Origin: Gammaproteobacteria bacterium
GTDB taxonomy: Bacteria > Pseudomonadota > Gammaproteobacteria > HyVt-429
Reading direction: 5' to 3'
Assembly (NCBI GenBank): GCA_013152415.1
Contig: JAADGI010000034.1
Location: 13,364-77,363, forward strand
DNA: 64,000 bases
Shown here: in pieces, positions 1 through 64,000 of the stretch
Layout of the letters: every line of letters begins with the position of its first letter
Numbering within the stretch: the first letter of the stretch is position 1
Program-made: the position numbers and the translations under genes
Notes under the pieces: model-generated
What the model was told of the DNA's origin: nothing
Seen by the model: the letters and a program-made list of their open reading frames with translations, nothing else
Databases searched by the model: none

Positions 1-101
1 GCCAGACCATCCACACGCATCTGATATTGCGTCCCGGCGGCAAGCGCCGAATGACTCCAGACCAGGGTTATCAATAGCAATGCCATTAGCTTTTTCATCA
101 T
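1..101 (-). CDS. Partial CDS (N-terminus only): secreted protein, possibly a periplasmic heavy-metal-associated (HMA) domain protein
   Basis: Reverse strand has AGAGGTAAC then ATGATG at 101. Translation MMKKLMALLLITLVWSHSALAAGTQYQMRVDGL is a signal peptide followed by an xxVDGL start typical of HMA domains. The CxxC motif would lie outside the window. Confidence 0.35.
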   Translation of the reverse strand, partial: MMKKLMALLLITLVWSHSALAAGTQYQMRVDGL

Positions 102-148
102 GTTACCTCTTAACTTTGAAATTTTGATTTCTAAAAAACTGTTCAGGT

Positions 149-991
149 CTACAGATGCCATTCAAAAACCACTTTGGCACGATAATCGGTTTCCTTTTGA
201 TCGCCATTTAAATCCTGATAGATGGGAATCTGCACCCCGGCCTTGATGGCAAAATTGCGCTTGGTCCAGAAGATGCCGGGGGATAGAAACACCTCTGTAC
301 CACCGGTGTTGCCAAGCTCAAATCCATTACGTTCCGCCCGCTGGCCAAGTTCACCATTGAGCTCCAGTAGCCAAACCGTATCCGGTTCCAGATAACCGGT
401 GAGTTTGGGGCGGATCCCTCCCACCAGGTCCAACAATATCTTGTCACCACGGCGCAGACCCGCAGCATTGGTGCCGTTTTTCCGATAACGTGCACCGGCC
501 CAGTGGTACCACTTGCGACTTTCATACCCATAGGCCAAGCCAAAAATGGCGTCGGTGCTACCCGTACCCAAGGCCGGTGTGTCCTTGTTAGCAGCAGTGT
601 TGGCCTTGAGCTTGAGCAATACCGTGGCACTCCTTTGCAGGCCGAGAGAGTCCTTGCGCCAGAATCGATATTTGGTGAACAGGCTTGCATCACCAAGCCC
701 GGATGAGGATTTATCCCCTTTCAAGGCCCGTGCATAGGGCAGCTCAATACCGGCGGCCCAGTCACCGGTAATACCGTAGGTCAGCTCCAGGCCCAGCTCG
801 GTATCTCGATCACCACCTTTTTTGCGGGTATGGATCTCCGGGGCGATCTCGACACCCCCCTTAAACAACACATGGGGACCAATACCAAAAACCGGATCGT
901 GCGCCTCGGCCACACCATTCACTAGAAAGGTGGCCAAACCCAACCCGTACAGGCCTGTTTTAAATTGATTCACTACAACTCTCCTGCTCAT
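149..991 (-). CDS. Outer-membrane beta-barrel protein (resembles the MetA-pathway/transporter-type OM channel family)
   Basis: ORF 149..1150. The internal Met at 991 gives signal peptide MSRRVVVNQFKTGLYGLGLATFLVNGVAEA. Alternating hydrophobic strands and an aromatic-rich C-terminus (VVFEWHL). Confidence 0.55.
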   Translation of the reverse strand: MSRRVVVNQFKTGLYGLGLATFLVNGVAEAHDPVFGIGPHVLFKGGVEIAPEIHTRKKGGDRDTELGLELTYGITGDWAAGIELPYARALKGDKSSSGLGDASLFTKYRFWRKDSLGLQRSATVLLKLKANTAANKDTPALGTGSTDAIFGLAYGYESRKWYHWAGARYRKNGTNAAGLRRGDKILLDLVGGIRPKLTGYLEPDTVWLLELNGELGQRAERNGFELGNTGGTEVFLSPGIFWTKRNFAIKAGVQIPIYQDLNGDQKETDYRAKVVFEWHL

Positions 992-1136
992 CGACAAGGG
1001 GACAACGCGTGTTGTGTGCTCTGGCAATCTGGAGTGGGCTCCAGGTTCCACGTTAAATACCGATTTCAATTGGAACAGGTGAGATACTCGCCCCTGGAGT
1101 CGACTCCAGGTCAAGGGGAACTTAGCCCAGGATACC

Positions 1137-1160
1137 AAGTCCGTACTCAAGTACGGACTT
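1137..1160. promoter_or_regulatory. MerR-operator-like perfect palindrome between the OM-barrel gene and merR
   Basis: AAGTCCGTAC-TCAA-GTACGGACTT, 10-bp arms with a 4-bp spacer. It shares the TCCGTAC-N4-GTACGGA core of classical mer operators. On the minus strand it is flanked by TTAAGT and TATCCT. Confidence 0.7.
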
Positions 1161-1193
1161 AAATCTCAATGTGGAGAAAGCAACGGGTTCACT

Positions 1194-1598
1194 ATGGATG
1201 ATTCAAAATTGACCATTGGCCGTTTGGCGCAGATTGTAGGCGTGAATGTAGAGACCGTTCGCTACTATCAACGCCTGGGGATCATCAACGAACCCCCTAA
1301 ACCAATCCAAGGCTACAGGACATACCCACCACAAGTGGTAGATCGGCTTAGTTTTATAAAACGTGCCCAACGGCTGGGTTTCAGCTTGCAGGAAATTTCG
1401 GAATTACTTGAACTGGGTGATGGCCACTGCGATGACGTGCGTCAACGTGCGGAGGCGAAACGCGCTACGATCGATAAACAGATTGCTGACCTAAAAACAC
1501 TGCGCACGAAGATAAACGAACTAATCCAAGCATGTCATAGCGGCCGCGACACCACCCATTGCGCCATCGTCCAGACCCTGGCAAAAAAGCACAACTAA
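1194..1598 (+). CDS. merR: Hg(II)-responsive MerR-family transcriptional regulator
   Basis: N-terminal HTH LTIGRLAQIVGVNVETVRYYQRLG. One Cys in GDGHCDD plus a C-x8-C pair (ACHSGRDTTHCA), matching the three-Cys Hg site spacing of MerR. Confidence 0.85.
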   Translation: MDDSKLTIGRLAQIVGVNVETVRYYQRLGIINEPPKPIQGYRTYPPQVVDRLSFIKRAQRLGFSLQEISELLELGDGHCDDVRQRAEAKRATIDKQIADLKTLRTKINELIQACHSGRDTTHCAIVQTLAKKHN

Positions 1599-2728
1599 TG
1601 GCCCGCCTGTATGTGCAGGTTGTCAGGGCAACATTCTGCATAGGATTGAACTCCCGGGCGCTGCTCGTACCAACCCACGCTACGGTTAATGAGCTTTACC
1701 GCCAATAGCATTACCGGGACTTCAATTAACACACCCACTACCGTGGCCAATGCCGCTCCCGACTCAAAACCAAATAGCGCAATAGCAGTGGCAACAGCCA
1801 GTTCAAAAAAATTGCTGGCACCGATGAGAGCGGATGGCCCGGCCACGCAGTGCGGTGAGCGCAGCGCACGATTTAGCAAATAGGCCAGGCCAGAATTAAA
1901 AAATACCTGGACCAGAATAGGTATCGCCAATAAAGCGATAATCAGGGGTTGAGTGATAATTTGCTTACCCTGGAATCCGAATAGCAACACCAATGTAGTG
2001 AGCAATGCGACCAAGGAAACCGGGTGCAGGCGATCAAGCACACGCTGTAGACGAGCTTGGCCATGCTCGTGTTTTAATAACCATCCTCGCCAAAGATTAG
2101 CGACCATCAACGGCACGACAATATAAACCAGCACCGATAGCAGCAAGGTGTCCCAAGGGACGGTGATGGCAGACAACCCCAGCAACAACCCGACCACCGG
2201 GGCAAAGGCAAAAATCATAATCACATCGTTGAGCGCCACCTGTGACAAGGTAAAGTGGGGCTCACCCTTTGACAGATGACTCCACACGAAGACCATGGCG
2301 GTACAGGGTGCAGCGGCGAGGATAATAAGTCCGGCAATGTAACTGTCGATTTGTTCTGCGGGTAACATGGGACGAAATAACCAGCCGATAAATAGCCAGG
2401 CCAAAGCCGCCATGGAAAATGGCTTGACCGCCCAGTTTACAAACAGAGTCACACCAACCCCACGCCAATGTTGGCTTACACCCTTAAGGGCCCGCAAGTC
2501 GACCTTGAGCAGCATGGGAATAACCATGAGCCACACCAGTCCTGCCACTGGCAGATTGACCTGGGCCACTTCCAAATTACCCACGACCTGAAACGTAGCA
2601 TTAAAAAAATGCCCCAGTGTGATGCCCGCAAGGATACACAGAAATACCCAAGCACTGAGGTAGCGCTCAAAGAATCCTATTTCGGTGGCGGAGGTTTTAT
2701 CGGCGACAGTTTCGCGTTGTGTACCCAT
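1595..2728 (-). CDS. acr3: Arsenite efflux permease, ACR3 family
   Basis: 377-aa polytopic membrane protein with an ACR3-like N-terminus (FFERYLSAWVFLCILAGITLGHFF). Last gene of an arsR-arsC operon. Confidence 0.85.
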   Translation of the reverse strand: MGTQRETVADKTSATEIGFFERYLSAWVFLCILAGITLGHFFNATFQVVGNLEVAQVNLPVAGLVWLMVIPMLLKVDLRALKGVSQHWRGVGVTLFVNWAVKPFSMAALAWLFIGWLFRPMLPAEQIDSYIAGLIILAAAPCTAMVFVWSHLSKGEPHFTLSQVALNDVIMIFAFAPVVGLLLGLSAITVPWDTLLLSVLVYIVVPLMVANLWRGWLLKHEHGQARLQRVLDRLHPVSLVALLTTLVLLFGFQGKQIITQPLIIALLAIPILVQVFFNSGLAYLLNRALRSPHCVAGPSALIGASNFFELAVATAIALFGFESGAALATVVGVLIEVPVMLLAVKLINRSVGWYEQRPGVQSYAECCPDNLHIQAGH

Positions 2729-2745
2729 GGGTGTCTCCGTATTAC

Positions 2746-3153
2746 TTAAAAGTTTTGTATCAGGGTTGTGACCCGACTGCGGATTTCATCCCGACTGGCA
2801 CGAAAAACACCCATGACTTCCTCATCGCTACCCGTTGCCTTGGCCGGGTCATCCAGTGGCCAGTGCTCCTTATGGGTGCCAACCGGTAATGCCGGGCAAT
2901 GCTCATCCGCATGACCGCATACCGTTAGCACAAGATCCGCCCATTCCAGCATCGTGCCCGTGAGTTGGGTCGATTCCTGACAGGAAATATCGACTCCCGC
3001 TTCTTTCATCACGGCGATAGCCCGTGGGTTCTTGCCATGGGCCTTGATACCCGCCGAGCAGACTTCCAGATCATCGCCACCCAAGTGACGTGCCCAGCCC
3101 TCTGCCATCTGTGAACGACAGGCGTTGCCGGTACACAAAAACAATAATTTCAT
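2746..3153 (-). CDS. arsC: Arsenate reductase, LMW-PTPase (thioredoxin-coupled) type
   Basis: MKLLFLCTGNACRSQMAEGW P-loop (CX5R) plus a downstream Cys pair in VCGHADEHCP. Confidence 0.9.
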   Translation of the reverse strand: MKLLFLCTGNACRSQMAEGWARHLGGDDLEVCSAGIKAHGKNPRAIAVMKEAGVDISCQESTQLTGTMLEWADLVLTVCGHADEHCPALPVGTHKEHWPLDDPAKATGSDEEVMGVFRASRDEIRSRVTTLIQNF

Positions 3154-3174
3154 CGTGTTTTTCTGCCTTGTAGT

Positions 3175-3528
3175 TTATGCACAGCACGCTGCGCTGGGCC
3201 GATTGGGCATCTCTGCCAACATCACATGGTCGCCAATAAAGGGCTCATGCTTACTTACGCCCTCAAGGGTCGCCTCAATCACTGACTGCGCCCAAGCCGG
3301 TAATTCTGGATGCAGTCGGTAATAAATCCACAGCCCTTCACGACGGTCGAGCACAATACCGGCCTCGCGCAACGAGGCCAGATGTCGTGACACCTTGGGC
3401 TGAGAAAGACCCAATGCATGGGTCAACTCACAGACGCACAGTTCACCTTCCGCCTGCATCAAAAGCAGGCAACGCAGCCGGGTCGTATCGGCAAGAAGCT
3501 TGAAGAAACGGTGCGACTGAATGTTCAT
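3175..3528 (-). CDS. arsR: ArsR/SmtB-family metalloregulator
   Basis: ORF 3175..3591, with the likely start at MNIQSH (3528). ELCVCEL metal-site motif and wHTH LSQPKVSRHLASLREAGIV. Confidence 0.85.
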   Translation of the reverse strand: MNIQSHRFFKLLADTTRLRCLLLMQAEGELCVCELTHALGLSQPKVSRHLASLREAGIVLDRREGLWIYYRLHPELPAWAQSVIEATLEGVSKHEPFIGDHVMLAEMPNRPSAACCA

Positions 3529-3553
3529 GTGGGCAATATACGTCAATCCATAT

Positions 3554-3575
3554 ATATACACAACCATATGTATAT
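3554..3575. promoter_or_regulatory. Inverted repeat upstream of arsR (candidate ArsR operator)
   Basis: ATATACA-N8-TGTATAT lies 26-47 bp upstream of the arsR start. Assigning it to ArsR is inference. Confidence 0.3.
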
Positions 3576-3590
3576 CTAAAAATACACACA

Positions 3591-3622
3591 TTGACTCCGT
3601 ACCCTGGTACGGAGTCTATCCT
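3591..3622 (+). promoter_or_regulatory. merT promoter with embedded MerR operator
   Basis: TTGACT (-35), a 19-20 bp over-long spacer holding the perfect palindrome GACTCCGTAC-CCTG-GTACGGAGTC (3593..3616), then TATCCT (-10). This is the classic MerR-type promoter layout, 34 bp before merT. Confidence 0.8.
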
Positions 3623-3655
3623 TGCCATGAATTGTGACGAACAGGAGAAATAGCC

Positions 3656-4015
3656 ATGCCGAAAAATGCACACGCGACACCCCGCCGCTCTTTGTTCGCG
3701 GCAGGTATTGCCGCAATCGGGGCCTCGCTGTGTTGCGTCGCCCCCCTGGTGTTACTGGCTCTGGGAATCGGTGGCGCCTGGATCAGCACCCTCACCGCAC
3801 TGGAACCTTACCGGCCCATCTTTATCGGCGTGGTCCTGGTGTTTCTCGGGCTGGCATTCCACAAACTCTATATTGCCCCGAGAAAATGCGCAGCCGGTGA
3901 TGCCTGTGCGGTTCCCGGTACATTGCGTAATCAGCGCATCATCTTCTGGACCGTCACGCTGGTACTCGCCGCCCTGGTGGCCTTCCCCTGGTACGGGCTG
4001 GCCCTGCTCGGCTAA
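3656..4015 (+). CDS. merT: Mercuric ion transport protein MerT
   Basis: 119 aa with three TM helices. CC pair in TM1 (ASLCCVAPL) and a second Cys pair (RKCAAGDAC). Confidence 0.9.
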   Translation: MPKNAHATPRRSLFAAGIAAIGASLCCVAPLVLLALGIGGAWISTLTALEPYRPIFIGVVLVFLGLAFHKLYIAPRKCAAGDACAVPGTLRNQRIIFWTVTLVLAALVAFPWYGLALLG

Positions 4016-4069
4016 ATACACAAAAACTTTCAAAACTCCACGTTACACAAACCCAAGTTGAGGAGAATT

Positions 4070-4387
4070 ATGATGCCCAAGTTCCTGTTATCTTTTGCCC
4101 TGCTCAGTTTCATCGCCACCGCGAATATGTTGATGACCGCCCAGGCCGATGAAACCAAACCGGCTACTGAAACCAAAACTATCACCCTGGACGTTCAGAA
4201 TATGACCTGTGCCCTATGCCCACTCACCGTGCGCAAATCTCTGGAGAAGGTTGAGGGAGTGATCAAGGCCGAGGCAAGCTTCGATACCAAGACTGCCACG
4301 GTCACCTTTAATCCCGCCAAGACCACGCTTGAAGCGCTTACCCAAGCCACCACCAATGCCGGCTATCCATCAAAACTGAAGGAATAA
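4070..4387 (+). CDS. merP: Periplasmic mercury-binding protein MerP
   Basis: GAGGAG RBS before the ATG at 4070. Signal peptide, then HMA motif NMTCALCPLTV. Confidence 0.9.
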   Translation: MMPKFLLSFALLSFIATANMLMTAQADETKPATETKTITLDVQNMTCALCPLTVRKSLEKVEGVIKAEASFDTKTATVTFNPAKTTLEALTQATTNAGYPSKLKE

Positions 4388-4392
4388 GCTGA

Positions 4393-5844
<1,452 letters not shown>

Positions 5845-5919
5845 AGACTCAAAACCCCTCTTTCCGGCCCCATCGTGGTGCAGCCTAAGTCGCCATCAAA
5901 ATCAGCATCCCATCCAGAT

Positions 5920-6975
5920 TCAGTATACTGGGGTGGATTCCGGGCTGAACACCCTCTTGCGTATCATGCTGTGATATCCCGCCCCATGGTATCTGGAAAA
6001 AACGTCATAAATCCAGGCACGTGAGCGATCGAGTTGCCGCCGATCCACCAAGGATAGCGCAACATCACAATATTCACCTGCATCGACCATCACCACATCA
6101 CCCCCCACCGCACCTTTTTTCTTGTCATTTTCGAGGAGCCTTTCAGTAATATACTCACTGTGCGCCTTGATCTCCTTATAACTCACACCTTTTGGGTTAA
6201 GCCGGATTTTAGCTTCAACAAAGACCATCTTCCAGGTTGTGCCCTCGTCATCATTACGCTCTATAATTTGGCCCCAAGGAAAATACCGCCCACGCGCATC
6301 TTTGTATTCTCTCTCCAGTCCGGCCAAATACTCCTCACTTTCATATTCGGCACGCTCTTGCATACATGCGGGTATCTCCAAGGGCTCCAATTGCGCAAGC
6401 TTGCTTGCCTTGGTAGCAAGGCCTCGGGCCCATTCGCGTTCGCTGCAAAGTTCATTTACCGCTTTCCATGCTGACAGTGCGCACACCTGATCTTCAATAA
6501 ATGCCTCACACCATGCTCGATCCACAGCACATTCTTTTACAAACTTTATGGCCCACGCGCTCGCATCAAATGTCCAATGCTGCTCCAGCAGGCCTTTGGC
6601 CCAATCCATAACCTGGGGGTTCCTCTTGGCCAGCGTATAAATACAGTCATACTCTCCAAATTTCCGTAACCGGCGCTCTAACAGGGGCTTTGCCCACATA
6701 ATTTTTTTTTGCTTCGCTTGCACCAATTCAAGTATCTCACGACCCGGCAATCTGCGATCTTGTTTGGCAATCGCACTCTCACGCTGACGCTTTAGTGCCT
6801 GCTCACGCATGGAATCGGTGATCACATCCCAGCTTTCTGACGCCAAGGATATACCACGCTTCTCAACCCTGGTGCGTTTTCTATGAGATTTAAGCAGATT
6901 GAAAAATCGGTCCATCAATGTGCCTTCATCTGCCTGATCAACACGAGAATTCTTGCTTGCGATATTAAGTTTCAT
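5920..6975 (-). CDS. Hypothetical protein (family not recognised; C-terminal D...EAK motif)
   Basis: ORF 5920..7008 with the first ATG at 6975 (MKLNIASK). Long uninterrupted ORF that no stronger ORF overlaps. Confidence 0.5.
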   Translation of the reverse strand: MKLNIASKNSRVDQADEGTLMDRFFNLLKSHRKRTRVEKRGISLASESWDVITDSMREQALKRQRESAIAKQDRRLPGREILELVQAKQKKIMWAKPLLERRLRKFGEYDCIYTLAKRNPQVMDWAKGLLEQHWTFDASAWAIKFVKECAVDRAWCEAFIEDQVCALSAWKAVNELCSEREWARGLATKASKLAQLEPLEIPACMQERAEYESEEYLAGLEREYKDARGRYFPWGQIIERNDDEGTTWKMVFVEAKIRLNPKGVSYKEIKAHSEYITERLLENDKKKGAVGGDVVMVDAGEYCDVALSLVDRRQLDRSRAWIYDVFSRYHGAGYHSMIRKRVFSPESTPVY

Positions 6976-7228
6976 GGCTTCATTTGTACTTAACAAATCG
7001 TGGCACACAGCCTGTAGCCAACGTATGGCTGCTCATATACAGCGAGTGGATGATCGGCAAAATATCAGATAGCCACAAAGATTTGTAGCGGCATGAACAA
7101 TCCCGATGTACGCACAGGCCCCATTACCACATTATACTTGCGGTTATAGTATCAGCGATTCACTGTATTTCTTGACATAATTAGTCAGGTATTATACAAC
7201 CCCATATACACCCTTCAGGAGTAACCCC

Positions 7229-7564
7229 ATGCAAGCACAAGTAAATGGCAGCACCATTCAACTCAGCGAGGCCGGTTGGCTCGAGAACCTTGATGAATGG
7301 AGTGAAGACTTGGCACATGAAATTGCCAAAAATGAAAAAATTTCGGATTTAACGGATGAACACTGGGACATCATCAATGCCGCCCGGTCCTATTTCGTGG
7401 AATATGGCACCGTGGCTGAACCACGTAGATTTTCCAAGATTATGAAAAAGAAATATGGAGACGACCGCAGCAGCCAGAAATATATTTATTCTCTGTTCCC
7501 GACCGGTCTGATTAAGTGTGCCAACAAGATCGCTGGGTTACCACGCCCCAAAGGTTGCAGTTAA
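7229..7564 (+). CDS. dsrC: DsrC/TusE-family sulfur relay protein
   Basis: 111 aa with AGGAG RBS. The C-terminal arm CANKIAGLPRPKGCS carries both conserved Cys residues, 10 residues apart. Confidence 0.85.
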   Translation: MQAQVNGSTIQLSEAGWLENLDEWSEDLAHEIAKNEKISDLTDEHWDIINAARSYFVEYGTVAEPRRFSKIMKKKYGDDRSSQKYIYSLFPTGLIKCANKIAGLPRPKGCS

Positions 7565-7627
7565 AGGCTGTTACTGCCCAGTGTGTGGTGGCAGCAGATT
7601 AACTCAGGGGAATAAAAGTTACCCGCT

Positions 7628-9430
7628 TCAGAGAGGACAATCCCGGATCACTTCGAGAAAGGCCCTGCCGTACCGCACAAGTTTTCGTTCGCCTACCCCA
7701 CCGACGACACGTAGTGCGGCTTCGCTATCCGGCCGCTGACTGGCCATTTCACACAAGGTGCTGTCATGAAAGATGACATAGGGCGGCACACCCTGTTCCC
7801 TGGCCAACCGCAGACGCAGCACCCGCAGCGCCTCAAACAGAGGCTGGTCCTGGGCTGACAAAACAATCGATGCCTTACGGGTTCCCTGAGCCTGCTTGGA
7901 CTCCCTTTTAGGCCGCAGGCGCAACTGTAGTTCCATCTCGCCACGCAACAAGGGCCGTGCCTTGGCCGTAAGCCCCAAGGCACCGTGGCCCTCGGGATCA
8001 ATATCCAGATAACCCTGGGCAATGAGCTGTCTAAAAATATCACGCCACTCCTGAGCCTTATGCTCACAACCTATGCCATAGGTGCTGATGCGGTGGTGAC
8101 GGTTGTTTTTGATACGCTCATCATCTTTGCCAATAAGTACATCGGTGGCATATTTGACACCGAAGCGTTGGCCGGTGCGATAGACACACGACAACGCCTT
8201 ACGCGCCGCCTCGGTACCATCCCAAGTGACAGGTGGATGCAAGCAATTGTCACAGTTACCGCAAGGCTCTGACAGATACTCATCGAAACAGGCCAGCAGC
8301 ACTTGACGCCGACAACCCGTTAATTCGCACAGTCCCAACATGGTCTCCAGTTTATGGTGGGCGATCCGTTTATATTGTTCGTTTGCATCCGTATCACTCA
8401 TCATCTGCCGCAGGGTAATGACATCCTGCAGGTTGTAAGCCATCCAGGCATTGGCAGGCTGCCCATCGCGACCGGCACGCCCGGTTTCCTGGTAGTAGGC
8501 CTCAAGGCTCTTGGGCAAATTCAGATGAGCGACGAAACGCACGTCCGGCTTGTCGATACCCATACCGAAAGCGATAGTGGCGACCATGATGACGCCGTCC
8601 TCACGCAAAAACCGCATCTGGTGCTGGCGGCGCATCTGCTCGGGTAGACCGGCATGGTAGGCCAGGGCCGTCCTGCCTTTTTGAGTTAGCCAGTCTGCCA
8701 CCTGCTCCACTTTCTTACGTGAAAGACAATACACGATGCCTGCATCATCTGTGTGTTCAGATTCAAGGAAGCGCCACAGTCGCTCACGAGGGTTATCACC
8801 CTCACTGATAGCGTAACGGATATTGGGCCGATCAAAGCTGTTGATGTAAACCTCGGCCTGCCCCAAGGCGAGTTGTTCGATAATTTCATCGCGTGTACGC
8901 CGATCCGCAGTGGCCGTCAGGGCGATACGCGGCACCTTGCTAAAGCGTTCGGCCAATACAGACAGCTTACGGTATTCAGGGCGGAAATCGTGCCCCCATT
9001 GGGACACGCAATGGGCCTCATCGATGGCAAACAAGGCCAGTGGTGTGCGCGTCAACAACGCCAACATGCGCGAACTTAGGAGCCGTTCCGGCGCGACATA
9101 CAACAGATCGAGCTCCCCGCCCAACAATGCCTGTTCGGTTGCCTGTTGTGTAGTGCTGTCCTGGGTGGAATTAAGAAAGGCCGCTCGCAATCCAAGCTGG
9201 GTGAGTGCATCAACCTGGTCCTGCATCAACGCGATCAGCGGCGACACAATAACGCCCACCCCATTGCGTAACAGTGCCGGTATCTGGTAACACAGCGACT
9301 TGCCACCACCGGTGGGCATCAACACCAACGCATCGCCACCTTCAATCAGAGTGTGAATGATATCCGCTTGATGGTGGCGGAAATCGTGATAGCCAAAGGT
9401 GTTATTGAGTATCTGACGTGCTTGTTTCAT
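7628..9430 (-). CDS. recQ: ATP-dependent DNA helicase RecQ
   Basis: Start at MKQARQILNNTFGYHDFR. Motifs LMPTGGGKSLCYQ and DEAH (AIDEAHCVSQWGHDFR), a Zn-finger Cys cluster and a C-terminal HRDC domain. Confidence 0.95.
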   Translation of the reverse strand: MKQARQILNNTFGYHDFRHHQADIIHTLIEGGDALVLMPTGGGKSLCYQIPALLRNGVGVIVSPLIALMQDQVDALTQLGLRAAFLNSTQDSTTQQATEQALLGGELDLLYVAPERLLSSRMLALLTRTPLALFAIDEAHCVSQWGHDFRPEYRKLSVLAERFSKVPRIALTATADRRTRDEIIEQLALGQAEVYINSFDRPNIRYAISEGDNPRERLWRFLESEHTDDAGIVYCLSRKKVEQVADWLTQKGRTALAYHAGLPEQMRRQHQMRFLREDGVIMVATIAFGMGIDKPDVRFVAHLNLPKSLEAYYQETGRAGRDGQPANAWMAYNLQDVITLRQMMSDTDANEQYKRIAHHKLETMLGLCELTGCRRQVLLACFDEYLSEPCGNCDNCLHPPVTWDGTEAARKALSCVYRTGQRFGVKYATDVLIGKDDERIKNNRHHRISTYGIGCEHKAQEWRDIFRQLIAQGYLDIDPEGHGALGLTAKARPLLRGEMELQLRLRPKRESKQAQGTRKASIVLSAQDQPLFEALRVLRLRLAREQGVPPYVIFHDSTLCEMASQRPDSEAALRVVGGVGERKLVRYGRAFLEVIRDCPL

Positions 9431-9542
9431 ATTGTGTTTCACAAATTTCCATTTACAGCACGAAAACGCCGTGAGCCTCAGCCTCGTATTTCTTGTTTTG
9501 ACATACTGATGAGTTACTAAGGAAAACGGAAGTTGCCCAACA

Positions 9543-11012
9543 TCATGCATCTGACAGAGTAAAAAAGAACATCGCACCCTGGTCTACCTCGGCCTTGGCC
9601 CAGACACGACCACCGTGGCGACGAATAATTCGTGCAGCAACAGCCAGACCAACACCGGTGCCCTCAAACTCGTCTCGTCTGTGCAATCTCTGAAACACAC
9701 TAAATAACTTATTGGAGTAGTCCATATCAAAGCCCACTCCGTTGTCTTTAATAAAGTAAACGACCGGCCCACTGTCTCCACCTAACACACCAAACTCAAT
9801 CGTCGGCAGGCCGACCTTAGCCGTGAATTTCCAGGCATTATCAACCAGGTTCTCAAGCACAATATGCAACAATTTGTAATCTCCCTGGGTACGGATATCA
9901 GGTGCAACCAGAAACTCAACTTTACGCTCCGGATCACTCTGCTGAACCTGCACCACCACATCCTGGACGAGCTTGCTAAGATTAACATCCATTACATTCA
10001 ATTCACTGCGTGTCACCTTCGACAACAGCAACAGACCATCAATGAGCTCACCCATACGCAGGGTGTTTTTACGCACACGATTAAGATAATCTTGTCCGCC
10101 CTCATCCAACTGGGAAGCGTATTCATCGAACAATGCCTGACTGAATCCCTTGATACTTCGCAATGGGGCTCGCAAATCATGAGAAACAGAATAGCTGAAA
10201 TCCTTCAACTCCTTGTTGACCGTCTCCAAATTCTCGGTGTAGTTTCTGACCAGCCTCTCAAGACGCTCCTGGTGTGCCCGTAGCTCCTGCTCGGTTCTAT
10301 CTCGTTGTTCTTCCCGAAGGGTAATATCGTCAAGTATGTCGTTAAATGCATCCACCATCATTCCAAATTCATCTTCACTTTCCTTTTCTGCGCGCACAGA
10401 ATAATCTTTATTATCCGCGATCACTCTAGCCTTGGCCGCCAAATGCACTATTGGTAAAGCTATCAGACGTTGTAACGGCTTTAGTAAAAAGTAAACAAGA
10501 ATGGATATGAAAATGATAATGATGCTGATGATTTTTATATGTTGAATAAACCGGCTATTTAACTCGTCAAGACCCACGCGAACAAAGACAGTACCAATCT
10601 GCCTTTCTTCCAGGCTGACCGGCACAACCAGGTGAAGCTCATTTTTTGTAAATTGGTGCCCAGTATAAACCGGCCTCTCCGGGCAGGTGGCAGACAAATT
10701 GGCCTGGGTATAATTAGCAAAGATGGCCTTGTCAGCAGCATAGAGACATACCCCCAATACGGCGGGCTGGGCACTGAATGCTCTGAGATCTTTGACAGCC
10801 AGACTTTTGTCTTCAAGGAACAATGCCACAGCGCTGCGATCTGCGATCACCCTGGTCAGCACATTGAGCTCTTGCAACATATATTGTTTTGTAGACGAAC
10901 GGTCGTAGACAATAAATACGCTACCCGCCAAAAACAGGCCCATAACCGTGGCCGACATGACGGCCAGTACTACCTTGCTCCGCATGGATCGATTTTTTAA
11001 CAGGTGTGGCAT
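9543..11012 (-). CDS. Sensor histidine kinase (periplasmic sensor, HAMP, HisKA, HATPase)
   Basis: Two TM helices, a HAMP region, H-box SYSVSHDLRAPL, G-boxes DNGVGFD and GTGVGLA. No adjacent response regulator. Confidence 0.85.
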   Translation of the reverse strand: MPHLLKNRSMRSKVVLAVMSATVMGLFLAGSVFIVYDRSSTKQYMLQELNVLTRVIADRSAVALFLEDKSLAVKDLRAFSAQPAVLGVCLYAADKAIFANYTQANLSATCPERPVYTGHQFTKNELHLVVPVSLEERQIGTVFVRVGLDELNSRFIQHIKIISIIIIFISILVYFLLKPLQRLIALPIVHLAAKARVIADNKDYSVRAEKESEDEFGMMVDAFNDILDDITLREEQRDRTEQELRAHQERLERLVRNYTENLETVNKELKDFSYSVSHDLRAPLRSIKGFSQALFDEYASQLDEGGQDYLNRVRKNTLRMGELIDGLLLLSKVTRSELNVMDVNLSKLVQDVVVQVQQSDPERKVEFLVAPDIRTQGDYKLLHIVLENLVDNAWKFTAKVGLPTIEFGVLGGDSGPVVYFIKDNGVGFDMDYSNKLFSVFQRLHRRDEFEGTGVGLAVAARIIRRHGGRVWAKAEVDQGAMFFFTLSDA

Positions 11013-11305
11013 ATGTCCACTCGCTCACCTATCACCCCTGTATCCACTTTTAGAAGTCTGGCGTTCATTTAAAAATTGGCCCGATATGCTGATTTCACGC
11101 TGACCTGAAGGCGAACCCTATTTTTATGCACTACTTTAAGCCTCACTATATCACCGTACCCATAGAAATTTCCCTAAGTTTTAAGACTGGATTAGAAACA
11201 AGGACACAGGTCTGGATATGGCGACTTAGCGCCTTACTGGGCTATACACATTGGCTTGTACACATACAGTCGCAGAAGAACCTGATGACAATCGCCAAAT
11301 CCAGA

Positions 11306-11989
11306 TTAAGTAAGCTGTCTTACCAATTGTTCGTTGACGAAACCGTGCAACACCAGGGTCTGCTGGTCTTCCAGTAACTGGAATTCCAGTCCATATCGAA
11401 ATTCCTGAGGATCGTCTAACTCTGGATCCGGAGATGCAATACAATTTCTGATAACCGCCGGTAAAACCTGGTACTCTTCTATTCCGGCCACTGTTAATTT
11501 GATGTTTACTGTAACCAAATCATCAACCTTGCCCAATGCCTGGAGTGAACTCACGGCAATCCCGGCAGTGCTAATGTCCCGAATTCGGGCCGACTGGTTT
11601 TCGGTATACCCCCCGGCAGAGTCTTCATTGGTGACTGAAACTATGATATCCGTTTGTGCACGGTGCGCCTTGCGCACAATCAGGTGAGCCGATTTAGCAG
11701 GGTAGGCAAGATGCAGATAGGGGTATGGATGCAGGCTGGTTCGCAGCACACTGGTCTCAAATCCATACACGCTATTTCCCGAAAGCAGTCGTGAAACAAA
11801 CAGATGTCCCTCCCGGAAGGACATGGGTACACCATCAAGGCGCGGGGTGGTGACTATAAGACTCCTGTGCTCCAGAAATCCGATGACCTTGACGTAGTAT
11901 CGATCCTCCTCCTGACCGCGGGTACATTGAAGTTGAAGGGCGTCCCCTACGGAAAATTTTAGCTTCTTTTTGCCCATAAACCTACTCAC
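11306..11989 (-). CDS. PilZ-domain c-di-GMP receptor (YcgR-like)
   Basis: 227 aa with RKAHR (RxxxR) and DISTAGIAV (DxSxxG) motifs after a PilZN-like N-domain. Confidence 0.7.
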   Translation of the reverse strand: MSRFMGKKKLKFSVGDALQLQCTRGQEEDRYYVKVIGFLEHRSLIVTTPRLDGVPMSFREGHLFVSRLLSGNSVYGFETSVLRTSLHPYPYLHLAYPAKSAHLIVRKAHRAQTDIIVSVTNEDSAGGYTENQSARIRDISTAGIAVSSLQALGKVDDLVTVNIKLTVAGIEEYQVLPAVIRNCIASPDPELDDPQEFRYGLEFQLLEDQQTLVLHGFVNEQLVRQLT

Positions 11990-12135
11990 CTCATGCCATG
12001 TGTATGGTCAAAACCAATGACTCACTTGCCAGGGGTAATTGTAGGCCAAATACAGTACAGTTGCCGTAATGAACATTACCCACTATCTTGTCCCCACCAA
12101 CCCAAAGGTAGCAACTCCAAATTAACTGGTTTCCT

Positions 12136-13335
12136 ATGACCACAACCCAAACCAGACACAGTCCCCACGCTACAGCACGGTGGCTACTGTTAGCTCTTGC
12201 TATCGCATTATTAGGTGGTTGTGTCTATTTGTCTCCTAAACCCGTCGGCATCGGCCCCACACTTTCCTATTCGAAGCTCCCCGGCTGGATGGAAGATCGG
12301 CATGCCGAGGCTTGGCCGGCACTGCTGCAAAGTTGCCACAAAAAGCCAAAAAAAGACCCGCGCTGGTCGGTGCTATGCGAGCAGGCCTTTAGTATGGATC
12401 AACCCAGCGATGTGGCGGCACGAGAGTTTTTTGAATACTGGTTCAGACCCCATCGGGTGTTGGGGAGTTGGGGCCGCCGGCGTGGACTCATCACCGGCTA
12501 TTATGAGCCCCTGCTTAAGGGCAGCATGAGCGCCTCTGCGGATTACCCCGTCGCCCTGTACCGGCGTCCACCCGAATTACTCACGGTGGACCTGGCCGAG
12601 CTATACCCGGAACTGGCCGGCAAACGGGTGCGAGCTCGCGTCGAAGGACAAAAGGTCATCCCCTATTACGACCGCAAACAAATTGATGGAACCGACAACC
12701 CCCTGTCGGGCAATGAGCTGATATGGGTGGACGACCCAGTGGCGGCCTTTTTTCTTCACATTCAAGGTTCAGGCCGGATTCAACTGCCAAATGGTGAACG
12801 GGTGGCTGTGGGCTATGCCGATCAAAATGGCCATCCCTACTCGTCACTGGGGCGCACCCTGGTCAAACAGGGCAAGATGAAACTGGAGGAGGTCAATCTA
12901 TTCAGTCTGCGCGCATGGCTCGAAGATCATCCCGACCAGATTACCGACATGCTCAACACCAACGCCAGTTATGTCTTCTTTAAGTTGCGAGACGTCCCTG
13001 CTGGGGGGCCTATCGGTTCCCTGAATGTGCCCCTGACCGCAGAACGCAGCCTGGCCGTTGATCGCTCCGTCATCCCCTTGGGCCTGCCAGTGTGGTTGGA
13101 GACCACCACACCGGATGAGCACCCACAACCCTATCGGCGACTGGTCATGGCCCAGGACACCGGTGGTGCCATTCGAGGTGCCATCCGTGCCGATCTTTTT
13201 TGGGGCAGTGGGGAGCGTGCCGAACGTATGGCGGGTAACATGAAACAGGTGGGGCGACTTTATGTATTAGTCCCCATCGATCCCAACAGAGTATCAATAC
13301 GCCATGACCACGAAGACGAACCTCCCGGAAATTAA
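12136..13335 (+). CDS. mltA: Membrane-bound lytic murein transglycosylase A
   Basis: Lipoprotein signal (LLGGC), MltA-specific domain (ITGYYEP) and 3D domain (AQDTGGAIRG..RADLFWG). Confidence 0.9.
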   Translation: MTTTQTRHSPHATARWLLLALAIALLGGCVYLSPKPVGIGPTLSYSKLPGWMEDRHAEAWPALLQSCHKKPKKDPRWSVLCEQAFSMDQPSDVAAREFFEYWFRPHRVLGSWGRRRGLITGYYEPLLKGSMSASADYPVALYRRPPELLTVDLAELYPELAGKRVRARVEGQKVIPYYDRKQIDGTDNPLSGNELIWVDDPVAAFFLHIQGSGRIQLPNGERVAVGYADQNGHPYSSLGRTLVKQGKMKLEEVNLFSLRAWLEDHPDQITDMLNTNASYVFFKLRDVPAGGPIGSLNVPLTAERSLAVDRSVIPLGLPVWLETTTPDEHPQPYRRLVMAQDTGGAIRGAIRADLFWGSGERAERMAGNMKQVGRLYVLVPIDPNRVSIRHDHEDEPPGN

Positions 13336-13666
13336 ACCCTACCCAAGCAAAGATGGGTCGCTCATTCGAGAACTCATGCACCCAAACCAACATAGCGTCC
13401 AGCAGCAGAGCCTGGCTGAGGCCATTGTCCCTGCGGGTGCCACCACAGCATTGCACCGCCACCGCGAAAGCGAGGAGATCTACCATATCCTGTCCGGAAG
13501 TGGGCACATGAGCCTGGGCGACGATGCGTTTAATGTCGGTCCCGGTGATAGTGTGTGCATTCCACCTGGCACGGCCCATTGCCTGCGTAATACCGGCACC
13601 CAAGAGCTTCGACTGCTGTGTTGTTGTGCGCCGGCCTATTCCCACAACGATACTGAGATTCTCTAG
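13304..13666 (+). CDS. Cupin-domain protein
   Basis: 120 aa with cupin motifs HRHRESEEIYHILSG and PPGTAHCLRN. Confidence 0.65.
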   Translation: MTTKTNLPEIKPYPSKDGSLIRELMHPNQHSVQQQSLAEAIVPAGATTALHRHRESEEIYHILSGSGHMSLGDDAFNVGPGDSVCIPPGTAHCLRNTGTQELRLLCCCAPAYSHNDTEIL

Positions 13667-13704
13667 TGCAGAGTAGTCTTGTGCAGAATGAACGGATCTT
13701 ACCT

Positions 13705-13734
13705 CTGCTTCCCACGCTCCCGCGTGGGAAGCAG
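13705..13734. terminator. 13-bp perfect stem-loop between convergent genes (candidate bidirectional terminator or REP-like element)
   Basis: CTGCTTCCCACGC-tccc-GCGTGGGAAGCAG lies between the cupin stop (13666) and the rnd stop (13774). No clear T-run. Confidence 0.45.
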
Positions 13735-13773
13735 GTGCTTCATGGTTGGGAAACCCGGATAGACCCAAAAAAC

Positions 13774-14871
13774 CTATTGCTCTTCCACCATGGCCAATAA
13801 CTTTCCACCAATCTCCTCTCGCCGCCACCCTTGAAGTACTTTTAATTCTCGCTCGCCCTGGACCATACGTCCCAAATCCTGTTTGTTACACAGGAGCGCA
13901 GGGCTCAGCCCTTTGGTATCTGCATAATCGTGCACCGCCGCAGCCAAGGCCTTGACCCATTTCTTTTGCGCATCGGTCGGTTTGATGGGGTTGTCCCACA
14001 ACGCCTGTGGGGGCTGATTCTGACCCTGGTGCAGGGCCTCTAGCAATGACGAACCCCAACGTCTCAGCATCCCCGGTTTGAGTTCATCCCAATCCTTTAG
14101 CGCGGCCTCATCCGCCGGTGGGTTGCTGGCCAACTCGAACAACAGCTTGTCCTTGATCACCCAGCTTCGGGGCAAATCCGCCTGTTGGGCACATCGTTCG
14201 CGCCACGCGGTTAAGGCCTTAAGGACTTGTTGCTTGGCGGGGGTCAGGCTGCCGCCACGCTTTATCCGCAGATAGGCCCTGTCAGGATCATTGCGGTACA
14301 AATCCGGGTCCAACAGCCCTGGTGTTTCCTCATCAAGCCAGTGAAGCCGACCTAATTCCCGTAGGCGATCATTCAGTTTTTGATACAGAGCAGGCAAGTA
14401 TCTAACATCATCTTCGGCATAACGAATCTGCTCTGCCGATAGGGGCCGTCGACACCAATCGGTACGGGTGTGGGCCTTATCCAGGCGGACATCAACGAGA
14501 CGCTCCACCAAAGCACCATAACCGATCTGATCGCCCAATCCCGCCAAGCCTGCCGCTAACTGGGTATCGAATAGCGGTGCCGGCAGGGCACCACGCAGAT
14601 TATAGAACAACTCCAGATCCTGCCGTGCGGAATGCAGGATCTTGAGCCGTGTGGGCTCATATATCACATCCAACAAGGGCCCTAAGTCCTTCAGGGCCAC
14701 AGGGTCCACGCAGGCAACGCCTTCGTCAGTTGCCAACTGCAGCAGACAGAATGCAGGGTAGTATGTGCTCTCCCGCTTAAACTCGGTATCCAGGACGACC
14801 CACTCTTTGTCCGCGAGCCTGGCTATAAGCTGATCCAGAGACTGCGAATCTTGTATCACTTTGGTAAACAT
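13774..14871 (-). CDS. rnd: Ribonuclease D
   Basis: DEDDy exonuclease motifs (VVLDTEF, HSARQDLE, YAEDDVRYL) plus an HRDC region. Confidence 0.9.
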   Translation of the reverse strand: MFTKVIQDSQSLDQLIARLADKEWVVLDTEFKRESTYYPAFCLLQLATDEGVACVDPVALKDLGPLLDVIYEPTRLKILHSARQDLELFYNLRGALPAPLFDTQLAAGLAGLGDQIGYGALVERLVDVRLDKAHTRTDWCRRPLSAEQIRYAEDDVRYLPALYQKLNDRLRELGRLHWLDEETPGLLDPDLYRNDPDRAYLRIKRGGSLTPAKQQVLKALTAWRERCAQQADLPRSWVIKDKLLFELASNPPADEAALKDWDELKPGMLRRWGSSLLEALHQGQNQPPQALWDNPIKPTDAQKKWVKALAAAVHDYADTKGLSPALLCNKQDLGRMVQGERELKVLQGWRREEIGGKLLAMVEEQ

Positions 14872-15042
14872 AGATAACGAGTGTACGCGTTATCTACTCA
14901 GGGCCCAACTGGTATGTGCTAACAAGGGTACGCGGCCGGGGTGGATAGCTGATGGACAACAGATCGGCTATCATGCCGGAATCAGTCTGTTGACAGTGGC
15001 TATGCAAGACCCAAAGTACAACACCAAACCTGGGGCAACTCG

Positions 15043-15597
15043 TTGACTCCCTTAGATCTGCGGCCTTGGCAGTTTTATGCCCTCTATCTGCTTGTGTCAG
15101 GCATGACGGTACTCGTGGCGGCCTGTAACCAGAAGCCCTCCCAGGCTGAGGCTCAAGCGGTGGAGGTGGTTAAACTCATTGTTAGCGAGCCTGATAATAC
15201 AAGTAAACTGGATACACTATCCCATGGTCGTGCCGCCTCTATAGTTGAGGAGATACAAAATGATTTACCATCAAAAATCGCTGTTGAGTTCATGCAGGCA
15301 CGCCAACAACAAGGCATCCCTACTCACTTCGAGGCCTCAACCCAGAAAAATGATAACCCGCTTGAAAAGCACATTGTGGTTAGCGTCATTCAAGGCAAGT
15401 CCTTCCCATCCAAAAATATTCAAGCGCATTTTCTGGTGCTGATGCAAAAAGAATTCAACCAAGACTGGTCCGTAACCGGCATCTCTCTTCACGCCCACAC
15501 TTCAGACCTGGATGGCAGGCCAAACGAAAGCAACAACAAAGAACATAGCCGCTTTACAAGCTTACCCCCCTCAACACCGGATCACCCTAAACCATGA
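15043..15597 (+). CDS. Hypothetical lipoprotein
   Basis: TTG start and lipobox LVAAC. Its stop overlaps the next start (ATGA). Confidence 0.45.
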   Translation: MTPLDLRPWQFYALYLLVSGMTVLVAACNQKPSQAEAQAVEVVKLIVSEPDNTSKLDTLSHGRAASIVEEIQNDLPSKIAVEFMQARQQQGIPTHFEASTQKNDNPLEKHIVVSVIQGKSFPSKNIQAHFLVLMQKEFNQDWSVTGISLHAHTSDLDGRPNESNNKEHSRFTSLPPSTPDHPKP

Positions 15598-16100
15598 AAT
15601 CCCTGATCATGCAATTCGTCACCATTTGCTTTTTCAGAACCAACCCACAGGACCTGCCCACTTCGCGGGTGTTGCTGGGGCTGACTGCCTTTGCCGCACT
15701 ATTCACCAGCATACGGTCCACCGTTGAGTTACCGAATGCCCTGCTCATAGCCAGCTTCCATCTCTTTCTCATGGGACTCTTTATACACACCGCGCTCCTG
15801 TTCCGCCGCCGTACTGCCCGTTGGTCGCAAACTACGTCGGCCGTCTTTGGCATCACTGCAGTAATCAACCTCGTCACCTGGCCGTTTATCCCCTGGATGG
15901 AACACACCCAAGACACTCCCCAGGGTGCCATCCCGGCACTGATCGGTGTCTTTCTGACTATCTGGTACATCGCCATTTTGGCGCACATCCTTCGGCATGC
16001 CCTGGATATTCGAGGCGTAACGAGTATTTGGGTCAGCGTTGCTTGCGTATCTGTTCTTATCATTGCAACCCTTGCCATCACATCGTTGGCGACTACTTAG
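15594..16100 (+). CDS. Hypothetical inner-membrane protein (4-5 TM helices)
   Basis: Hydrophobic 168-aa ORF. Its start overlaps the upstream stop, and its stop abuts the mpl ATG at 16101. Competing ORFs in other frames look compositional. Confidence 0.55.
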   Translation: MKSLIMQFVTICFFRTNPQDLPTSRVLLGLTAFAALFTSIRSTVELPNALLIASFHLFLMGLFIHTALLFRRRTARWSQTTSAVFGITAVINLVTWPFIPWMEHTQDTPQGAIPALIGVFLTIWYIAILAHILRHALDIRGVTSIWVSVACVSVLIIATLAITSLATT

Positions 16101-17486
16101 ATGCATATCCATATCGCAGGTATTTGTGGCACATTTATGGGGGGGCTGGCACTTATCGCCAGACAACTCGGCCACCGGGTCACCGGTTCGGACCAGGGTG
16201 TCTACCCGCCTATGAGCACACAACTCAGCACACAAGGCATTGGCTTACACGAAGGCTACGGGGCTCACCAGCTTGAACCCAAACCCGACCTGGTTATCAT
16301 TGGCAACAGCCTGTCACGGGGTAATACCCTGGTTGAGGCAGTATTAGATCAAGACATCGCCTATATATCGGGACCTCAATGGTTGGCAGAGCATGTGTTG
16401 GCAGACCGCTGGGCACTCGCTGTAGCGGGCACCCACGGCAAGACCACCACGGCGAGCCTGCTGGCCTGGATATTGGAATATGCCGGTCTGTCACCAGGGT
16501 TTCTCATTGGTGGTGTAGCGACCAATTTTGGCCTCTCCGCCCGGCTGGGTAAATCACCCTTTTTTATCATTGAGGCCGATGAGTACGACACCGCCTTTTT
16601 TGACAAAAGATCAAAATTTATCCATTACCACCCACGGACAGCCATATTGAATAACCTGGAATTTGATCACGCCGACATCTTTGCCGACCTTGATGCGATC
16701 AAGCAGCAGTTTCACTATTTTATCCGCACCATCCCCGGCAACGGGCGGCTCATTGTCAACGCCAGCGATCCCAACCTGGGCCAGGTCCTGGAACGGGGGC
16801 TGTGGACTGAGACTGAAAACTTTTGTGCTGCAGACCAAAACCCGGTCACCGGGATACCCCCCGGACCGGGCTGGCAGTACCAACTCGATAAGCCCGATGG
16901 CAGCCAATTCTCCCTACTGTTAGACGGGACAATCCAGGGTCAGACCCATTGGCCCTGGATTGGTGATTTCAATGTCAGCAATGCCACCGCAGCCATCGCC
17001 GCTGCACGTCATGCGGGGGTACCGGTAGGCCACGCACTTGAGGCTCTACAGTCCTTTCGGCCAGTAAAACGCCGCATGGAAATCCGCGGCAAAGTGAAAG
17101 GGATTACCGTCTACGACGACTTTGCCCACCACCCCACCGCTATTCGTCTAAGCCTCCAAGCGCTGAGACAGGCCCACCGTGACCGCAGAATTATTGCTGT
17201 GCTTGAACCCCGTTCCAACAGTATGCGCATGGGTGTACATCAACATGAGCTTGCTGCGGCACTGAACACAGCCGATCAGGTCATTGTATTTCAATCGCCA
17301 GGCCTGGACTGGGACCCGTCCACAATCAGCGAACAAATCGGCACCAGCGCCCGTGTCTGTGACAGCATCAATGGTATCGTTGAACACCTGAGCAAAGAAC
17401 TGGGCAATGGTGACCGGGTTATCATTATGAGCAACGGTGCCTTTGGCGGTATCCACGAAAAGCTTTTGGAGCGACTCAACAAATGA
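16101..17486 (+). CDS. mpl: UDP-N-acetylmuramate:L-alanyl-gamma-D-glutamyl-meso-DAP ligase
   Basis: MHIHIAGICGTFMGGLALIARQLGH N-terminus and the Mur ligase P-loop GTHGKTTT. Confidence 0.9.
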   Translation: MHIHIAGICGTFMGGLALIARQLGHRVTGSDQGVYPPMSTQLSTQGIGLHEGYGAHQLEPKPDLVIIGNSLSRGNTLVEAVLDQDIAYISGPQWLAEHVLADRWALAVAGTHGKTTTASLLAWILEYAGLSPGFLIGGVATNFGLSARLGKSPFFIIEADEYDTAFFDKRSKFIHYHPRTAILNNLEFDHADIFADLDAIKQQFHYFIRTIPGNGRLIVNASDPNLGQVLERGLWTETENFCAADQNPVTGIPPGPGWQYQLDKPDGSQFSLLLDGTIQGQTHWPWIGDFNVSNATAAIAAARHAGVPVGHALEALQSFRPVKRRMEIRGKVKGITVYDDFAHHPTAIRLSLQALRQAHRDRRIIAVLEPRSNSMRMGVHQHELAAALNTADQVIVFQSPGLDWDPSTISEQIGTSARVCDSINGIVEHLSKELGNGDRVIIMSNGAFGGIHEKLLERLNK

Positions 17487-18118
17487 AACCCAACACTGTA
17501 TCCCTCGCCATGACCGGGGCCTCAGGTGCCGCATATGGTTTGCGCCTACTGGAATGCTTGCTGCAATATAAGATTAAAGTTTACTTGATGTTAAGCGTAC
17601 CGGCCCAGATTGTTATCGCTCAGGAAACCGACCTCAAACTTCCGGGCCAAGCCCAGGAAATCGCCCGATATCTCTGCCAGCGTTACAACGCCGACCTGGA
17701 TTTGCTCCAGGTCTTTGGACCCAAACAATGGTTCTCACCTCCGGCCAGTGGCAGCAGTGTGGCCGACGCCATGGTGGTCTGCCCCTGTACCGGCGGCACC
17801 CTGTCGGCCATTGCCACCGGTGCCAGCGATAATCTGCTGGAGCGTGCCGCAGATGTCACCATCAAGGAGCGGCGGCCCTTGTTATTATTGATTCGGGAGA
17901 TGCCCTTTTCTGCCATCCATCTCGAAAATATGCTTAAACTTGCCCGCCTTGGTGTCAGTATTATGCCAGCTTCCCCAGGACTCTATCACCGACCCCAGTC
18001 CGTGGCTCAAATAATCGACTTTGTGGTGGCAAGAATGCTGGACCAGCTACACATAGCCCACAAACTACTGCCGCGTTGGATGGAAGATGACAGCCCCAAC
18101 ACCCACACTACAACATAA
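17483..18118 (+). CDS. ubiX: Flavin prenyltransferase UbiX
   Basis: LAMTGASGAAYGLRLLE flavoprotein motif. ATGA overlap with mpl. Confidence 0.9.
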   Translation: MKPNTVSLAMTGASGAAYGLRLLECLLQYKIKVYLMLSVPAQIVIAQETDLKLPGQAQEIARYLCQRYNADLDLLQVFGPKQWFSPPASGSSVADAMVVCPCTGGTLSAIATGASDNLLERAADVTIKERRPLLLLIREMPFSAIHLENMLKLARLGVSIMPASPGLYHRPQSVAQIIDFVVARMLDQLHIAHKLLPRWMEDDSPNTHTTT

Positions 18119-18217
18119 TGGGTTGCTCGAGTTGCAATTGCTGTGGTCTTTACCTAATCTCACAGAGAGCAACAACTATTCCAGGAAATCATTCACTCGT
18201 ACACAAGGCCAATCAAT

Positions 18218-18862
18218 ATGAAAATATTTCAATCGTTTAAAATACTGCCCCTTGGGATGCTGGTCAGCTTGCTTGCAATCGCACCTGCATGGGCAGCCGA
18301 ATTCACCAAAGGCCAACATTATGTCGTACTCTCCCAGCCCCAACCCGTCGATGATGAGAAAAAGATTGAAGTCAGGGAACTGTTTTGGTACGGCTGCTCA
18401 CACTGCTTCAACCTGGAACCCATATTAAACGCATGGCTAAAAAAGAAACCCAAGGACGTTGCCTTTGTCAGAACACCCGCGGTGTTAAGCAAAGCTTGGG
18501 CGCCCCATGCACGGGCCTTCTATACCTTTGAGGCACTGGGTGTTACCGACCAAGTCCATGGTAAACTTTTTGATGCCATTCATCTGAGCAGGCAACGCCT
18601 GGACAATCTCAATTCACTTACAGGTTTCGCCGTAAAAAATGGCATTGATCGTCAGAAATTTATCGAGACGTACAAATCATTCGGCGTAGACAGCGCATTC
18701 AGGAAGGCGCAAATTATCGGCCGAAATTATGAAGCAGACGGTGTGCCTACTATTATTGTAGACGGCAGATACCGCTCAACAGCATCGATGGCAGGCTCCC
18801 ACGAGACACTCATGAAAGTTGTTGATTTTCTTGTTAAGAAAATCAGGGCATCGAAGAAGTGA
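18218..18862 (+). CDS. dsbA: Thiol:disulfide interchange protein DsbA
   Basis: Signal peptide and WYGCSHCFNLEP active site. Confidence 0.9.
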   Translation: MKIFQSFKILPLGMLVSLLAIAPAWAAEFTKGQHYVVLSQPQPVDDEKKIEVRELFWYGCSHCFNLEPILNAWLKKKPKDVAFVRTPAVLSKAWAPHARAFYTFEALGVTDQVHGKLFDAIHLSRQRLDNLNSLTGFAVKNGIDRQKFIETYKSFGVDSAFRKAQIIGRNYEADGVPTIIVDGRYRSTASMAGSHETLMKVVDFLVKKIRASKK

Positions 18863-18878
18863 CTGACCTACAACAAGG

Positions 18879-19703
18879 TTGCCAACTCCATCTATGTCCC
18901 TAGTCGATAAAGTCTTTCGCCGCACTGGCTGTGCTTATTTACTCATGGATACTACACATGTGGTCCGTGAGGCTAGCGCCGATATTGGCCAGTTAGTCCC
19001 CTATGCAGGTGCTGAACTTTTGGGACGCAAACTCTTTGATGCCTACCCAGAATTTAAACCCTATGAGGATCAGCTTAAAAAACTGGATCAGGATGCAGGC
19101 CATATTGCCCGTTTTCGTATCAAGCGGGCGGACAACCACTTCTACATGGTGTCCACGCAACGCGTGTCCTCAGAAGACCCACAATTGCTCGTTTTGTTTA
19201 AAGAGGTATCCACACTCGTCTTGCGAACTGAAATTATGGGGCGGCGAATTCGAGAATTAGAATCACGCTGTTTGCAATTAGAAAAAACTGCACTCACCAA
19301 AGAAATAAAACACGAAGAACAATACGACACCGACACAGGTCTTTACAAATTTGATCGTATGATAGAAAGGCTGGTTGCAGAAGAGGGCTTTAGCCGACAC
19401 TGGCACTCCCCTCTTTCAGTTATTAACATCAAGTTCCCCAGCAACACGACTCAAGTCAATACTGAGGCGGCTATTGATGCTATCGGATTTAATCTACGGG
19501 CCGGGGACATATTCGGCATGGGAGAATCCGGAGATCTGCTGCTCATCCTCCCTCACACCGATATTGCGGGTGCAGACGAACTCCTGGTGCGCCTGAGCGA
19601 ACTTCCTGAATGCACCACACTTCCCGGTATAGAAATCCACAGTTCTACCCTGAATCTTGATGGGAATGATACCGCCTTAAAGGTTTTTGAACGAGCCAAA
19701 TAA
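18879..19703 (+). CDS. Signalling protein with a degenerate GGDEF-like C-terminal domain
   Basis: C-terminal block DTDTGLYKFDR...GMGESGDLLLILP aligns with GGDEF domains, but the GGDEF motif reads ESGDL. Confidence 0.45.
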   Translation: MPTPSMSLVDKVFRRTGCAYLLMDTTHVVREASADIGQLVPYAGAELLGRKLFDAYPEFKPYEDQLKKLDQDAGHIARFRIKRADNHFYMVSTQRVSSEDPQLLVLFKEVSTLVLRTEIMGRRIRELESRCLQLEKTALTKEIKHEEQYDTDTGLYKFDRMIERLVAEEGFSRHWHSPLSVINIKFPSNTTQVNTEAAIDAIGFNLRAGDIFGMGESGDLLLILPHTDIAGADELLVRLSELPECTTLPGIEIHSSTLNLDGNDTALKVFERAK

Positions 19704-19711
19704 CAACATAT

Positions 19712-20410
19712 TCAACTTAAGCTATCACCATGATAGCTAACGCTTGATCCACCTGATTGTTTTGCCCTGACCATGGCGTGGTCTGCAAAGCTTAGTAGCT
19801 CATATATCTTCTTTGAGTCATCAGGATAGAGACTCACGCCCACATTGGCCTGCACAGATACCTGTTTATCGTCAATCATGTGTGGCTCGGAGAGTCCAGT
19901 GAGAATTTTATTGGCGATATTTGTAATCACTTCTTTATCTGATATTTTATTCAATACCACTACAAATTCATCACCACCAATTCTAGCCGCAAGATCAGAT
20001 TTACGAATGGCCTTCTGAAGACGTGCCGCTGTTTCGATCAGCACCTGATCACCCGCTTCCTGGCCAAGATCATCATTGAGGCCTTTGAAACGCTTCAGAT
20101 CAATAAATAACACCGCCAGAATATTCGACTCACGGGCAGCAATCCCCATCATCAGGCCAAGCTGTTCTCTTAGGAGGCTACGGTTTGCCAAACCTGTAAG
20201 AAAATCATGGCTTACCAACTTTACAAGCTGGGCATTGGCTGCCTGCAGCTGACGGTCCCGTTTGGCGACCTCAACTTCCAAATCAGCATTGGTTCGTCTG
20301 ATGGTTTCGATGGTAACTGTACTACGTCGAACCATCAGAAAAGCCACCAAACCCACCGTAACCAGGGCCAGGCCACCAAGTGCAATAAAAATCGGGTTAG
20401 CGTCTGTCAT
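19712..20410 (-). CDS. Membrane-anchored diguanylate cyclase (GGDEF)
   Basis: N-terminal TM helix, coiled coil, DFLTGLANR and intact RIGGDEF. Confidence 0.85.
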   Translation of the reverse strand: MTDANPIFIALGGLALVTVGLVAFLMVRRSTVTIETIRRTNADLEVEVAKRDRQLQAANAQLVKLVSHDFLTGLANRSLLREQLGLMMGIAARESNILAVLFIDLKRFKGLNDDLGQEAGDQVLIETAARLQKAIRKSDLAARIGGDEFVVVLNKISDKEVITNIANKILTGLSEPHMIDDKQVSVQANVGVSLYPDDSKKIYELLSFADHAMVRAKQSGGSSVSYHGDSLS

Positions 20411-21065
20411 AGACGAGATGATGGGCGTATCGCGTCATCCTGTCCATAGCGAATGGACCGGTACAGCAAAATACCAAGTCTTTTCCCCTTAAACTTGCAA
20501 TTTGCCATCCACAGGGTAGTTACTTGAGTTCCTGCAAACGCCTAAGTATCTGTAAGTTATTTGATTTTTAGCAACATCCGGGGCGCGGTACGGCTGCATG
20601 AAAACTTGGATATATTATAACATAGTGGCCAGGCTCCCGCTGTTGTGTTTATTTTGGGCCTAATTCAAAATACGCCTCCACTAAGCTGCGCCCATACAGG
20701 CACATTTGAAATACAAAGCATCTACCCGTTTTTAGCTTGGGTTTTACACAGCCCGAGCCAGGCTTTGGATTGGCAATCAACCCAATCTTCGCTGACCCAA
20801 GAAAACAAGCCTTCAAGCTTTATCCCATTTGGGCAATGGATATACGATAAAATCGGTGTAATGAGTTGTAATTAAAGGGCTTTTTTTAACCACACCCTTA
20901 CCCGGTCCCGGCATTCTGTACAACGTGGGCCCTACACTCCCCAAAAAAGGGGGCCACTGTAAATAACATTCATGTATTTATGCTGTAGCACAGTATAATT
21001 TCTACTTAACAGTGATTCCAACTCTGCATATAATCCGGGTCTTCCCGTAAACAACACACTGAACC

Positions 21066-21815
21066 GTGAGGCGTGTTGTGCGAGAATACCCAAATACCAT
21101 GCCTAATGACAAGAAGTGTATGTTAAACAATTCTGACAAATTATCGCTTACCAGCGAACTTCAACATAGCTACTTATTTGCTGGCGTGGATGATGCTCAA
21201 TTGCGCAGAGTCGTCGAATCAAGTTCTGTATTGACCCTGGCTGACGGGGAACAATTGTTTGCCCGAAATGACCCAGCCAAGCACTTTTTTCAAGTAAGGA
21301 GCGGCCAATTCAAACTTTTTCGCCTTTCCAAAAATGGTATTGAAAAAGTGATTCATGTCATTGGCCCCGGAGAGACATTTGCCGAGGCCATCATGTTTAT
21401 GGAACACCATTCTTACCCAGTCACCGCAGAGGCATTGACAAAGAGCGAAGTCATTGCCTTTGAGAGCAAGGTGTTTATAGAAATATTGCGTGAAAGTGTT
21501 GATACTTGCTTTCGGGTCATGTCAGATATGAGTATGCGACTCAAAATGCGATTGGACGATATCGATGCCCTTTCCCTACAAAATGCAACCTTACGGTTTG
21601 TCACCTACCTACTGCAGCAGTTGCCCGAAGACTCCAATGATCCATCAGACATTCACCTCACCTTGCCGAAATCTGTTGTCGCCTCACGCCTGTCCATTCA
21701 GCCCGAATCGTTCTCCAGAATATTACATAACCTGATCAAACAGGGTCTGATTAACGTCGATGGACCCGCTATTCATATCAACGATTTGAAGGGTTTGCGA
21801 AGCTTTAACGGCTAG
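21066..21815 (+). CDS. CRP/FNR-family regulator, Dnr/NnrR-like (no N-terminal Cys cluster)
   Basis: cNMP-binding-like barrel and C-terminal HTH with the E--SR recognition motif (QPESFSRIL). Only one N-terminal Cys. The true start may be the ATG at 21099. Confidence 0.85.
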   Translation: MRRVVREYPNTMPNDKKCMLNNSDKLSLTSELQHSYLFAGVDDAQLRRVVESSSVLTLADGEQLFARNDPAKHFFQVRSGQFKLFRLSKNGIEKVIHVIGPGETFAEAIMFMEHHSYPVTAEALTKSEVIAFESKVFIEILRESVDTCFRVMSDMSMRLKMRLDDIDALSLQNATLRFVTYLLQQLPEDSNDPSDIHLTLPKSVVASRLSIQPESFSRILHNLIKQGLINVDGPAIHINDLKGLRSFNG

Positions 21816-21827
21816 GCAACTGGCCCG

Positions 21828-23399
21828 TTAGTGACTGGTCCCTCGGGAACGGTTAATTTTGTTATATACATTATATTTTCCGGAAGGTTTGACCATCGGT
21901 ATCCGCGTAAGCTCTTTCAGGGTTTGTGCATCATAAACCACTAACTCACCCTCCATATCCCAGATACTCAACAGGGCATAACGCCCATCACGGGTAAACT
22001 CCACGTGAGCCGAGGTCTTTCCTGGCGATGGCCGCAGAGTTTTAACAATATTCAACGTGCGTTTATCAATAACATGGACCGCATCCCGATCAGGACCAAA
22101 AAATACGTCAGTCCAGGCATAGGGTGTATTTTCATGGCTGCGCATGAAAAACCCAGGGCCCAGGGTCTTGATGCGTTTAATTGTTTTCCAGTTGCGCATA
22201 TCGATAATGCTAATAAGCCCTTCCTTCAGGTTGGGTGTCGCCAGTACCGGTCTTCCCTGGTAATCCCAGGTGATCCCTGAACCCAAATGGGGCAGGCCGG
22301 GTAAATCAAGCTCTGCGGTCTTGCGGCCAACCACCAGATTAACCACCTGTCCTTGCTTGCTGTTCCTTGCAGTCCCGATCAAATGCTCATAGCTCTGATC
22401 AAAAAAGAAATCATCCAGATAATCATCCAACCGAATCCTGCGCACTGGAAAAGGCCCCTTCAATGCCAGTCCCTCACCCATGCGGTAGTCGTGGACCAGG
22501 CCCGGGTAAATTGGTTCGTGGTCATCGGTATAGGGGATTTCCCAAACCTCGGTAATATCTTTAAGCGCGACAATAAAACTCTTTCGTGGCGCCGCATCGT
22601 ATACGGCACTGACCCGTGAGGTCTTGCCATGCTCATCTATGACCGGAATAAGCTTGAGTAGAGAAAGATCTCGGGCGTCCAGGATGACTATGTTATGAGG
22701 AAGGTAGTTGCCCACCATGACATAACGCCCGTCACTGGAGACAGCTAGATTGCGCGTGTTGATTCCGGCACGTATCTCGACGACGGTCTTAAAATTGTAG
22801 AGATCAAATTTGCTAATCCAGCCATCACGTGAGCCAAAGTAAACGTATCGGCCCTGCGGTGAAAATTTAGGCCCCCCGTGCAGGGCAAAACGGCTCTGGA
22901 AACGATGTATGGGTTTGAACGTATCACCATCAAGGATGGTGACGTGATGGTCACCGGCCTCGACCACCACGAACAGATTCAGGGGATCGGCCTTAAAAAG
23001 CGGCGTACTGGAGAGTGCCGGTTTAAATTTATTGACTATGTGGGTCGCCTTGATCTGGGCCTCTCCCCATAGGGGGACCCGTGCCAGCGGCGTGTACACC
23101 AGATCAACCAGGGCGGCGGCCTGCTTTGCAGACAACTTGCCGGCAAAGGCCGGCATCTGTGTCGCCGCCCGGCCGTTAAGCACAACCTTAACAGCCTCAC
23201 TACGCCGTAGTCGCCGTAGATTTCCCGGCAACAGGGCTGGTCCGTTACCCCCCAGCCGCCCAGCGCCGTGACAGGAAGCGCAGTGCTCGCGGTACACCGA
23301 CGTAACACCAGCCGCTTGGGTAACTACGCCAAAGCACGCTAAAAATATCGTCACCACCAGGGCCACCCCAACCACCCTCTTGGGAACAACAACACTCAT
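21828..23399 (-). CDS. nirN: NirN, cytochrome cd1-like dihydro-haem d1 dehydrogenase
   Basis: Signal peptide, CASCHG haem c motif, cd1-type beta-propeller. Last gene of the nir cluster. Confidence 0.8.
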   Translation of the reverse strand: MSVVVPKRVVGVALVVTIFLACFGVVTQAAGVTSVYREHCASCHGAGRLGGNGPALLPGNLRRLRRSEAVKVVLNGRAATQMPAFAGKLSAKQAAALVDLVYTPLARVPLWGEAQIKATHIVNKFKPALSSTPLFKADPLNLFVVVEAGDHHVTILDGDTFKPIHRFQSRFALHGGPKFSPQGRYVYFGSRDGWISKFDLYNFKTVVEIRAGINTRNLAVSSDGRYVMVGNYLPHNIVILDARDLSLLKLIPVIDEHGKTSRVSAVYDAAPRKSFIVALKDITEVWEIPYTDDHEPIYPGLVHDYRMGEGLALKGPFPVRRIRLDDYLDDFFFDQSYEHLIGTARNSKQGQVVNLVVGRKTAELDLPGLPHLGSGITWDYQGRPVLATPNLKEGLISIIDMRNWKTIKRIKTLGPGFFMRSHENTPYAWTDVFFGPDRDAVHVIDKRTLNIVKTLRPSPGKTSAHVEFTRDGRYALLSIWDMEGELVVYDAQTLKELTRIPMVKPSGKYNVYNKINRSRGTSH

Positions 23400-24622
23400 T
23401 ATCCCACCTTATGTGCCGCATGCCCTTTAGCGTCATTCTCAGGCCGGGAATAGGGTCTCACTGCAAGCCTCTCACCAGTACCGCTAACACCAATTTCCTC
23501 ATCATCCAGATAACAGGCCGGGTCTTCTGCCCAAAAATCACCCGTAAGCTGGTAGGCGCGCACCCGTGTATTTCCATTGCAGATACGGGAATACTCACAT
23601 GCACCACAACGGCCACCCAGTGGGCGTGGTTTCGCCTTCAGCCCCGCCATGAGCGGGTCGGAAGTATCCTGCCAGACATCCGAGAACCGCTGCTCACGTA
23701 CATTCCCCAGGGGGTAGTCCCACCAAAAGGTATCGGGATGAATATTCCCCAGATTGTCGATATTAGCAATATTGACCCCCGAGGCATTCCCCCCCCACTG
23801 TATCAGCTTGGCCCGCATGCGTTTCAGGCTATCGGGAAAGCGATCAGCAATCCACTTTAGCAGATAGACCCCATCGGCGTCGTTGTTGCCAGTAACAAAC
23901 TCCCGCTTCAGCCCCTGTTGCTCTGACTGCCAACTGGTTTCAAATAAGAGATTCATCGCCTGGCGGGTTATCTTTAAGACAACATCATCTTTGCGATTTT
24001 TATTGCCTCGGCCAGCGTAATTTAGATGCGAAAGATAAAACTTGTCTATTCCCTCCCTTTCAGCAAGCTGTAACAAATCTGACAACTCGTTAGCATTGTC
24101 CTGAGTCAAAGTAAAACGCATACCAATCTTCAGATTACGCTCACGACAAAGACGAAGTGCATGCAAGGAGGCATCGAATGCCCCTTGTTTTCGTCGAAAG
24201 TCATCGTGGGTTTCACGTAGACCATCAATACTGATACCCACATAATCATACTCGGCATCAGCGATTTGACTAATGTTGGATTCATCGATCAGCGTCCCGT
24301 TAGTAGAAAGCCCAACGTAAAAACCCATTTCTTTGGCACGCCGGGATATGTCAAAAATATCCGGCCTTAACAGAGGCTCACCTCCAGACAAAATAATCGC
24401 CGGAACTTTGAAGGCTTTCAAGTCATCGAGAACGCTAAATACCTCCTCCGTACTTAACTCTCCCACAAAATCCTTGTCGGCAGAAACAGAGTAACAGTGC
24501 TTGCAAGTCAGGTTGCAGCGACGTATCAGGTTCCAGATAACGACCGGACCCGGTGGCTGGCGGCGAAGACCCAAGGGAGTGGGGTGGGCCAGTTCATGCA
24601 TAAATTGTGAAACACGAAACAT
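23399..24622 (-). CDS. nirJ: Radical SAM haem d1 biosynthesis protein NirJ
   Basis: CNLTCKHCY (CxxxCxxC), a C-terminal auxiliary Cys cluster, and position after nirH. Confidence 0.9.
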   Translation of the reverse strand: MFRVSQFMHELAHPTPLGLRRQPPGPVVIWNLIRRCNLTCKHCYSVSADKDFVGELSTEEVFSVLDDLKAFKVPAIILSGGEPLLRPDIFDISRRAKEMGFYVGLSTNGTLIDESNISQIADAEYDYVGISIDGLRETHDDFRRKQGAFDASLHALRLCRERNLKIGMRFTLTQDNANELSDLLQLAEREGIDKFYLSHLNYAGRGNKNRKDDVVLKITRQAMNLLFETSWQSEQQGLKREFVTGNNDADGVYLLKWIADRFPDSLKRMRAKLIQWGGNASGVNIANIDNLGNIHPDTFWWDYPLGNVREQRFSDVWQDTSDPLMAGLKAKPRPLGGRCGACEYSRICNGNTRVRAYQLTGDFWAEDPACYLDDEEIGVSGTGERLAVRPYSRPENDAKGHAAHKVG

Positions 24623-24659
24623 CTTTTCTCTCTTTAATTTGGTGCGCTGTATGTCCAGA

Positions 24660-25190
24660 TTATTTCAATCGTATACCCGTTTTTTTAAGGATACGTGTAC
24701 TGTATAGCACATCGTTCGCACGACAATCTGCTCCAAGAATATGGCTGATCTCCTCAATTTTTTTCTCAACCTCGGGATGGCTTTGACCATGCACCATGAC
24801 AAAAAAATTATAAGGCCATTCAGGTAGATAGCGTGGACGTCGATAACAATGGCTGACAAAATCAAGGCGACCAATCTGGTGACCCAGGGCATCAACCTGT
24901 TCGTCCACAACATCCCAGACCGCCATACCATTAGCTTTATAACCCAAGGCAAAATGGTTTGGGATCGCACCGATACGTCGAATGGCACCTGAGCGTTGCA
25001 TGGCACGAATACGCTCCATAACCACCTCGGCAGACAGACCAAGTTTTATAGCCACAGCGTGATAGGGTTTCGACACCAACGGTAGCCCACCCTGCGTCTC
25101 GACAATAATGGCTCGATCTACAGGATCAACAAAAGAACTGTCGTCTGATTCGCCACACAGATCTTCTACTACTGAAATACTTGCAACCAC
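24660..25190 (-). CDS. nirH: Sirohaem decarboxylase subunit NirH (AsnC/Lrp-like)
   Basis: GTG start with AAGGTGA RBS. Lrp/AsnC-like fold. Assigned by order in nirDLGH. Confidence 0.75.
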   Translation of the reverse strand: MVASISVVEDLCGESDDSSFVDPVDRAIIVETQGGLPLVSKPYHAVAIKLGLSAEVVMERIRAMQRSGAIRRIGAIPNHFALGYKANGMAVWDVVDEQVDALGHQIGRLDFVSHCYRRPRYLPEWPYNFFVMVHGQSHPEVEKKIEEISHILGADCRANDVLYSTRILKKTGIRLK

Positions 25191-25249
25191 GTTATCTTCT
25201 CACCTTTGTATAAAATTTAATGCGTACGCCATTCTCTTGTTGGAAAGAG

Positions 25250-25287
25250 ATGCCTTTAAAAATATACCCTCGAAATTTTAAAGGCAT
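25250..25287. repeat. 12-bp perfect inverted repeat inside the AT-rich nirG-nirH spacer
   Basis: ATGCCTTTAAAA-N14-TTTTAAAGGCAT. Confidence 0.6.
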
Positions 25288-25394
25288 TATATAGCCGTAC
25301 AAATTTTCACTTTCTTTACTTTTGGCCTTCAAAAGTAACCGTAACGAAAGGTGCTTCCTGATGCAATGTAAATTTCCAACTAAATTAAACTTCC

Positions 25395-25841
25395 TTAAAC
25401 CTTGAATTTTAAACCCACAAAATATTCCCGCTCCTTGGGCATATTGTAAACGATAAACCCGGTTCTCTGTTCTATACCCGCAATCACATCATCTATCGCT
25501 GCTAAGGTTTCTGCAGCAATAACAAACCAGATGTTAAATTCGTGTGTACGCTCGTAGTTGTGCGCAACTTCGGGAAAACCGTTTATAACCCTTATTACCG
25601 AATGTAAATAGGATTTTGGTATCTTCATTGCCGCCAGCGTCACACAACCCCCCATCCGTTCAGTATGGAACAAGGGGCCAAATCGATTCAGCACCCCCTC
25701 ATCAAGCAATGCTTGCAGGCGCGTGGTGAGTTCAGATTCTGTCAAACTCAACATACCGGCAACCTTAGCAAAGGGCTGATCACAAACAGGAAAGCCTTCC
25801 TGTAGCGTATTGATGATTGCTCGATCCACGGTGTCCATCAT
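25395..25841 (-). CDS. nirG: Sirohaem decarboxylase subunit NirG (AsnC/Lrp-like)
   Basis: 148-aa Lrp/AsnC-like protein, assigned by order. Confidence 0.75.
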   Translation of the reverse strand: MMDTVDRAIINTLQEGFPVCDQPFAKVAGMLSLTESELTTRLQALLDEGVLNRFGPLFHTERMGGCVTLAAMKIPKSYLHSVIRVINGFPEVAHNYERTHEFNIWFVIAAETLAAIDDVIAGIEQRTGFIVYNMPKEREYFVGLKFKV

Positions 25842-26408
25842 TCAGTTCCCCACCCTGGCCGTTGGACAGAGATCAACAGCCCTTTCCGCCTCCACATACT
25901 GGTAAACGGCCCCCCTCTGCTTAAATCGACGACCACTAAAAAGCACTTCATGTGGAAATATTTTCAAATCACACGACCTGATCAGGTGATCTATATTATC
26001 CAATACCCGTTGTTGCTCACGACCATGGATCATGCAGTACAGATTATAAGGCCACTCGGGTAACTGCCGGGCCCGCCTGTAACAAAGTGTGACAAAACTG
26101 AATGTGCCCATTTTTTGACCCACATCAGCAACCTGGTTGTCCGGTATATCCCACACCACCATTGCATTTGCCCGGTACCCCAGTTCGTGGTGACGTACAA
26201 TTACGCCAAAACGCTTGATAGTAAGATTTTGACGAAGACGCTGCACAATTGCCACCACCTCGGCTTCGTCTAGTCCAACACGAGATGCAATCACAGCATA
26301 AGGCCGTGAAGTAATGGGCAGGCCATGCTGGAGTTCAGTGACAACCCTCTTTTCTTTGTCACCCATTGCCTCTGTTGATAGGGATAAAATATCTCTGGCG
26401 GTATTCAT
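25842..26408 (-). CDS. nirL: Sirohaem decarboxylase subunit NirL (AsnC/Lrp-like)
   Basis: 188-aa Lrp/AsnC-like protein that abuts nirG and overlaps nirD. Confidence 0.75.
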   Translation of the reverse strand: MNTARDILSLSTEAMGDKEKRVVTELQHGLPITSRPYAVIASRVGLDEAEVVAIVQRLRQNLTIKRFGVIVRHHELGYRANAMVVWDIPDNQVADVGQKMGTFSFVTLCYRRARQLPEWPYNLYCMIHGREQQRVLDNIDHLIRSCDLKIFPHEVLFSGRRFKQRGAVYQYVEAERAVDLCPTARVGN

Positions 26409-26926
26409 TTTTTCTGATCCAAACCCAGTTCAAAACCAAGATCAATGTGATAACTTTCTAACATAGGCAACGACAAAACCGGAAACCCACTCTCCTGCTC
26501 AATGTCGCGCAACACACTCTCAAGCTGCTCATCATCAGGCGCAGTAACAACAAACCATAGATTGTAATGGTGCGTACGCTCATAATTATGATTAACAGAT
26601 ACATAACTGCTGACCAGGTGGGCCACTTCCTGTAACTGTGCCGCCGGCACTGCCATGGTGGCGAGTGTACTGGTACCGATACGCTGTGGTTCAAATACCG
26701 CTCCGATACGACTTACCGTCCCCATTTTTTTTAGTTTTTGCAAAACATCAAGGACATCCTGCTCTGTAACACCCAGTTCCTGGGCGATACTGGCATAGGG
26801 GGTCGATGTGCCGGGAAAATCATGCTGAAAATTATTAAGCAACTGTTTCTCGATATTGCTCAATTCGGGAAAATGAGGGCCAGACGATGAACCACAAATT
26901 GAGTAAGTCTGGTTTTGTGTCTTCAT
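26405..26926 (-). CDS. nirD: Sirohaem decarboxylase subunit NirD (AsnC/Lrp-like)
   Basis: 173-aa Lrp/AsnC-like protein, first of four paralogous genes after nirF. Confidence 0.75.
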   Translation of the reverse strand: MKTQNQTYSICGSSSGPHFPELSNIEKQLLNNFQHDFPGTSTPYASIAQELGVTEQDVLDVLQKLKKMGTVSRIGAVFEPQRIGTSTLATMAVPAAQLQEVAHLVSSYVSVNHNYERTHHYNLWFVVTAPDDEQLESVLRDIEQESGFPVLSLPMLESYHIDLGFELGLDQKK

Positions 26927-26961
26927 TTTATACAGCCCCTTTCCAGTTCATCTGTATCCGG

Positions 26962-28155
26962 CTACAAGCCGATTTTGGTTGCCCTGGATGTGAAAAAGAT
27001 ACCGCTGGGCTTGTCTGCAGGGATTGAAGCAAGCCGTTGAAATGATACGGTATCGTAGATATCCACCCGATCTTCGTCACGAACCGAGATCCAGATCTTT
27101 TTCTCTTGCGATTGAAAGGCCATGTGCAGCACGGCTTTGCCCGGCACTAACTCACGTACGACCTTACGCGTTTCCGCATCAATCACCTGTACCGTATCAT
27201 TACGCGGATAGGCAAAATTGACCCAGACCTGTCGACCGTCTGGGCTGGCCATAACAAAAACGGGTTGGCCATGCACCGGGATTCGTGCAACCTCTTGCCA
27301 ATTGGACCGATCTACCACCAGGACGGTATGAGCCCCTACCGCAGGAACAAAAAGATAGTTACCCGCCTCAGCCCAGCCCTCAAGGTGGGGCATTTTGTAG
27401 ACGGGAAGCTTGCGTTCCCCTTTCCCGTATCCAGCCAGAATACGTTGAACACCGTTGTCGAGATTATCCAGATCTAATAATGCCAGGCCATCTTCACCAA
27501 ACAGTCCTGCGATATAGTAGCGGCCATCTGGAGTAATCAGGGCATCGTAAGGCTGACGACCGACGTTATGGAATTTACGAATACGCGGCTTGTCTGGATT
27601 ACGGATATCCGCTACCCAGATTTCGTCACCATCAAACAGGGTAAAAATAAATCGAGAACCCGGCGCATCCACCAGACCCACGACCCTCGATAGTGAGCCG
27701 TTAGCCATAGTCGCCGGAATATCGGCAACCAGCTTCAGTGTTTCTGATTCAAATATCCGCACACCACCCGGTTTGTAGTTCGACGCAGCAACCCAGCGGC
27801 CATCTTTCGAAATTGCCCCGCCGATACTATTGCCCGCCTGCAGCACACGCGAGACCACACCCTGGCGTAACATATCAATCTTGGTCAAACCACCATCACG
27901 CCCAAAGACATAGGCATAGCGTTGATCCGGGGAATACACCACCGAAGCATGTGACAAGTCTCCCAAACCACCGACCCTGGCCAATTCCTTGTGTTGTTTG
28001 ATATCGACCACCAGGACACTGCCCTTCGCCCGCTCAATAACAATGCCCAGGTCGTTAACATCAGGGGTGACGACACAAGCGCTGAGCAATAAAGGTGCCA
28101 TGACCGCGACGACAAAGGCCAACATCCTGACGATAGACCTGCTAGCGCTCGTCAC
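26962..28155 (-). CDS. nirF: NirF, haem d1 biosynthesis/binding beta-propeller protein
   Basis: Lipobox LLLSAC, cd1-like propeller without a haem c motif, position between nirC and nirD. Confidence 0.8.
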   Translation of the reverse strand: MTSASRSIVRMLAFVVAVMAPLLLSACVVTPDVNDLGIVIERAKGSVLVVDIKQHKELARVGGLGDLSHASVVYSPDQRYAYVFGRDGGLTKIDMLRQGVVSRVLQAGNSIGGAISKDGRWVAASNYKPGGVRIFESETLKLVADIPATMANGSLSRVVGLVDAPGSRFIFTLFDGDEIWVADIRNPDKPRIRKFHNVGRQPYDALITPDGRYYIAGLFGEDGLALLDLDNLDNGVQRILAGYGKGERKLPVYKMPHLEGWAEAGNYLFVPAVGAHTVLVVDRSNWQEVARIPVHGQPVFVMASPDGRQVWVNFAYPRNDTVQVIDAETRKVVRELVPGKAVLHMAFQSQEKKIWISVRDEDRVDIYDTVSFQRLASIPADKPSGIFFTSRATKIGL

Positions 28156-28507
28156 TGCCTTTGCCCTCTATTAAAACGCCTACAAGCCACGTCGCCTCCG
28201 CTTCAGAGAGTATCCCCTTCCAGGGTGGCATGGGTGTACCCGGCCGCCCATCAAGGATGGTGCGTAAGAGATAGGATTTTGCTTTACCGGCCAGTGCCTC
28301 AATGGTGAGCGCTGGGCCAAGCCCCCCCTTCAAACTCATCCCATGACAGGAACCACAATCGTGTTTGAGTAGGTGGCGTAATTCTTTCTGACGGGATTGA
28401 TCCGGCATGCCTGCCACGGCAAATAATCCATGGCTCAGCAATAAACTGAACATCACCACGCTCTTGAGCACATAAACCTTCCAACTACTGACCCAATGCG
28501 TGTACAT
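28142..28507 (-). CDS. nirC: Monohaem cytochrome c NirC (c55X)
   Basis: Signal peptide, CGSCHG, about 100 aa mature. Immediately downstream of nirS. Confidence 0.8.
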   Translation of the reverse strand: MYTHWVSSWKVYVLKSVVMFSLLLSHGLFAVAGMPDQSRQKELRHLLKHDCGSCHGMSLKGGLGPALTIEALAGKAKSYLLRTILDGRPGTPMPPWKGILSEAEATWLVGVLIEGKGSDER

Positions 28508-28517
28508 ACCAGACCTT

Positions 28518-28550
28518 AAAAAAAGTAGGGGGCGAACAATATCGCCCCCT
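28518..28550 (-). terminator. Stem-loop plus T-run downstream of nirS (partial terminator/attenuator)
   Basis: Minus strand reads AGGGGGCGA-tattgt-TCGCCCCCT followed by ACTTTTTTTAA. Confidence 0.6.
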
Positions 28551-28566
28551 ATTTATCGCTACTTAT

Positions 28567-30306
<1,740 letters not shown>

Positions 30307-30372
30307 TCACTGTTTCCGATATTTGTTTGCTGTTGGGACCCACATTCTAGGAAGTATGTCTATTCACAGTCC

Positions 30373-30386
30373 TTGACCTATGTTAA
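30373..30386 (-). promoter_or_regulatory. FNR/DNR-type box of the nirS promoter
   Basis: TTGAC-CTAT-GTTAA. A TAGAAT -10 (reverse complement of 30344..30349) lies 33 bp from the box centre. 76 bp upstream of the nirS ATG. Confidence 0.55.
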
Positions 30387-30536
30387 GGATATTCCAGTAC
30401 CCGACAATAGTACTCAGGATTATTCCAAGTACATCTCCTTGGCCCACAATCGCATTGATTAAAATTTTTGAAAACCCATCTCTGAAGTTTTTTGCGAGAT
30501 GATAAAAATACCAACTGTACCTTTATTCACTTTTCT

Positions 30537-32156
30537 TCATTTTACAATCTCCTTGTGTTGGGAAGTCATACTGTCCTTACGCTCCCGCCGCTTACGCAAA
30601 CGAACCAGGGGTGGACATTTATGCTCATTCCAATAGGTGACCTGACAGTCCAAACAATAGTGACACTCATTCTTATTGATTTGACCATTGGGGTCAATCG
30701 CCTGAACCTCACAAAGTATGGCACAAACCTGGCAAGGCTGCCCACATTCATTGTGCCGTCTAACCCAATCAAAGATCCTGTTTTGTGCGGGGATAATCAG
30801 CGCTGCCGCCAGGGGACACAAATATTTACAATAGAACTTCCTGTTAAATACCGAAATAGCCAGCAGGACAGCAGCATAAAGCACAAAGGGCCATTCCCGT
30901 TGAAACTGGAGCAATATCACGGTCTTAAAGGGTTCGACCTCGGCAAGGCGCTCAGCCTCAGATAGGGACTGCAACGAAACCCCGAACAAAATGATAAGGA
31001 TAATATATTTTAGTGCCCACAACCTTTCATGGACCACGTACGGAAACTCAATCTGACGCACATTGAAATGCCGTGAAATCTTGTTGATAAATTCCTGAAG
31101 GGCACCGAATGGGCACAACCAACCACAATAGACTCCTCGACCCCACAACAGCAGTGTAATGGCGACAAAACCCCAGAGGATGAAGATGAGGGGATCCAAG
31201 GCAAAGGTTTCCCAGTGAAAATCATGAAACAAAGCATGTACAAATGTCAGCACATTAACCACGGACAGCTGTGCCAAGGCATACCAACCAATGAAAAATA
31301 CCGTAAAAATCAGATAACCATCCCTCACATAGTCATACAACCTTGGCCGACGTACCAGCCAGTCCTGAAACAAAAGAATGATGGTGAGTAATAGCAGTGC
31401 TGTAACAAGAATTACGATCTGTATTGTTCGATCTCGCCAAATACTGACCCATACTGGCTCCACCGGGGCAACGCCGTCAGGCTGAACTGAAAGCGTGGTT
31501 TGGTTCACTTTGCTTGTAAGTGATCGTCCAAGTAAATTATTAACCTGCCCTTGCGCTGACACCAAGGGAACCGTTGCCGTTGTATTCTTTCTTGAAATAT
31601 CACGGGTGGCAGCCACTTTTCTGGCCGAATTTATAATCGTGGCATTGGCAACCATCACCGTAATCGTCGCACCGCTGATAGCATCGATACCTGTGGACCC
31701 GGCCTGCTTTTCACCACCGACACGGACACGATCAAAAATATTGATCCCTCTATATTGGTCGATATACCTTTTTAGTTGTTCCTCGGAGACACCCACCAAC
31801 AGAATAGGCTCGTGATGTTCAATAATCTTGACACCGGTAATACGGCCATCAAGATCAAGCCCGACCAACACATTGATCGGTTTTCCTGAATAGGCTGGAA
31901 TAGCCACTATTTCACTGGTCGCAAACACATAACCCAAAAGCTGCCCCTGGTTATAAACAGGTGCCGCTGACGGTTCCCCATCCATATCACCGACACGGGA
32001 CGCCCCAGGGAAAAATTCCCTGATTTCTGAATAATACTCGGGGCTATTTGCTACCGACGTACTCGCTAGAACAAAAGAGTTTACGGTAAGCAACAATACA
32101 CCCACCAGCAGGTAAAACCAGCGAATGACTGCTGGATTATGCATAAGCAGAACCAC
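30537..32156 (-). CDS. NosR/NirI-family membrane FMN/Fe-S protein (short form)
   Basis: Periplasmic FMN-bind motif (GIDAISGATITV), multiple TM helices, CPFGALQEF and YLCPLAA motifs, C-terminal Cys clusters (CGQPCQVCAILC, CHYCLDCQ). The start may be the ATG at 32144. Confidence 0.8.
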   Translation of the reverse strand: MVLLMHNPAVIRWFYLLVGVLLLTVNSFVLASTSVANSPEYYSEIREFFPGASRVGDMDGEPSAAPVYNQGQLLGYVFATSEIVAIPAYSGKPINVLVGLDLDGRITGVKIIEHHEPILLVGVSEEQLKRYIDQYRGINIFDRVRVGGEKQAGSTGIDAISGATITVMVANATIINSARKVAATRDISRKNTTATVPLVSAQGQVNNLLGRSLTSKVNQTTLSVQPDGVAPVEPVWVSIWRDRTIQIVILVTALLLLTIILLFQDWLVRRPRLYDYVRDGYLIFTVFFIGWYALAQLSVVNVLTFVHALFHDFHWETFALDPLIFILWGFVAITLLLWGRGVYCGWLCPFGALQEFINKISRHFNVRQIEFPYVVHERLWALKYIILIILFGVSLQSLSEAERLAEVEPFKTVILLQFQREWPFVLYAAVLLAISVFNRKFYCKYLCPLAAALIIPAQNRIFDWVRRHNECGQPCQVCAILCEVQAIDPNGQINKNECHYCLDCQVTYWNEHKCPPLVRLRKRRERKDSMTSQHKEIVK

Positions 32157-32451
32157 CTCTCTTTAGTGCCTTAAGATTTATACGGAAAAACCACCCCATC
32201 ATCTCTTCCTGCGACACAAGGCCGGACATCATCAGGAACGGAGGCATCAACATCACTCCCCTGACATAGCACCGCTTGGCCACAAGTACGCTCAAAAAGA
32301 CAACAGGTGCCAAAAACCACACTCCGTATTTCCACGTCCTAATGACTGGAAGAAATTGACGATGAGGCTATCCAAGCTCGCCGTGACCCCACGTTCCCCA
32401 ATATACACTGCTATCTACCCAATATTAAATATGCAGCGCCCTACCGGGCAA

Positions 32452-32465
32452 TTGACCCAAGTCAA
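32452..32465 (-). promoter_or_regulatory. FNR/DNR-type box (perfect palindrome) upstream of the NosR/NirI-like gene
   Basis: TTGAC-CCAA-GTCAA. A TAATAT -10 on the minus strand (32422..32427) lies 34 bp from the centre. Confidence 0.6.
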
Positions 32466-32587
32466 GCTTAAAAGGCGTCTTGATGGGCAACATCATTAGC
32501 ACGCTCATCACTGCATAGAAGCTTGACCTGAACAACAAAACCACACCAGTGGCTGCAAAACCGACCACAGACGACGTCGAAGAATGC

Positions 32588-32601
32588 TTGACTTAAATCA
32601 A
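32588..32601 (+). promoter_or_regulatory. FNR/DNR-type box
   Basis: TTGAC-TTAA-ATCAA, about 100 bp upstream of the small plus-strand ORF at 32701. Confidence 0.55.
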
Positions 32602-32700
32602 GTGAAAACTATTTGTCATCATTTAAGCTCAACGCCAGAGTTCGATTAAGGTCGGTAGCTTTCGGTCACAGCCTGTTATAAATCAGGCGGGGGGGTAGCG

Positions 32701-32883
32701 TTGGAAATTATTTGGTTCACCCTGGTAGGGATTATGCTGTATCTGGTTTCAGATTGGATTCTGGATCGGATTGAGATTGCCCGCGGTGAACGCCTGAGTA
32801 ATCGCAATGTAGCCTTTTTTGCCATTATTGCTGTTCTCTCGCTGATCGTATTCCAAATTGCTGAGTTGGTGTTATCCAAATAA
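32701..32883 (+). CDS. Candidate small two-TM membrane protein (60 aa)
   Basis: TTG start preceded by GGGGGGG. Two hydrophobic helices (IIWFTLVGIMLYLVSDWIL and VAFFAIIAVLSLIVFQI). FNR-type box upstream. Only weak support. Confidence 0.35.
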   Translation: MEIIWFTLVGIMLYLVSDWILDRIEIARGERLSNRNVAFFAIIAVLSLIVFQIAELVLSK

Positions 32884-32922
32884 TCGGCCCTGGCTACAGA
32901 TCCTGGTTTTCTGTAGTTTGTA

Positions 32923-34314
32923 TCATGTATCACGTCTGCCAGACTTCATGGCACTCAATACGATGATGAGAAACAAAAGACCGCCTAAGATAGCGATCAG
33001 GCCACCCAAGCCCATCAGCCCCATGGCTGTGATCTTTTCCAGGCCATCGAGACCTTGCTCAACACCGGCGACCTTGCGTTGAACACCGTAGCCCCCCGAC
33101 CAGACCAAACCTACCACGTGTAGAAGCTGTCCCCCCCCATACACATAGGGTTGGATCCGGGACCACTTGAGATGGGGGGCAGAATACCCAAGCCGGGGTA
33201 ACAGATCATAGGTCAAGCCCATCAGCGCCAGCGTGACACCGACGATAGAACCATGATAGTGCGCCGGAATAGTGACATTGCTACCCTCAATCAGAAACCC
33301 GATGACACCACCAAACCCAAATAAAAGCATCGAGGTCATCAGGGCCGAGCGGTGACACGCATATTCCTTTGCTGCTGGGGGACTCCTGAACCAGGCATAA
33401 AGCAGCGCCAAACCCAGGGGCAGAGTGGCCAGGCTGCCGCCGTACGCCATCAACCAGGTGAACAGCTTGATATGCTCTGCTGACGCCACCGGAAAGGCAT
33501 AGTAAATCAGCGGTGCCATGAACACGGTCACCAATCCCAGGAAGAACAGCAACACCACCACACGTGGACTCAGGGGCAAACGTATACCGGACACCGAGGC
33601 AAGCCACAGCCAGGCGATGAGCGTGAGCAAGGTATAGGTGAACTGGAGCATGTGCCCACCCCCCCAGAACAACAGCTCAAAATAAGCCTTGCCGGTAATA
33701 CCGCCGGGGAGTGCCACATAGGACCAAATAAAGGCCATTAAGACCATGACGGCCGATACGCTGACTGTATTCAGACCAAAGCGTAACGCACTTTTTGCCG
33801 TCATCCGCTGACCAACCGCAGGAATCGCTATCATGCTGCGACCAACCAGTAAGGCAAAACCAGCAGCAAACCCCAACAAACCAGCCAAAAACAGGGGATG
33901 ATCCAATACCGGAATATAATTACTCATCAATGGATGATCGGCACCGATAAAGGGTGATAGGGCCATTACCGCTGTACCCGCCGCTGCCAGAATAAAGGCC
34001 CCCCACCCCAGACGCATAAACCGTGCCGTGGAATTCAGGCTCCACAACAACCCGGCAAAGGCCAGAAACCAGACCAGCACCGATAAATCGACGTGGATCA
34101 CCAATGCAGTATGAAAAAAATCAACCCAGGGGAAAATATTTTGCAAATAAGGGGTGCGCGACAACACCAACATGACTGAAAAAAGACCGGACCCCAATAA
34201 GGCCATCAGACCCAGCCACAACCATGCCACCGCCAGTGTACGGCGGCTACCCGATGGAATGGGGGATATAAACTCGTGATCGTTTTCTTCTGCTGCTGTG
34301 GTGGTAATAGTCAT
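32923..34314 (-). CDS. Divergent haem-copper-oxidase (subunit I)-like membrane protein with a His/Glu-His non-haem metal site
   Basis: About 12 TM helices. Landmarks FHTALVIH74V, FWGGGH221MLQF, SAE280H281IKLF and PAH352YH354GS. No Tyr near H221. Confidence 0.7.
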   Translation of the reverse strand: MTITTTAAEENDHEFISPIPSGSRRTLAVAWLWLGLMALLGSGLFSVMLVLSRTPYLQNIFPWVDFFHTALVIHVDLSVLVWFLAFAGLLWSLNSTARFMRLGWGAFILAAAGTAVMALSPFIGADHPLMSNYIPVLDHPLFLAGLLGFAAGFALLVGRSMIAIPAVGQRMTAKSALRFGLNTVSVSAVMVLMAFIWSYVALPGGITGKAYFELLFWGGGHMLQFTYTLLTLIAWLWLASVSGIRLPLSPRVVVLLFFLGLVTVFMAPLIYYAFPVASAEHIKLFTWLMAYGGSLATLPLGLALLYAWFRSPPAAKEYACHRSALMTSMLLFGFGGVIGFLIEGSNVTIPAHYHGSIVGVTLALMGLTYDLLPRLGYSAPHLKWSRIQPYVYGGGQLLHVVGLVWSGGYGVQRKVAGVEQGLDGLEKITAMGLMGLGGLIAILGGLLFLIIVLSAMKSGRRDT

Positions 34315-34334
34315 CTCAATAATTTTTGCGTGGC

Positions 34335-34838
34335 TTATTTCAAAATAAAATTGCTAATTCCCTCGTCAAAATCTATGACAAGCACCTGACCGGGTACCAA
34401 CTCCACGTACTGTTCAAGAACGGAAGTATAGCCTTCCTCGGGGGAACGATCACCGAGCTGCACCTTCAGAAAGTGGCGTCCAGCCTTAACAGTGAACCGC
34501 CTGTAGGCACTGGAGGCACTGTCACGACTCATCCCTGATGGTTGCAAGGTCTCCCGGTACATCAGCTTGCCGTCCAGGCTCAGCTCCACACTCACCGCGT
34601 GACGCTCCCGGGGGCAAACAACCCGCTCCCGCATATTGGGTGCCAACTTTGCCAACTCCTCATCACTGCGCTCGTAGCAATCACCGACAGACTGCCCGGC
34701 GTGACTGAAGCTCAATTTGACGACCGCCTGGTCGGGTGCCAGGCGAACGTAGGCCGGGGAGGCAGAAAAATATCCTATCGTGACAGCAAAGAGCGTGTAC
34801 GCTATGAGTTGTCCGGCAAACTGACCTAGCTTAATCAT
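34335..34838 (-). CDS. N-terminally anchored 167-aa protein (possible subunit II analogue without a CuA motif)
   Basis: One TM helix (LIAYTLFAVTIGYF) plus a soluble domain. 8-nt overlap with the upstream gene and 20-nt gap to the downstream gene. Confidence 0.55.
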   Translation of the reverse strand: MIKLGQFAGQLIAYTLFAVTIGYFSASPAYVRLAPDQAVVKLSFSHAGQSVGDCYERSDEELAKLAPNMRERVVCPRERHAVSVELSLDGKLMYRETLQPSGMSRDSASSAYRRFTVKAGRHFLKVQLGDRSPEEGYTSVLEQYVELVPGQVLVIDFDEGISNFILK

Positions 34839-36363
34839 GGCCGACAGCCTTCAAACTAACACGAAAATCTTCTATCTTTTTCGTCAATTCCTTCTTCTGC
34901 AGCAGCCCTGTCCAGAGTATCCTGATCTGCTCACGTGCCACACGGGCACGAAGTACAGGTTCCCGCTGACCGTCTATCCGTTGATCTGTCCAGGTATTGC
35001 CGCGGCGGAAATAGCAATCTCCACCCGCACATCCGGTAATAAACACGCCACTCGCACTGCCCTCTTGCAATACATAATCAAGAAAGGAAGGAGGTAGCAT
35101 ACCAATACAGGGCAATGACAATGCCGCCACACCGCTATTCTGCACGGCCTTGACATCGGTCGCATGATCACAACCGTAAACCAGTATCCGCACATCGTCG
35201 GTCAACTGCTCCAACGCCACTTTAGTCTTTAAGCGAAGCTCCTTTATCTTTAACTGCGGCATATCGATTCCGCTGACCAGATCTTCAATGCTGCGAAAGG
35301 GCGTGGAGGCTGGGCAGGAGCCTGCACAGATGCCACAACTGGCACATAGGGACTGGTTGACAACCGCCTCTTCAAAACCCGGCCGTTTGCTGTGGGCTTG
35401 CATCGTAATGGCCTCGAACGGGCAATCGGCAAAACAGCGCCGGCAGCCGTTGCAGTTGTCGGGATCAACGACAGCAACCGGGGCCTTTTTGGCAGGGGGC
35501 AGCCAGGGTAATATTGTCAAAACCAGCGTGAGTCCACCGAGGAGCAGCCACAAGCCACCCGCAGACCAGACTTCGAGTAGGGGATAGGTCAATAAATAAA
35601 ACCAGTCCAGATTGATCACGCTGACCGCAATGTCCAGGTTCGCTGCTCCCCCCTGGCTCAGGGCCGGTCGAACCAAGGAAACGGCCAGTAGCGCACACAA
35701 GGTACCGATGGCCAGGGTACGCGATGGGTTGGTACGCGCCAGGGTGATTCTTTGGATATGAATCCACATAGCCAGCAGGAGCATTAGAGGGATTGCGATA
35801 TGCAAAAATATCAGTAGCGAGAAAAAGCGATCACTCAGATAGGCCTGGCTGAGAAAATTGCGCGCCATCGGTTTGGTAAAAATGGGCAACCAGTCCACCC
35901 ACTCCGCTGTTGTCACCGCAATATACTGCGCCAGCTTGTCCCACACCAACCAATACCCTCCGATACCGGAAGCAAATGCCAACCACAACAACGGTACACC
36001 CGTCACCCAGGAAAACCAGCGCGCGCCCCGGTAGCGATTAAAGGCAAACTCCCGAATAAGGTGGAGTGTCATGGTGACCACAAAGGCATCAGAGGCATAA
36101 CGGTGCAAGCTACGCATCACCCCACCGAGGTACCACTGCTCGTGGGTCAGGTACTCAACTGACTCATAGGCCGCCGTTGCACTGGTTTCAAAGAAGATGT
36201 ACAGATACAGGCCGCTGACAACAATAAGCCAGAAGAAATAGAACGACAACGCACCCAGCTGATGAAGGGGATTGCAGGTTTGCCCAAATACACGATTGAA
36301 TCCAGCATCCGCCAGATCGAAGAGTCGGCGTATGCCATGTTGAAAAAATGTTAGCAAGAACAA
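34831..36363 (-). CDS. Fusion protein: dihaem cytochrome b, 2x[4Fe-4S] ferredoxin and MvhD/FlpD-like domain
   Basis: Two His pairs spaced 14 residues apart (SLHRY..TLHLI and FLHIA..WIHIQ). CNGCRRCFADCP and CASCGICAGSCP. C-terminal VYGCDHA..LPCIGM..GCAGGDCYFRRGN. Confidence 0.8.
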   Translation of the reverse strand: MFLLTFFQHGIRRLFDLADAGFNRVFGQTCNPLHQLGALSFYFFWLIVVSGLYLYIFFETSATAAYESVEYLTHEQWYLGGVMRSLHRYASDAFVVTMTLHLIREFAFNRYRGARWFSWVTGVPLLWLAFASGIGGYWLVWDKLAQYIAVTTAEWVDWLPIFTKPMARNFLSQAYLSDRFFSLLIFLHIAIPLMLLLAMWIHIQRITLARTNPSRTLAIGTLCALLAVSLVRPALSQGGAANLDIAVSVINLDWFYLLTYPLLEVWSAGGLWLLLGGLTLVLTILPWLPPAKKAPVAVVDPDNCNGCRRCFADCPFEAITMQAHSKRPGFEEAVVNQSLCASCGICAGSCPASTPFRSIEDLVSGIDMPQLKIKELRLKTKVALEQLTDDVRILVYGCDHATDVKAVQNSGVAALSLPCIGMLPPSFLDYVLQEGSASGVFITGCAGGDCYFRRGNTWTDQRIDGQREPVLRARVAREQIRILWTGLLQKKELTKKIEDFRVSLKAVGHD

Positions 36364-36418
36364 ACCTCTATATTGGGCTACAACACCGCTATTTAACCTT
36401 GCTGCCCGACAAAGTCAT

Positions 36419-36432
36419 TTGATCAACATCAA
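36419..36432 (-). promoter_or_regulatory. Consensus FNR box of the cytochrome b-FeS-MvhD operon promoter
   Basis: TTGAT-CAAC-ATCAA inside the perfect palindrome CATTTGAT-CAAC-ATCAAATG (36416..36435). A TAAATA -10 lies 33 bp from the centre. 62 bp upstream of the start codon. Confidence 0.75.
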
Positions 36433-36510
36433 ATGATATTATTAAATAACACAATCATGAATGTTATTTCGCTAAATTGAGCATCCTTAATCACAATTTC
36501 AATGCTATCA

Positions 36511-37374
36511 CTAAGTCCCGTTGCGACGTTGCCCCCGCCATTCCCGGACAAGCCAGAAAAGCATGGAAATCAAAATAATCGCACCGATAAACACACCAAC
36601 AAATAGTGAGTAGTCAAAGTAATATCGGTCACTGCCAGGGTCGTAGACCGTACAGAACAAACGAATCCGGTTAGCCAGGGTAGTCAGCAATGAATCTGAT
36701 TTTGGTGTCCCAAGAACCAGCTCCTTTAACGGCTCTACTAATCGTGGCGTATCAGAGCGGGTTCCATTGATACCGTAGATTTGCCTGTACACCTTGCCGG
36801 CACCATCAACAAGCGTCGCTTGCAACAGGTGATCAAACCCATTGGGTGAACTGAAATACAGAAACCCGACCTCATTGACCAAGCGCCCGATTGTCTTTTG
36901 ATCCCCACTTAAAAACTTCCAACCTGGTTGGTTAATACCCTGTTGCCTTGCAAACTCGCGCATGGCATCCGAGGTATCGTTAGGGGTGTCAAAACCGATC
37001 GTTAGAACGTTAAAGCTGTCTTTACCCAGCACATCCCGTGCCTTATTTACAGCTTGGGCTAAGTGTCGCGTAGCTGTTGGGCAAACATGATAACAACTGG
37101 TGTAAATGAAGCTAATTAAAAGTGGCTTGCCAAGATAATCTGACAGCTTTACCGACTCGCCAGTCCGCCCGACCAAGACATACTCACCGATAGTATTACC
37201 AATTACGGCCTGACTGACTTTAAGCGCCGAGGCATTATCGAAGGTCTTTGGTTTAGATATCACCGGGCCTTCAGACGCACAAGCCCACTGCCCTATAGAC
37301 AACAACAATGGCAGCGCAACAAACCTAGTGGCTAGCCACCTCAACCGCGACCGTAAAGTCAAACACCGCCCCAA
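36511..37374 (-). CDS. senC: SCO1/SenC copper chaperone with C-terminal TM anchor
   Basis: Thioredoxin-fold motif FIYTSCYHVCP (CxxxC) and the downstream His of the SCO family. Confidence 0.85.
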   Translation of the reverse strand: MGRCLTLRSRLRWLATRFVALPLLLSIGQWACASEGPVISKPKTFDNASALKVSQAVIGNTIGEYVLVGRTGESVKLSDYLGKPLLISFIYTSCYHVCPTATRHLAQAVNKARDVLGKDSFNVLTIGFDTPNDTSDAMREFARQQGINQPGWKFLSGDQKTIGRLVNEVGFLYFSSPNGFDHLLQATLVDGAGKVYRQIYGINGTRSDTPRLVEPLKELVLGTPKSDSLLTTLANRIRLFCTVYDPGSDRYYFDYSLFVGVFIGAIILISMLFWLVREWRGQRRNGT

Positions 37375-38228
37375 CCGGCAAGTTGGACATCAATAATAGC
37401 ACCCACAAGCACCAGTGAAAGTTGAATAATTGAAGCGAAAAAATTGACCCTGGCCTTTTCCTTTGTGGGCTGCAGAACCAGCTCGATATTCCTAAGTATA
37501 AAGTAACCACCCCCGACCACGGCACAGCTCAGATAAACCCACCCCAGCCCATAAAAGAAAGGAGTGATAGAAGCGGCCACCAGGATAATCGTATTGACAA
37601 GAATAAGTCGTGCGGCAGCGGCATCTCCGACAACCACGGGCAACATCGGCACTTTAGCGGCGGCATAGTCACGATGCAGGACAATGGCCAAACTCCAGAA
37701 ATGTGGGGGTGTCCATAAAAACAGTACCGTGGCCAACAGAATCGCCGCTGGACTCAGGCCTGGATCGGCGGCCGCAGCACCACCCAGAACGGCAAAGCTG
37801 CCAGCCAAACCACCAATAACAATATTGAATACACTGCACCGCTTGAGCCAAACCGTATAGACGATTGCATAAGTGAAGGCACCCATGAATATATGGAACG
37901 CCGCCACCAGATTAAACAACCAACCCGCAGCGACCACTGATACCAACAGCATGGCGGACACTCCCCATAACCAGAGTCGATTATCGGTAAAGGCACCGGT
38001 GACAAATGGCCGCTTACAGGTCCGGCTCATACGTGCATCCAGATCCCGTTCCACGAACTGATTGAAAGCACCCGCACTGGCGGAAGACATGAGCACCAAT
38101 AGGCCCAGTGCAACAATCTGCCAAGCTGGTAGGTCGGCGCCGGGCGTTACGACATAACCTGCAATTGCCGTAATCGCAATCAGGGCACCAATCCGCAGCT
38201 TGAAGACATTGACGAGTTGAGAAAACAT
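37359..38228 (-). CDS. ctaB: Protohaem IX farnesyltransferase (haem O synthase)
   Basis: UbiA-family polytopic protein, 289 aa, with NQFVERDLDARM and PPHFW motifs. Confidence 0.9.
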   Translation of the reverse strand: MFSQLVNVFKLRIGALIAITAIAGYVVTPGADLPAWQIVALGLLVLMSSASAGAFNQFVERDLDARMSRTCKRPFVTGAFTDNRLWLWGVSAMLLVSVVAAGWLFNLVAAFHIFMGAFTYAIVYTVWLKRCSVFNIVIGGLAGSFAVLGGAAAADPGLSPAAILLATVLFLWTPPHFWSLAIVLHRDYAAAKVPMLPVVVGDAAAARLILVNTIILVAASITPFFYGLGWVYLSCAVVGGGYFILRNIELVLQPTKEKARVNFFASIIQLSLVLVGAIIDVQLAGWGGV

Positions 38229-38290
38229 AACGTCCTATATCCTCTGTGTTAAAACACCTACTACACTACCCCGGTTCTTTCGGGAAAGGT

Positions 38291-38326
38291 GGGCGGAACA
38301 GCGAATCTTCAGACACTGTTCCGCCC
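38291..38326 (-). terminator. 11-bp perfect stem-loop between oxidase subunit I and ctaB (intra-operon attenuator or RNA-processing site candidate)
   Basis: GGGCGGAACAG-N14-CTGTTCCGCCC. No strong T-run. Confidence 0.4.
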
Positions 38327-38336
38327 AAGTATCACG

Positions 38337-40028
38337 TCAGCTGATACCCCAGGTTTCGGCAAGGAACTTCCAGTTGACGAAGTAGTAGAGGACAAAGGAA
38401 ACAAGAAATACAAGCGCCAACACAAAGGTGCCCGGGGCCACAATCTTGCCCATACCCACCCCTTCGTAGCTGGTAATCGGCTCAGCCACCAAGGGTGTTT
38501 CACCCTTCTCGGTCAGGCTCAAGCGCTTACCAAACAGTAGGGAGGCGACGATGATGCCGCAAAAGGCCGCACCACCGATAACGGCCAACACCACCGAGAT
38601 CCCCATAAGGCCCAGCAGGGTATAAGCGGTCTCTGGAAAGTTATGGGTAAACGCTGCACTCACAAAGGACAGGTCCCAGTGACGCCGTGGTACACCCAAG
38701 GTACCCGCCCCCATCATGAACACGGCCACACCTGACATCCCAAGAGCGAAGATGTACGGCTGCCATTTGGCCAGCCCCTTCATCACCAAATCCCGCCGAA
38801 ACAACACCGGCACTAACCAATACGTCAGGGCCATAAAGGCCAGGGTCGTACCGAGAACTACGGTGGCATGAAAATGGCCTGGTACGTAGATGGTGTTATG
38901 AATGATCAGGTTGATTTGCTCGGTACCCATGACCACCCCGGAGATACCCCCCAGAAAGCCAAAGAGGACAAGGGACATAAACACGCCCGAAAATGCCGGG
39001 TTGCCCCATGGAGCCTTGCGCAACCATTCGAACAGGCCCTTATTGAAACCACGCTTACGCTGGGATGCCTCAATGGCGCCCGGCACGGTCAAGCCATGAA
39101 TCATACTGGCCAACACCGCCAGATACATGGCGTAACTGGTGTTAAAAATCTTCCAGGTGGAACTGACACCTGGGTCCACCAAAATATGGTGGGCACTGGC
39201 CAGTTGTAAAAATATAATGTACAGCAAGAAGGCGGCCCGACTGACCTTCTCCGACAGTGGCTTAGCACCAAAAGCCACTGCCGCCACTGCATACCAAACG
39301 GCTACCATGGCAGCCATATTGATCTGCTGTGAAGAATGGCCGAAGGCCCACCAGATTACCCGATACATAAGCGGGTCAATCTCACTGATAAATCCTATCG
39401 AGAACAGAAAAGTTGGGATCAGGATAATCGCGCCGGATGCGATGGTAAATATGGCTATGATAGCCGCTGTCAAGGCACCAAAAGTCACCAGCGGTAGAGA
39501 ACCTTCATAGGTTTTCTCTGCTTTGGCGATGACCAAGGTCCCAAGAAATACGAAACACCCGAGCAACGCCCCAACGGCAAACACGATCAGACCCAGATAG
39601 AACATCGGGTCCGCCGACATGGGCACGTAAGAAGTAAACATGACACTGGAATTGCCCTGGAATACGGCAATATTATTGACGATTGCACCGATCAACATCA
39701 GGGCAAAAGCCAGCCATGCGATGCGCGGTGTCGCCAAGCGACAACCCAGCAGAGTAGATGAGCAGAAATACAACACTGCCATCTCAAAAAAGATGAGCCA
39801 ATAAATCAGGACATCAATACCGTGGGCAGTCAGTACCATATAAAAGTCACTGGCACCGAGCAAATGCACGGCTGGCCAACGCGTCAACCCAACGAGTAAG
39901 CCGAGAACACCACCGACCAACAGGAAGACAACCGCGACAACGGCGTTAATCTTCATTAACTTCTCCGCCGGTTTGTGGAACAACAGTCCGGTATCAGGAC
40001 AAGTACGGAATTCACTAGCAGTGGCCAT
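38337..40028 (-). CDS. B-family-like haem-copper oxidase subunit I lacking the cross-linked Tyr (candidate NO reductase of the sNOR/eNOR type)
   Basis: LTAHGIDV (helix II His), WWAFGHSSQQINM where ba3-type enzymes have GHPxVY, SAHHILVDPG (CuB HH) and VPGHFHATV (haem His pair). Confidence 0.85.
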   Translation of the reverse strand: MATASEFRTCPDTGLLFHKPAEKLMKINAVVAVVFLLVGGVLGLLVGLTRWPAVHLLGASDFYMVLTAHGIDVLIYWLIFFEMAVLYFCSSTLLGCRLATPRIAWLAFALMLIGAIVNNIAVFQGNSSVMFTSYVPMSADPMFYLGLIVFAVGALLGCFVFLGTLVIAKAEKTYEGSLPLVTFGALTAAIIAIFTIASGAIILIPTFLFSIGFISEIDPLMYRVIWWAFGHSSQQINMAAMVAVWYAVAAVAFGAKPLSEKVSRAAFLLYIIFLQLASAHHILVDPGVSSTWKIFNTSYAMYLAVLASMIHGLTVPGAIEASQRKRGFNKGLFEWLRKAPWGNPAFSGVFMSLVLFGFLGGISGVVMGTEQINLIIHNTIYVPGHFHATVVLGTTLAFMALTYWLVPVLFRRDLVMKGLAKWQPYIFALGMSGVAVFMMGAGTLGVPRRHWDLSFVSAAFTHNFPETAYTLLGLMGISVVLAVIGGAAFCGIIVASLLFGKRLSLTEKGETPLVAEPITSYEGVGMGKIVAPGTFVLALVFLVSFVLYYFVNWKFLAETWGIS

Positions 40029-40064
40029 TTCGCCTCCCTATTCTAATAATTTATTCGTTTGACG

Positions 40065-40607
40065 TTATTCTGTAACGTAGATTCTACCGACCATTCTATG
40101 ATGGCCAATACCACAATATTCATTACAGACCACCGAGTATTCGCCCGCCTTGTTGGGGGTAATAGTCACTACCATCTCGTAGCCCGGGAGTACCTGTAAA
40201 TTGATATTAGCGGGTTGCAGTGAAAAGCCATGCTGCCAATCCAAGGAAGACAGGTGAAGACGATAACTCTTACCATTTTCAAGTTCCAGGACAGGCCACC
40301 AATCCCACAACCGCGCAAGCATATAGATGTCACTACCTGCGGGGGGCCGCACTACCGGAAAATCACGAGCGCCGTCGGTGCGAACGGTATACTGGTCTAC
40401 CATAGCCTGGACCTTCTTCTGGTATGCCTCGGCTGTAGTCTTGTACGCCTCACTCGACAAATTCTGTTTCCCGTAAACATGCCAGTAGGGCATCATGACA
40501 AACATCAAGACGGCCCAAAGTAAGGCGAGGAGAATCCACAGCAACTCGACCTTCTCGATAGGTTCTTTCCACCACAACCGATCTGACGGTGGCATTAATG
40601 CGCTCAT
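40065..40607 (-). CDS. Haem-copper oxidase subunit II with a complete CuA site
   Basis: N-terminal TM helix and cupredoxin domain with WQHGFS ... CNEYCGIGHHRM (H, C, C, H, M ligands), closely ba3-like. Confidence 0.85.
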   Translation of the reverse strand: MSALMPPSDRLWWKEPIEKVELLWILLALLWAVLMFVMMPYWHVYGKQNLSSEAYKTTAEAYQKKVQAMVDQYTVRTDGARDFPVVRPPAGSDIYMLARLWDWWPVLELENGKSYRLHLSSLDWQHGFSLQPANINLQVLPGYEMVVTITPNKAGEYSVVCNEYCGIGHHRMVGRIYVTE

Positions 40608-40644
40608 AGCATTTCCTCCTAATCCACTTTATTAGCTATTACAA

Positions 40645-40785
40645 TTATTTGGCAATGGGAATGTGGATGATCTCCATGATTCCCCAAATGAGATAAAACA
40701 CCGTCGGAACAACCACACCTATAAATAACAACAAAAAGGGGTTGTCGAGCACACGTTGCATAGCAGGAACTCTCTCTTCAGCCAT
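40645..40785 (-). CDS. Small single-TM protein (46 aa), possible oxidase subunit IIa analogue
   Basis: GGAGAA RBS 7 nt before the ATG at 40785. MAEERVPAMQRVLDNPFLLLFIGVVVPTVFYLIWGIM. Sits directly upstream of subunit II. Confidence 0.45.
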   Translation of the reverse strand: MAEERVPAMQRVLDNPFLLLFIGVVVPTVFYLIWGIMEIIHIPIAK

Positions 40786-40969
40786 TATATTTCTCCGTTG
40801 ACACTTGCTGTTGATTATTCGGGTGCTGCCATTTCCACAAAACCCACCAGACCACCACTGCACCACTATTGTTAGTCAGCGACACACCCAGCACTGGGCA
40901 AAAAGGCCAACTTGCAGCAGGTCGCACAAACCTTGGCGCACAATAGACCATTTTTAAAACAATATTTAA

Positions 40970-40983
40970 TTGATCTATGTTAA
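40970..40983 (-). promoter_or_regulatory. FNR/DNR-like box upstream of the oxidase operon
   Basis: TTGAT-CTAT-GTTAA has the same right half and spacer as the nirS box. A TATTGT -10 on the minus strand lies 34 bp from the centre. Confidence 0.45.
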
Positions 40984-41167
40984 ATCTACCGCTAACCGCT
41001 GCAAGGAAAGCGACAACAATACGTGGATTTACACGGGTTTGTGGGCTCCACGGCATTTATGGTGCCTTTCGTATGTGCTATTTTAGCACCTGGATGCTGA
41101 CTCCGCACCAAACCCCCTACACTATTTGTGTGTTCTTATCTAAGTCTCTCACAGTTTCTAAAAAAAT

Positions 41168-42133
41168 ATGGGCAACAATAACAAACAATTAAGGTTTTTT
41201 AGGGTGCTGGTTTTTATCTCCCTGCTGTTGACCTTGGTAGCAGTGGTGTTAAGCGCACACATAAGACTGGGTGGTATCGGGCTGGGATGCGGGGACTGGC
41301 CTCACTGCTTTGGGCAGATACCCGTGGCAAGCGCTACTGACACCATACCGACCACCCTGGCTGGTGTTGCACACCGTGTGACGGCGAGTCTCTTGGGCCT
41401 GTTGGTGATGGTGATTAGCGTCCTTGCCATACGCTACCGCGGTCAGACCGGCACCGGGCTGAGCGTGCCATTGCTTGCCTTCATACTGATCGTATTCTTG
41501 TCGGTTCTCGGCTTCAATACCCCCGCATGGCAAGCCCCGGCGGTCACTTTGGGAAATTTAGTCGGTGGCATGGCTTTACTGGCCCTGCTGTGGTGGATGG
41601 GCCAACGTTCCCTGACCGGCGAGGCAGTGACGGCAAACACGGGGGGCACTTTCAGACCCTGGGTACTGGTGGGAGTGGCGGTAATAACACTGCAAATCGG
41701 CTTAGGGGCCTGGACCAGCGCCAATTTTGCCGGCCCTGCCTGCTCACTTCCGGCTTGTACGCAAGACTGGATGTCCCTCTCCCAACTATTACAGGGATTT
41801 GACCTGACCCGTCGGCTGGCAGTAGATGGCCAGGGGAGGATTATTGTCGACAGCACCCAGGCAACTCTGCACATGGCGCATCGAATAGGTGCCCCGCTAA
41901 CACTGCTATACATCGGTGGCTTGGCAGTAATAATTTTACGCAAACACAAACCATTGCGCTCCACCTGTGTTGCCATCCTGTTTTTATTATTGGCCCAATC
42001 CAGCTTTGGGGTAACCGCAATCATGACAGAACTGCCACTACTGTTGGTAACCGCGCACAACGCAGTCGCGGCCCTGTTGTTACTGGCAATAGTCAACCTG
42101 CTTCATCGGCTGACACCCAAATCGATTAACTGA
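41168..42133 (+). CDS. ctaA: Haem A synthase (CtaA/COX15 family)
   Basis: 8-TM protein with the GLGCGDWPHCFG motif and conserved His residues. Divergent from the oxidase operon. Confidence 0.85.
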   Translation: MGNNNKQLRFFRVLVFISLLLTLVAVVLSAHIRLGGIGLGCGDWPHCFGQIPVASATDTIPTTLAGVAHRVTASLLGLLVMVISVLAIRYRGQTGTGLSVPLLAFILIVFLSVLGFNTPAWQAPAVTLGNLVGGMALLALLWWMGQRSLTGEAVTANTGGTFRPWVLVGVAVITLQIGLGAWTSANFAGPACSLPACTQDWMSLSQLLQGFDLTRRLAVDGQGRIIVDSTQATLHMAHRIGAPLTLLYIGGLAVIILRKHKPLRSTCVAILFLLLAQSSFGVTAIMTELPLLLVTAHNAVAALLLLAIVNLLHRLTPKSIN

Positions 42134-42172
42134 ATACTTGTCTTAATCTCTGTTTTTTAAAGGGGCTAAAGT

Positions 42173-42721
42173 TTACAACCAGAAAACCGGGTAGTGGCGT
42201 CTGGGGTTGGCTGAGATATTATTTACAATCAGCGCCACCAACAACATGACAAGAATACCCGATGCAATGGGTGACAACACATACATATAACCCAACTCAT
42301 GCACATGTGAACTGCCAATCACCGCTATCAACGCCGTCGCGCCACCCGGGGGGTGGAGCGTCTTGCTAAGATGCATAATCACGATGGCCACTGAAACAGC
42401 AACTGCCCCGGCAAGGGCAGTATCAAATGAGATCACCTTGTACACCGTGACTCCGACGATAGCGGACACAAGGTGCCCTCCCACCAGATTTCTGGGTTGT
42501 GCATATTCCACCCTGGGGGCACCATAAATCAGTACTGCCGATGCGCCAAAAGAGCCCACCAGAAGTATCTGATCATAACCTGAAAACTGGAAGTATTTGC
42601 CCAGCAAGGAGGTGGCGTATATCCCAACGAATGCACCCAGCCATGACCAGGCTACTTCACTCAATGGTTTTCTTGCCGGGCTCTTTTCCACACCCCGCAT
42701 ACGTGAAATATATTTTTTCAT
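42173..42721 (-). CDS. HPP-family membrane protein
   Basis: 182 aa, four TM helices, signature LHPPGGATALIA. Confidence 0.8.
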   Translation of the reverse strand: MKKYISRMRGVEKSPARKPLSEVAWSWLGAFVGIYATSLLGKYFQFSGYDQILLVGSFGASAVLIYGAPRVEYAQPRNLVGGHLVSAIVGVTVYKVISFDTALAGAVAVSVAIVIMHLSKTLHPPGGATALIAVIGSSHVHELGYMYVLSPIASGILVMLLVALIVNNISANPRRHYPVFWL

Positions 42722-42810
42722 TGTTAATAAATTTATCTAAACCGGTATAGTGACATATCATTATGTCCCGTTGGAATGCGTAACCGTAACAAAAGGTTCC
42801 CTGCCCACAA

Positions 42811-42824
42811 TTGATCGACATCAA
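42811..42824. promoter_or_regulatory. Consensus FNR box between the HPP gene and PFOR
   Basis: TTGAT-CGAC-ATCAA, centred 96 bp upstream of the HPP start and 288 bp upstream of the PFOR start. No convincing -10 on either strand. Confidence 0.65.
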
Positions 42825-43104
42825 GGAGAGTTAGTGGCGTCTGCGTTTTACTCCATACGGGTGACAACCGCCTTCTTATTGGTAAAAATATGAAGGGCTG
42901 CTACGTTGCACCTTGAGCATGGCAAGCATGCGGCAATTCTACCAGGCTGGCGCACCTCTTCGGCAAAACGCTCTTGGTGTGCCTCTACGTTATATGCATA
43001 TGCGGCAAAATGCTGCGGGGTACTCCCTGATTCTATTGGCAGGCCATGGGGGTATATTGTACAGCAGCGGAACAATGGCTGAGCTTTAGGTATAGTGCGC
43101 ATCA

Positions 43105-45066
43105 ATGATCGAAGATAAAGAATTTCCATACCCAGGTACGGCCACCACCACCGACGGCTCAGGGGCTGTCGTCTGGGTAGAGACCCATATCTCCGGGGCG
43201 GCCTGCGCCTACCCCATCACACCCTCGACAGGAATGGGCAACGGGTACCAGTTGGCAGCCGCCAATGGCCAGTCCAATCTCTGGGGTCAACCGCTATTTT
43301 TTCTGGAACCGGAATCGGAGCACAGTTCGGCCTCAGCCTGCGAGGGTTACACCCTGGCCGGTGGCCGCGTCACCAATTTTAGTTCCGGTCAGGGCCTGGT
43401 GCTCATGACCGAGGTGCTCTACACCATTGCCGGCAAACGCCTACCGATAGTTTTTCATATCGGCGCACGCGCACTCACATCGCACTCACTCAATGTCCAT
43501 GCCGGTCACGATGACGTCATGTCTGTGGCCGACACCGGCTGGGGCATGTTATTTGCCCGCAATGCGCAAGAGGCCCATGACCTGGCCCTGATCACTCGAC
43601 GGGCAGCCGAGTCTTCGTTTACGCCATTCATGAACATACAAGATGGCTTTCTAACGACGCACACCATCGAAAAAATAAACCTGGCAGAACCCGAAATGAT
43701 GACCACGTATATTGGTGATCCACGCTCGCGGCTCGCCACGCTATTTGATCCGGAAAAGCCGCTGATGACCGGTGTGGTACAAAACCAGGATGCCTACATG
43801 AAGGGCAAGGTCGCCCAGCGCTTCTTTTATGATCGGGTGCCGGCTCAATTGCAAGAGGCCTTCGATCACTTCCATGAACTCACGGGCAGGAAATACGGCC
43901 ACGTTGATGCTTACCGGCTAGAGGACGCTGACTACGCTATTATCGGTATGGGCTCGGTGATGGATACCGCTATCACTGCCGTCGACTGGATGCGTAAAGA
44001 AAAGGGCTGGAAGGTGGGGGCGCTAAACATTACCGCCTTTCGCCCCTTTCCAGGCAAACACATTATCAATGCCCTCAAAAATTGCCAGGCAGTGTCCATT
44101 ATCGAACGCATGGACAATCCACTGGCCAAGGACAACCCCCTGACCACTGAGGTCAAGGCCAGCTTTGCCGATGCCGCCACAGGTGCCGAGGGCTACCACA
44201 AAATGGACACCCTACCCCGTATCCATTCTGGTGTTTATGGCCTCGGCAGCCGTGATACCCGGGTCGGTGATTTGATTGCGGTCACCGAAAATATGGTCGC
44301 CCAGGGGCGGCAGTTTTTCTCCCTGGCCATCGACCACCCCACCGCGCTACCCCGCGTCCACAACCCGGATGTACGCCCCGGTGGTGCCTTCTCCATGCGG
44401 GGGCACTCCATTGGTGGTTATGGCTCGGTGACCACCAACAAGATTATCGCCTCACTGGTAGAAGATATCTTTGGCCTCTACGTCCAGGCCTATCCCAAAT
44501 ACGGCTCGGAAAAAAAGGGGCTGCCAACGACTTACTACCTGACCGTAGCCGGACAGCCTATTCTCGAACACTCAGAGTTGAATCACGTGGAATTCGTTCC
44601 CCTGAATGATGTCAACGGTTTCATTTCCAGCAACCCCCTGGAGGGTCTGGTAGACGGGGGTTGTATCTTTATCCAGAGCCGCTTTAAGACCGATACCGAA
44701 GTCTGGGCACATGTCCCCAAAACAGCACGCAAGATCATCGTCGAACGCAATATCCGAGTGCTTTACCTGGATACCGTCAAGATCGCCAAGCAGGTAGCGC
44801 ACTCCGCCGACCTGCAGTTACGCATGCAGGGTGTTGTCCTGCTGGGTATCTTTTTACGCATAGCCCCCTTTGTCAATGACCGGGCCTTATCAGAAACAGA
44901 ACTATTCGAGGCGATAGAAAAAACCGTCAAAAAATATTTCGGTCGCCGCGGCGATCAAGTCGTAGAAGACAACATGACGGCTATCCGCTTCGGTTATCAC
45001 GACGTCAATGAAATTGATTTTTCCAGCTTGACGAGCAAAACAACTGCGCACACCCTGATAGATTGA
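43105..45066 (+). CDS. Pyruvate/2-oxoacid:ferredoxin oxidoreductase, large subunit (domains I-III)
   Basis: TDGSGAVVWVETHISGAACAYPITPST..., EPESEHSSASACEG, and a C-terminal gamma-like domain. Confidence 0.85.
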   Translation: MIEDKEFPYPGTATTTDGSGAVVWVETHISGAACAYPITPSTGMGNGYQLAAANGQSNLWGQPLFFLEPESEHSSASACEGYTLAGGRVTNFSSGQGLVLMTEVLYTIAGKRLPIVFHIGARALTSHSLNVHAGHDDVMSVADTGWGMLFARNAQEAHDLALITRRAAESSFTPFMNIQDGFLTTHTIEKINLAEPEMMTTYIGDPRSRLATLFDPEKPLMTGVVQNQDAYMKGKVAQRFFYDRVPAQLQEAFDHFHELTGRKYGHVDAYRLEDADYAIIGMGSVMDTAITAVDWMRKEKGWKVGALNITAFRPFPGKHIINALKNCQAVSIIERMDNPLAKDNPLTTEVKASFADAATGAEGYHKMDTLPRIHSGVYGLGSRDTRVGDLIAVTENMVAQGRQFFSLAIDHPTALPRVHNPDVRPGGAFSMRGHSIGGYGSVTTNKIIASLVEDIFGLYVQAYPKYGSEKKGLPTTYYLTVAGQPILEHSELNHVEFVPLNDVNGFISSNPLEGLVDGGCIFIQSRFKTDTEVWAHVPKTARKIIVERNIRVLYLDTVKIAKQVAHSADLQLRMQGVVLLGIFLRIAPFVNDRALSETELFEAIEKTVKKYFGRRGDQVVEDNMTAIRFGYHDVNEIDFSSLTSKTTAHTLID

Positions 45067-46658
45067 GTCTCAGCATGCATGACAAAAAATACACGACGGT
45101 AGACAGCTTTGTTGGTGACTTCATTGAGCGCAAACACTTTGAACGTGATGTCGTCACCGCCTACCAGGACGGTAGCGCCGAACAGACACTGCCTGCCGAT
45201 CTGGGTGTAGCCGTCAGTTGGGTACCGGCAGCAACCGGCCGCTTGCGTGATTTCTCCACCATCGCCTCTGATTTGCCCATACTGGATGCATCCAAATGCG
45301 TCGGTTGCATGGAGTGCGTTACCCAATGCCCAGACACCGCCATCATTGCCAAGGTGGTACCTGAAACTAAATACAAGGAATTGCTCAAGGAAATCAAAGA
45401 CCCGGGAGGATATGTCGCCAAACAGTTTGCCCACACCACCAAGTACTATAGTGTGCCACAAAAAAAGGGCCACGAAGGTGGTATGTTTATGCTGGTCACC
45501 GACCCGCGCAAGTGCAAAGGCTGTGGCGAGTGTGTTACCGCCTGCGGCAAACATGACGCCTTGCAAATGACACCCAAGACCGACGATAGCCTGCAGCAAT
45601 ACGCGGCAGCCGTCGAGGTGTTTCGCCGCCTGCCAGACACACCAGCACAATACATCCAGGACAAAATACTGGGCGACATGATGCTGAAGAACGCCACCCA
45701 CCTGTATGTCGGTGGGGGTGCCTCGTGCATGGGCTGTGGCGAGGCAACGGCCATTCGCATGATGCTGGCTGCCACCGCCTACATTCACGGTGAAAATTCA
45801 ATGGGCATTGTTGCCGCCACCGGATGTAACACCGTGTTCGGTTCGACCTACCCCTACAATCCCTACACCATTCCCTGGACTAACTCGTTATTCGAGAATG
45901 CGCCAGCAGTGTCCATGGGCATCCGCGCCCAATGGGATGCCCGAGGTTGGCAACAAAAGCGCTTATGGGTGTTGGGTGGTGACGGTGCCATGCTGGATAT
46001 CGGCTTTCAGTCCCTGTCACGCATGCTGATGAGTGGTATGGACATCAAGGTCATGGTGCTGGACACGCAGGTCTATTCCAATACCGGCGGTCAATCCTCA
46101 ACGTCCACCTATATGAGCCAGGATGCCAAAATGTCGGCCTACGGCAAACGGCTTCACGGCAAGAGCGAACGACGCAAGGAACTGGCCCAAATCGCTATCA
46201 TGCATCCGGGCGTGTATGTCGCCCAAACCACCCCGGCCCATATCAATCATTTCTACCGTGCCATCATCGCCGCTAACGAGTATCCAGGACCGGCAGTAGT
46301 GATCGTATACTGCCCTTGTCAGCCAGAACACGGCATCGGTGACGATGCCTCCGTACGCCAATCCAAACTGGCAGTGGATTCACGGGCCTTTCCCCTGCTA
46401 ATTCACGATCCGCGCCAGGGCGAAACCCTGGCCGAACGCACCAACTTGCAAGGCAATCCCGCACGCACCAAAGACTGGTACACCACACCAAAGGGAGAGC
46501 GCATCGATTTCATTCACTTTGCGCGTAGCGAGGGGCGTTTCGCCAAACACTTTGACAAGGAAGGCAAGCCCTCTCCGGAACTACAAAAGGCCCAGGAGGA
46601 CCGCCTACAGAACTGGCACTTGCTACAGGAACTGACAGGGATGCACAAAACACCATGA
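45063..46658 (+). CDS. Pyruvate/2-oxoacid:ferredoxin oxidoreductase, ferredoxin plus TPP-binding subunit
   Basis: CVGCMECVTQCP and CKGCGECVTAC clusters, then TPP motif GGDGAMLDIGFQSL. ATGA-type overlap with the upstream subunit. Confidence 0.85.
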   Translation: MSLSMHDKKYTTVDSFVGDFIERKHFERDVVTAYQDGSAEQTLPADLGVAVSWVPAATGRLRDFSTIASDLPILDASKCVGCMECVTQCPDTAIIAKVVPETKYKELLKEIKDPGGYVAKQFAHTTKYYSVPQKKGHEGGMFMLVTDPRKCKGCGECVTACGKHDALQMTPKTDDSLQQYAAAVEVFRRLPDTPAQYIQDKILGDMMLKNATHLYVGGGASCMGCGEATAIRMMLAATAYIHGENSMGIVAATGCNTVFGSTYPYNPYTIPWTNSLFENAPAVSMGIRAQWDARGWQQKRLWVLGGDGAMLDIGFQSLSRMLMSGMDIKVMVLDTQVYSNTGGQSSTSTYMSQDAKMSAYGKRLHGKSERRKELAQIAIMHPGVYVAQTTPAHINHFYRAIIAANEYPGPAVVIVYCPCQPEHGIGDDASVRQSKLAVDSRAFPLLIHDPRQGETLAERTNLQGNPARTKDWYTTPKGERIDFIHFARSEGRFAKHFDKEGKPSPELQKAQEDRLQNWHLLQELTGMHKTP

Positions 46659-46742
46659 GCCTGCCTAGTGAATCCGTTCACATGCCACCTTATATTAAAC
46701 ACATCCTACCGAGCGAGAATGAATCTCGCATAGGGTTACACC

Positions 46743-47939
46743 ATGATAAATATTAAAGAAACAAATAACTTCCGCGTATCATTTCTTCATCTGAGTTTCA
46801 GACCCTTTTTCCTGTTTGGAAGTCTGTTTGCAATCATCTCAATGGCTGTGTGGTTTTGGCTATATCAGTTTGAGCATACGCTGCCTGCCTCACACCAACT
46901 GTTGCCAACAATTTGGCATGCACATGAAATGATTTATGGCTATGGACTGGCGATCATAACCGGATTTCTGCTAACGGCTGCGAAAAACTGGACGGGTGTA
47001 CGCACCCTGAATGGTATGCCGCTATTATTGCTGGCCATCTTCTGGTTAATTGCCCGCATCAGCCCTGCTGTTGATCACGCCGCCGCACCCAACGTAATGA
47101 TGGCCATGGATATCCTGTTCAATATTGGCCTGTGCAGTGCATTCCTGTATCCCATTGTAAAAACAAAACAGTGGAAGCAATTGGGAATCTGGGTACTTAT
47201 TGTCTTGCTATCGGTATTTAATATCCTGTTTTACCTGGGCCTGAACGGTAAATTACAGTTTGGCATGGAGTGGGGAATATCTGGGGGCTTATATACAATT
47301 CTATCGCTTATCTTACTGGTGTCACGAAGAGTGATTCCTTTTTTTATTGAGCGTGGTGTTGATGAAAATTTCAAACCCACAAACAGGGTGTGGCTGGACA
47401 GAAGCACACCGCCCCTGTTAGCCGCCTTCGTATTATTTGAAGTCTTCCTACCCTACCCTGTGATAACAGCCGCTATATCCCTGACGTTATTTTTGTCGCA
47501 GGCTCTACGTCTCGCAGGGTGGTATACCAAGGGGATTTGGCAAAAACCGTTACTGTCGATACTTTTCATTGCTTATGGATGGATCATTATTGGTTTTGGC
47601 CTCAAAACAGCAGGATTATTCATCACGGTCAACCCCATGTTGGCATTGCATGCCTTTGCTTTGGGGGGTATTGGCTTAATGACCCTCGGCATGATGGCCC
47701 GGGTTGCCCTGGGCCACACCGGGCGTAATGTGTTTGAACCACCCAATGTTCTGAAGTGGGTTTTTGCCTTTATGGTATTTGCCAGCTTGCTACGAATCGT
47801 TTTTCCATTAGCCCTGCCACAACTGAACGCTGTTTGGGTAGGCATGTCCCAAATTTCCTGGGTGCTAAGTTTTACTTTATTTGTCTGGGTCTATGCCCCC
47901 ATACTGTACCTACCACGTGTTGATGGACAATATGGTTAA
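46743..47939 (+). CDS. nnrS: NnrS-family haem/copper membrane protein
   Basis: 398 aa, about 12 TM helices. FRPFFLFGSLFAI N-terminus and WHAHEMIYGY motif. Confidence 0.85.
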   Translation: MINIKETNNFRVSFLHLSFRPFFLFGSLFAIISMAVWFWLYQFEHTLPASHQLLPTIWHAHEMIYGYGLAIITGFLLTAAKNWTGVRTLNGMPLLLLAIFWLIARISPAVDHAAAPNVMMAMDILFNIGLCSAFLYPIVKTKQWKQLGIWVLIVLLSVFNILFYLGLNGKLQFGMEWGISGGLYTILSLILLVSRRVIPFFIERGVDENFKPTNRVWLDRSTPPLLAAFVLFEVFLPYPVITAAISLTLFLSQALRLAGWYTKGIWQKPLLSILFIAYGWIIIGFGLKTAGLFITVNPMLALHAFALGGIGLMTLGMMARVALGHTGRNVFEPPNVLKWVFAFMVFASLLRIVFPLALPQLNAVWVGMSQISWVLSFTLFVWVYAPILYLPRVDGQYG

Positions 47940-48009
47940 CACTGATTTGGCTTCCAGCAAAAAAGCAGACCCATTCGCAGCAATTCAATCTCGGCTAAAA
48001 ACCTAATAA

Positions 48010-48086
48010 TTGGCGCGCCCGGAGGGATTCGAACCCCCGGCCCCTGCCGTCGGAGGACAGTGCTCTATCCAGCTGAGCTACGGGCG
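48010..48086 (-). tRNA. tRNA-Arg (anticodon CCG)
   Basis: Reverse complement GCGCCCGTAGCTCAGCTGGATAGAGCACTGTCCTCCGACGGCAGGGGCCGGGGGTTCGAATCCCTCCGGGCGCGCCA. Cloverleaf with anticodon loop CTCCGAC, a T-arm GGTTCGAATCC and encoded CCA. Confidence 0.9.
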
Positions 48087-48218
48087 CAAAATCGTTTAAA
48101 CCGGTCTAGCCTTTCCTCGGCAACCGCTCCCTGCATGCTCTACCGCCTGCATCCCTACAGTCGTGGTGAGGCGTTCGCCGGACAAAAGGCACCGGACCTT
48201 TTGCCCTTTCCGGCCCAC

Positions 48219-48239
48219 CCAGCTGAGCTACGGGCGCAA
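48219..48239 (-). repeat. Duplicated 21-bp fragment of the tRNA-Arg 5' end
   Basis: CCAGCTGAGCTACGGGCGCAA is identical to 48068..48088 (acceptor/D-arm plus two flanking nt). Confidence 0.75.
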
Positions 48240-48429
48240 GGATACCCAATATCATTAGGCCCCGTCCATTTTTGCCCAAAATCCACTACCCCCTGGGGAT
48301 ATTCCACAACGGCCACTTTAGGGTATACTGATACCTCTGATACGTTGACTTGTAATTGCCAATAACTCTTGATAAAACAAGGCGTTGGCGGCAATAATTT
48401 TCTGAACTTAACCTGAGAAGGGTGAACAA

Positions 48430-48909
48430 ATGAGCGATAGTAAATTTTTCAAGGCCTTTGGCGGCATGCTGATGGGTCTCGTTGCACTTACCGTAGTGAT
48501 TTTTCTGGTTGCCAACACAATTGGTGACAATAGCGCCACCAAGCTTTCCCAAGCCGATGGTGAGAAAGCCGTAGCAGAACGTATCCAGCCCATGGGTATC
48601 CTGTCTATTTCCGCAGCTGCGGCTATGGACACCCTGATTCCAGCAGCCAATGCTGCTGCAGACGGTAAGGGCACTTTTGATGCCTCCTGTGCCGCATGTC
48701 ACGGAAGTGGTGTTGCCGGAGCCCCGAAATTGGGTGACAAGGCCGCTTGGAAGGCCCGCATTGCCCAGGGCAATGACACCCTGTATAAGCATGCCATCAA
48801 AGGCTATCAAGGCAAAAAAGGGTTTATGCCTGCCAAGGGTGGTAATGCCAGCCTTGCCGATGCCGATGTAAAAGCCGCAGTGGACTATATGGTGGCCCAA
48901 AGCAAGTAA
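48430..48909 (+). CDS. Membrane-anchored cytochrome c5-family protein
   Basis: N-terminal TM helix, linker, then CAACHG and a distal Met (KGFMPAKGG). Confidence 0.8.
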   Translation: MSDSKFFKAFGGMLMGLVALTVVIFLVANTIGDNSATKLSQADGEKAVAERIQPMGILSISAAAAMDTLIPAANAAADGKGTFDASCAACHGSGVAGAPKLGDKAAWKARIAQGNDTLYKHAIKGYQGKKGFMPAKGGNASLADADVKAAVDYMVAQSK

Positions 48910-48957
48910 GCAGAGGATCATGTAGTTTCGTTTTCATTAAACTACAGGTCGAATAGG

Positions 48958-48988
48958 AAAGGCCAACCCATTGGGTTGGCCTTTTTTA
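48958..48988 (+). terminator. Rho-independent terminator
   Basis: GGCCAACCCA/TGGGTTGGCC stem followed by TTTTTT. Confidence 0.75.
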
Positions 48989-49064
48989 TGCCCATCACGG
49001 AACCCTTACAAGCTAAAGCTGACAAAGTGAGTCACCAAACGGCAACAACGGAGCAACCTTATCT

Positions 49065-50063
49065 GTGTGTCCTGAAGAACAAGACCCACCCTATAATCAT
49101 CTTACACCGGATCGCATCCTGGCAGCGGTAGAGCGGACTGGCCTGGAATGTGACGCCCGTCTGCTGGCCTTAAACAGCTATGAAAATCGTGTCTACCAGG
49201 TCGGTATCGAAGATGCGAAACCGGTCATTGTCAAATTCTACCGGCCCCATCGTTGGGCAGATCAAGCGATTATAGAAGAACACCAGTTTACCCAGGAATT
49301 GGCCGAGCACGAAATTCCCGTCGTCGCCCCCTGGCAGGACTTATCTCAACAAACCCTTCATCACTATGAAGGGTTCCGCTACGCGGTCTTCCCGAGACAA
49401 GGCGGTCACTGGCCAGACCTGGAATCCGCAGACAACCTTAAGCGCTTAGGACGATTCATTGGGCGAATCCATAGGGTTGGAGCAAGCAAGCCGTTCGCCC
49501 ATCGCCCCACTTTGAGCCGGGAAGACTTTGGTAACGCATCCATTCAATTTCTTCTCGACAGCGGATTTATACCGCCCGAACTCCATCATGCCTATGAGTC
49601 CTTAGCCCAGGATTTGATGATACAGATCAACCAGGCCTATGACCGTGCCGGCGACGTCAACACCATCCGCTTACACGGTGACTGTCACCCCGGCAATATC
49701 TTGTGGACTGAAGACGGTGCCCACTTTGTAGACTTTGATGACTGCCGCATGGGCCCCGCCATACAAGATTTGTGGATGCTTCTATCCGGCGAACGCCAGG
49801 ATATGACTCAACAATTAAGCCATGTGCTAGAAGGCTACGAGCAGTTCCACCCATTTGATGCCCGGGAACTTAACCTTATCGAGGCACTGCGGACACTGCG
49901 CATCATCCACTATGCAGCCTGGCTGGCTCGCCGCTGGGATGACCCTGCTTTTCCTAAGGCTTTTCCCTGGTTTAATGCCCAACGTTATTGGGAAGACCAC
50001 ATTCTTTCTCTGCGAGAACAAGCTGCACTACTGAACGAAGCACCTCTGAATTACAATGGGTAA
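49065..50063 (+). CDS. srkA: Stress-response Ser/Thr kinase SrkA (YihE/RdoA family)
   Basis: LALNSYENRVYQV, VVKFYRPHRW, and catalytic HGDCHPGNILW ... FVDFDD. Confidence 0.8.
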   Translation: MCPEEQDPPYNHLTPDRILAAVERTGLECDARLLALNSYENRVYQVGIEDAKPVIVKFYRPHRWADQAIIEEHQFTQELAEHEIPVVAPWQDLSQQTLHHYEGFRYAVFPRQGGHWPDLESADNLKRLGRFIGRIHRVGASKPFAHRPTLSREDFGNASIQFLLDSGFIPPELHHAYESLAQDLMIQINQAYDRAGDVNTIRLHGDCHPGNILWTEDGAHFVDFDDCRMGPAIQDLWMLLSGERQDMTQQLSHVLEGYEQFHPFDARELNLIEALRTLRIIHYAAWLARRWDDPAFPKAFPWFNAQRYWEDHILSLREQAALLNEAPLNYNG

Positions 50064-50207
50064 CAAACACTCCCATTCAATCTTCCACATTCGGTTACAC
50101 ATCATTTATTGATCTACATCAACCAGAATGGATATTAACCCCGATGACGAGAACCCTATGGCGTACACTTCAAACTGAGGTGCGATTACCATAACCCGTA
50201 GCAGATC

Positions 50208-50582
50208 TTGAGACACATGGGACAAAAATCCATGAGGAATCAAATCCTTGACGTACTCGAACTCCCTAGACGGTTAATCCGCTCCGAGTTAGAAATCAAC
50301 CAATGTCCCCATGACATTCAATATTACGCCTCCGACCCAGCTTGCCGGGGTTGCTTTGATGGTCCGGAATGCCAATGGCTCTATGCCACTGATGAGGTGG
50401 CTGCCTTGGATTCCCGTTCTCTGGACGAACTCATGCAGGCATTGGAATTCGCCATCCTTTCCGTCGCTGCCCAATTAGCCCATGCTGGCCATCCTTTGCG
50501 CTGCACCTGTCCTCCCTGTAAGTGGTTGCAACAAGCTGAACAATTACATAAACAGGCCTTAGGGTCGAACTCTGGCGCCTAA
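50208..50582 (+). CDS. Hypothetical Cys-rich protein
   Basis: 124-aa ORF with CPHD..., CRGCFDGPEC and CTCPPC motifs. Family not recognised and the start is uncertain. Confidence 0.4.
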   Translation: MRHMGQKSMRNQILDVLELPRRLIRSELEINQCPHDIQYYASDPACRGCFDGPECQWLYATDEVAALDSRSLDELMQALEFAILSVAAQLAHAGHPLRCTCPPCKWLQQAEQLHKQALGSNSGA

Positions 50583-50651
50583 GCTAGAGGCGCCGCCTGT
50601 TTAAAGTACCCATATATGCACTTCAGACTTATCAGGATTATAGAAGCACCC

Positions 50652-52586
50652 TTAAGGCTGTCGAAACAAAACTTCAAGCTGGCTTGCGGGCATTGGACGT
50701 GCGAGGTAGAACCCTTGTATCTCGTCACAATCCAGCCCCTCCAGGACTGACAACTGTTCCTTATTCTCGACACCTTCAGCTATCACACGAAGATTAAGGC
50801 TTTTTGCCATAGCAATGACTGCAGTGACAATAGCCTTGTCTCCCGACTCACTGTTAATATCGCGAATAAAAGATTGATCTATCTTCAGTATCTGAATCGG
50901 CAGGTGCTTAAGCAACAGCAGTGAAGAGTAGCCGGTACCAAAATCGTCGACTGCTATGGCATAGCCGTTACGGCTAAGCGTCCTCAGATTGCTGCCGGCG
51001 TGATCAAGTTCGAGCAAAGTATCCGTTTCAGTAAGCTCCAACTCAATTAAACTGGGAGGCAATTGATACATTGACACGATCTCGACAAACTTCTCGGCCA
51101 AGTCTTCCTGCTTTAGTTGGTGGGGTGATAGGTTAACGGAGACAGGTGGAACAATATGTCCACCTTGCAGCCACTGTTGAATTTGGATACACACGCCATG
51201 CAATACCCAGAGCCCTAACGGAACGATCAGACCAGTACTCTCCGCTACAGGTATAAACTCTGATGGCGATACAGCTGCACTTGATTCCGTGCCTGGCATA
51301 CGTAGCAGGGCTTCCATACCCGACATCCTTCCTGTTTTCAGGTAAAACTTTGGCTGATAATGTATCTCCAAAGTATTTTGTTGCATGGCGTTACGCAGGC
51401 GGCGCTCAACAATCAGACGCCGAGCACTCCGTTTATTCATATTTTCATCAAAAAAATTACATCGCTTCAGCCCACGTTCTTTAGCATGCGATAATGCAAC
51501 ATGCGCATGTTGTAATAGTTGATCAACATCTTCGCCGTCTTCCGGGTATAGACTGACCCCGGCCCGCACCGGCAGATAAAGCTCTTCACCACGTATATTG
51601 ATGCATTCATCAAAGCTCTTTAGTAGCTGGTCAACAGTCAAAAGCAACACATCCATATTCTTGATACCAAGAAATATGATACCAAATTCATCACCACGCA
51701 GGCGTGACAAGAAAATACTGTTCTTACTGATACCAAGATTGTCACAGGTCTGGGTGCTATAGAGCAGGTTACTTAATTTCTGACCCACTGCCTTCAATAG
51801 ATCATCACCAAAGGCACATCCAAACGAGTCATTGACTCGTTTGAACATCCCCAGGTTCAGGTTGATGATGGCGGCTTTTTGCTGTCTATCCCCGGCAACA
51901 CGAATCACCATGTCCATATTATCAAGGAAAACTTTTTGGTTTGTTAATCCTGTGATTACATCATGGCTATGACCATAAGCAATCTCAACATTTCGGGCCT
52001 CAACAATGTCCTCAAGATTCTGGTTCTGTTCCTTAATTAGCGTATACAACGACGCACTTTCTAATGTGTAGGCACAACAATTTAAGATAATGGTGATTAA
52101 CTTACATGTTGCATCATTCAGGGTATCAGGCCTTGATGGGATTCCAATGAACATTCCACGCACACGGTTACGTGTTGCCAATACATTCAACAGCAACATC
52201 TGCTCACCACTGGCTGACTCAGTTATCGAAACTCTGTTCTGGTTAATCGCCCATGCAAATTTTCCGCTTTCAATTAGATGGTCGATATGCTGCTGTATTT
52301 CAGTGTGTTGTAGTTTTGGTTCACACAAAACCATCTCGAATGTGGCATCTTTTTCACGAACCAGTAGAAAAGCCGTTACATCCAGATCCACTATGCGGCT
52401 AAGAAAATCCAGTGTACGACGCAGTAATGTCAGCGGCTCCCGCTTCTGTGAATTATCGCCATACAGATCACTGACTTCTTGCGCAACATCAAGTGCAAAC
52501 CCATACCATTGATTGGCTTTTTCCAAAAAGGAAATGCGCTCCCACAGGGCATTTTGTGTATTGTCGTCGCTTGGCACGGCTACCAT
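50652..52586 (-). CDS. GAF-GGDEF(degenerate)-EAL c-di-GMP phosphodiesterase-type protein
   Basis: The GGDEF motif reads RGDEF. EAL signatures are intact (EALLR, DDFGTGYSS, KIDQSF, EGVE). Confidence 0.85.
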   Translation of the reverse strand: MVAVPSDDNTQNALWERISFLEKANQWYGFALDVAQEVSDLYGDNSQKREPLTLLRRTLDFLSRIVDLDVTAFLLVREKDATFEMVLCEPKLQHTEIQQHIDHLIESGKFAWAINQNRVSITESASGEQMLLLNVLATRNRVRGMFIGIPSRPDTLNDATCKLITIILNCCAYTLESASLYTLIKEQNQNLEDIVEARNVEIAYGHSHDVITGLTNQKVFLDNMDMVIRVAGDRQQKAAIINLNLGMFKRVNDSFGCAFGDDLLKAVGQKLSNLLYSTQTCDNLGISKNSIFLSRLRGDEFGIIFLGIKNMDVLLLTVDQLLKSFDECINIRGEELYLPVRAGVSLYPEDGEDVDQLLQHAHVALSHAKERGLKRCNFFDENMNKRSARRLIVERRLRNAMQQNTLEIHYQPKFYLKTGRMSGMEALLRMPGTESSAAVSPSEFIPVAESTGLIVPLGLWVLHGVCIQIQQWLQGGHIVPPVSVNLSPHQLKQEDLAEKFVEIVSMYQLPPSLIELELTETDTLLELDHAGSNLRTLSRNGYAIAVDDFGTGYSSLLLLKHLPIQILKIDQSFIRDINSESGDKAIVTAVIAMAKSLNLRVIAEGVENKEQLSVLEGLDCDEIQGFYLARPMPASQLEVLFRQP

Positions 52587-52590
52587 ACTG

Positions 52591-53454
52591 TTAGTCCTCG
52601 GCTAATATATCGTCGACAACTTCATTAAACTGTTTTTCACTGTGTTCAATGATACCCGCTAATGACTGTTCAGAAATATCCAAACGCTCCCAGGCAACTG
52701 AGTTAAGTGGTGGGACATAGTATTCCCCGGTGCCCCCAATGCGCAGACTATGCACAATAATATCAGCCGTATGCACCACTGCCGATTCCAGGGGATAATG
52801 TCGCGACGATTGCGGTCTATGGTGGCAGGCCGTCGGCTCATATATAGATTGGGGGATACGCCACATTTCTAATAGCGCGGAACCCACTGCGGCATGATCA
52901 TAACCAAGGACCGATTGTTCTCTTTCGTGGAACTGCAGTTCAGACTCATCTTCATCAATAAATAACGCACTCATTACGTCTGGCAGCTCCATAACCAGCA
53001 CCAAGCGACCTATATCGTGGAGCAAACCCAAGACATAGTAACGTTCGAAGTTTGATTCACGACGATAGGTGGCAATATTGCGTGCAACAATACCGCAGGC
53101 AACACTATGTTCCCAAAAAGAACGCATATTTATTGTACCGATCGGGATTTCCCTGAACAGACGGGTCACGGTGGTGGCCAGCACCAGATCACGCAATTGC
53201 TCGGTACCAATAATTGTGACCGCTCGCCCGATACTGTCAACCTCACCCGGAAAATTAAACAGGGCACTATTTGCAATACGCAGTAATCGAGCGGCAAGAC
53301 CCACGTCGGAGGCAATAATAGTCCCGATGTCTTCAAAGGAGGTATGGGGGTGATTTACAGCTTCTACCAAACGAGCGTAGATATCGGGCAAGGTGAATAA
53401 AGTGTTGATTCGGCACACCAGTACATCAAGACCTGGAATATCAGTATTACCCAT
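52591..53454 (-). CDS. HDOD-domain signalling protein
   Basis: 287 aa with an HDOD-like helical domain (LLHDIGRLVL, HAAVGSALL). Confidence 0.75.
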   Translation of the reverse strand: MGNTDIPGLDVLVCRINTLFTLPDIYARLVEAVNHPHTSFEDIGTIIASDVGLAARLLRIANSALFNFPGEVDSIGRAVTIIGTEQLRDLVLATTVTRLFREIPIGTINMRSFWEHSVACGIVARNIATYRRESNFERYYVLGLLHDIGRLVLVMELPDVMSALFIDEDESELQFHEREQSVLGYDHAAVGSALLEMWRIPQSIYEPTACHHRPQSSRHYPLESAVVHTADIIVHSLRIGGTGEYYVPPLNSVAWERLDISEQSLAGIIEHSEKQFNEVVDDILAED

Positions 53455-53782
53455 TTTTTCTTTCCTTCGCCATCCGCTCTATGCACATTTCAAATAATGT
53501 GCTGACCGCTGGGTGACTTAGGTCCATACGCTTAAAACGCCTACCGACCTCCTCTTCCAGTATGCTGCGTAAAGCAGGGTCAATTGAGCCAGTGGCCGGG
53601 TCCTGTCGGTCTATATCTTCCCCAGCAATCTCAATTGTCGGGATACCCCAGGAACGCAGAGTAAGCAAATGTTTATTAGTCAGGTTGGTACCTGTGGCCA
53701 ACAGGCGTCGACCACTACGATCACAGACATCACTGGCGATAATCATACCGACCACCAGATTATCTAATGTTACCTGTGCCAT
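53447..53782 (-). CDS. Small protein resembling the N-terminal domain of HD-GYP proteins (DUF3391-like)
   Basis: LDNLVVGMIIASDVCDRSGRRLLATGTNLTNKHLLTLRSWGI. 8-nt overlap with the HDOD gene. Confidence 0.45.
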   Translation of the reverse strand: MAQVTLDNLVVGMIIASDVCDRSGRRLLATGTNLTNKHLLTLRSWGIPTIEIAGEDIDRQDPATGSIDPALRSILEEEVGRRFKRMDLSHPAVSTLFEMCIERMAKERKNG

Positions 53783-54556
53783 AGTGCGATTTCCATGCTT
53801 AAAGTAAGCAAATAAAGCATCCCATTTCGACCGCCACGCGAAAATTTATTTTTTTGTGTATACCGCACAGCCTGACGATGATGCCGACAGCTGCCGAATC
53901 GTGTCTGGGATAAATGTAATTGTGATCTTGTTATTGTGTTAGCAAATCTTTTAATTTGATTCAGGTACTCTGGTTTATCGCCACAATTGTGCACTAACTT
54001 TAGCAGATTGTGTGGCAAATAGGTCCTGACAGGCAAACATCTGGCCACCAAACGCTTGCCCTCTGGTATTTTATGTGGAAAGGATCAGTTAATCCCCAAG
54101 GCATGTGCTGGAATGGATCAGGCGACCCCTGTACCACCATCAATTGCTGGACACTAAAAAGGGAAAAAGAAGAAAATAGGCCTAACTGTGGTCTATAGGC
54201 CTCGGAGTGTGGGTCTCCCGGGCTATCGCCCCACCGATTAGTGCGTACCTTTGGGGGACCTGGCTACCGATATAGCCCGCTGCATTAATAACGGATAATA
54301 TCCTTCCCAACCAGATCGGAATTGAAACGACCACCGCGTAATAATTGCCGCCCTTGGGAATCACCGAGATAGCCCAAGGACACCCCTGCATTGCCTTTTT
54401 GCCACCTGTGCAAACTCAAGGAGTTTAGATTAAAGACTTCTGATTAATTCATTTTTCGTCATTCTGGCGTACACCAAAATCCAGTAGTTTCAATAACCTG
54501 GACACCGGCCAGCGCCGGCATGACACATTGATCTTATGAGTTCCCTTAATATGCAA

Positions 54557-54991
54557 TTACAGACTATCGGGCAAATGCTTGCGAATCTCCCGCGCATCAT
54601 ACTGCCCAAGGTTTTTCTCAACCTCGGAAATTTTCATGCCGGACAAGGTTTTCAGCTTCTCTCTCAGTAAGCCCAGCAGAGGCGGACCGGCTACCAGCAG
54701 CAACCGGTCACAGCGTCCTTCGTTATGCGCAGCCTGCACATGGTCAGCAACCTGTTTGGCAAAGCGGATGGTCTCCTGCTTACCGGGTTCGACTGTTGAA
54801 CCCATGGCATGGCGCCCCTGGCCCTTGCTGTCAAAACTGCGCCCCGGCCGATCGGAGGTCAGTGTCTGCTCGCGATCACGCGCCTCCGGATGTTCCAGCT
54901 CCCCCAAACCCAGCAATGCGCCACGGGGATCGGCAACGGTGAAAATACGTGCCTTGCTCTGGTCTGCGACTACTACCCATAGTCTGGACAC
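54557..54991 (-). CDS. Host-attachment-protein-family protein
   Basis: MSRLWVVVADQSKARIF N-terminus and LLLVAGPPLLG core, typical of this family. Confidence 0.65.
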   Translation of the reverse strand: MSRLWVVVADQSKARIFTVADPRGALLGLGELEHPEARDREQTLTSDRPGRSFDSKGQGRHAMGSTVEPGKQETIRFAKQVADHVQAAHNEGRCDRLLLVAGPPLLGLLREKLKTLSGMKISEVEKNLGQYDAREIRKHLPDSL

Positions 54992-55073
54992 AACACCTCC
55001 TGATGTAGTCTATTATAAATATAGTCAACGATTACCTGTTTGACCAACATCATTCCAGGTTAAGGAAATTTCG

Positions 55074-55331
55074 ATGCCCAGTGTTCAACGCCTCGTTCTC
55101 GATGTACTCAAACCGCACCAGCCCAATGCCCTGGAATTTGCCCGTGCCATTGCTGCGTTAGGGGAGAGCTACCGGGTCGATATCCAGGTGATAGAGGTGG
55201 ATGAGCAGACCGAGACGCTGCGGGTGGCAATCGAGGGTGACGGGCTTGATTTTGAACGCATTAGCGACTCCATCAGTGAAATCGGAGCCTCCCTTCACAG
55301 CATCGACGAGGTTTCTGTCGTCGGCAAGTGA
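55074..55331 (+). CDS. DUF211-family protein
   Basis: 85 aa. RLVLDVLKPHQPN start, characteristic of DUF211. Confidence 0.6.
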   Translation: MPSVQRLVLDVLKPHQPNALEFARAIAALGESYRVDIQVIEVDEQTETLRVAIEGDGLDFERISDSISEIGASLHSIDEVSVVGK

Positions 55332-55338
55332 TGCTCCT

Positions 55339-55944
55339 ATGGTTTGCAGAAACCCATCGGCGGCGGCAATAAAGTTGAAACAGATCAAAATACTGTTGGA
55401 GATCTCCCACTCCGGCGAAATCATGCGTCGCTACTTTGTCGTCAACGGCTTCGATGGCGCCTTGACTATGCTCGGATTGATTATGGGCTTCTACGTCAGT
55501 AATCGTGTCGACCTTGCGGTAGTGATCACTACCTGCCTCGCTACGGCGCTGGCTCTCGGCATGAGCGGGATATCCAGCGCTTACATCAGTGAAGCAGCGG
55601 AGCGACGCCGCACCCTGGCGCAACTCGAAAAGGCGATGGTGACCTCGCTCGATGAGAGCCACCACGCGCGGGCGGTGATATGGATCCCCTGGCTGGTTGC
55701 CCTGGTCAACGGCATTGCCCCGCTGCTTATTGCCCTGATCATCATCGCACCGCTGTGGCTCGCACGTAGTGGTATGGTACTGGCGCCCGGTCCTCTACCG
55801 ACGGCGATGGCTGTGGCGCTGCTGATCATCTTCCTCCTGGGTGTCTTTCTCGGTCGCGTCGGCGGTACCTTTTGGCTCTGGAGCGGCCTGCAGAGTCTGG
55901 CGGTAGCATTAGTGACGGTGGGGTTGATCTATCTCCTTGCCTGA
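55339..55944 (+). CDS. VIT1/CCC1-like (DUF125) membrane protein
   Basis: RRYFVVNGFDGALTMLGLIMG core. The start is either 55339 or 55423. Confidence 0.65.
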   Translation: MVCRNPSAAAIKLKQIKILLEISHSGEIMRRYFVVNGFDGALTMLGLIMGFYVSNRVDLAVVITTCLATALALGMSGISSAYISEAAERRRTLAQLEKAMVTSLDESHHARAVIWIPWLVALVNGIAPLLIALIIIAPLWLARSGMVLAPGPLPTAMAVALLIIFLLGVFLGRVGGTFWLWSGLQSLAVALVTVGLIYLLA

Positions 55945-56071
55945 GTGGACAGGCTTAGCCATGTAACCTGACCGGCATCCTTTTTACCCCCCAGTTACCA
56001 GGAATCGCCTCAACTACGCCAGTACAGGGTGTCCCGCAAACACCGAGCTCGGGCAGATCAATACATAGCAT

Positions 56072-57520
56072 CTAAGGCAACAACGGCCGCAAAAACCAAA
56101 CAACCGCCACGACTGTCACTAACATGATGAGGTTAAGTCGAATGCCGGCTCTGATCATGTCGCTGATCTGGATACGTTGAGAGCCAAAAACAATGGCATT
56201 GGGTGGTGTGGCCACAGGCAACATAAAGGCGCAGGACGCGGCTAAGGTGGTGGTGAGTAGCAGAGCGATCAAGTCTTGTCCTGTGGCGAGGGCGACGCCT
56301 GCGAGCACGGGCAACATAACTTGCGTGGTGGCGGTGTTGCTGGTGATTTCGGTTAAGAAGATGATCACGGTGGCAATGCCGAGCAACATCAATGGCAGTG
56401 GTACGGCGGATAGGAAGCTCAGTTGTTGCCCAACCCAAAGCGAGAGCCCAGAGCCTTGCATCCCCATGGCCAGCGCAAAACCGCCGCCAAGCAAGACGAG
56501 GATGTCCCACGGTAGTTGGCCGATGGCCTCTTTGCCAAGTATGGGTTGGCCTTGGCGTATCGGAACTAAAAACAACAGCAGTGCCGAGAATATTGCCACG
56601 GTGCCATCATCGACGCCGGGGTAGGGCAGCAGCGATGACCAGCCTGGAATCACAAAGTCACCGCCTTTAATGCCTTGGCGAGTCATCCAAGCCAGTGCGG
56701 TGAGCCCTAAGACCCAACCGACAAATTTTTCATCAGCTTGAAGTGGGCCTAAGGAATGAAGCTCGTCATGCAGATGGTCCACTGAACCGGCTTGCCATTG
56801 CAAGGTGCGAATTTTTCGCCCCATCAGTAAAAGCACAATGCTCAAACCAATGATCACCATGGGCACACCGATCATCATCCACTGTATAAAGCTCGGCACC
56901 AATCCCGGTGCATTAGTACGGACATTTTCAAGAAACACCAAGTTGGGCACCGTGCCCACCGGCGTACCCATACCGCCGATATTGGCGCTGTAGGCAATTG
57001 TTAATAACAACACGGTGGCAAAGGTGGTCATTTGAACCGAGCTGAAGAGATTGTCCAGTCGACTGAGCACAGCAATCGCAATGGTCACCATCAACATGGT
57101 GGTGGCGGTGTTTGATATCCACATGGATAAAAAGGCGGTGGTGATGGCAAAACCCACCAAAATTTGAAATGGGCTGTGATGAAAGCGGGACAACACCACC
57201 AAGGCTAAACGTTTGTGTAGGCCGGTGCGCTCCAAAGCTTGGGCAATTAAAAAGCCGCCGACAAACAAAAACATGATGCTGGTCATGTAACGCGGTGCGG
57301 TCTCCTTGGCTGTGGCAATGCCTGACAGCGGAAAGGCAATGAGCGGAATCAGCGCCGTCACCGCTAAGGGCATGCATTCTGTTAACCACCAAAGCGCCAT
57401 CCACAAGGCAATGCCCAGCATGAATGCCGCTTGAGGGTGACCGGGAATATCAATCAAAAGCGGGCAAGCAATGGCTAACGATGGGCCAAGCAAGCGAGCC
57501 GTGTTTTTTATAGTGAGCAT
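56072..57520 (-). CDS. DASS/SLC13-family anion:sodium symporter
   Basis: 482 aa, polytopic, with repeated SNTAT(T) hairpin motifs (WISNTATTM and EITSNTATTQ). Confidence 0.85.
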   Translation of the reverse strand: MLTIKNTARLLGPSLAIACPLLIDIPGHPQAAFMLGIALWMALWWLTECMPLAVTALIPLIAFPLSGIATAKETAPRYMTSIMFLFVGGFLIAQALERTGLHKRLALVVLSRFHHSPFQILVGFAITTAFLSMWISNTATTMLMVTIAIAVLSRLDNLFSSVQMTTFATVLLLTIAYSANIGGMGTPVGTVPNLVFLENVRTNAPGLVPSFIQWMMIGVPMVIIGLSIVLLLMGRKIRTLQWQAGSVDHLHDELHSLGPLQADEKFVGWVLGLTALAWMTRQGIKGGDFVIPGWSSLLPYPGVDDGTVAIFSALLLFLVPIRQGQPILGKEAIGQLPWDILVLLGGGFALAMGMQGSGLSLWVGQQLSFLSAVPLPLMLLGIATVIIFLTEITSNTATTQVMLPVLAGVALATGQDLIALLLTTTLAASCAFMLPVATPPNAIVFGSQRIQISDMIRAGIRLNLIMLVTVVAVVWFLRPLLP

Positions 57521-57693
57521 GTGTGCTTTGTCTTATTTTAGCGATGATTCAGGCAAGGTATGAAGGTGGTCATACAAGAATAAATAAGGCCTTGTTTGCG
57601 CCGCAAGAGAAATAGGTTCAGATCTTGTCTTTTGCCTTTCTCACAAATGCTTCGCTATGTGCTTCCAACTCTATGCGCTATTATTCCTTTTCG

Positions 57694-59190
57694 CTAGCGA
57701 TCCCGATATGAAATGGCCTCGCTAATATGCTCTTCCTTCACCCCAGCCGAAGATGCCATATCGGCAATGGTACGTGCCACCCTCAATACACGATGATAGG
57801 CCCGGGCCGACAATCCCATGCGATCCAGGGCCGTTTCGAGCAGGGCCACTGCATCAGCTGATAGTTGGCAGCTGCGATCCAGGGCCTCCCCCATCAGATT
57901 ATGATTAAGGCAGGCGCTACGTGACAGCTGCCGTTGCTGTGCGGCAATCACCCTTTCCCGCACCACAGCGCTGCTCTCGCAGGCCTCGAAGCTTTCCCCA
58001 GGCCGCAAAAAAGACTTCGCCAAAGGTGGCACCTGGATATGCATGTCGATACGATCCATCAGCGGCCCGGAGATACGCTGCCGGTAACGCCGCACTTGCT
58101 CCTGGGTGCAGGTACACCGGCCACGGGGATCACCGAGATAGCCGCAAGGACAAGGATTCATGGCGGCCACAAATTGAAACCGGGCCGGAAACCGGGCTTG
58201 GTGTGCAGCCCGTGAGATGGTCACATGACCCGACTCCATGGGCTCACGCAATACCTCCAGTACCCGCCGGTCAAATTCGGGGAGCTCATCTAAAAATAGG
58301 ACACCACGATGGGCCAAAGAAATTTCCCCAGGCCGGGGGCGGCTGCCTCCACCCACCAGTGCCACCGCCGATGCGGTGTGATGGGGTGAGCGAAAGGGAC
58401 GCTGCCCCCAAGCCGAGGCATCAAATCCAGAATTGGCCAACGAATCCACCGCAGCCACCTCCAGGGCTTGATCATCATCCAGATCCGGCAGAATACCCGG
58501 CAAGCGTGTCGCCAGCATGGTCTTTCCTGCCCCTGGAGGCCCCACCATCAAAAGACTATGACCACCGGTTGCGGCCACCTCCAATGCCCGCTTGGCAACC
58601 TGCTGGCCATGTACATCAACCAAGTCCGGTATCCGTCGCTCACCACTGAAGGGGGCACCTACCGGTACCGCCATAGCCGGACCATTGTTGAAATGTGAGG
58701 TAACCGCCAGCAAGTGATCTGCACTATAGAGTTGGACACCGCTGACCATAGCCGCCTCGGCACCATTGGCCGCAGGTAGCACCAGGCTTCGCCCGTTCCC
58801 TTTCAACCCCAAACAGGCGGTCAAGGCACCACGCACCCCGCGTAGGGCACCGCTTAAGGCCAGCTCACCGATGAACTCATAATTCTCCAGTGTTTGTTGG
58901 GGAATTTGCCCGGATGCGGCAAGAATACCCATAGCGATGGGTAGATCGTAGCGTCCACCGTCCTTAGGCAGGTCTGCGGGGGCCAGATTGATGGTGATAC
59001 GCCTTGTGGGGAATTCAAACCGGGAGTTGATCAAGGCACCGCGCACCCGATCCTTGCTCTCACGCACAGCGGCCTCAGGCAAGCCGACTATATTAAGGGT
59101 CGGCAGGCCATTGGTGAGGTGGACTTCTACGGTAACCGGTGGTGCATCAATGCCATCCTGGGCGCGACTGTGAATAATCGCTAGACTCAT
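57694..59190 (-). CDS. yifB: YifB/ComM-family Mg-chelatase-like AAA+ ATPase
   Basis: Lon-protease-like N-domain, Walker A GPPGAGKTMLA, Walker B FLDELPEF. Confidence 0.9.
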   Translation of the reverse strand: MSLAIIHSRAQDGIDAPPVTVEVHLTNGLPTLNIVGLPEAAVRESKDRVRGALINSRFEFPTRRITINLAPADLPKDGGRYDLPIAMGILAASGQIPQQTLENYEFIGELALSGALRGVRGALTACLGLKGNGRSLVLPAANGAEAAMVSGVQLYSADHLLAVTSHFNNGPAMAVPVGAPFSGERRIPDLVDVHGQQVAKRALEVAATGGHSLLMVGPPGAGKTMLATRLPGILPDLDDDQALEVAAVDSLANSGFDASAWGQRPFRSPHHTASAVALVGGGSRPRPGEISLAHRGVLFLDELPEFDRRVLEVLREPMESGHVTISRAAHQARFPARFQFVAAMNPCPCGYLGDPRGRCTCTQEQVRRYRQRISGPLMDRIDMHIQVPPLAKSFLRPGESFEACESSAVVRERVIAAQQRQLSRSACLNHNLMGEALDRSCQLSADAVALLETALDRMGLSARAYHRVLRVARTIADMASSAGVKEEHISEAISYRDR

Positions 59191-59249
59191 TAGACCCTTC
59201 CTTAGGCTTTTGCTCAGGTAACTACATAACTTCTTGCTTAAATTCTAGG

Positions 59250-59495
59250 CTACTTTTTCAGCAGCTCGGCCTCCAAAGCCCTGACCTGAGCTTCGAGTTG
59301 TTCGATCTTTTCTCGTGTCCTCCGCAACACCGCCTCCTGAACCTCAAACTCTTCACGCGTCACCAAATCCAGGCGCTCGAAGGCACCACGCACCGCACCA
59401 CGCATATTGTCCCTCAGGTCATCTCCCAGACCATTGGGCAAGGCATCGGCCAGGGCCGCTGTGACCTGATCCAGAGGGGATGGGGGCAGCTTCAT
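59250..59495 (-). CDS. ubiK: UbiK/YqiC-family coiled-coil accessory protein
   Basis: LDLVTREEFEVQEAVLRRTREKIEQLEAQV matches the YqiC core. Confidence 0.7.
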   Translation of the reverse strand: MKLPPSPLDQVTAALADALPNGLGDDLRDNMRGAVRGAFERLDLVTREEFEVQEAVLRRTREKIEQLEAQVRALEAELLKK

Positions 59496-59880
59496 GCGCC
59501 CATTGTAGCAGAACTTCCAGGTGGCCCTGGGTCCCGGCTGTAAACCGCCTCCATGGGCCCCCTTCGGCGCAAACGCGCGGACTAACGCCCTGCATGGCCG
59601 CCCCGGTCACAAAAACGCACATATTTGGTGCAACCACCCTCCGTGGGCTGACCGATTTGGTGCGTCTAACACCTAACATCGGTCCATTATCACCCTAACC
59701 TATTGATAACAAAGCAATAACAGAGTTGGCACGGTTCCTGATAAGTAGCACCAGCATCGGACAGTGTTGGTCATTGGGATGTGAGTAGTCCGTTCAAATC
59801 AGGCGGTCGAGCATGATTGCGCGGCGGGCCTGGCAAATCAAATTTACAACAACCCTATGCAATAAATAGGGATAGGAGCA

Positions 59881-60944
<1,064 letters not shown>

Positions 60945-60962
60945 CTCTGGGGAGCGATAATA

Positions 60963-62264
60963 ATGATATCAACTATGTATAAGCGGGTGCTGGTCACCCT
61001 GTCCATGCTGACCCTGCCTGGCATTGCCCTGGCCGAGGACACCTTGAACTCCGGTGATACCGCCTGGATGCTGACCGCCACCGCACTGGTGCTGTTCATG
61101 ACCATCCCGGGTCTATCCCTGTTCTATGCCGGTATGGTGCGCAGCAAGAACGTGCTGTCGGTGCTGATGCAATGTTTTGCCATCACCGCACTCATGACCA
61201 TCATCTGGGTCGTCTACGGTTACAGCCTGGCCTTCTCTGACGGTGGTTCTATGCAAGCGTTCTGGGGTGGCTTCGACAAGGCCTTTTTGAAAGGTGTCAC
61301 CGTAGATTCCCTTTCGGGCTCTATCCCGGAAACGGTATTCATGACCTTCCAGATGACCTTCGCCATCATTACTCCGGCACTCATCGTCGGTGCCTTTGCC
61401 GAACGTATGAAGTTTTCCGCCATGCTGATCTTCATGGGTCTTTGGGTCACCTTCGTCTACGCACCGATCTGTCACTGGGTCTGGGGTGGTGGTTGGTTAG
61501 CTGACTATGGCATCCTCGATTTCGCCGGCGGTACCGTAGTGCATATCAATGCCGGTATTGCAGGTCTGGTCGCAGCCATCATGCTGGGCAAACGTAAAGG
61601 CTTCCCAAGAACCGCCATGCCACCACACAATGTAGGCTACACCGTTATTGGTGCCGCCATGCTGTGGGTCGGCTGGTTTGGTTTTAACGCCGGCAGTGAG
61701 TTGGCTGCAGACAACGTGGCCGGTATGGCCATGGCCGTCACCCAAATCGCCACCGCCGCTGCAGCCCTGGGCTGGATGTTCAGCGAATGGCTGATCCATG
61801 GCAAACCCAGCGTACTGGGTATCGCCACCGGTGCCGTAGCCGGTCTGGTAGCCATCACCCCGGCCTCCGGTGCTGTGGGCCCCATGGGTGCCCTGGCCAT
61901 CGGCGCAATAGCCGGTGTCGGTTGCTTCTTCGCTGCCACCAAGATCAAGCGTACCTTTGGTTATGACGACTCCCTGGACGTGTTCGGTGTCCACGCCATC
62001 GGCGGCATCATTGGTGCCCTGCTGACCGGTGTGTTTGCTGCCGTGTCCTTGGGTGGTGCAGGTTTTGGTGATGGTAATACCACCATCGGCAGTCAGGTCA
62101 CCGCTCAGGCCATCGGCGTGGTTGCTACCATTGTCTATACCGGCGTGGTGAGCTTCATCATCCTCAAAGTGCTGGATATCGTTATGGGACTTCGCGTCGA
62201 CGAAGACCAAGAGACGGAAGGTCTGGATCTGGCCCTGCACGACGAACGTGGTTATATCCTATAA
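60963..62264 (+). CDS. amtB: Ammonium transporter AmtB
   Basis: Signal peptide, 11 TM helices, DFAGGTVVHINAG and FGVHAIGGIIG motifs. Confidence 0.95.
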   Translation: MISTMYKRVLVTLSMLTLPGIALAEDTLNSGDTAWMLTATALVLFMTIPGLSLFYAGMVRSKNVLSVLMQCFAITALMTIIWVVYGYSLAFSDGGSMQAFWGGFDKAFLKGVTVDSLSGSIPETVFMTFQMTFAIITPALIVGAFAERMKFSAMLIFMGLWVTFVYAPICHWVWGGGWLADYGILDFAGGTVVHINAGIAGLVAAIMLGKRKGFPRTAMPPHNVGYTVIGAAMLWVGWFGFNAGSELAADNVAGMAMAVTQIATAAAALGWMFSEWLIHGKPSVLGIATGAVAGLVAITPASGAVGPMGALAIGAIAGVGCFFAATKIKRTFGYDDSLDVFGVHAIGGIIGALLTGVFAAVSLGGAGFGDGNTTIGSQVTAQAIGVVATIVYTGVVSFIILKVLDIVMGLRVDEDQETEGLDLALHDERGYIL

Positions 62265-62290
62265 GTAAATACTGTACCTCCTCTTATATC

Positions 62291-62316
62291 GGGCGCTTCG
62301 GCGCCCGTTTTTTTTA
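62291..62316 (+). terminator. Rho-independent terminator of amtB
   Basis: GGGCGC-TTCG-GCGCCC followed by GTTTTTTTT. Confidence 0.8.
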
Positions 62317-62335
62317 TTGTTAAATTATTAGAGGC

Positions 62336-62396
62336 AAGCGTCTGCCGCAGGGGCACAAAGACGCAGAGGAAACAGCCGCTGGGAAAGATATATTGG
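62336..62396. repeat. 61-bp repeat, copy A (contiguous)
   Basis: AAGCGTCTGCCGCAGGGGCACAAAGACGCAGAGGAAACAGCCGCTGGGAAAGATATATTGG. Recurs at 63425..63543. Confidence 0.75.
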
Positions 62397-62480
62397 GCTT
62401 CTCAATCTGTTTTCACTACAAACAAATAATACCTTTTTCATCTATTCCTTTTTTACATATATTACAGTAGTTAAAATTAT

Positions 62481-62792
62481 TCAGTTACTGTGATATTCAT
62501 GCATGACTTCAACTATTTGTACCGAATAATTTTTATACCATTTACTTTTCCCTATGCTCTGTGCCTCCTGGTGCTCTTTATCTTTCTTCCATTTTTTTAT
62601 TTGTTCTTTATCTTTCCAGTATGATATTGAAATTTCCTTATTTTCTTCAGTTACTGAAATGAATTTAGTGCAGCCATATTTATTTATGGCAAGCTCTCTC
62701 ATCCTTTTTGCCGTATCAAAATAGCTTTTATCAAGCTTGTTGATTTCTGCAGCAAATATTACAGCGTACATTTTTGTCTGATATTTTTGCAC
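62481..62792 (-). CDS. ABM (antibiotic biosynthesis monooxygenase)-like small protein
   Basis: About 100 aa in a very AT-rich segment. YAVIFAAE ... ISISYWKDKEQIKKWK pattern of ABM domains. Confidence 0.55.
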   Translation of the reverse strand: MQKYQTKMYAVIFAAEINKLDKSYFDTAKRMRELAINKYGCTKFISVTEENKEISISYWKDKEQIKKWKKDKEHQEAQSIGKSKWYKNYSVQIVEVMHEYHSN

Positions 62793-63038
62793 ATAACACT
62801 TAGTTAAAAGGAGCTAGGTTTATACGATGAAAGACATTCTCAATCTGGAACGGGTGTATTCATGAAAGTATCCAATATCACATCTAGAACCGTAAAGAAA
62901 CTACAATAAAGTCGTATAGGAAATGATTACTCGTGCACTAAATCATGAGTAGCTATAACGTTTAGAGCCGAGCCACGCGTACTGTAAACTCATCGTGAAG
63001 CATCGCAAAAAGTTCCCGTGTCGATCTCGGACGACTTG

Positions 63039-63245
63039 TTAAGCAGCGTTTACTTCAATGACTTCGCTTGCTGAGGAAGGAGGTGGCACAGGCTCGCCAG
63101 CCTCAATGAGGCCTTCGATATGTAATTCGATAGCACCCTTTATAAGCTCTAAGACCTCTTCCCGTGTTTCACCCGCGGCAATACAACCTGACAAATCAGG
63201 TACATGAGCACCAAAACTTGTTTCGCCTTCTTCAAGAACTACCAT
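63039..63245 (-). CDS. hicB: HicB-family antitoxin
   Basis: MVVLEEGETSFGAHVPDLSGCIAAGETREEVLELIKGAIELHIEGL is a UPF0150/HicB N-domain. Confidence 0.8.
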   Translation of the reverse strand: MVVLEEGETSFGAHVPDLSGCIAAGETREEVLELIKGAIELHIEGLIEAGEPVPPPSSASEVIEVNAA

Positions 63246-63271
63246 AATATTTCATGACATATACCTCGTGT

Positions 63272-63415
63272 CTATTTTAGATCAGCTTGCTTGAGGATGC
63301 TCGCCAAAGTACCTGGTGGTATATCGGCACTTGGCTTTCCAGCTACAGCATCTGCCTTACATAAAGCGAAGACTCTGGAAAAAACGCAGGGATGTATTAA
63401 TGTCGTGGTAGGCAT
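63272..63415 (-). pseudogene. hicA: hicA-like toxin remnant (only the C-terminal motif is conserved)
   Basis: The minus-strand frame ends ...VAGKPSADIPPGTLASILKQADLK*, 26 nt upstream of hicB. The N-terminal dsRBD-like part (GSHxxF) is absent, and repeat copy B begins 10 nt beyond this short ORF's first ATG. Confidence 0.45.
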
Positions 63416-63424
63416 GGAGGCCGA

Positions 63425-63543
63425 AAGCGACTGCCGCAGAGGCACAAAGACGCAGCGGAAAGAAGCTTGCTATTGCCGCTCCACACCTTGGCAACTCAAT
63501 GATGGCCTTGCAGAGGAAACAGCCGCTGGGAAAGATATATTGG
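63425..63543. repeat. 61-bp repeat, copy B (split by a 58-bp extra segment)
   Basis: 63425..63455 and 63514..63543 match copy A with 2 mismatches. The intervening 63456..63513 is flanked by GCAG microhomology. Confidence 0.75.
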
Positions 63544-63725
63544 ACAGTGCCTTTCGACCAGCAGTGAATACTCAACGCACTCATCAGGGGCTTGTCCAAT
63601 AAACGGTTCAGATTGTGGTTCGTTCCTCACACAATCTAGCCTTAATTCGTTAGGCGATTTTCTCTTGAAATAGGCTAGATTGTATACCATAATTACACCA
63701 TATTGGTTTTATTTGGAGATCTCTA

Positions 63726-63968
63726 ATGCCTGCAATTACCCTGAAAAATATACCAGATTCTCTCTATGCACAATTAAAAACTGCAGCGAGTATTCACCAC
63801 AGAAGCTTAAATAGCGAAATCCTCTACTGTGTAGAGCGCGCACTTGGGACACATAAAATCAATGCTTCTGAGCACATTGAGATGGCCAGAAAATTAAGAG
63901 CCAAAACTGCACAGCATAATCTCACAGACCAGGAACTAAATAATTTTAAAAATGAAGGTCGCCCATGA
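63726..63968 (+). CDS. vapB: Ribbon-helix-helix antitoxin (VapB/FitA/StbC-like)
   Basis: MPAITLKNIPDSLYAQLKTAASIHHRSLNSEI is a typical RHH antitoxin N-terminus. Its stop overlaps the next ATG. Confidence 0.75.
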   Translation: MPAITLKNIPDSLYAQLKTAASIHHRSLNSEILYCVERALGTHKINASEHIEMARKLRAKTAQHNLTDQELNNFKNEGRP

Positions 63969-64000
63969 TTGTTGTGGACACCAACATTATTTCTTACTTG
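63965..64000 (+). CDS. vapC: PIN-domain toxin VapC (partial, N-terminus only)
   Basis: MIVVDTNIISYL carries the first PIN acidic residue in the DTN motif. Runs off the window. Confidence 0.6.
   Translation, partial: MIVVDTNIISYL

Follow-up and report, generated by a model that had tools for sequence, protein, structure and literature searches.

Gene organisation at the locus

We analysed a 64,000-nucleotide stretch of gammaproteobacterial DNA (JAADGI010000034.1:13364-77363), here called the window. Three minus-strand genes, ORF1, ORF2 and ORF3, were found where a first-pass annotation had placed them, with an 8-nt overlap between ORF1 and ORF2 and a 20-nt gap between ORF2 and ORF3. That annotation had treated them as a stand-alone three-gene NO reductase (NOR) candidate and had noted that no norCB is in the window. 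We found instead that they form the end of a conserved cluster of six to seven genes, and that eNOR-type subunit II and subunit I genes, ctaB and senC lie immediately upstream on the same strand. The order in the window is subII-subI-ctaB-senC, an FNR-type box and ORF1-ORF2-ORF3, with ctaA divergent:

21066..21815, CRP/FNR-family regulator gene
32923..34314, minus strand, ORF3, 463 aa, 12-TM HCO subunit I paralogue with both haem sites, CuB/FeB His-His pair lost
34335..34838, minus strand, ORF2, 167 aa, N-terminal membrane anchor and beta-rich domain (alignment of 27 homologues)
34831..36363, minus strand, ORF1, 510 aa from a TTG start, six-TM dihaem cytochrome b fused to 2x[4Fe-4S] and a MvhD-type domain, predicted [2Fe-2S] (Pfam, NCBIfam)
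36395..36390, minus strand, candidate -10 hexamer TAAATA (from sequence)
36416..36435, FNR/Dnr-type box in the senC-ORF1 spacer, perfect palindrome CATTTGAT-N4-ATCAAATG, exact match to TTGAT-N4-ATCAA
36511..37374, minus strand, SCO1/SenC copper chaperone (Pfam SCO1-SenC, E 5e-15)
37359..38228, minus strand, haem O synthase CtaB/CyoE (TIGR01473, 264 bits against a cut-off of 210)
38337..40028, minus strand, eNOR-type subunit I, a B-family-like HCO with Gln in place of Tyr (COX1, 234.8 bits)
40065..40607, minus strand, eNOR-type subunit II, one TM helix and CuA cupredoxin (NCBIfam CoxB and NosZ C-terminal matches)
41168..42133, plus strand, divergent from the eNOR genes, haem A synthase CtaA/COX15 (Pfam COX15-CtaA, E 1.2e-37)

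The window contains a full nirS cluster, and nirS, NnrS, hemerythrin and NirI/NosR-like genes abound in the neighbourhood. The true start of ORF1 is likely to be the second TTG (36357, giving 508 aa), which is favoured by its better spacing from a GAGG and by the match to database entry P0121.

The upstream genes encode an eNOR-type enzyme

eNOR is a haem-A-containing, CuA-type NOR. In the subunit II of the window, H126 and the CuA motif C161-x-E163-x-C165-x3-H169-x2-M172 were invariant among 16 homologues. The nearest solved structures to subunit I were B-family oxidases (7deg, E 9.7e-52; Thermus ba3, about 1e-48). When its GHSSQQ was aligned to the B-family GHPVVY, the Tyr position was occupied by Q235. 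This residue was invariant, as were H231, H280, H281, H385 and H387, with the His-His pair (280/281) and the HxH motif (385/387) intact. Gln for Tyr, the six metal and haem His and a CuA subunit II, the features of eNOR membership, were all present. We assign the neighbouring enzyme to the eNOR type from one signature residue and operon equivalence rather than from a curated HCO HMM set. Gln at the active-site Tyr position is the eNOR signature (PMC8756737, Table A4); the eNOR of Rhodothermus marinus has been characterised (Murali et al. 2024, PMC11214002).

ORF1 joins a dihaem cytochrome b to iron-sulfur domains

The earlier description of ORF1 as a dihaem cytochrome b with 2x[4Fe-4S] and a MvhD-type domain held up. 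Pfam identified Cytochrome_B at residues 31-204 (PF00033, 66 bits), two Fer4 motifs, CNGCRRCFADCP and CASCGICAGSCP, and FlpD/MvhD at 398-508 (PF02662, 49.6 bits). All 16 cofactor ligands were invariant in 26 homologues: four haem His (H85, H99, H186 and H200, two pairs with 14-residue spacing in a four-helix bundle), eight Fer4 Cys and the four MvhD Cys (C396, C417, C443 and C448). ORF1 is a transmembrane dihaem wire ending in a cytoplasmic FeS chain, the side of the membrane being predicted from a fusion protein (P0361, below) and the positive-inside rule.

ORF1 shares the four-helix bundle and its His pairs with Rieske/cytochrome b complexes, but has FeS domains in place of the C-terminal domain; no Rieske gene was found in the cluster and no cytochrome b C-terminal (subunit IV/Qo) domain in ORF1. 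Like MvhD and the C-terminus of HdrA2 (NF040770, positions 570-773 aligned), it has 2x[4Fe-4S] followed by a four-Cys MvhD/FlpD domain. Unlike them, it has this module fused to a membrane dihaem cytochrome b, and no HdrA flavoprotein or hydrogenase gene was found nearby. A betaproteobacterial paralogue of ORF1 bears a BenC/MmoC-like Fer2-FAD-NAD oxygenase-reductase module, and at one locus (L069) such a paralogue lies directly upstream of ctaA. In the window, as in most Gammaproteobacteria, the MvhD-type cytochrome b protein stands alone, with neither the FAD/NAD paralogue nor PerM.

ORF3 is a degenerate subunit I paralogue

The HCO ancestry proposed for ORF3 was confirmed. COX1 spanned its full length at 33.7 bits, just below the cut-off of 34.8, and hhalign matched its family to the eNOR-like subunit I family over 435 columns (E 7e-31). 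PDB sequence and profile searches with ORF3 did not find ba3 subunit I, the similarity being too low, but the best Foldseek matches of its AF2 model (pLDDT 77.6, pTM 0.84) were ba3 subunit I (TM 0.73, E 1.6e-6).

The HCO landmarks H74, H221 and H352-x-H354 were likewise borne out: in a diverse family alignment the first three His were invariant and H354 was present in 37 of 38 members. Profile-profile alignment placed H74, H352 and H354 opposite H69, H385 and H387 of the neighbouring HCO, which makes H74/H354 the low-spin haem ligands and H352 the high-spin haem ligand. R413-K414, both invariant, align to the propionate Arg pair; the ligand-channel Tyr (Y133) is conserved, and the K-channel-like position is Thr (T286). 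Judged by these residues, ORF3 should still be able to hold both a low-spin and a high-spin haem.

The metal site fared differently. E280-H281 had been taken for the CuB His-His pair, giving a His/Glu-His site with a possible link to gNOR. When ORF3 was aligned by profiles with the neighbouring HCO family, I270-Y271 fell at the His-His position; of 38 diverse family members, 18 have E280 and 10 have H281, and H221 is the sole CuB ligand left. No cupredoxin or cytochrome c partner for ORF3 was detectable. These results support neither the site nor the link. The remark that no Tyr stands next to H221 was correct, F225 occupying the position of the active-site cross-link Tyr. gNOR and ORF3 are both HCO relatives with an active-site His replaced, but gNOR has Asp for one CuB His and a cupredoxin-fold subunit II, whereas both helix-VII His of ORF3 have given way to non-ligand residues. 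With I270-Y271 at this position and an ORF2 that is not cupredoxin-like, we rejected ORF3 as a gNOR.

Like the B-family ba3 oxidase of Thermus thermophilus (1XME/1EHK), ORF3 has a 12-helix fold, His ligands for both haems and at the first CuB position, an Arg/Lys pair by the haem propionates, and Tyr133. Unlike ba3, ORF3 lacks the helix VII His-His, the cross-link Tyr and a subunit II partner. It is a degenerate paralogue of B-family/eNOR subunit I without a canonical CuB/FeB site.

ORF2 is a probable membrane-anchored protein with conserved Cys residues

ORF2 had been described as a membrane-anchored soluble domain with no metal motif. However, C54 and C75 were invariant and H46 nearly so among 27 homologues, making these residues candidate ligands or, for the Cys, a candidate disulfide pair. 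ORF2 had no match in Pfam, NCBIfam or PDB. It showed no similarity to subunit II (hhalign probability 0.3%) and no cupredoxin likeness. A single-sequence structure model was of low confidence; ORF2 appears to be a membrane-anchored, probably periplasmic, beta-sandwich.

A putative FNR/Dnr-type promoter precedes ORF1

The palindrome noted earlier is present, its centre 62.5 nt before the TTG. Relative to the candidate -10 placement its centre falls at about -42.5; the class II FNR position is -41.5. Nine TTGAT-N4-ATCAA sites with at most one mismatch occur in the window against 2.4 expected, a number reached in 0 of 100 shuffles. Of 52 related loci, 18 carry an FNR-like box (at most one mismatch) in the same senC-ORF1 spacer, where about 0.4 would be expected. 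An FNR/Dnr-type promoter before ORF1, as first proposed, is plausible given the exact box and the CRP/FNR-family gene and full nirS cluster in the window.

Gene neighbourhood across genomes

Genomic loci were taken from the best 80 of at least 593 GTDB species matches. Of these, 43 loci had 9 kb or more of flank; at 38 of them, subunit II and eNOR-like subunit I genes lay upstream on the same strand, in the recurring order subII-subI-(ctaB)-senC-ORF1-ORF2-ORF3. ORF1 was within 2.7 kb at 55 of 66 loci. Distant queries yielded 47 metagenomic loci, 26 of which also showed co-location with eNOR. Where related loci were 15 kb or longer, 28 of 44 carried a CtaA gene. ORF1-ORF2 always followed senC in the eNOR operon. 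By this synteny, ORF1-3 are the conserved distal genes of an eNOR-type nitric oxide reductase gene cluster. They are accessory genes of functionally uncharacterised families.

In the Thiogranum type, ORF3 is detached from eNOR and stands head-to-head with ctaA, while ORF1/ORF2 remain with eNOR-senC. Distant ORF3 relatives lie at the ends of aa3 oxidase operons, beside ctaB, ctaA, SCO1, SURF1 and CtaG, and these loci have no ORF1/ORF2. Since ORF3 moves without its neighbours and its aa3-linked relatives lack both, the three proteins need not act as one unit. The placing of distant relatives in aa3 oxidase and haem O/A synthase operons, and not with nir/nor genes, also speaks against NO as the substrate of ORF3, which had been the first suggestion. 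Two fusions were found: in P0494 an ORF3-like protein is joined to a true haem O synthase (TIGR01473, 250 bits), and P0361 joins the ORF1 membrane domain to a full ORF3-like protein.

Comparison with the Ferrigenium operon

The first-pass annotation did not recognise the three-gene architecture as a characterised enzyme, but it is not entirely without precedent: the same components are listed in the eNOR operon described for Ferrigenium straubiae KS in a 2026 preprint (bioRxiv 10.64898/2026.01.22.701106). That operon includes a COX1-like 'scaffold protein of unknown function' and a cytochrome b protein annotated 'ferredoxin/F420-reducing hydrogenase delta subunit', both found in the proteome (10.64898/2026.01.22.701106). 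The scaffold protein is probably an ORF3 homologue, going by its annotation (hypothetical protein, KO K02274) rather than its sequence. The scaffold reached about 300 TPM and the ORF1 homologue 50-100 TPM, against more than 10,000 TPM for eNOR II under denitrifying conditions; the ORF1 homologue was about 10-20-fold higher in denitrifying than in micro-oxic growth (10.64898/2026.01.22.701106). The window shares with this operon the CuA subunit II, subunit I with Gln for Tyr, haem O synthase, sco1, the COX1-like protein and the cytochrome b/FeS protein, and shares with known eNOR clusters a denitrification context and a ctaA that is often nearby. It differs from the Ferrigenium operon in lacking the FAD/NAD paralogue and PerM and in having ORF1-3 contiguous behind their own FNR-type box.

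Proposed role in haem-A enzyme maturation

Our best reading, to which we give a probability of roughly 0.5, is that ORF1-3 act as an accessory module for redox and haem handling while the haem-A enzyme matures; it rests on the neighbourhood and the two fusions. ORF1 and ORF3 would form a membrane complex, a partnership suggested by P0361, that serves maturation and not NO reduction itself. ORF3 would be a subunit-I-like acceptor or hand-over platform ('scaffold') for haem O/A, working with CtaB and CtaA; this is suggested by P0494, the Thiogranum-type pairing with ctaA and the aa3-operon relatives near haem genes. ORF1 may supply or remove electrons for haem O/A chemistry, by analogy with reductases, given the oxygenase-reductase module of its paralogue and the ctaA neighbour at L069. 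Low O2 or NO would increase transcription of the module from the putative internal FNR/Dnr-type promoter, under conditions in which the supply of haem A, being dependent on O2, may be limiting.

An FeS electron-transfer partner is required for converting haem O to haem A, as in yeast, where Cox15 works with Yah1/Arh1. Haem a also needs a hand-over factor, Surf1/Shy1 being a haem a chaperone. ORF1, the Fer2-FAD-NAD paralogue and ORF3, standing beside ctaA/ctaB, may be functional analogues of these. They have no homology to Yah1, Arh1 or Surf1, and the role is drawn only from gene context and fusions. The Ferrigenium scaffold and ORF1-homologue transcripts, sub-stoichiometric to eNOR II, also speak for maturation. 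Against maturation, ctaA, ctaB and senC already cover the known steps, which leaves no known step to ORF1-3; the retained H221, Y133 and T286 of ORF3 would also suit catalysis or ligand sensing.

A respiratory electron-transfer module is possible, though we consider it rather unlikely. ORF1 (in Betaproteobacteria with the FAD/NAD paralogue), ORF2 and ORF3 would then form a redox complex, or a supercomplex with eNOR, linking the quinone pool or cytoplasmic NAD(P)H/ferredoxin to NO reduction, or else driving reverse electron flow. The invariant cofactor ligands of ORF1, the two haem sites of ORF3, which could lengthen the haem wire, P0361 and the fixed place of ORF1-ORF2 after senC all fit this, as does the rise of the ORF1 homologue under denitrifying conditions. 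The preprint itself proposes a quinol:NAD+ oxidoreductase or supercomplex, with the energy of NO reduction used for reverse electron flow (10.64898/2026.01.22.701106). However, eNOR has its own CuA entry for periplasmic donors, and the purified R. marinus enzyme was active with TMPD/ascorbate (PMC11214002). Transcript and protein levels are far under those of eNOR I/II, and electron supply to eNOR does not explain ORF3 relatives beside aa3/ctaB without ORF1/ORF2, or the haem O synthase fusion.

We regard as improbable that ORF3 is itself a catalytic HCO-derived enzyme, with a non-canonical site of high-spin haem, H221 and Y271 (plus H281 in the eNOR-linked subfamily), NO or another small N/O species as substrate and ORF1 as electron donor. 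Its conserved fold, haem ligands, distal H221 and Y133, the Thr at the K-channel-like position, the surrounding nirS, NnrS, hemerythrin and NirI/NosR-like genes and the FNR-type box would suit such an enzyme. Yet two of three metal ligands are lost family-wide, E280/H281 are not conserved, the search for a cupredoxin or cytochrome c partner detected none, the adjacent genes encode a complete eNOR, and distant members accompany aa3 oxidase biogenesis genes and not N-oxide genes. Finally, an open pocket at the high-spin haem, lacking a second metal, and co-occurrence with NnrS, hemerythrin and CRP/FNR-family genes, could point to a haem-based membrane O2/NO sensor tuning the expression or activity of neighbouring respiratory genes, but we hold this to be very improbable, as ORF3 lacks an output domain, additional domains in its family are limited to TPR, cytochrome b and haem O synthase, and the tight operon linkage of ORF3 is to biogenesis genes.

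The NO reductase of the window

We found ORF1-3 on the minus strand at the positions, and with the 8-nt overlap and 20-nt gap, reported in the first-pass annotation, which had inferred an FNR-driven, HCO-derived reductase with NO as the obvious candidate substrate. Its observations largely stood, while its interpretation did so only in part. Four minus-strand genes lie directly upstream of ORF1-3; downstream, a NirI/NosR-like gene is followed by nirS and by the genes for haem d1:

41168..42133 (+), haem A synthase (ctaA), divergent from the subunit II gene
40065..40607 (-), 180-aa CuA-type subunit II
38337..40028 (-), 563-aa COX1 protein (subunit I)
37359..38228 (-), haem O synthase (ctaB)
36511..37374 (-), SCO1/SenC
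34831..36363 (-), ORF1, 510 aa
34335..34838 (-), ORF2, 167 aa
32923..34314 (-), ORF3, 463 aa
30537..32156 (-), NosR/NirI-like membrane FMN/polyferredoxin protein, directly before nirS
21828..30303 (-), complete cd1 nitrite reductase cluster: nirS, nirF-like, three NirD/L/G/H-like, nirJ-like radical SAM and nirN-like genes
21066..21815 (+), CRP/FNR-family regulator, divergent from and adjoining the nirS cluster

The nearest solved structures to the 563-aa protein were B-family oxidases (7deg, E 9.7e-52; Thermus ba3, about 1e-48). Its GHSSQQ aligns over the GHPVVY of these oxidases, placing Gln at the position of the cross-link Tyr, and the HH pair and HxH are retained. The CuA motif of the neighbouring subunit II is complete. 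Gln at the active-site Tyr position is the eNOR signature, sNOR having Asn and gNOR Asp (PMC8756737, Table A4). NO reductase activity has been demonstrated for the eNOR of Rhodothermus marinus, which uses haem As, and ctaA is found in many eNOR operons (Murali et al. 2024, PMC11214002). Because the upstream HCO unites this signature with the retained HH/HxH and the CuA motif, the statement that the window held no NOR was wrong: the upstream eNOR, and not ORF3, is its NO reductase. For the window this correction is the practical outcome. A search for homologues of the upstream subunit I gave no informative names, and our initial reading of the upstream HCO as sNOR, by likeness to the AOB cluster norSY-senC-orf1, was rejected on finding Gln rather than Asn. 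The NosR/NirI-like protein scored 706 bits with the NosR model (cut-off 1000) and has a shorter N-terminus than NosR.

ORF3 is a subunit I paralogue lacking a canonical binuclear centre

The HCO relationship of ORF3 was visible only by fold and by profile-profile comparison. PDB searches with the ORF3 sequence and with a family profile returned nothing even at E 10, and no NCBIfam model matched ORF2 or ORF3. Foldseek matched the AF2 model of ORF3 (pLDDT 77.6, pTM 0.84) to ba3 subunit I at TM 0.73, with cbb3 and cNOR lower. When a profile of 38 diverse ORF3 family members was compared with the neighbouring eNOR-like family by hhalign, 435 columns were aligned with a probability of 99.85% (E 7e-31). 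The ORF3 family is large and distinct, comprising 1,683 clusters at 50% identity (E up to 1e-3).

Although the 38 members share just 33-50% identity with the window protein, H74, H221, H352, Y353, M289, K414, R53, W31, W82 and Y133 are invariant among them; H354 and R413 are each missing from a single member. In the profile alignment, H74 and H354 correspond to the low-spin haem ligands, H352 to the high-spin haem ligand, H221 to the helix-VI CuB His and R413-K414 to the Arg pair, which in HCOs binds the haem propionates. I270-Y271 stand at the helix-VII His-His pair and F225 at the Tyr position. E280 and H281, earlier proposed to form a His/Glu-His metal site, are located some ten residues beyond the His-His position, at the start of helix VIII in the AF2 model. 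E280 occurs in 18/38 members and H281 in 10/38, the latter being invariant only within the close eNOR-linked subfamily. The proposed site thus fails, and with the His-His pair replaced by I270-Y271 the analogy with gNOR does not hold. As the haem ligands are kept and the His-His pair is replaced, ORF3 is a two-haem subunit I paralogue that lacks a canonical binuclear centre.

Assignment to the putative 'N2O reductase' HCO family (Murali et al.) was not favoured, that family being cNOR-related by description and ORF3 nearest to the B-family/eNOR. The literature searched gave no description of MvhD together with haem-copper or of subunit-I-like proteins lacking CuB. One ORF3-like subgroup (P0380, P0418, P0457, P0473, P0482 and P0499) has about 200 extra C-terminal residues that contain TPR repeats; one TPR-bearing protein matches the CcmH/CycH TPR model.

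ORF1 and ORF2

Pfam domains of ORF1 are Cytochrome_B (residues 31-204), two 4Fe-4S ferredoxin motifs and FlpD/MvhD (398-508). Among NCBIfam models, b6/ExtP-type cytochromes align to the cytochrome b part and the ferredoxin-MvhD end of HdrA2 to the C-terminal half. All 16 cofactor ligands are invariant in 26 homologues: four haem His, eight Cys in the pair of CxxCxxCxxxCP motifs and four Cys in the MvhD-like domain. The second TTG (36357, giving 508 aa) is probably the better start, since it has normal GAGG spacing and agrees with the database entry. Public names of ORF1 homologues ('hydrogenase iron-sulfur subunit', 'cytochrome b N-terminal domain-containing protein') are misleading, as are those of the ORF3 family.

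ORF2 had no relative in Pfam, NCBIfam or the PDB. In its family C54 and C75 are invariant and H46 nearly so, and the positive charges of its N-terminal anchor lie on the N-terminal side. A degenerate cupredoxin subunit II was ruled out (hhalign probability 0.3%). From a single-sequence model of low confidence (pLDDT 54), whose Foldseek matches were generic beta-sandwiches, we take only that the predicted fold is beta-rich.

The cluster is conserved and has been noted in Ferrigenium

A pattern scan of species-representative genomes detected an ORF3 relative in at least 593 genomes; the plasmid collection contained none. Seongchinamella sediminis, Noviherbaspirillum sp. ST 5-3, Quisquiliibacterium transsilvanicum and Pelomicrobium sp. 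G1 are candidate carriers in culture. In the best 80 loci from these genomes, the order subII-subI-(ctaB)-senC-ORF1-ORF2-ORF3 recurs on one strand in Gamma- and Betaproteobacteria. Among these 80, subII and subI were upstream in 38 of the 43 loci with enough flank, and ORF1 lay within 2.7 kb in 55/66. Contigs labelled Methylomirabilis, among others, share this gene order. In a second scan, seeded with distant family members, eNOR-like genes were found in 26 of 47 metagenomic loci of at least 6 kb. A variant occurs in Thiogranum/Thiohalobacter, where ORF1-ORF2 remain behind senC and ORF3 is a few kb off, head-to-head with ctaA.

A 20-nt palindrome (36416..36435) and a TAAATA (36395..36390) precede ORF1, with the box centre at about -42.5 of the putative start (near 36383). 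The window has 9 FNR-type boxes where 2.4 would be expected, a count that none of 100 shuffles reached, and the regulator beside the nirS cluster has FtrB and Fnr as its best NCBIfam matches. An FNR-like box was present in the short senC-ORF1 spacer of 18/52 loci (about 0.4 expected by chance); in loci without one the spacer is merely 15-40 nt. From the box in the spacer and the conserved order, we read ORF1-3 as a sub-operon of a larger unit which, in some lineages, has its own putative low-O2/NO-responsive promoter.

A 2026 preprint on Ferrigenium straubiae KS (bioRxiv 10.64898/2026.01.22.701106) lists an 'eNOR operon' of eNOR II, eNOR I, haem o synthase, sco1, PerM, a cytochrome b-FeS-FAD-NADH protein and an 'eNOR scaffold protein of unknown function' (IMG hypothetical, KO 'cytochrome c oxidase subunit I'), with products seen in the proteome. 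During denitrifying growth the scaffold gene reached about 300 TPM, the ORF1-like gene about 50-100 and eNOR II >10,000 (same preprint). Judging by annotation, not sequence, the scaffold protein is presumably the ORF3 equivalent. ORF1-3 are a new member of the eNOR-cluster accessory genes, a recognised but uncharacterised set, and not a new NOR. eNOR-type enzymes are thought to produce a large share of environmental N2O (Murali et al. 2024, PMC11214002), and their gene clusters nearly always include ORF1-3, all three uncharacterised; one point of interest is how widespread these proteins are.

Links to haem O/A biogenesis

Fusions, proximity to ctaA and distant relatives all connect the ORF3 family with the biogenesis of haem O/A and HCOs, not with NO chemistry. 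In P0494 an ORF3-like protein is joined to a genuine haem O synthase (TIGR01473, 250 bits; cut-off 210). P0361 unites the membrane part of an ORF1-type cytochrome b (41% identical, ORF1 residues 3-300) with an entire ORF3-like protein (56%). Because subunit I starts in the cytoplasm, we infer from this fusion that the end of the ORF1 membrane domain, hence the FeS/MvhD part, is cytoplasmic. In 28 of 44 long loci ctaA was present; it frequently diverges from subII or from ORF3, or comes immediately after ORF3. Distant ORF3 relatives stand head-to-head with ctaA, or convergent at the ends of classical aa3-type operons (COX2, COX1, CtaG, COX3, SURF1, CtaB, CtaA, SCO1), with no eNOR, ORF1 or ORF2 in range. 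The other point of interest is that a CuB-less subunit I paralogue is linked with haem O/A synthase genes in eNOR and aa3 contexts alike, a link for which no description was found in the literature searched.

Our preferred reading, with a probability of roughly 0.5, is that ORF1-3 form a redox and haem-handling module for haem-A enzyme maturation. ORF1 and ORF3 would make a joint membrane complex, in which the subunit-I-like protein would carry farnesylated haem en route from CtaB/CtaA to eNOR subunit I and the cytochrome b-FeS protein would be the redox connection for haem O to haem A conversion or for hand-over. The FNR-type promoter would supply more of the module when O2 is low. In Betaproteobacteria an ORF1 paralogue has the FeS/MvhD part swapped for Fer2, FAD_binding_6 and NAD_binding_1, like the oxygenase reductases BenC/MmoC; its position next to ctaA, seen in locus L069, fits the maturation role, and so does the need of eukaryotic haem A synthase for a ferredoxin and a ferredoxin reductase. 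Against maturation, the genes known to serve it are there already, which leaves the missing function undefined, and ORF1/ORF2 are separable from ORF3 in evolution. If shown, the roles of ORF1 and ORF3 would fill a gap in haem-A enzyme assembly at low O2 and improve annotation.

Less probable is that ORF1-3 are a dedicated electron-transfer partner of eNOR, as proposed in the Ferrigenium preprint, whose authors suggest a quinol:NAD+ oxidoreductase or supercomplex (10.64898/2026.01.22.701106); the conserved cluster order speaks for this proposal, the occurrence of distant ORF3 relatives at aa3-type operons against it. A corrected form of the first-pass idea, catalysis by ORF3 at a non-canonical haem site, we consider improbable: the family ties are to biogenesis, although ORF3 keeps the distal His, Y133 and a K-channel-like Thr, features suited to catalysis which also count against maturation.

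Equally improbable is that the ORF3 family and the cytochrome b-FeS protein are the missing factor for haem-A enzyme maturation at scarce or absent O2. Haem O might be oxidised on the subunit-I-like scaffold with electrons leaving via ORF1, trace O2 might be captured or channelled to CtaA, or O2 might be generated from NO. Any of these, if true, would explain how near-anoxic denitrifiers make eNOR, which needs haem A(s), a supply puzzle made explicit in the preprint (10.64898/2026.01.22.701106). That ORF3 serves as a gas sensor is very improbable.

Variant loci and further boxes

In the Thiogranum-type locus L001 (11399..14044), ORF3 is detached from the eNOR operon and opens a small cluster of its own that diverges from ctaA. 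After ORF3 come an ORF of 104 aa, another SCO1, two ORFs of 131 and 253 aa without Pfam matches, and a hemerythrin. Hemerythrin also lies between ORF1 and ORF2 in Methylomirabilis-labelled contigs (L082:3828-4220). In L082 (6557-8894) and in the unlabelled L085 (11562-13912), ORF3 is followed by a pair of NIR_SIR genes, of the sirohaem/4Fe-4S nitrite/sulfite reductase type. The betaproteobacterial ORF1 paralogue lies in eNOR clusters (L022:5363-7303; L069:11404-13299), usually accompanied by another ORF2-like gene; in L069 a 133-aa ORF stands between the paralogue and ctaA.

In the window, the 767 nt that separate ORF3 from the NosR/NirI-like gene hold no long ORF and include a one-mismatch FNR-like box, TTGACTTAAATCAA (32588..32601). 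An exact TTGAT-N4-ATCAA at 42811..42824 separates an HPP-family membrane protein gene (42173..42721) from a two-gene 2-oxoacid:ferredoxin oxidoreductase-like pair (43105..46658), after which comes NnrS (46743..47939). Another, at 50109..50122, is located between a phosphotransferase-family gene (49065..50063, +) and a GGDEF-EAL gene (50652..52586, -). These two exact boxes suggest a wider low-O2/NO regulon.

Follow-up and report, generated by a model that had tools for sequence, protein, structure and literature searches.

The window, by which we mean the whole 64,000-nucleotide stretch of DNA that was analysed, carries on its minus strand genes for a small membrane protein, subunits II and I of a haem-copper enzyme that is probably of the eNOR family, a ctaB-type haem O synthase and an Sco1/SenC copper chaperone, with a divergent ctaA gene upstream (Table 1). 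The initial annotation of the locus had described the same order (small TM protein, subunit II, subunit I, ctaB, senC). The subunit II gene lies 36 bp upstream of the subunit I gene, and senC, which has a TTG start codon, overlaps ctaB by 16 nt; the SenC protein has the CxxxC motif CYHVC and is extended at its C-terminus, the extension ending in a TM helix. Of 62 related loci, 61 have a senC homologue after subunit I, and 32 have ctaA beside the structural genes. Both haem synthesis genes are second copies: the genome holds two ctaB genes, the other of which scores higher and lies beside the aa3 oxidase operon on contig 11, and two ctaA genes, with the canonical one (361 bits) on contig 33. 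In 58 of the 62 related loci the small ORF immediately precedes subunit II, and small ORFs are annotated at the same spot in Thermus, Thermomicrobium and Defluviimonas. Pfam and PDB sequence searches with the 46-aa product returned no match; it is possibly a third subunit, its likeness to subunit IIa of ba3 oxidase being one of gene position only.

Table 1. Positions of the genes and sequence elements of the cluster within the window.
Feature	Position	Strand	Remarks
Small ORF, 46 aa, single TM helix (MAEERVPAMQ...)	40645..40785	-	likeliest start is the ATG at 40785, after GGAG
Subunit II of probable eNOR: N-terminal TM helix and cupredoxin domain	40065..40607	-	complete CuA site
Subunit I of probable eNOR, haem-copper, 563 aa	38337..40028	-	COX1, 234.8 bits
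GC-rich stem-loop	38291..38326	-	10 nt past the subunit I stop codon
ctaB/cyoE haem O synthase, dedicated second copy	37359..38228	-	TIGR01473 (cyoE_ctaB), 264 bits, cut-off 210
Sco1/SenC copper chaperone	36511..37374	-	PF02630 (SCO1-SenC), 56 bits
ctaA haem A synthase, divergent second copy	41168..42133	+	PF02628, 130 bits
Degenerate FNR/DNR-type box TTGAT-CTAT-GTTAA	40970..40983	.	within the divergent ctaA/eNOR intergenic region
Perfect FNR/DNR box TTGATCAACATCAA	36419..36432	.	intergenic, senC to cytochrome b-FeS gene (147 bp)
Conserved three-gene accessory tail	32923..36363	-	from domains, synteny and paralogy
Dihaem cytochrome b / 2x[4Fe-4S] / MvhD-like fusion	34831-36363	-
167-aa protein	34335-34838	-
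463-aa subunit I paralogue without the His-His pair	32923-34314	-

Two non-coding features had also been noted initially, a perfect 11-bp hairpin separating subunit I from ctaB and an upstream box resembling that of the nirS promoter, and we found both. The core of the hairpin (GGGCGGAACAG / CTGTTCCGCCC, at 38291-38301 and 38316-38326) lies within a predicted stem of 14 pairs (-31.3 kcal/mol, z = -5.0); none of 200 shuffled sequences folded as well, and just two inverted repeats of this kind occur within 15 kb. Six related loci have a strong stem-loop at the equivalent place, with a different sequence in each and with a T-run downstream in two of them. Positioned between the structural and the biogenesis genes, the hairpin is likely a partial terminator or an mRNA-stabilising element. 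The upstream box (TTGATCTATGTTAA) has two mismatches to TTGAT-N4-ATCAA and is identical at 13 of 14 positions to the box upstream of nirS (TTGACCTATGTTAA, 30373-30386). One of its half-sites (GTTAA) is weak, and it lies ~190 bp before the start codon of the small ORF. Nine of the ten related loci checked have a box at a like distance (-180 to -211); two of these boxes are identical to that in the window, and another is a perfect palindrome. Since the positions of box and hairpin are both conserved in related genomes, their presence reflects more than chance. A scan of the upstream region for sigma-70 consensus elements gave no promoter, a result to be expected where the promoter depends on an activator, and uninformative. 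A Crp-family regulator encoded nearby has an E--SR recognition motif and no N-terminal Cys cluster. We also noticed a split PFOR 2 kb off, behind another perfect FNR box.

Metal ligands and the tyrosine site

The full CuA site initially annotated in subunit II is borne out by alignment: the ligands (H and C-x-E-x-C-x3-H-x2-M) all align with those of the Thermus thermophilus ba3 CuA domain (HGF...CNEYCGIGHHRM in the window opposite HGF...CNQYCGLGHQNM in ba3). This domain is also the best PDB match of subunit II (E = 2e-17); matches to COX2 and CoxB are weak. The motifs reported for subunit I are likewise all present, namely LTAHG (H69), the HH pair in SAHHIL (H280/H281) and GHFH (H385/H387), together with GHSSQQ (H231), and with them all six His ligands are kept: H69 and H387 for the low-spin haem, H385 for the high-spin haem, and H231, H280 and H281 for metal-B. 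The ba3 oxidases are the best PDB matches of subunit I by sequence, and also the best structural matches (TM 0.72-0.74) of its AlphaFold model (pLDDT 77.7, pTM 0.81).

The protein had been noted to read GHSSQQ in place of GHPxVY, and hence to lack the cross-link Tyr. Three alignments (HMMER against two solved B-family oxidases, and MAFFT L-INS-i) agree in placing Gln235 opposite ba3 Tyr237 (GHSSQQ versus GHPIVY); by HMMER, the residue facing Gln235 is Y237 in ba3 and a Tyr in chain 7deg_A. Gln235 is invariant among 124 family members, as are Q234 and N237. We looked for a substitute Tyr at H+4 and at the cbb3-type site, six residues before the His-His pair, and found none, the latter position being L274; hence, the migrated Tyr that had been raised as a point against the initial reading is seen at neither site. 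Helix VII does carry an invariant Tyr270, but ten residues (roughly 15 A) further down than H280. [quoted passage not shown] The K-channel analogue residues, whose loss had likewise been raised initially, are partly retained and partly changed in a way that is constant in the family: S308, T314 and Y246 are kept as the counterparts of ba3 S309, T315 and Y248, whereas T312 is replaced by the invariant His311 and Y244 by Val.

Family assignment and alternative readings

The eNOR family was reportedly first predicted by Hemp and Gennis in 2008. At the site of the cross-link Tyr, Gln defines eNOR and Asn defines sNOR (PMC8756737, section 2.7.1 and Table A4); Murali et al. described conserved K-channel-like residues in eNOR (PMC11214002), and a conserved loop Tyr has been described (bioRxiv 10.1101/592808). 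In a maximum-likelihood tree computed without the sequences of Rhodothermus marinus eNOR, Nitrosomonas europaea sNOR and Bacillus azotoformans bNOR, 18 sequences with the pattern H-x-x-Q-Q-x-N formed one clade (SH-aLRT 100), apart from the Tyr-bearing B-family. This Q-Q clade includes the window protein, a protein from the haloarchaeon Natrarchaeobius, a T. thermophilus megaplasmid copy, and proteins from Thermomicrobium, a Magnetospirillaceae MAG and a Rhodocyclaceae MAG. The Thermus megaplasmid copy has Lys instead of the second low-spin haem His, as in the His/Lys variant that Murali et al. reported for some eNORs (PMC11214002). We rejected assignment to cNOR or qNOR: the H+4 residue is Gln and not Glu, the partner subunit is a CuA cupredoxin, and in the tree the window protein groups with B-family enzymes, at a great distance from the CcoN of the same genome. 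Plasmid haem-copper enzymes from Deinococcus psychrotolerans and Methylobacterium radiotolerans, considered as sNOR references, were set aside, as they keep GH-x-x-V-Y and group with B-family oxidases. Both are labelled "cbb3-type", and the M. radiotolerans enzyme is accompanied by SCO and assembly genes.

We conclude that the enzyme is very probably a nitric oxide reductase of the eNOR family, encoded in one operon with the genes for making its cofactors. As initially proposed, a B-family-derived, CuA-containing enzyme that lacks the cross-link Tyr is, judged by its sequence, best read as an NO reductase and not as a terminal oxidase. It is an ordinary, typical member of an already described family, about which it adds nothing new.

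A further proposal, that two non-canonical NORs lie side by side, did not survive, since the neighbouring genes are a conserved tail of the eNOR cluster and the 463-aa protein lacks a His-His pair. Of the 62 loci whose downstream sequence is long enough, 61 have the cytochrome b-FeS and 167-aa genes after eNOR, and at least 42 have the 463-aa gene. Its product is a paralogue of subunit I (hhalign probability 99.8%) that keeps the haem ligands and one metal-site His. The eNOR loci of Thermus and Thermomicrobium have no such tail, so the core enzyme needs no more than subunits I and II. We put forward, as a doubtful suggestion only, that eNOR of the proteobacterial subclade is the terminal part of an eight-gene unit, in which the cytochrome b-FeS/MvhD protein, the 167-aa protein and the paralogue would form a second membrane module that feeds electrons to the enzyme or assembles or repairs it. 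As an electron feed to NO reduction, the module could draw on quinol or on a cytoplasmic low-potential donor; if real, it would give an NO reductase a partner, in respiration or in maturation, of a kind not described before. That the three genes are so tightly linked to this eNOR subclade is a useful side result.

The initial annotation had called the enzyme sNOR/eNOR-like. The sNOR cluster, the norSY-senC type of ammonia oxidisers, resembles the operon in the window in that it includes a CuA subunit and senC and that its enzyme has no cross-link Tyr. However, senC is a poor pointer to sNOR, since sco1 is usual in eNOR operons, both across the related loci and in Ferrigenium (bioRxiv 10.64898/2026.01.22.701106). 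Moreover, the diagnostic residue of sNOR is Asn (PMC8756737, Table A4), whereas the window has Gln235, and sNOR has no equivalent of S309, with a Glu at another location instead (PMC11214002, section 8), whereas S308 is kept and invariant here. The protein also falls inside the well-supported Q-Q clade, albeit in a tree with no authentic sNOR sequence. We therefore regard an sNOR as extremely improbable. Slightly more, but still very little, can be said for a terminal O2 reductase, that is, an unusual B-family oxidase in which another residue stands in for the Tyr. By sequence and by fold, ba3 oxidases match best, relatives are publicly annotated as cytochrome c oxidase subunit I, K-channel-like residues and an invariant helix VII Tyr are kept, and O2 is needed for haem A synthesis. 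Nevertheless, Tyr270 lies ten residues below H280, neither H+4 nor the cbb3-type site offers a Tyr, and Murali et al., who saw a migrated Tyr in none of these families, found that the R. marinus enzyme reduces NO but not O2 (PMC11214002). The genome already encodes aa3 and cbb3 oxidases, and the gene lies within a nirS island, after an FNR/DNR-type box. We consider O2 reduction very unlikely.

An alternative that accepts the family assignment holds that the main role of the protein is not respiratory NO reduction, but NO detoxification under micro-oxic conditions, or that it acts only when joined by the cytochrome b-FeS/MvhD protein and the 463-aa paralogue in a larger complex. R. marinus eNOR turns over slowly, at 0.68 NO per s (PMC11214002), so the main substrate may be a different one. 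The linkage of the cytochrome b-FeS and 167-aa genes to eNOR would fit a larger complex, NnrS and further NO-stress genes are close by, and within the GTDB order only two of four genomes have eNOR, the one from the same genus lacking it. Against this, the Thermus and Thermomicrobium loci do without the tail, R. marinus eNOR was active when purified as two subunits (PMC11214002), and the presence of nirS without any other NOR favours a place in the main pathway. We judge such a role unlikely, and retain the reading as a respiratory eNOR.

Proposed role and relation to known systems

The genome, which is 93% complete, encodes NirS, an aa3 oxidase and a cbb3 oxidase; searches of it for cNOR, qNOR and nosZ found none, although any of these could possibly lie on the missing DNA. 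PF00115 matches are limited to the aa3 and cbb3 oxidases, eNOR subunit I and the 463-aa paralogue, and so, at this level of completeness, eNOR is probably the only NOR-type haem-copper enzyme of the host. The cluster is situated within a nirS / nirFDLGHJN / NnrS / NosR-like island. Given that nirS is present while cNOR, qNOR and nosZ are absent, eNOR is the likely sink for NO made by NirS, with N2O as the end product.

The analysis shows which genes are present, the ligands, the exchange of Tyr for Gln, membership of the clade, synteny and the genome inventory. What the enzyme does, which metals and haem it holds, how protons reach it and how it is regulated we infer, the mechanism by homology with ba3 oxidase and with the characterised R. 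marinus eNOR. A periplasmic one-electron donor would reduce CuA of subunit II, from where electrons would pass through the low-spin haem (H69/H387) to a binuclear site consisting of the high-spin haem on H385 and a non-haem metal on H231, H280 and H281. Gln235 would stand in for the redox-active Tyr; with no Tyr, four-electron O2 reduction would be impossible, whereas the reaction 2 NO + 2 e- + 2 H+ -> N2O + H2O would be possible. A modified K-channel (S308, H311, T314, Y246 and perhaps Y270) would probably lead protons in from the cytoplasm, and the reaction would then be electrogenic. A haem A variant may come from the dedicated ctaB and ctaA paralogues that flank the structural genes, and Sco1/SenC may load copper into CuA. 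A haem O/A-type cofactor, as proposed initially from ctaB and ctaA, is consistent with the haem As found in both sites of R. marinus eNOR (PMC11214002). Expression would probably be driven by a DNR/NNR-type Crp-family regulator acting at the FNR-like box, jointly with nirS, and the hairpin after subunit I would reduce read-through into the biogenesis genes.

Annotations routinely label eNOR genes, including those of relatives, as subunit I of a cytochrome c oxidase or of a "cbb3-type" enzyme, and our literature search on eNOR in Acidiferrobacterales found no paper discussing it there. With eNOR misannotated as an oxidase, such genomes look like nirS carriers that are unable to remove NO. Read correctly, this sulfur-oxidiser-like gammaproteobacterium would be a nitrite-to-N2O denitrifier without nosZ, and a potential net source of N2O.

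The window enzyme is B-family-derived and has in common with the eNOR of R. marinus DSM 4252 (Rmar_0161) a two-subunit CuA haem-copper architecture, Gln for Tyr, three metal-B His, K-channel-like residues, haem A synthesis genes and a nirS host without cNOR or qNOR. Many eNOR operons include ctaA (PMC11214002). Compared with R. marinus eNOR by description, the window protein belongs to a proteobacterial subclade (66-92% mutual identity) that has an extended cluster, with ctaB, sco1, cytochrome b-FeS, the 167-aa gene and the subunit I paralogue. Castellaniella defragrans DSM 12141, Magnetospirillum magneticum AMB-1 and a Noviherbaspirillum sp. are among the laboratory strains with this cluster. 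The closest parallel in gene content is Ferrigenium straubiae of culture KS, whose eNOR operon holds the genes for subunits II and I, for a haem o synthase, for Sco1 and for a protein of unknown function, along with cytochrome b/[Fe-S] genes, and is expressed in nitrate-reducing and denitrifying conditions (bioRxiv 10.64898/2026.01.22.701106). The operon in the window has the same make-up and order, and both genomes have aa3 and cbb3 oxidases; F. straubiae, however, is a member of the Gallionellaceae, in a different class from the Acidiferrobacterales-like gammaproteobacterium of the window, and its operon has no ctaA, whereas ctaA is divergent and adjacent here. That preprint deems the cytochrome b genes unusual (bioRxiv 10.64898/2026.01.22.701106), in contrast to their near-constant association with eNOR in our set of loci.

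T. thermophilus ba3 oxidase (PDB 1EHK, 3S8F) shares with the window enzyme the fold, the six His ligands, the CuA domain, a small third TM subunit at the same gene position, and equivalents of S309, Y248 and T315. It differs in being an O2 reducer, in overall identity (only about 25-33%) and at four positions, where the window has Gln235 for Tyr237, Val for Y244, His311 for T312 and Asn237 for W239. The sNOR of ammonia-oxidising bacteria (norSY-senC-orf1) is, like the window enzyme, a CuA-type, Tyr-less, B-family-related haem-copper enzyme with senC in its cluster, but has Asn at the Tyr site, lacks an S309 equivalent and forms a separate lineage according to Murali et al.

Operon and active site of subunit I

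Five closely packed genes occupy positions 40785 to 36511 of the minus strand, with ctaA divergent (Table). The assignments to COX1, cyoE_ctaB, SCO1-SenC and COX15-CtaA are unambiguous. Subunit II matches the CuA domain of T. thermophilus ba3 oxidase (E = 2e-17), with all CuA ligands present. The 287-aa SenC protein has a ~95-aa extension beyond its thioredoxin-like domain that ends in a predicted TM helix (SLFVGVFIGAIILISMLFWLV); this extension and an N-terminal signal-like segment are unusual among Sco proteins.

Features of the window. Loci: number of the 62 related loci with ≥5.9 kb downstream of subunit I that carry the gene.
Feature	Coordinates	Strand	Evidence or remark	Loci
46-aa single-TM ORF	40645-40785	-	ATG preceded by GGAG	58
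Subunit II, 180 aa	40065-40607	-	CuA domain	
Haem-copper subunit I, 563 aa	38337-40028	-	COX1 234.8 bits	
Haem O synthase (ctaB)	37359-38228	-	cyoE_ctaB 264 bits, cut-off 210	39
Sco1/SenC	36511-37374	-	SCO1-SenC 56 bits; TTG start, 16-nt overlap with ctaB	61
SenC extension	36511-36800	-	C-terminal third	
ctaA	41168-42133	+	COX15-CtaA 130 bits	32
Cytochrome b-FeS-MvhD fusion	34831-36363			61
167-aa gene	34335-34838			61
463-aa paralogue	32923-34314		loci incomplete; lower bound	at least 42
nirS	28567-30303			
Box TTGATCTATGTTAA	40970-40983		2 mismatches to FNR/DNR consensus	
Perfect box	36419		in 147-bp gap ahead of cytochrome b-FeS gene	
Perfect palindrome	42811-42824		TTGAT-N4-ATCAA; between HPP-family gene and split PFOR	
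Perfect palindrome	50109-50122		TTGAT-N4-ATCAA; at 50.1 kb	

A sequence search with subunit I found only B-family oxidases as close relatives among PDB chains, the best matches being A. aeolicus-type 7DEG (1e-51) and T. thermophilus ba3 (~1e-48); ba3 oxidases are also the top structural matches (TM 0.72-0.74) of an AlphaFold model (pTM 0.81). In two PDB-chain alignments, the GHSSQQ motif lies opposite GHPVVY or GHPIVY, and aligning 36 diverse haem-copper oxidases (HCOs) with MAFFT L-INS-i gave the same placement; hence, H231 corresponds to ba3 H233 and Gln235 to ba3 Tyr237. The full set of six His ligands to the metal and haems is kept (H69, H231, H280, H281, H385 and H387). Loss of K-channel residues, a check raised by the initial annotation, is only partial: ba3 S309, T315 and Y248 are retained as S308, T314 and Y246, and T312 and Y244 are changed to His311 and Val242. 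Q234, Q235, N237, Y246, Y270, S308, H311 and Tyr134 (helix 3-4 loop) are invariant in 124 family members, five divergent ones included.

A Tyr from another helix might have replaced the missing one, which would favour an oxidase. Alignment revealed none at the cbb3-type position, six residues ahead of the His-His pair, where subunit I has L274. The sole family-specific Tyr of helix VII, Y270, lies ten residues below H280, a depth that would suit a channel residue better than a cross-link partner.

Assignment to the eNOR family

By published definition, eNOR has Gln at the Tyr site, where sNOR has Asn, cNOR and qNOR have Glu, and oxidases have Tyr (PMC8756737, section 2.7.1, Table A4). We searched 1.8 billion cluster representatives for homologues of subunit I. 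The window protein, P0121 (one such representative) and a Natrarchaeobius protein share the signature H-x-x-Q-Q-x-N; archaeal sequences in which the Tyr is kept have H-x-x-Q-Y-x-N; an odd H-x-x-H-Y group and the usual GHP-x-V-Y B-family oxidases were also retrieved. In a maximum-likelihood tree of 45 sequences, from which the characterised R. marinus eNOR protein was left out, the Q-Q sequences form a single clade (n = 18, SH-aLRT 100), with Q-Y sequences adjoining and the B-family outside. From Gln235 at the Tyr site, the complete CuA site and the Q-Q clade, we conclude that the enzyme is predicted to be an NO reductase of CuA type rather than an oxidase, and that its precise family is eNOR. 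The initial annotation had already favoured an NO reductase, and the gene order, CuA site, subunit I motifs (LTAHG, the HH pair, GHFH and GHSSQQ), hairpin and upstream box that it described were all found; its sNOR label should be dropped, since the Tyr site has Gln, not Asn, and the S309 equivalent is retained.

The archaeal-rich HCO group that adjoins eNOR in the tree (P0128, P0129, P0133 and P0147; Hodarchaeales and Thermoproteota) is like eNOR in Q at H+3, N at H+6 and a His311 equivalent, and has Tyr at H+4 (GH-x-x-Q-Y-x-N). "K family" oxidases are said to cluster with eNOR (bioRxiv 10.1101/592808), and the Q-Y neighbours are probably these; they look like the oxidase state ancestral to eNOR, with a Tyr-to-Gln change between the two. 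A further HCO-like clade (P0176, P0191, P0235 and P0268; SH-aLRT 100), with signature F-H-x-x-H-Y, has Tyr at two His positions (the first of the His-His pair and the proximal one of the high-spin haem), and fits none of the families that could be named.

Subunit I has more than 8000 matches among database proteins; most of the best 120 (72-92% identity) bear the name cytochrome c oxidase subunit I or "cbb3-type". Among named genomes, Acidiferrobacterales MAGs (91, 86 and 83%) come nearest, together with Sulfuricaulis (~75%), and plasmid-borne relatives occur in Defluviimonas (64%), T. thermophilus megaplasmids (48-49%) and Thermomicrobium roseum (46%). The gene also occurs in cultured organisms, among them Castellaniella defragrans DSM 12141, Noviherbaspirillum sp. 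ST 5-3, Piscinibacter caeni and Comamonas faecalis. Distribution within the small GTDB order is patchy, with eNOR in 2 of 4 genomes and absent from the one of the same genus. A Bacteroidota-labelled MAG (MAG255, L010) and a Sulfuricaulis MAG (L013) have near-identical eNORs, with tree branches of 0.03-0.04 and shared synteny, which reflects either a mis-binned contig or very recent transfer. On T. thermophilus SNM6-6 plasmid pTthSNM6-6b (6307-9140), an eNOR annotated as a cbb3-type oxidase is flanked by a multicopper oxidase/radical SAM/cytochrome P460 group on one side and an Rrf2-family (NsrR-like) regulator on the other.

Accessory tail and candidate regulatory sites

The initial annotation placed a second NOR in the neighbouring operon. 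The genes of that operon recur in related loci (Table), and a publicly annotated Defluviimonas plasmid has the identical gene order; thus, they form the regular tail of the eNOR cluster. Alignment of the 463-aa protein with subunit I spans the entire 12-helix core (hhalign probability 99.8%), and the protein keeps the equivalents of H69, H231, Q234, H385 and H387. Because it lacks a His-His pair, it was rejected as an additional NOR of any type so far described, and the "two NORs" reading is abandoned. Thermus and Thermomicrobium loci have subunits II and I only, to which Thermomicrobium adds a ctaA-ctaB fusion; the tail is thus confined to a subclade. The cytochrome b-2x[4Fe-4S]-MvhD fusion and 167-aa gene (34335-36363; loci L005-L084) accompany this subclade of eNOR in all but one of 62 loci. 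In Castellaniella and in some loci from betaproteobacteria, the tail genes stand in a permuted order.

The upstream box differs at one position from that 76 bp upstream of nirS, bearing out the likeness first noticed. In 9 of 10 related loci checked, an FNR-type box precedes the small ORF by 180-211 bp; its sequence is identical to the window's in two of them, and in L025 it is a perfect TTGATCTAGATCAA. This phylogenetic footprint suggests that the candidate FNR/DNR box is probably functional although degenerate in the window. There are three perfect boxes in the window, and 63 with ≤2 mismatches (33 ± 6 in shuffles). The position of the predicted box at 36419 means that the tail may have a separate start site; the two remaining perfect palindromes suggest a broad FNR/DNR regulon across the island. 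The strong hairpin 3' of subunit I (-31.3 kcal/mol, z = -5.0) has counterparts of unrelated sequence at the equivalent place in relatives, those of L005 and L006 preceding a T-run; we read it as a putative partial terminator or stabiliser that would set the ratio of structural to biogenesis transcripts.

Genome context and described eNORs

The window is a denitrification island with nirS, nirF, nirD/L/G/H, nirJ, nirN, a NosR-like gene, NnrS and a regulator of the Crp family. This regulator carries the E--SR motif for DNA recognition and lacks the N-terminal Cys cluster, indicating DNR/NNR rather than FNR type. The assembly (2.74 Mb, 93% complete) has four PF00115 matches (aa3 CoxA, cbb3 CcoN, eNOR subunit I and the 463-aa paralogue), none of them a cNOR or qNOR. 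nosZ was not found in it, the sole NosZ-model match being the CuA domain of eNOR subunit II; with nirS and eNOR, the organism's denitrification would stop at N2O.

Haem O synthase and haem A synthase are each encoded twice in the genome. In both cases the copy linked to eNOR is the more divergent, which would fit a dedicated variant of haem A, for example the haem As present in R. marinus eNOR (PMC11214002). In the Thermus megaplasmid copy on pTthSNM6-6b, Lys replaces the second low-spin haem His, the same His/Lys variant that Murali et al. reported for some eNORs (PMC11214002), and the conserved Tyr noted in the helix 3-4 loop of eNORs (bioRxiv 10.1101/592808) is Y134 in the window protein. 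Cytochrome b genes linked to eNOR, like the one in the conserved accessory tail, were called unusual in the Ferrigenium preprint (bioRxiv 10.64898/2026.01.22.701106), from which the eNOR operon is already known. The family was described in 2008 and validated biochemically in 2024 (PMC11214002), and the window gene adds a member to it.
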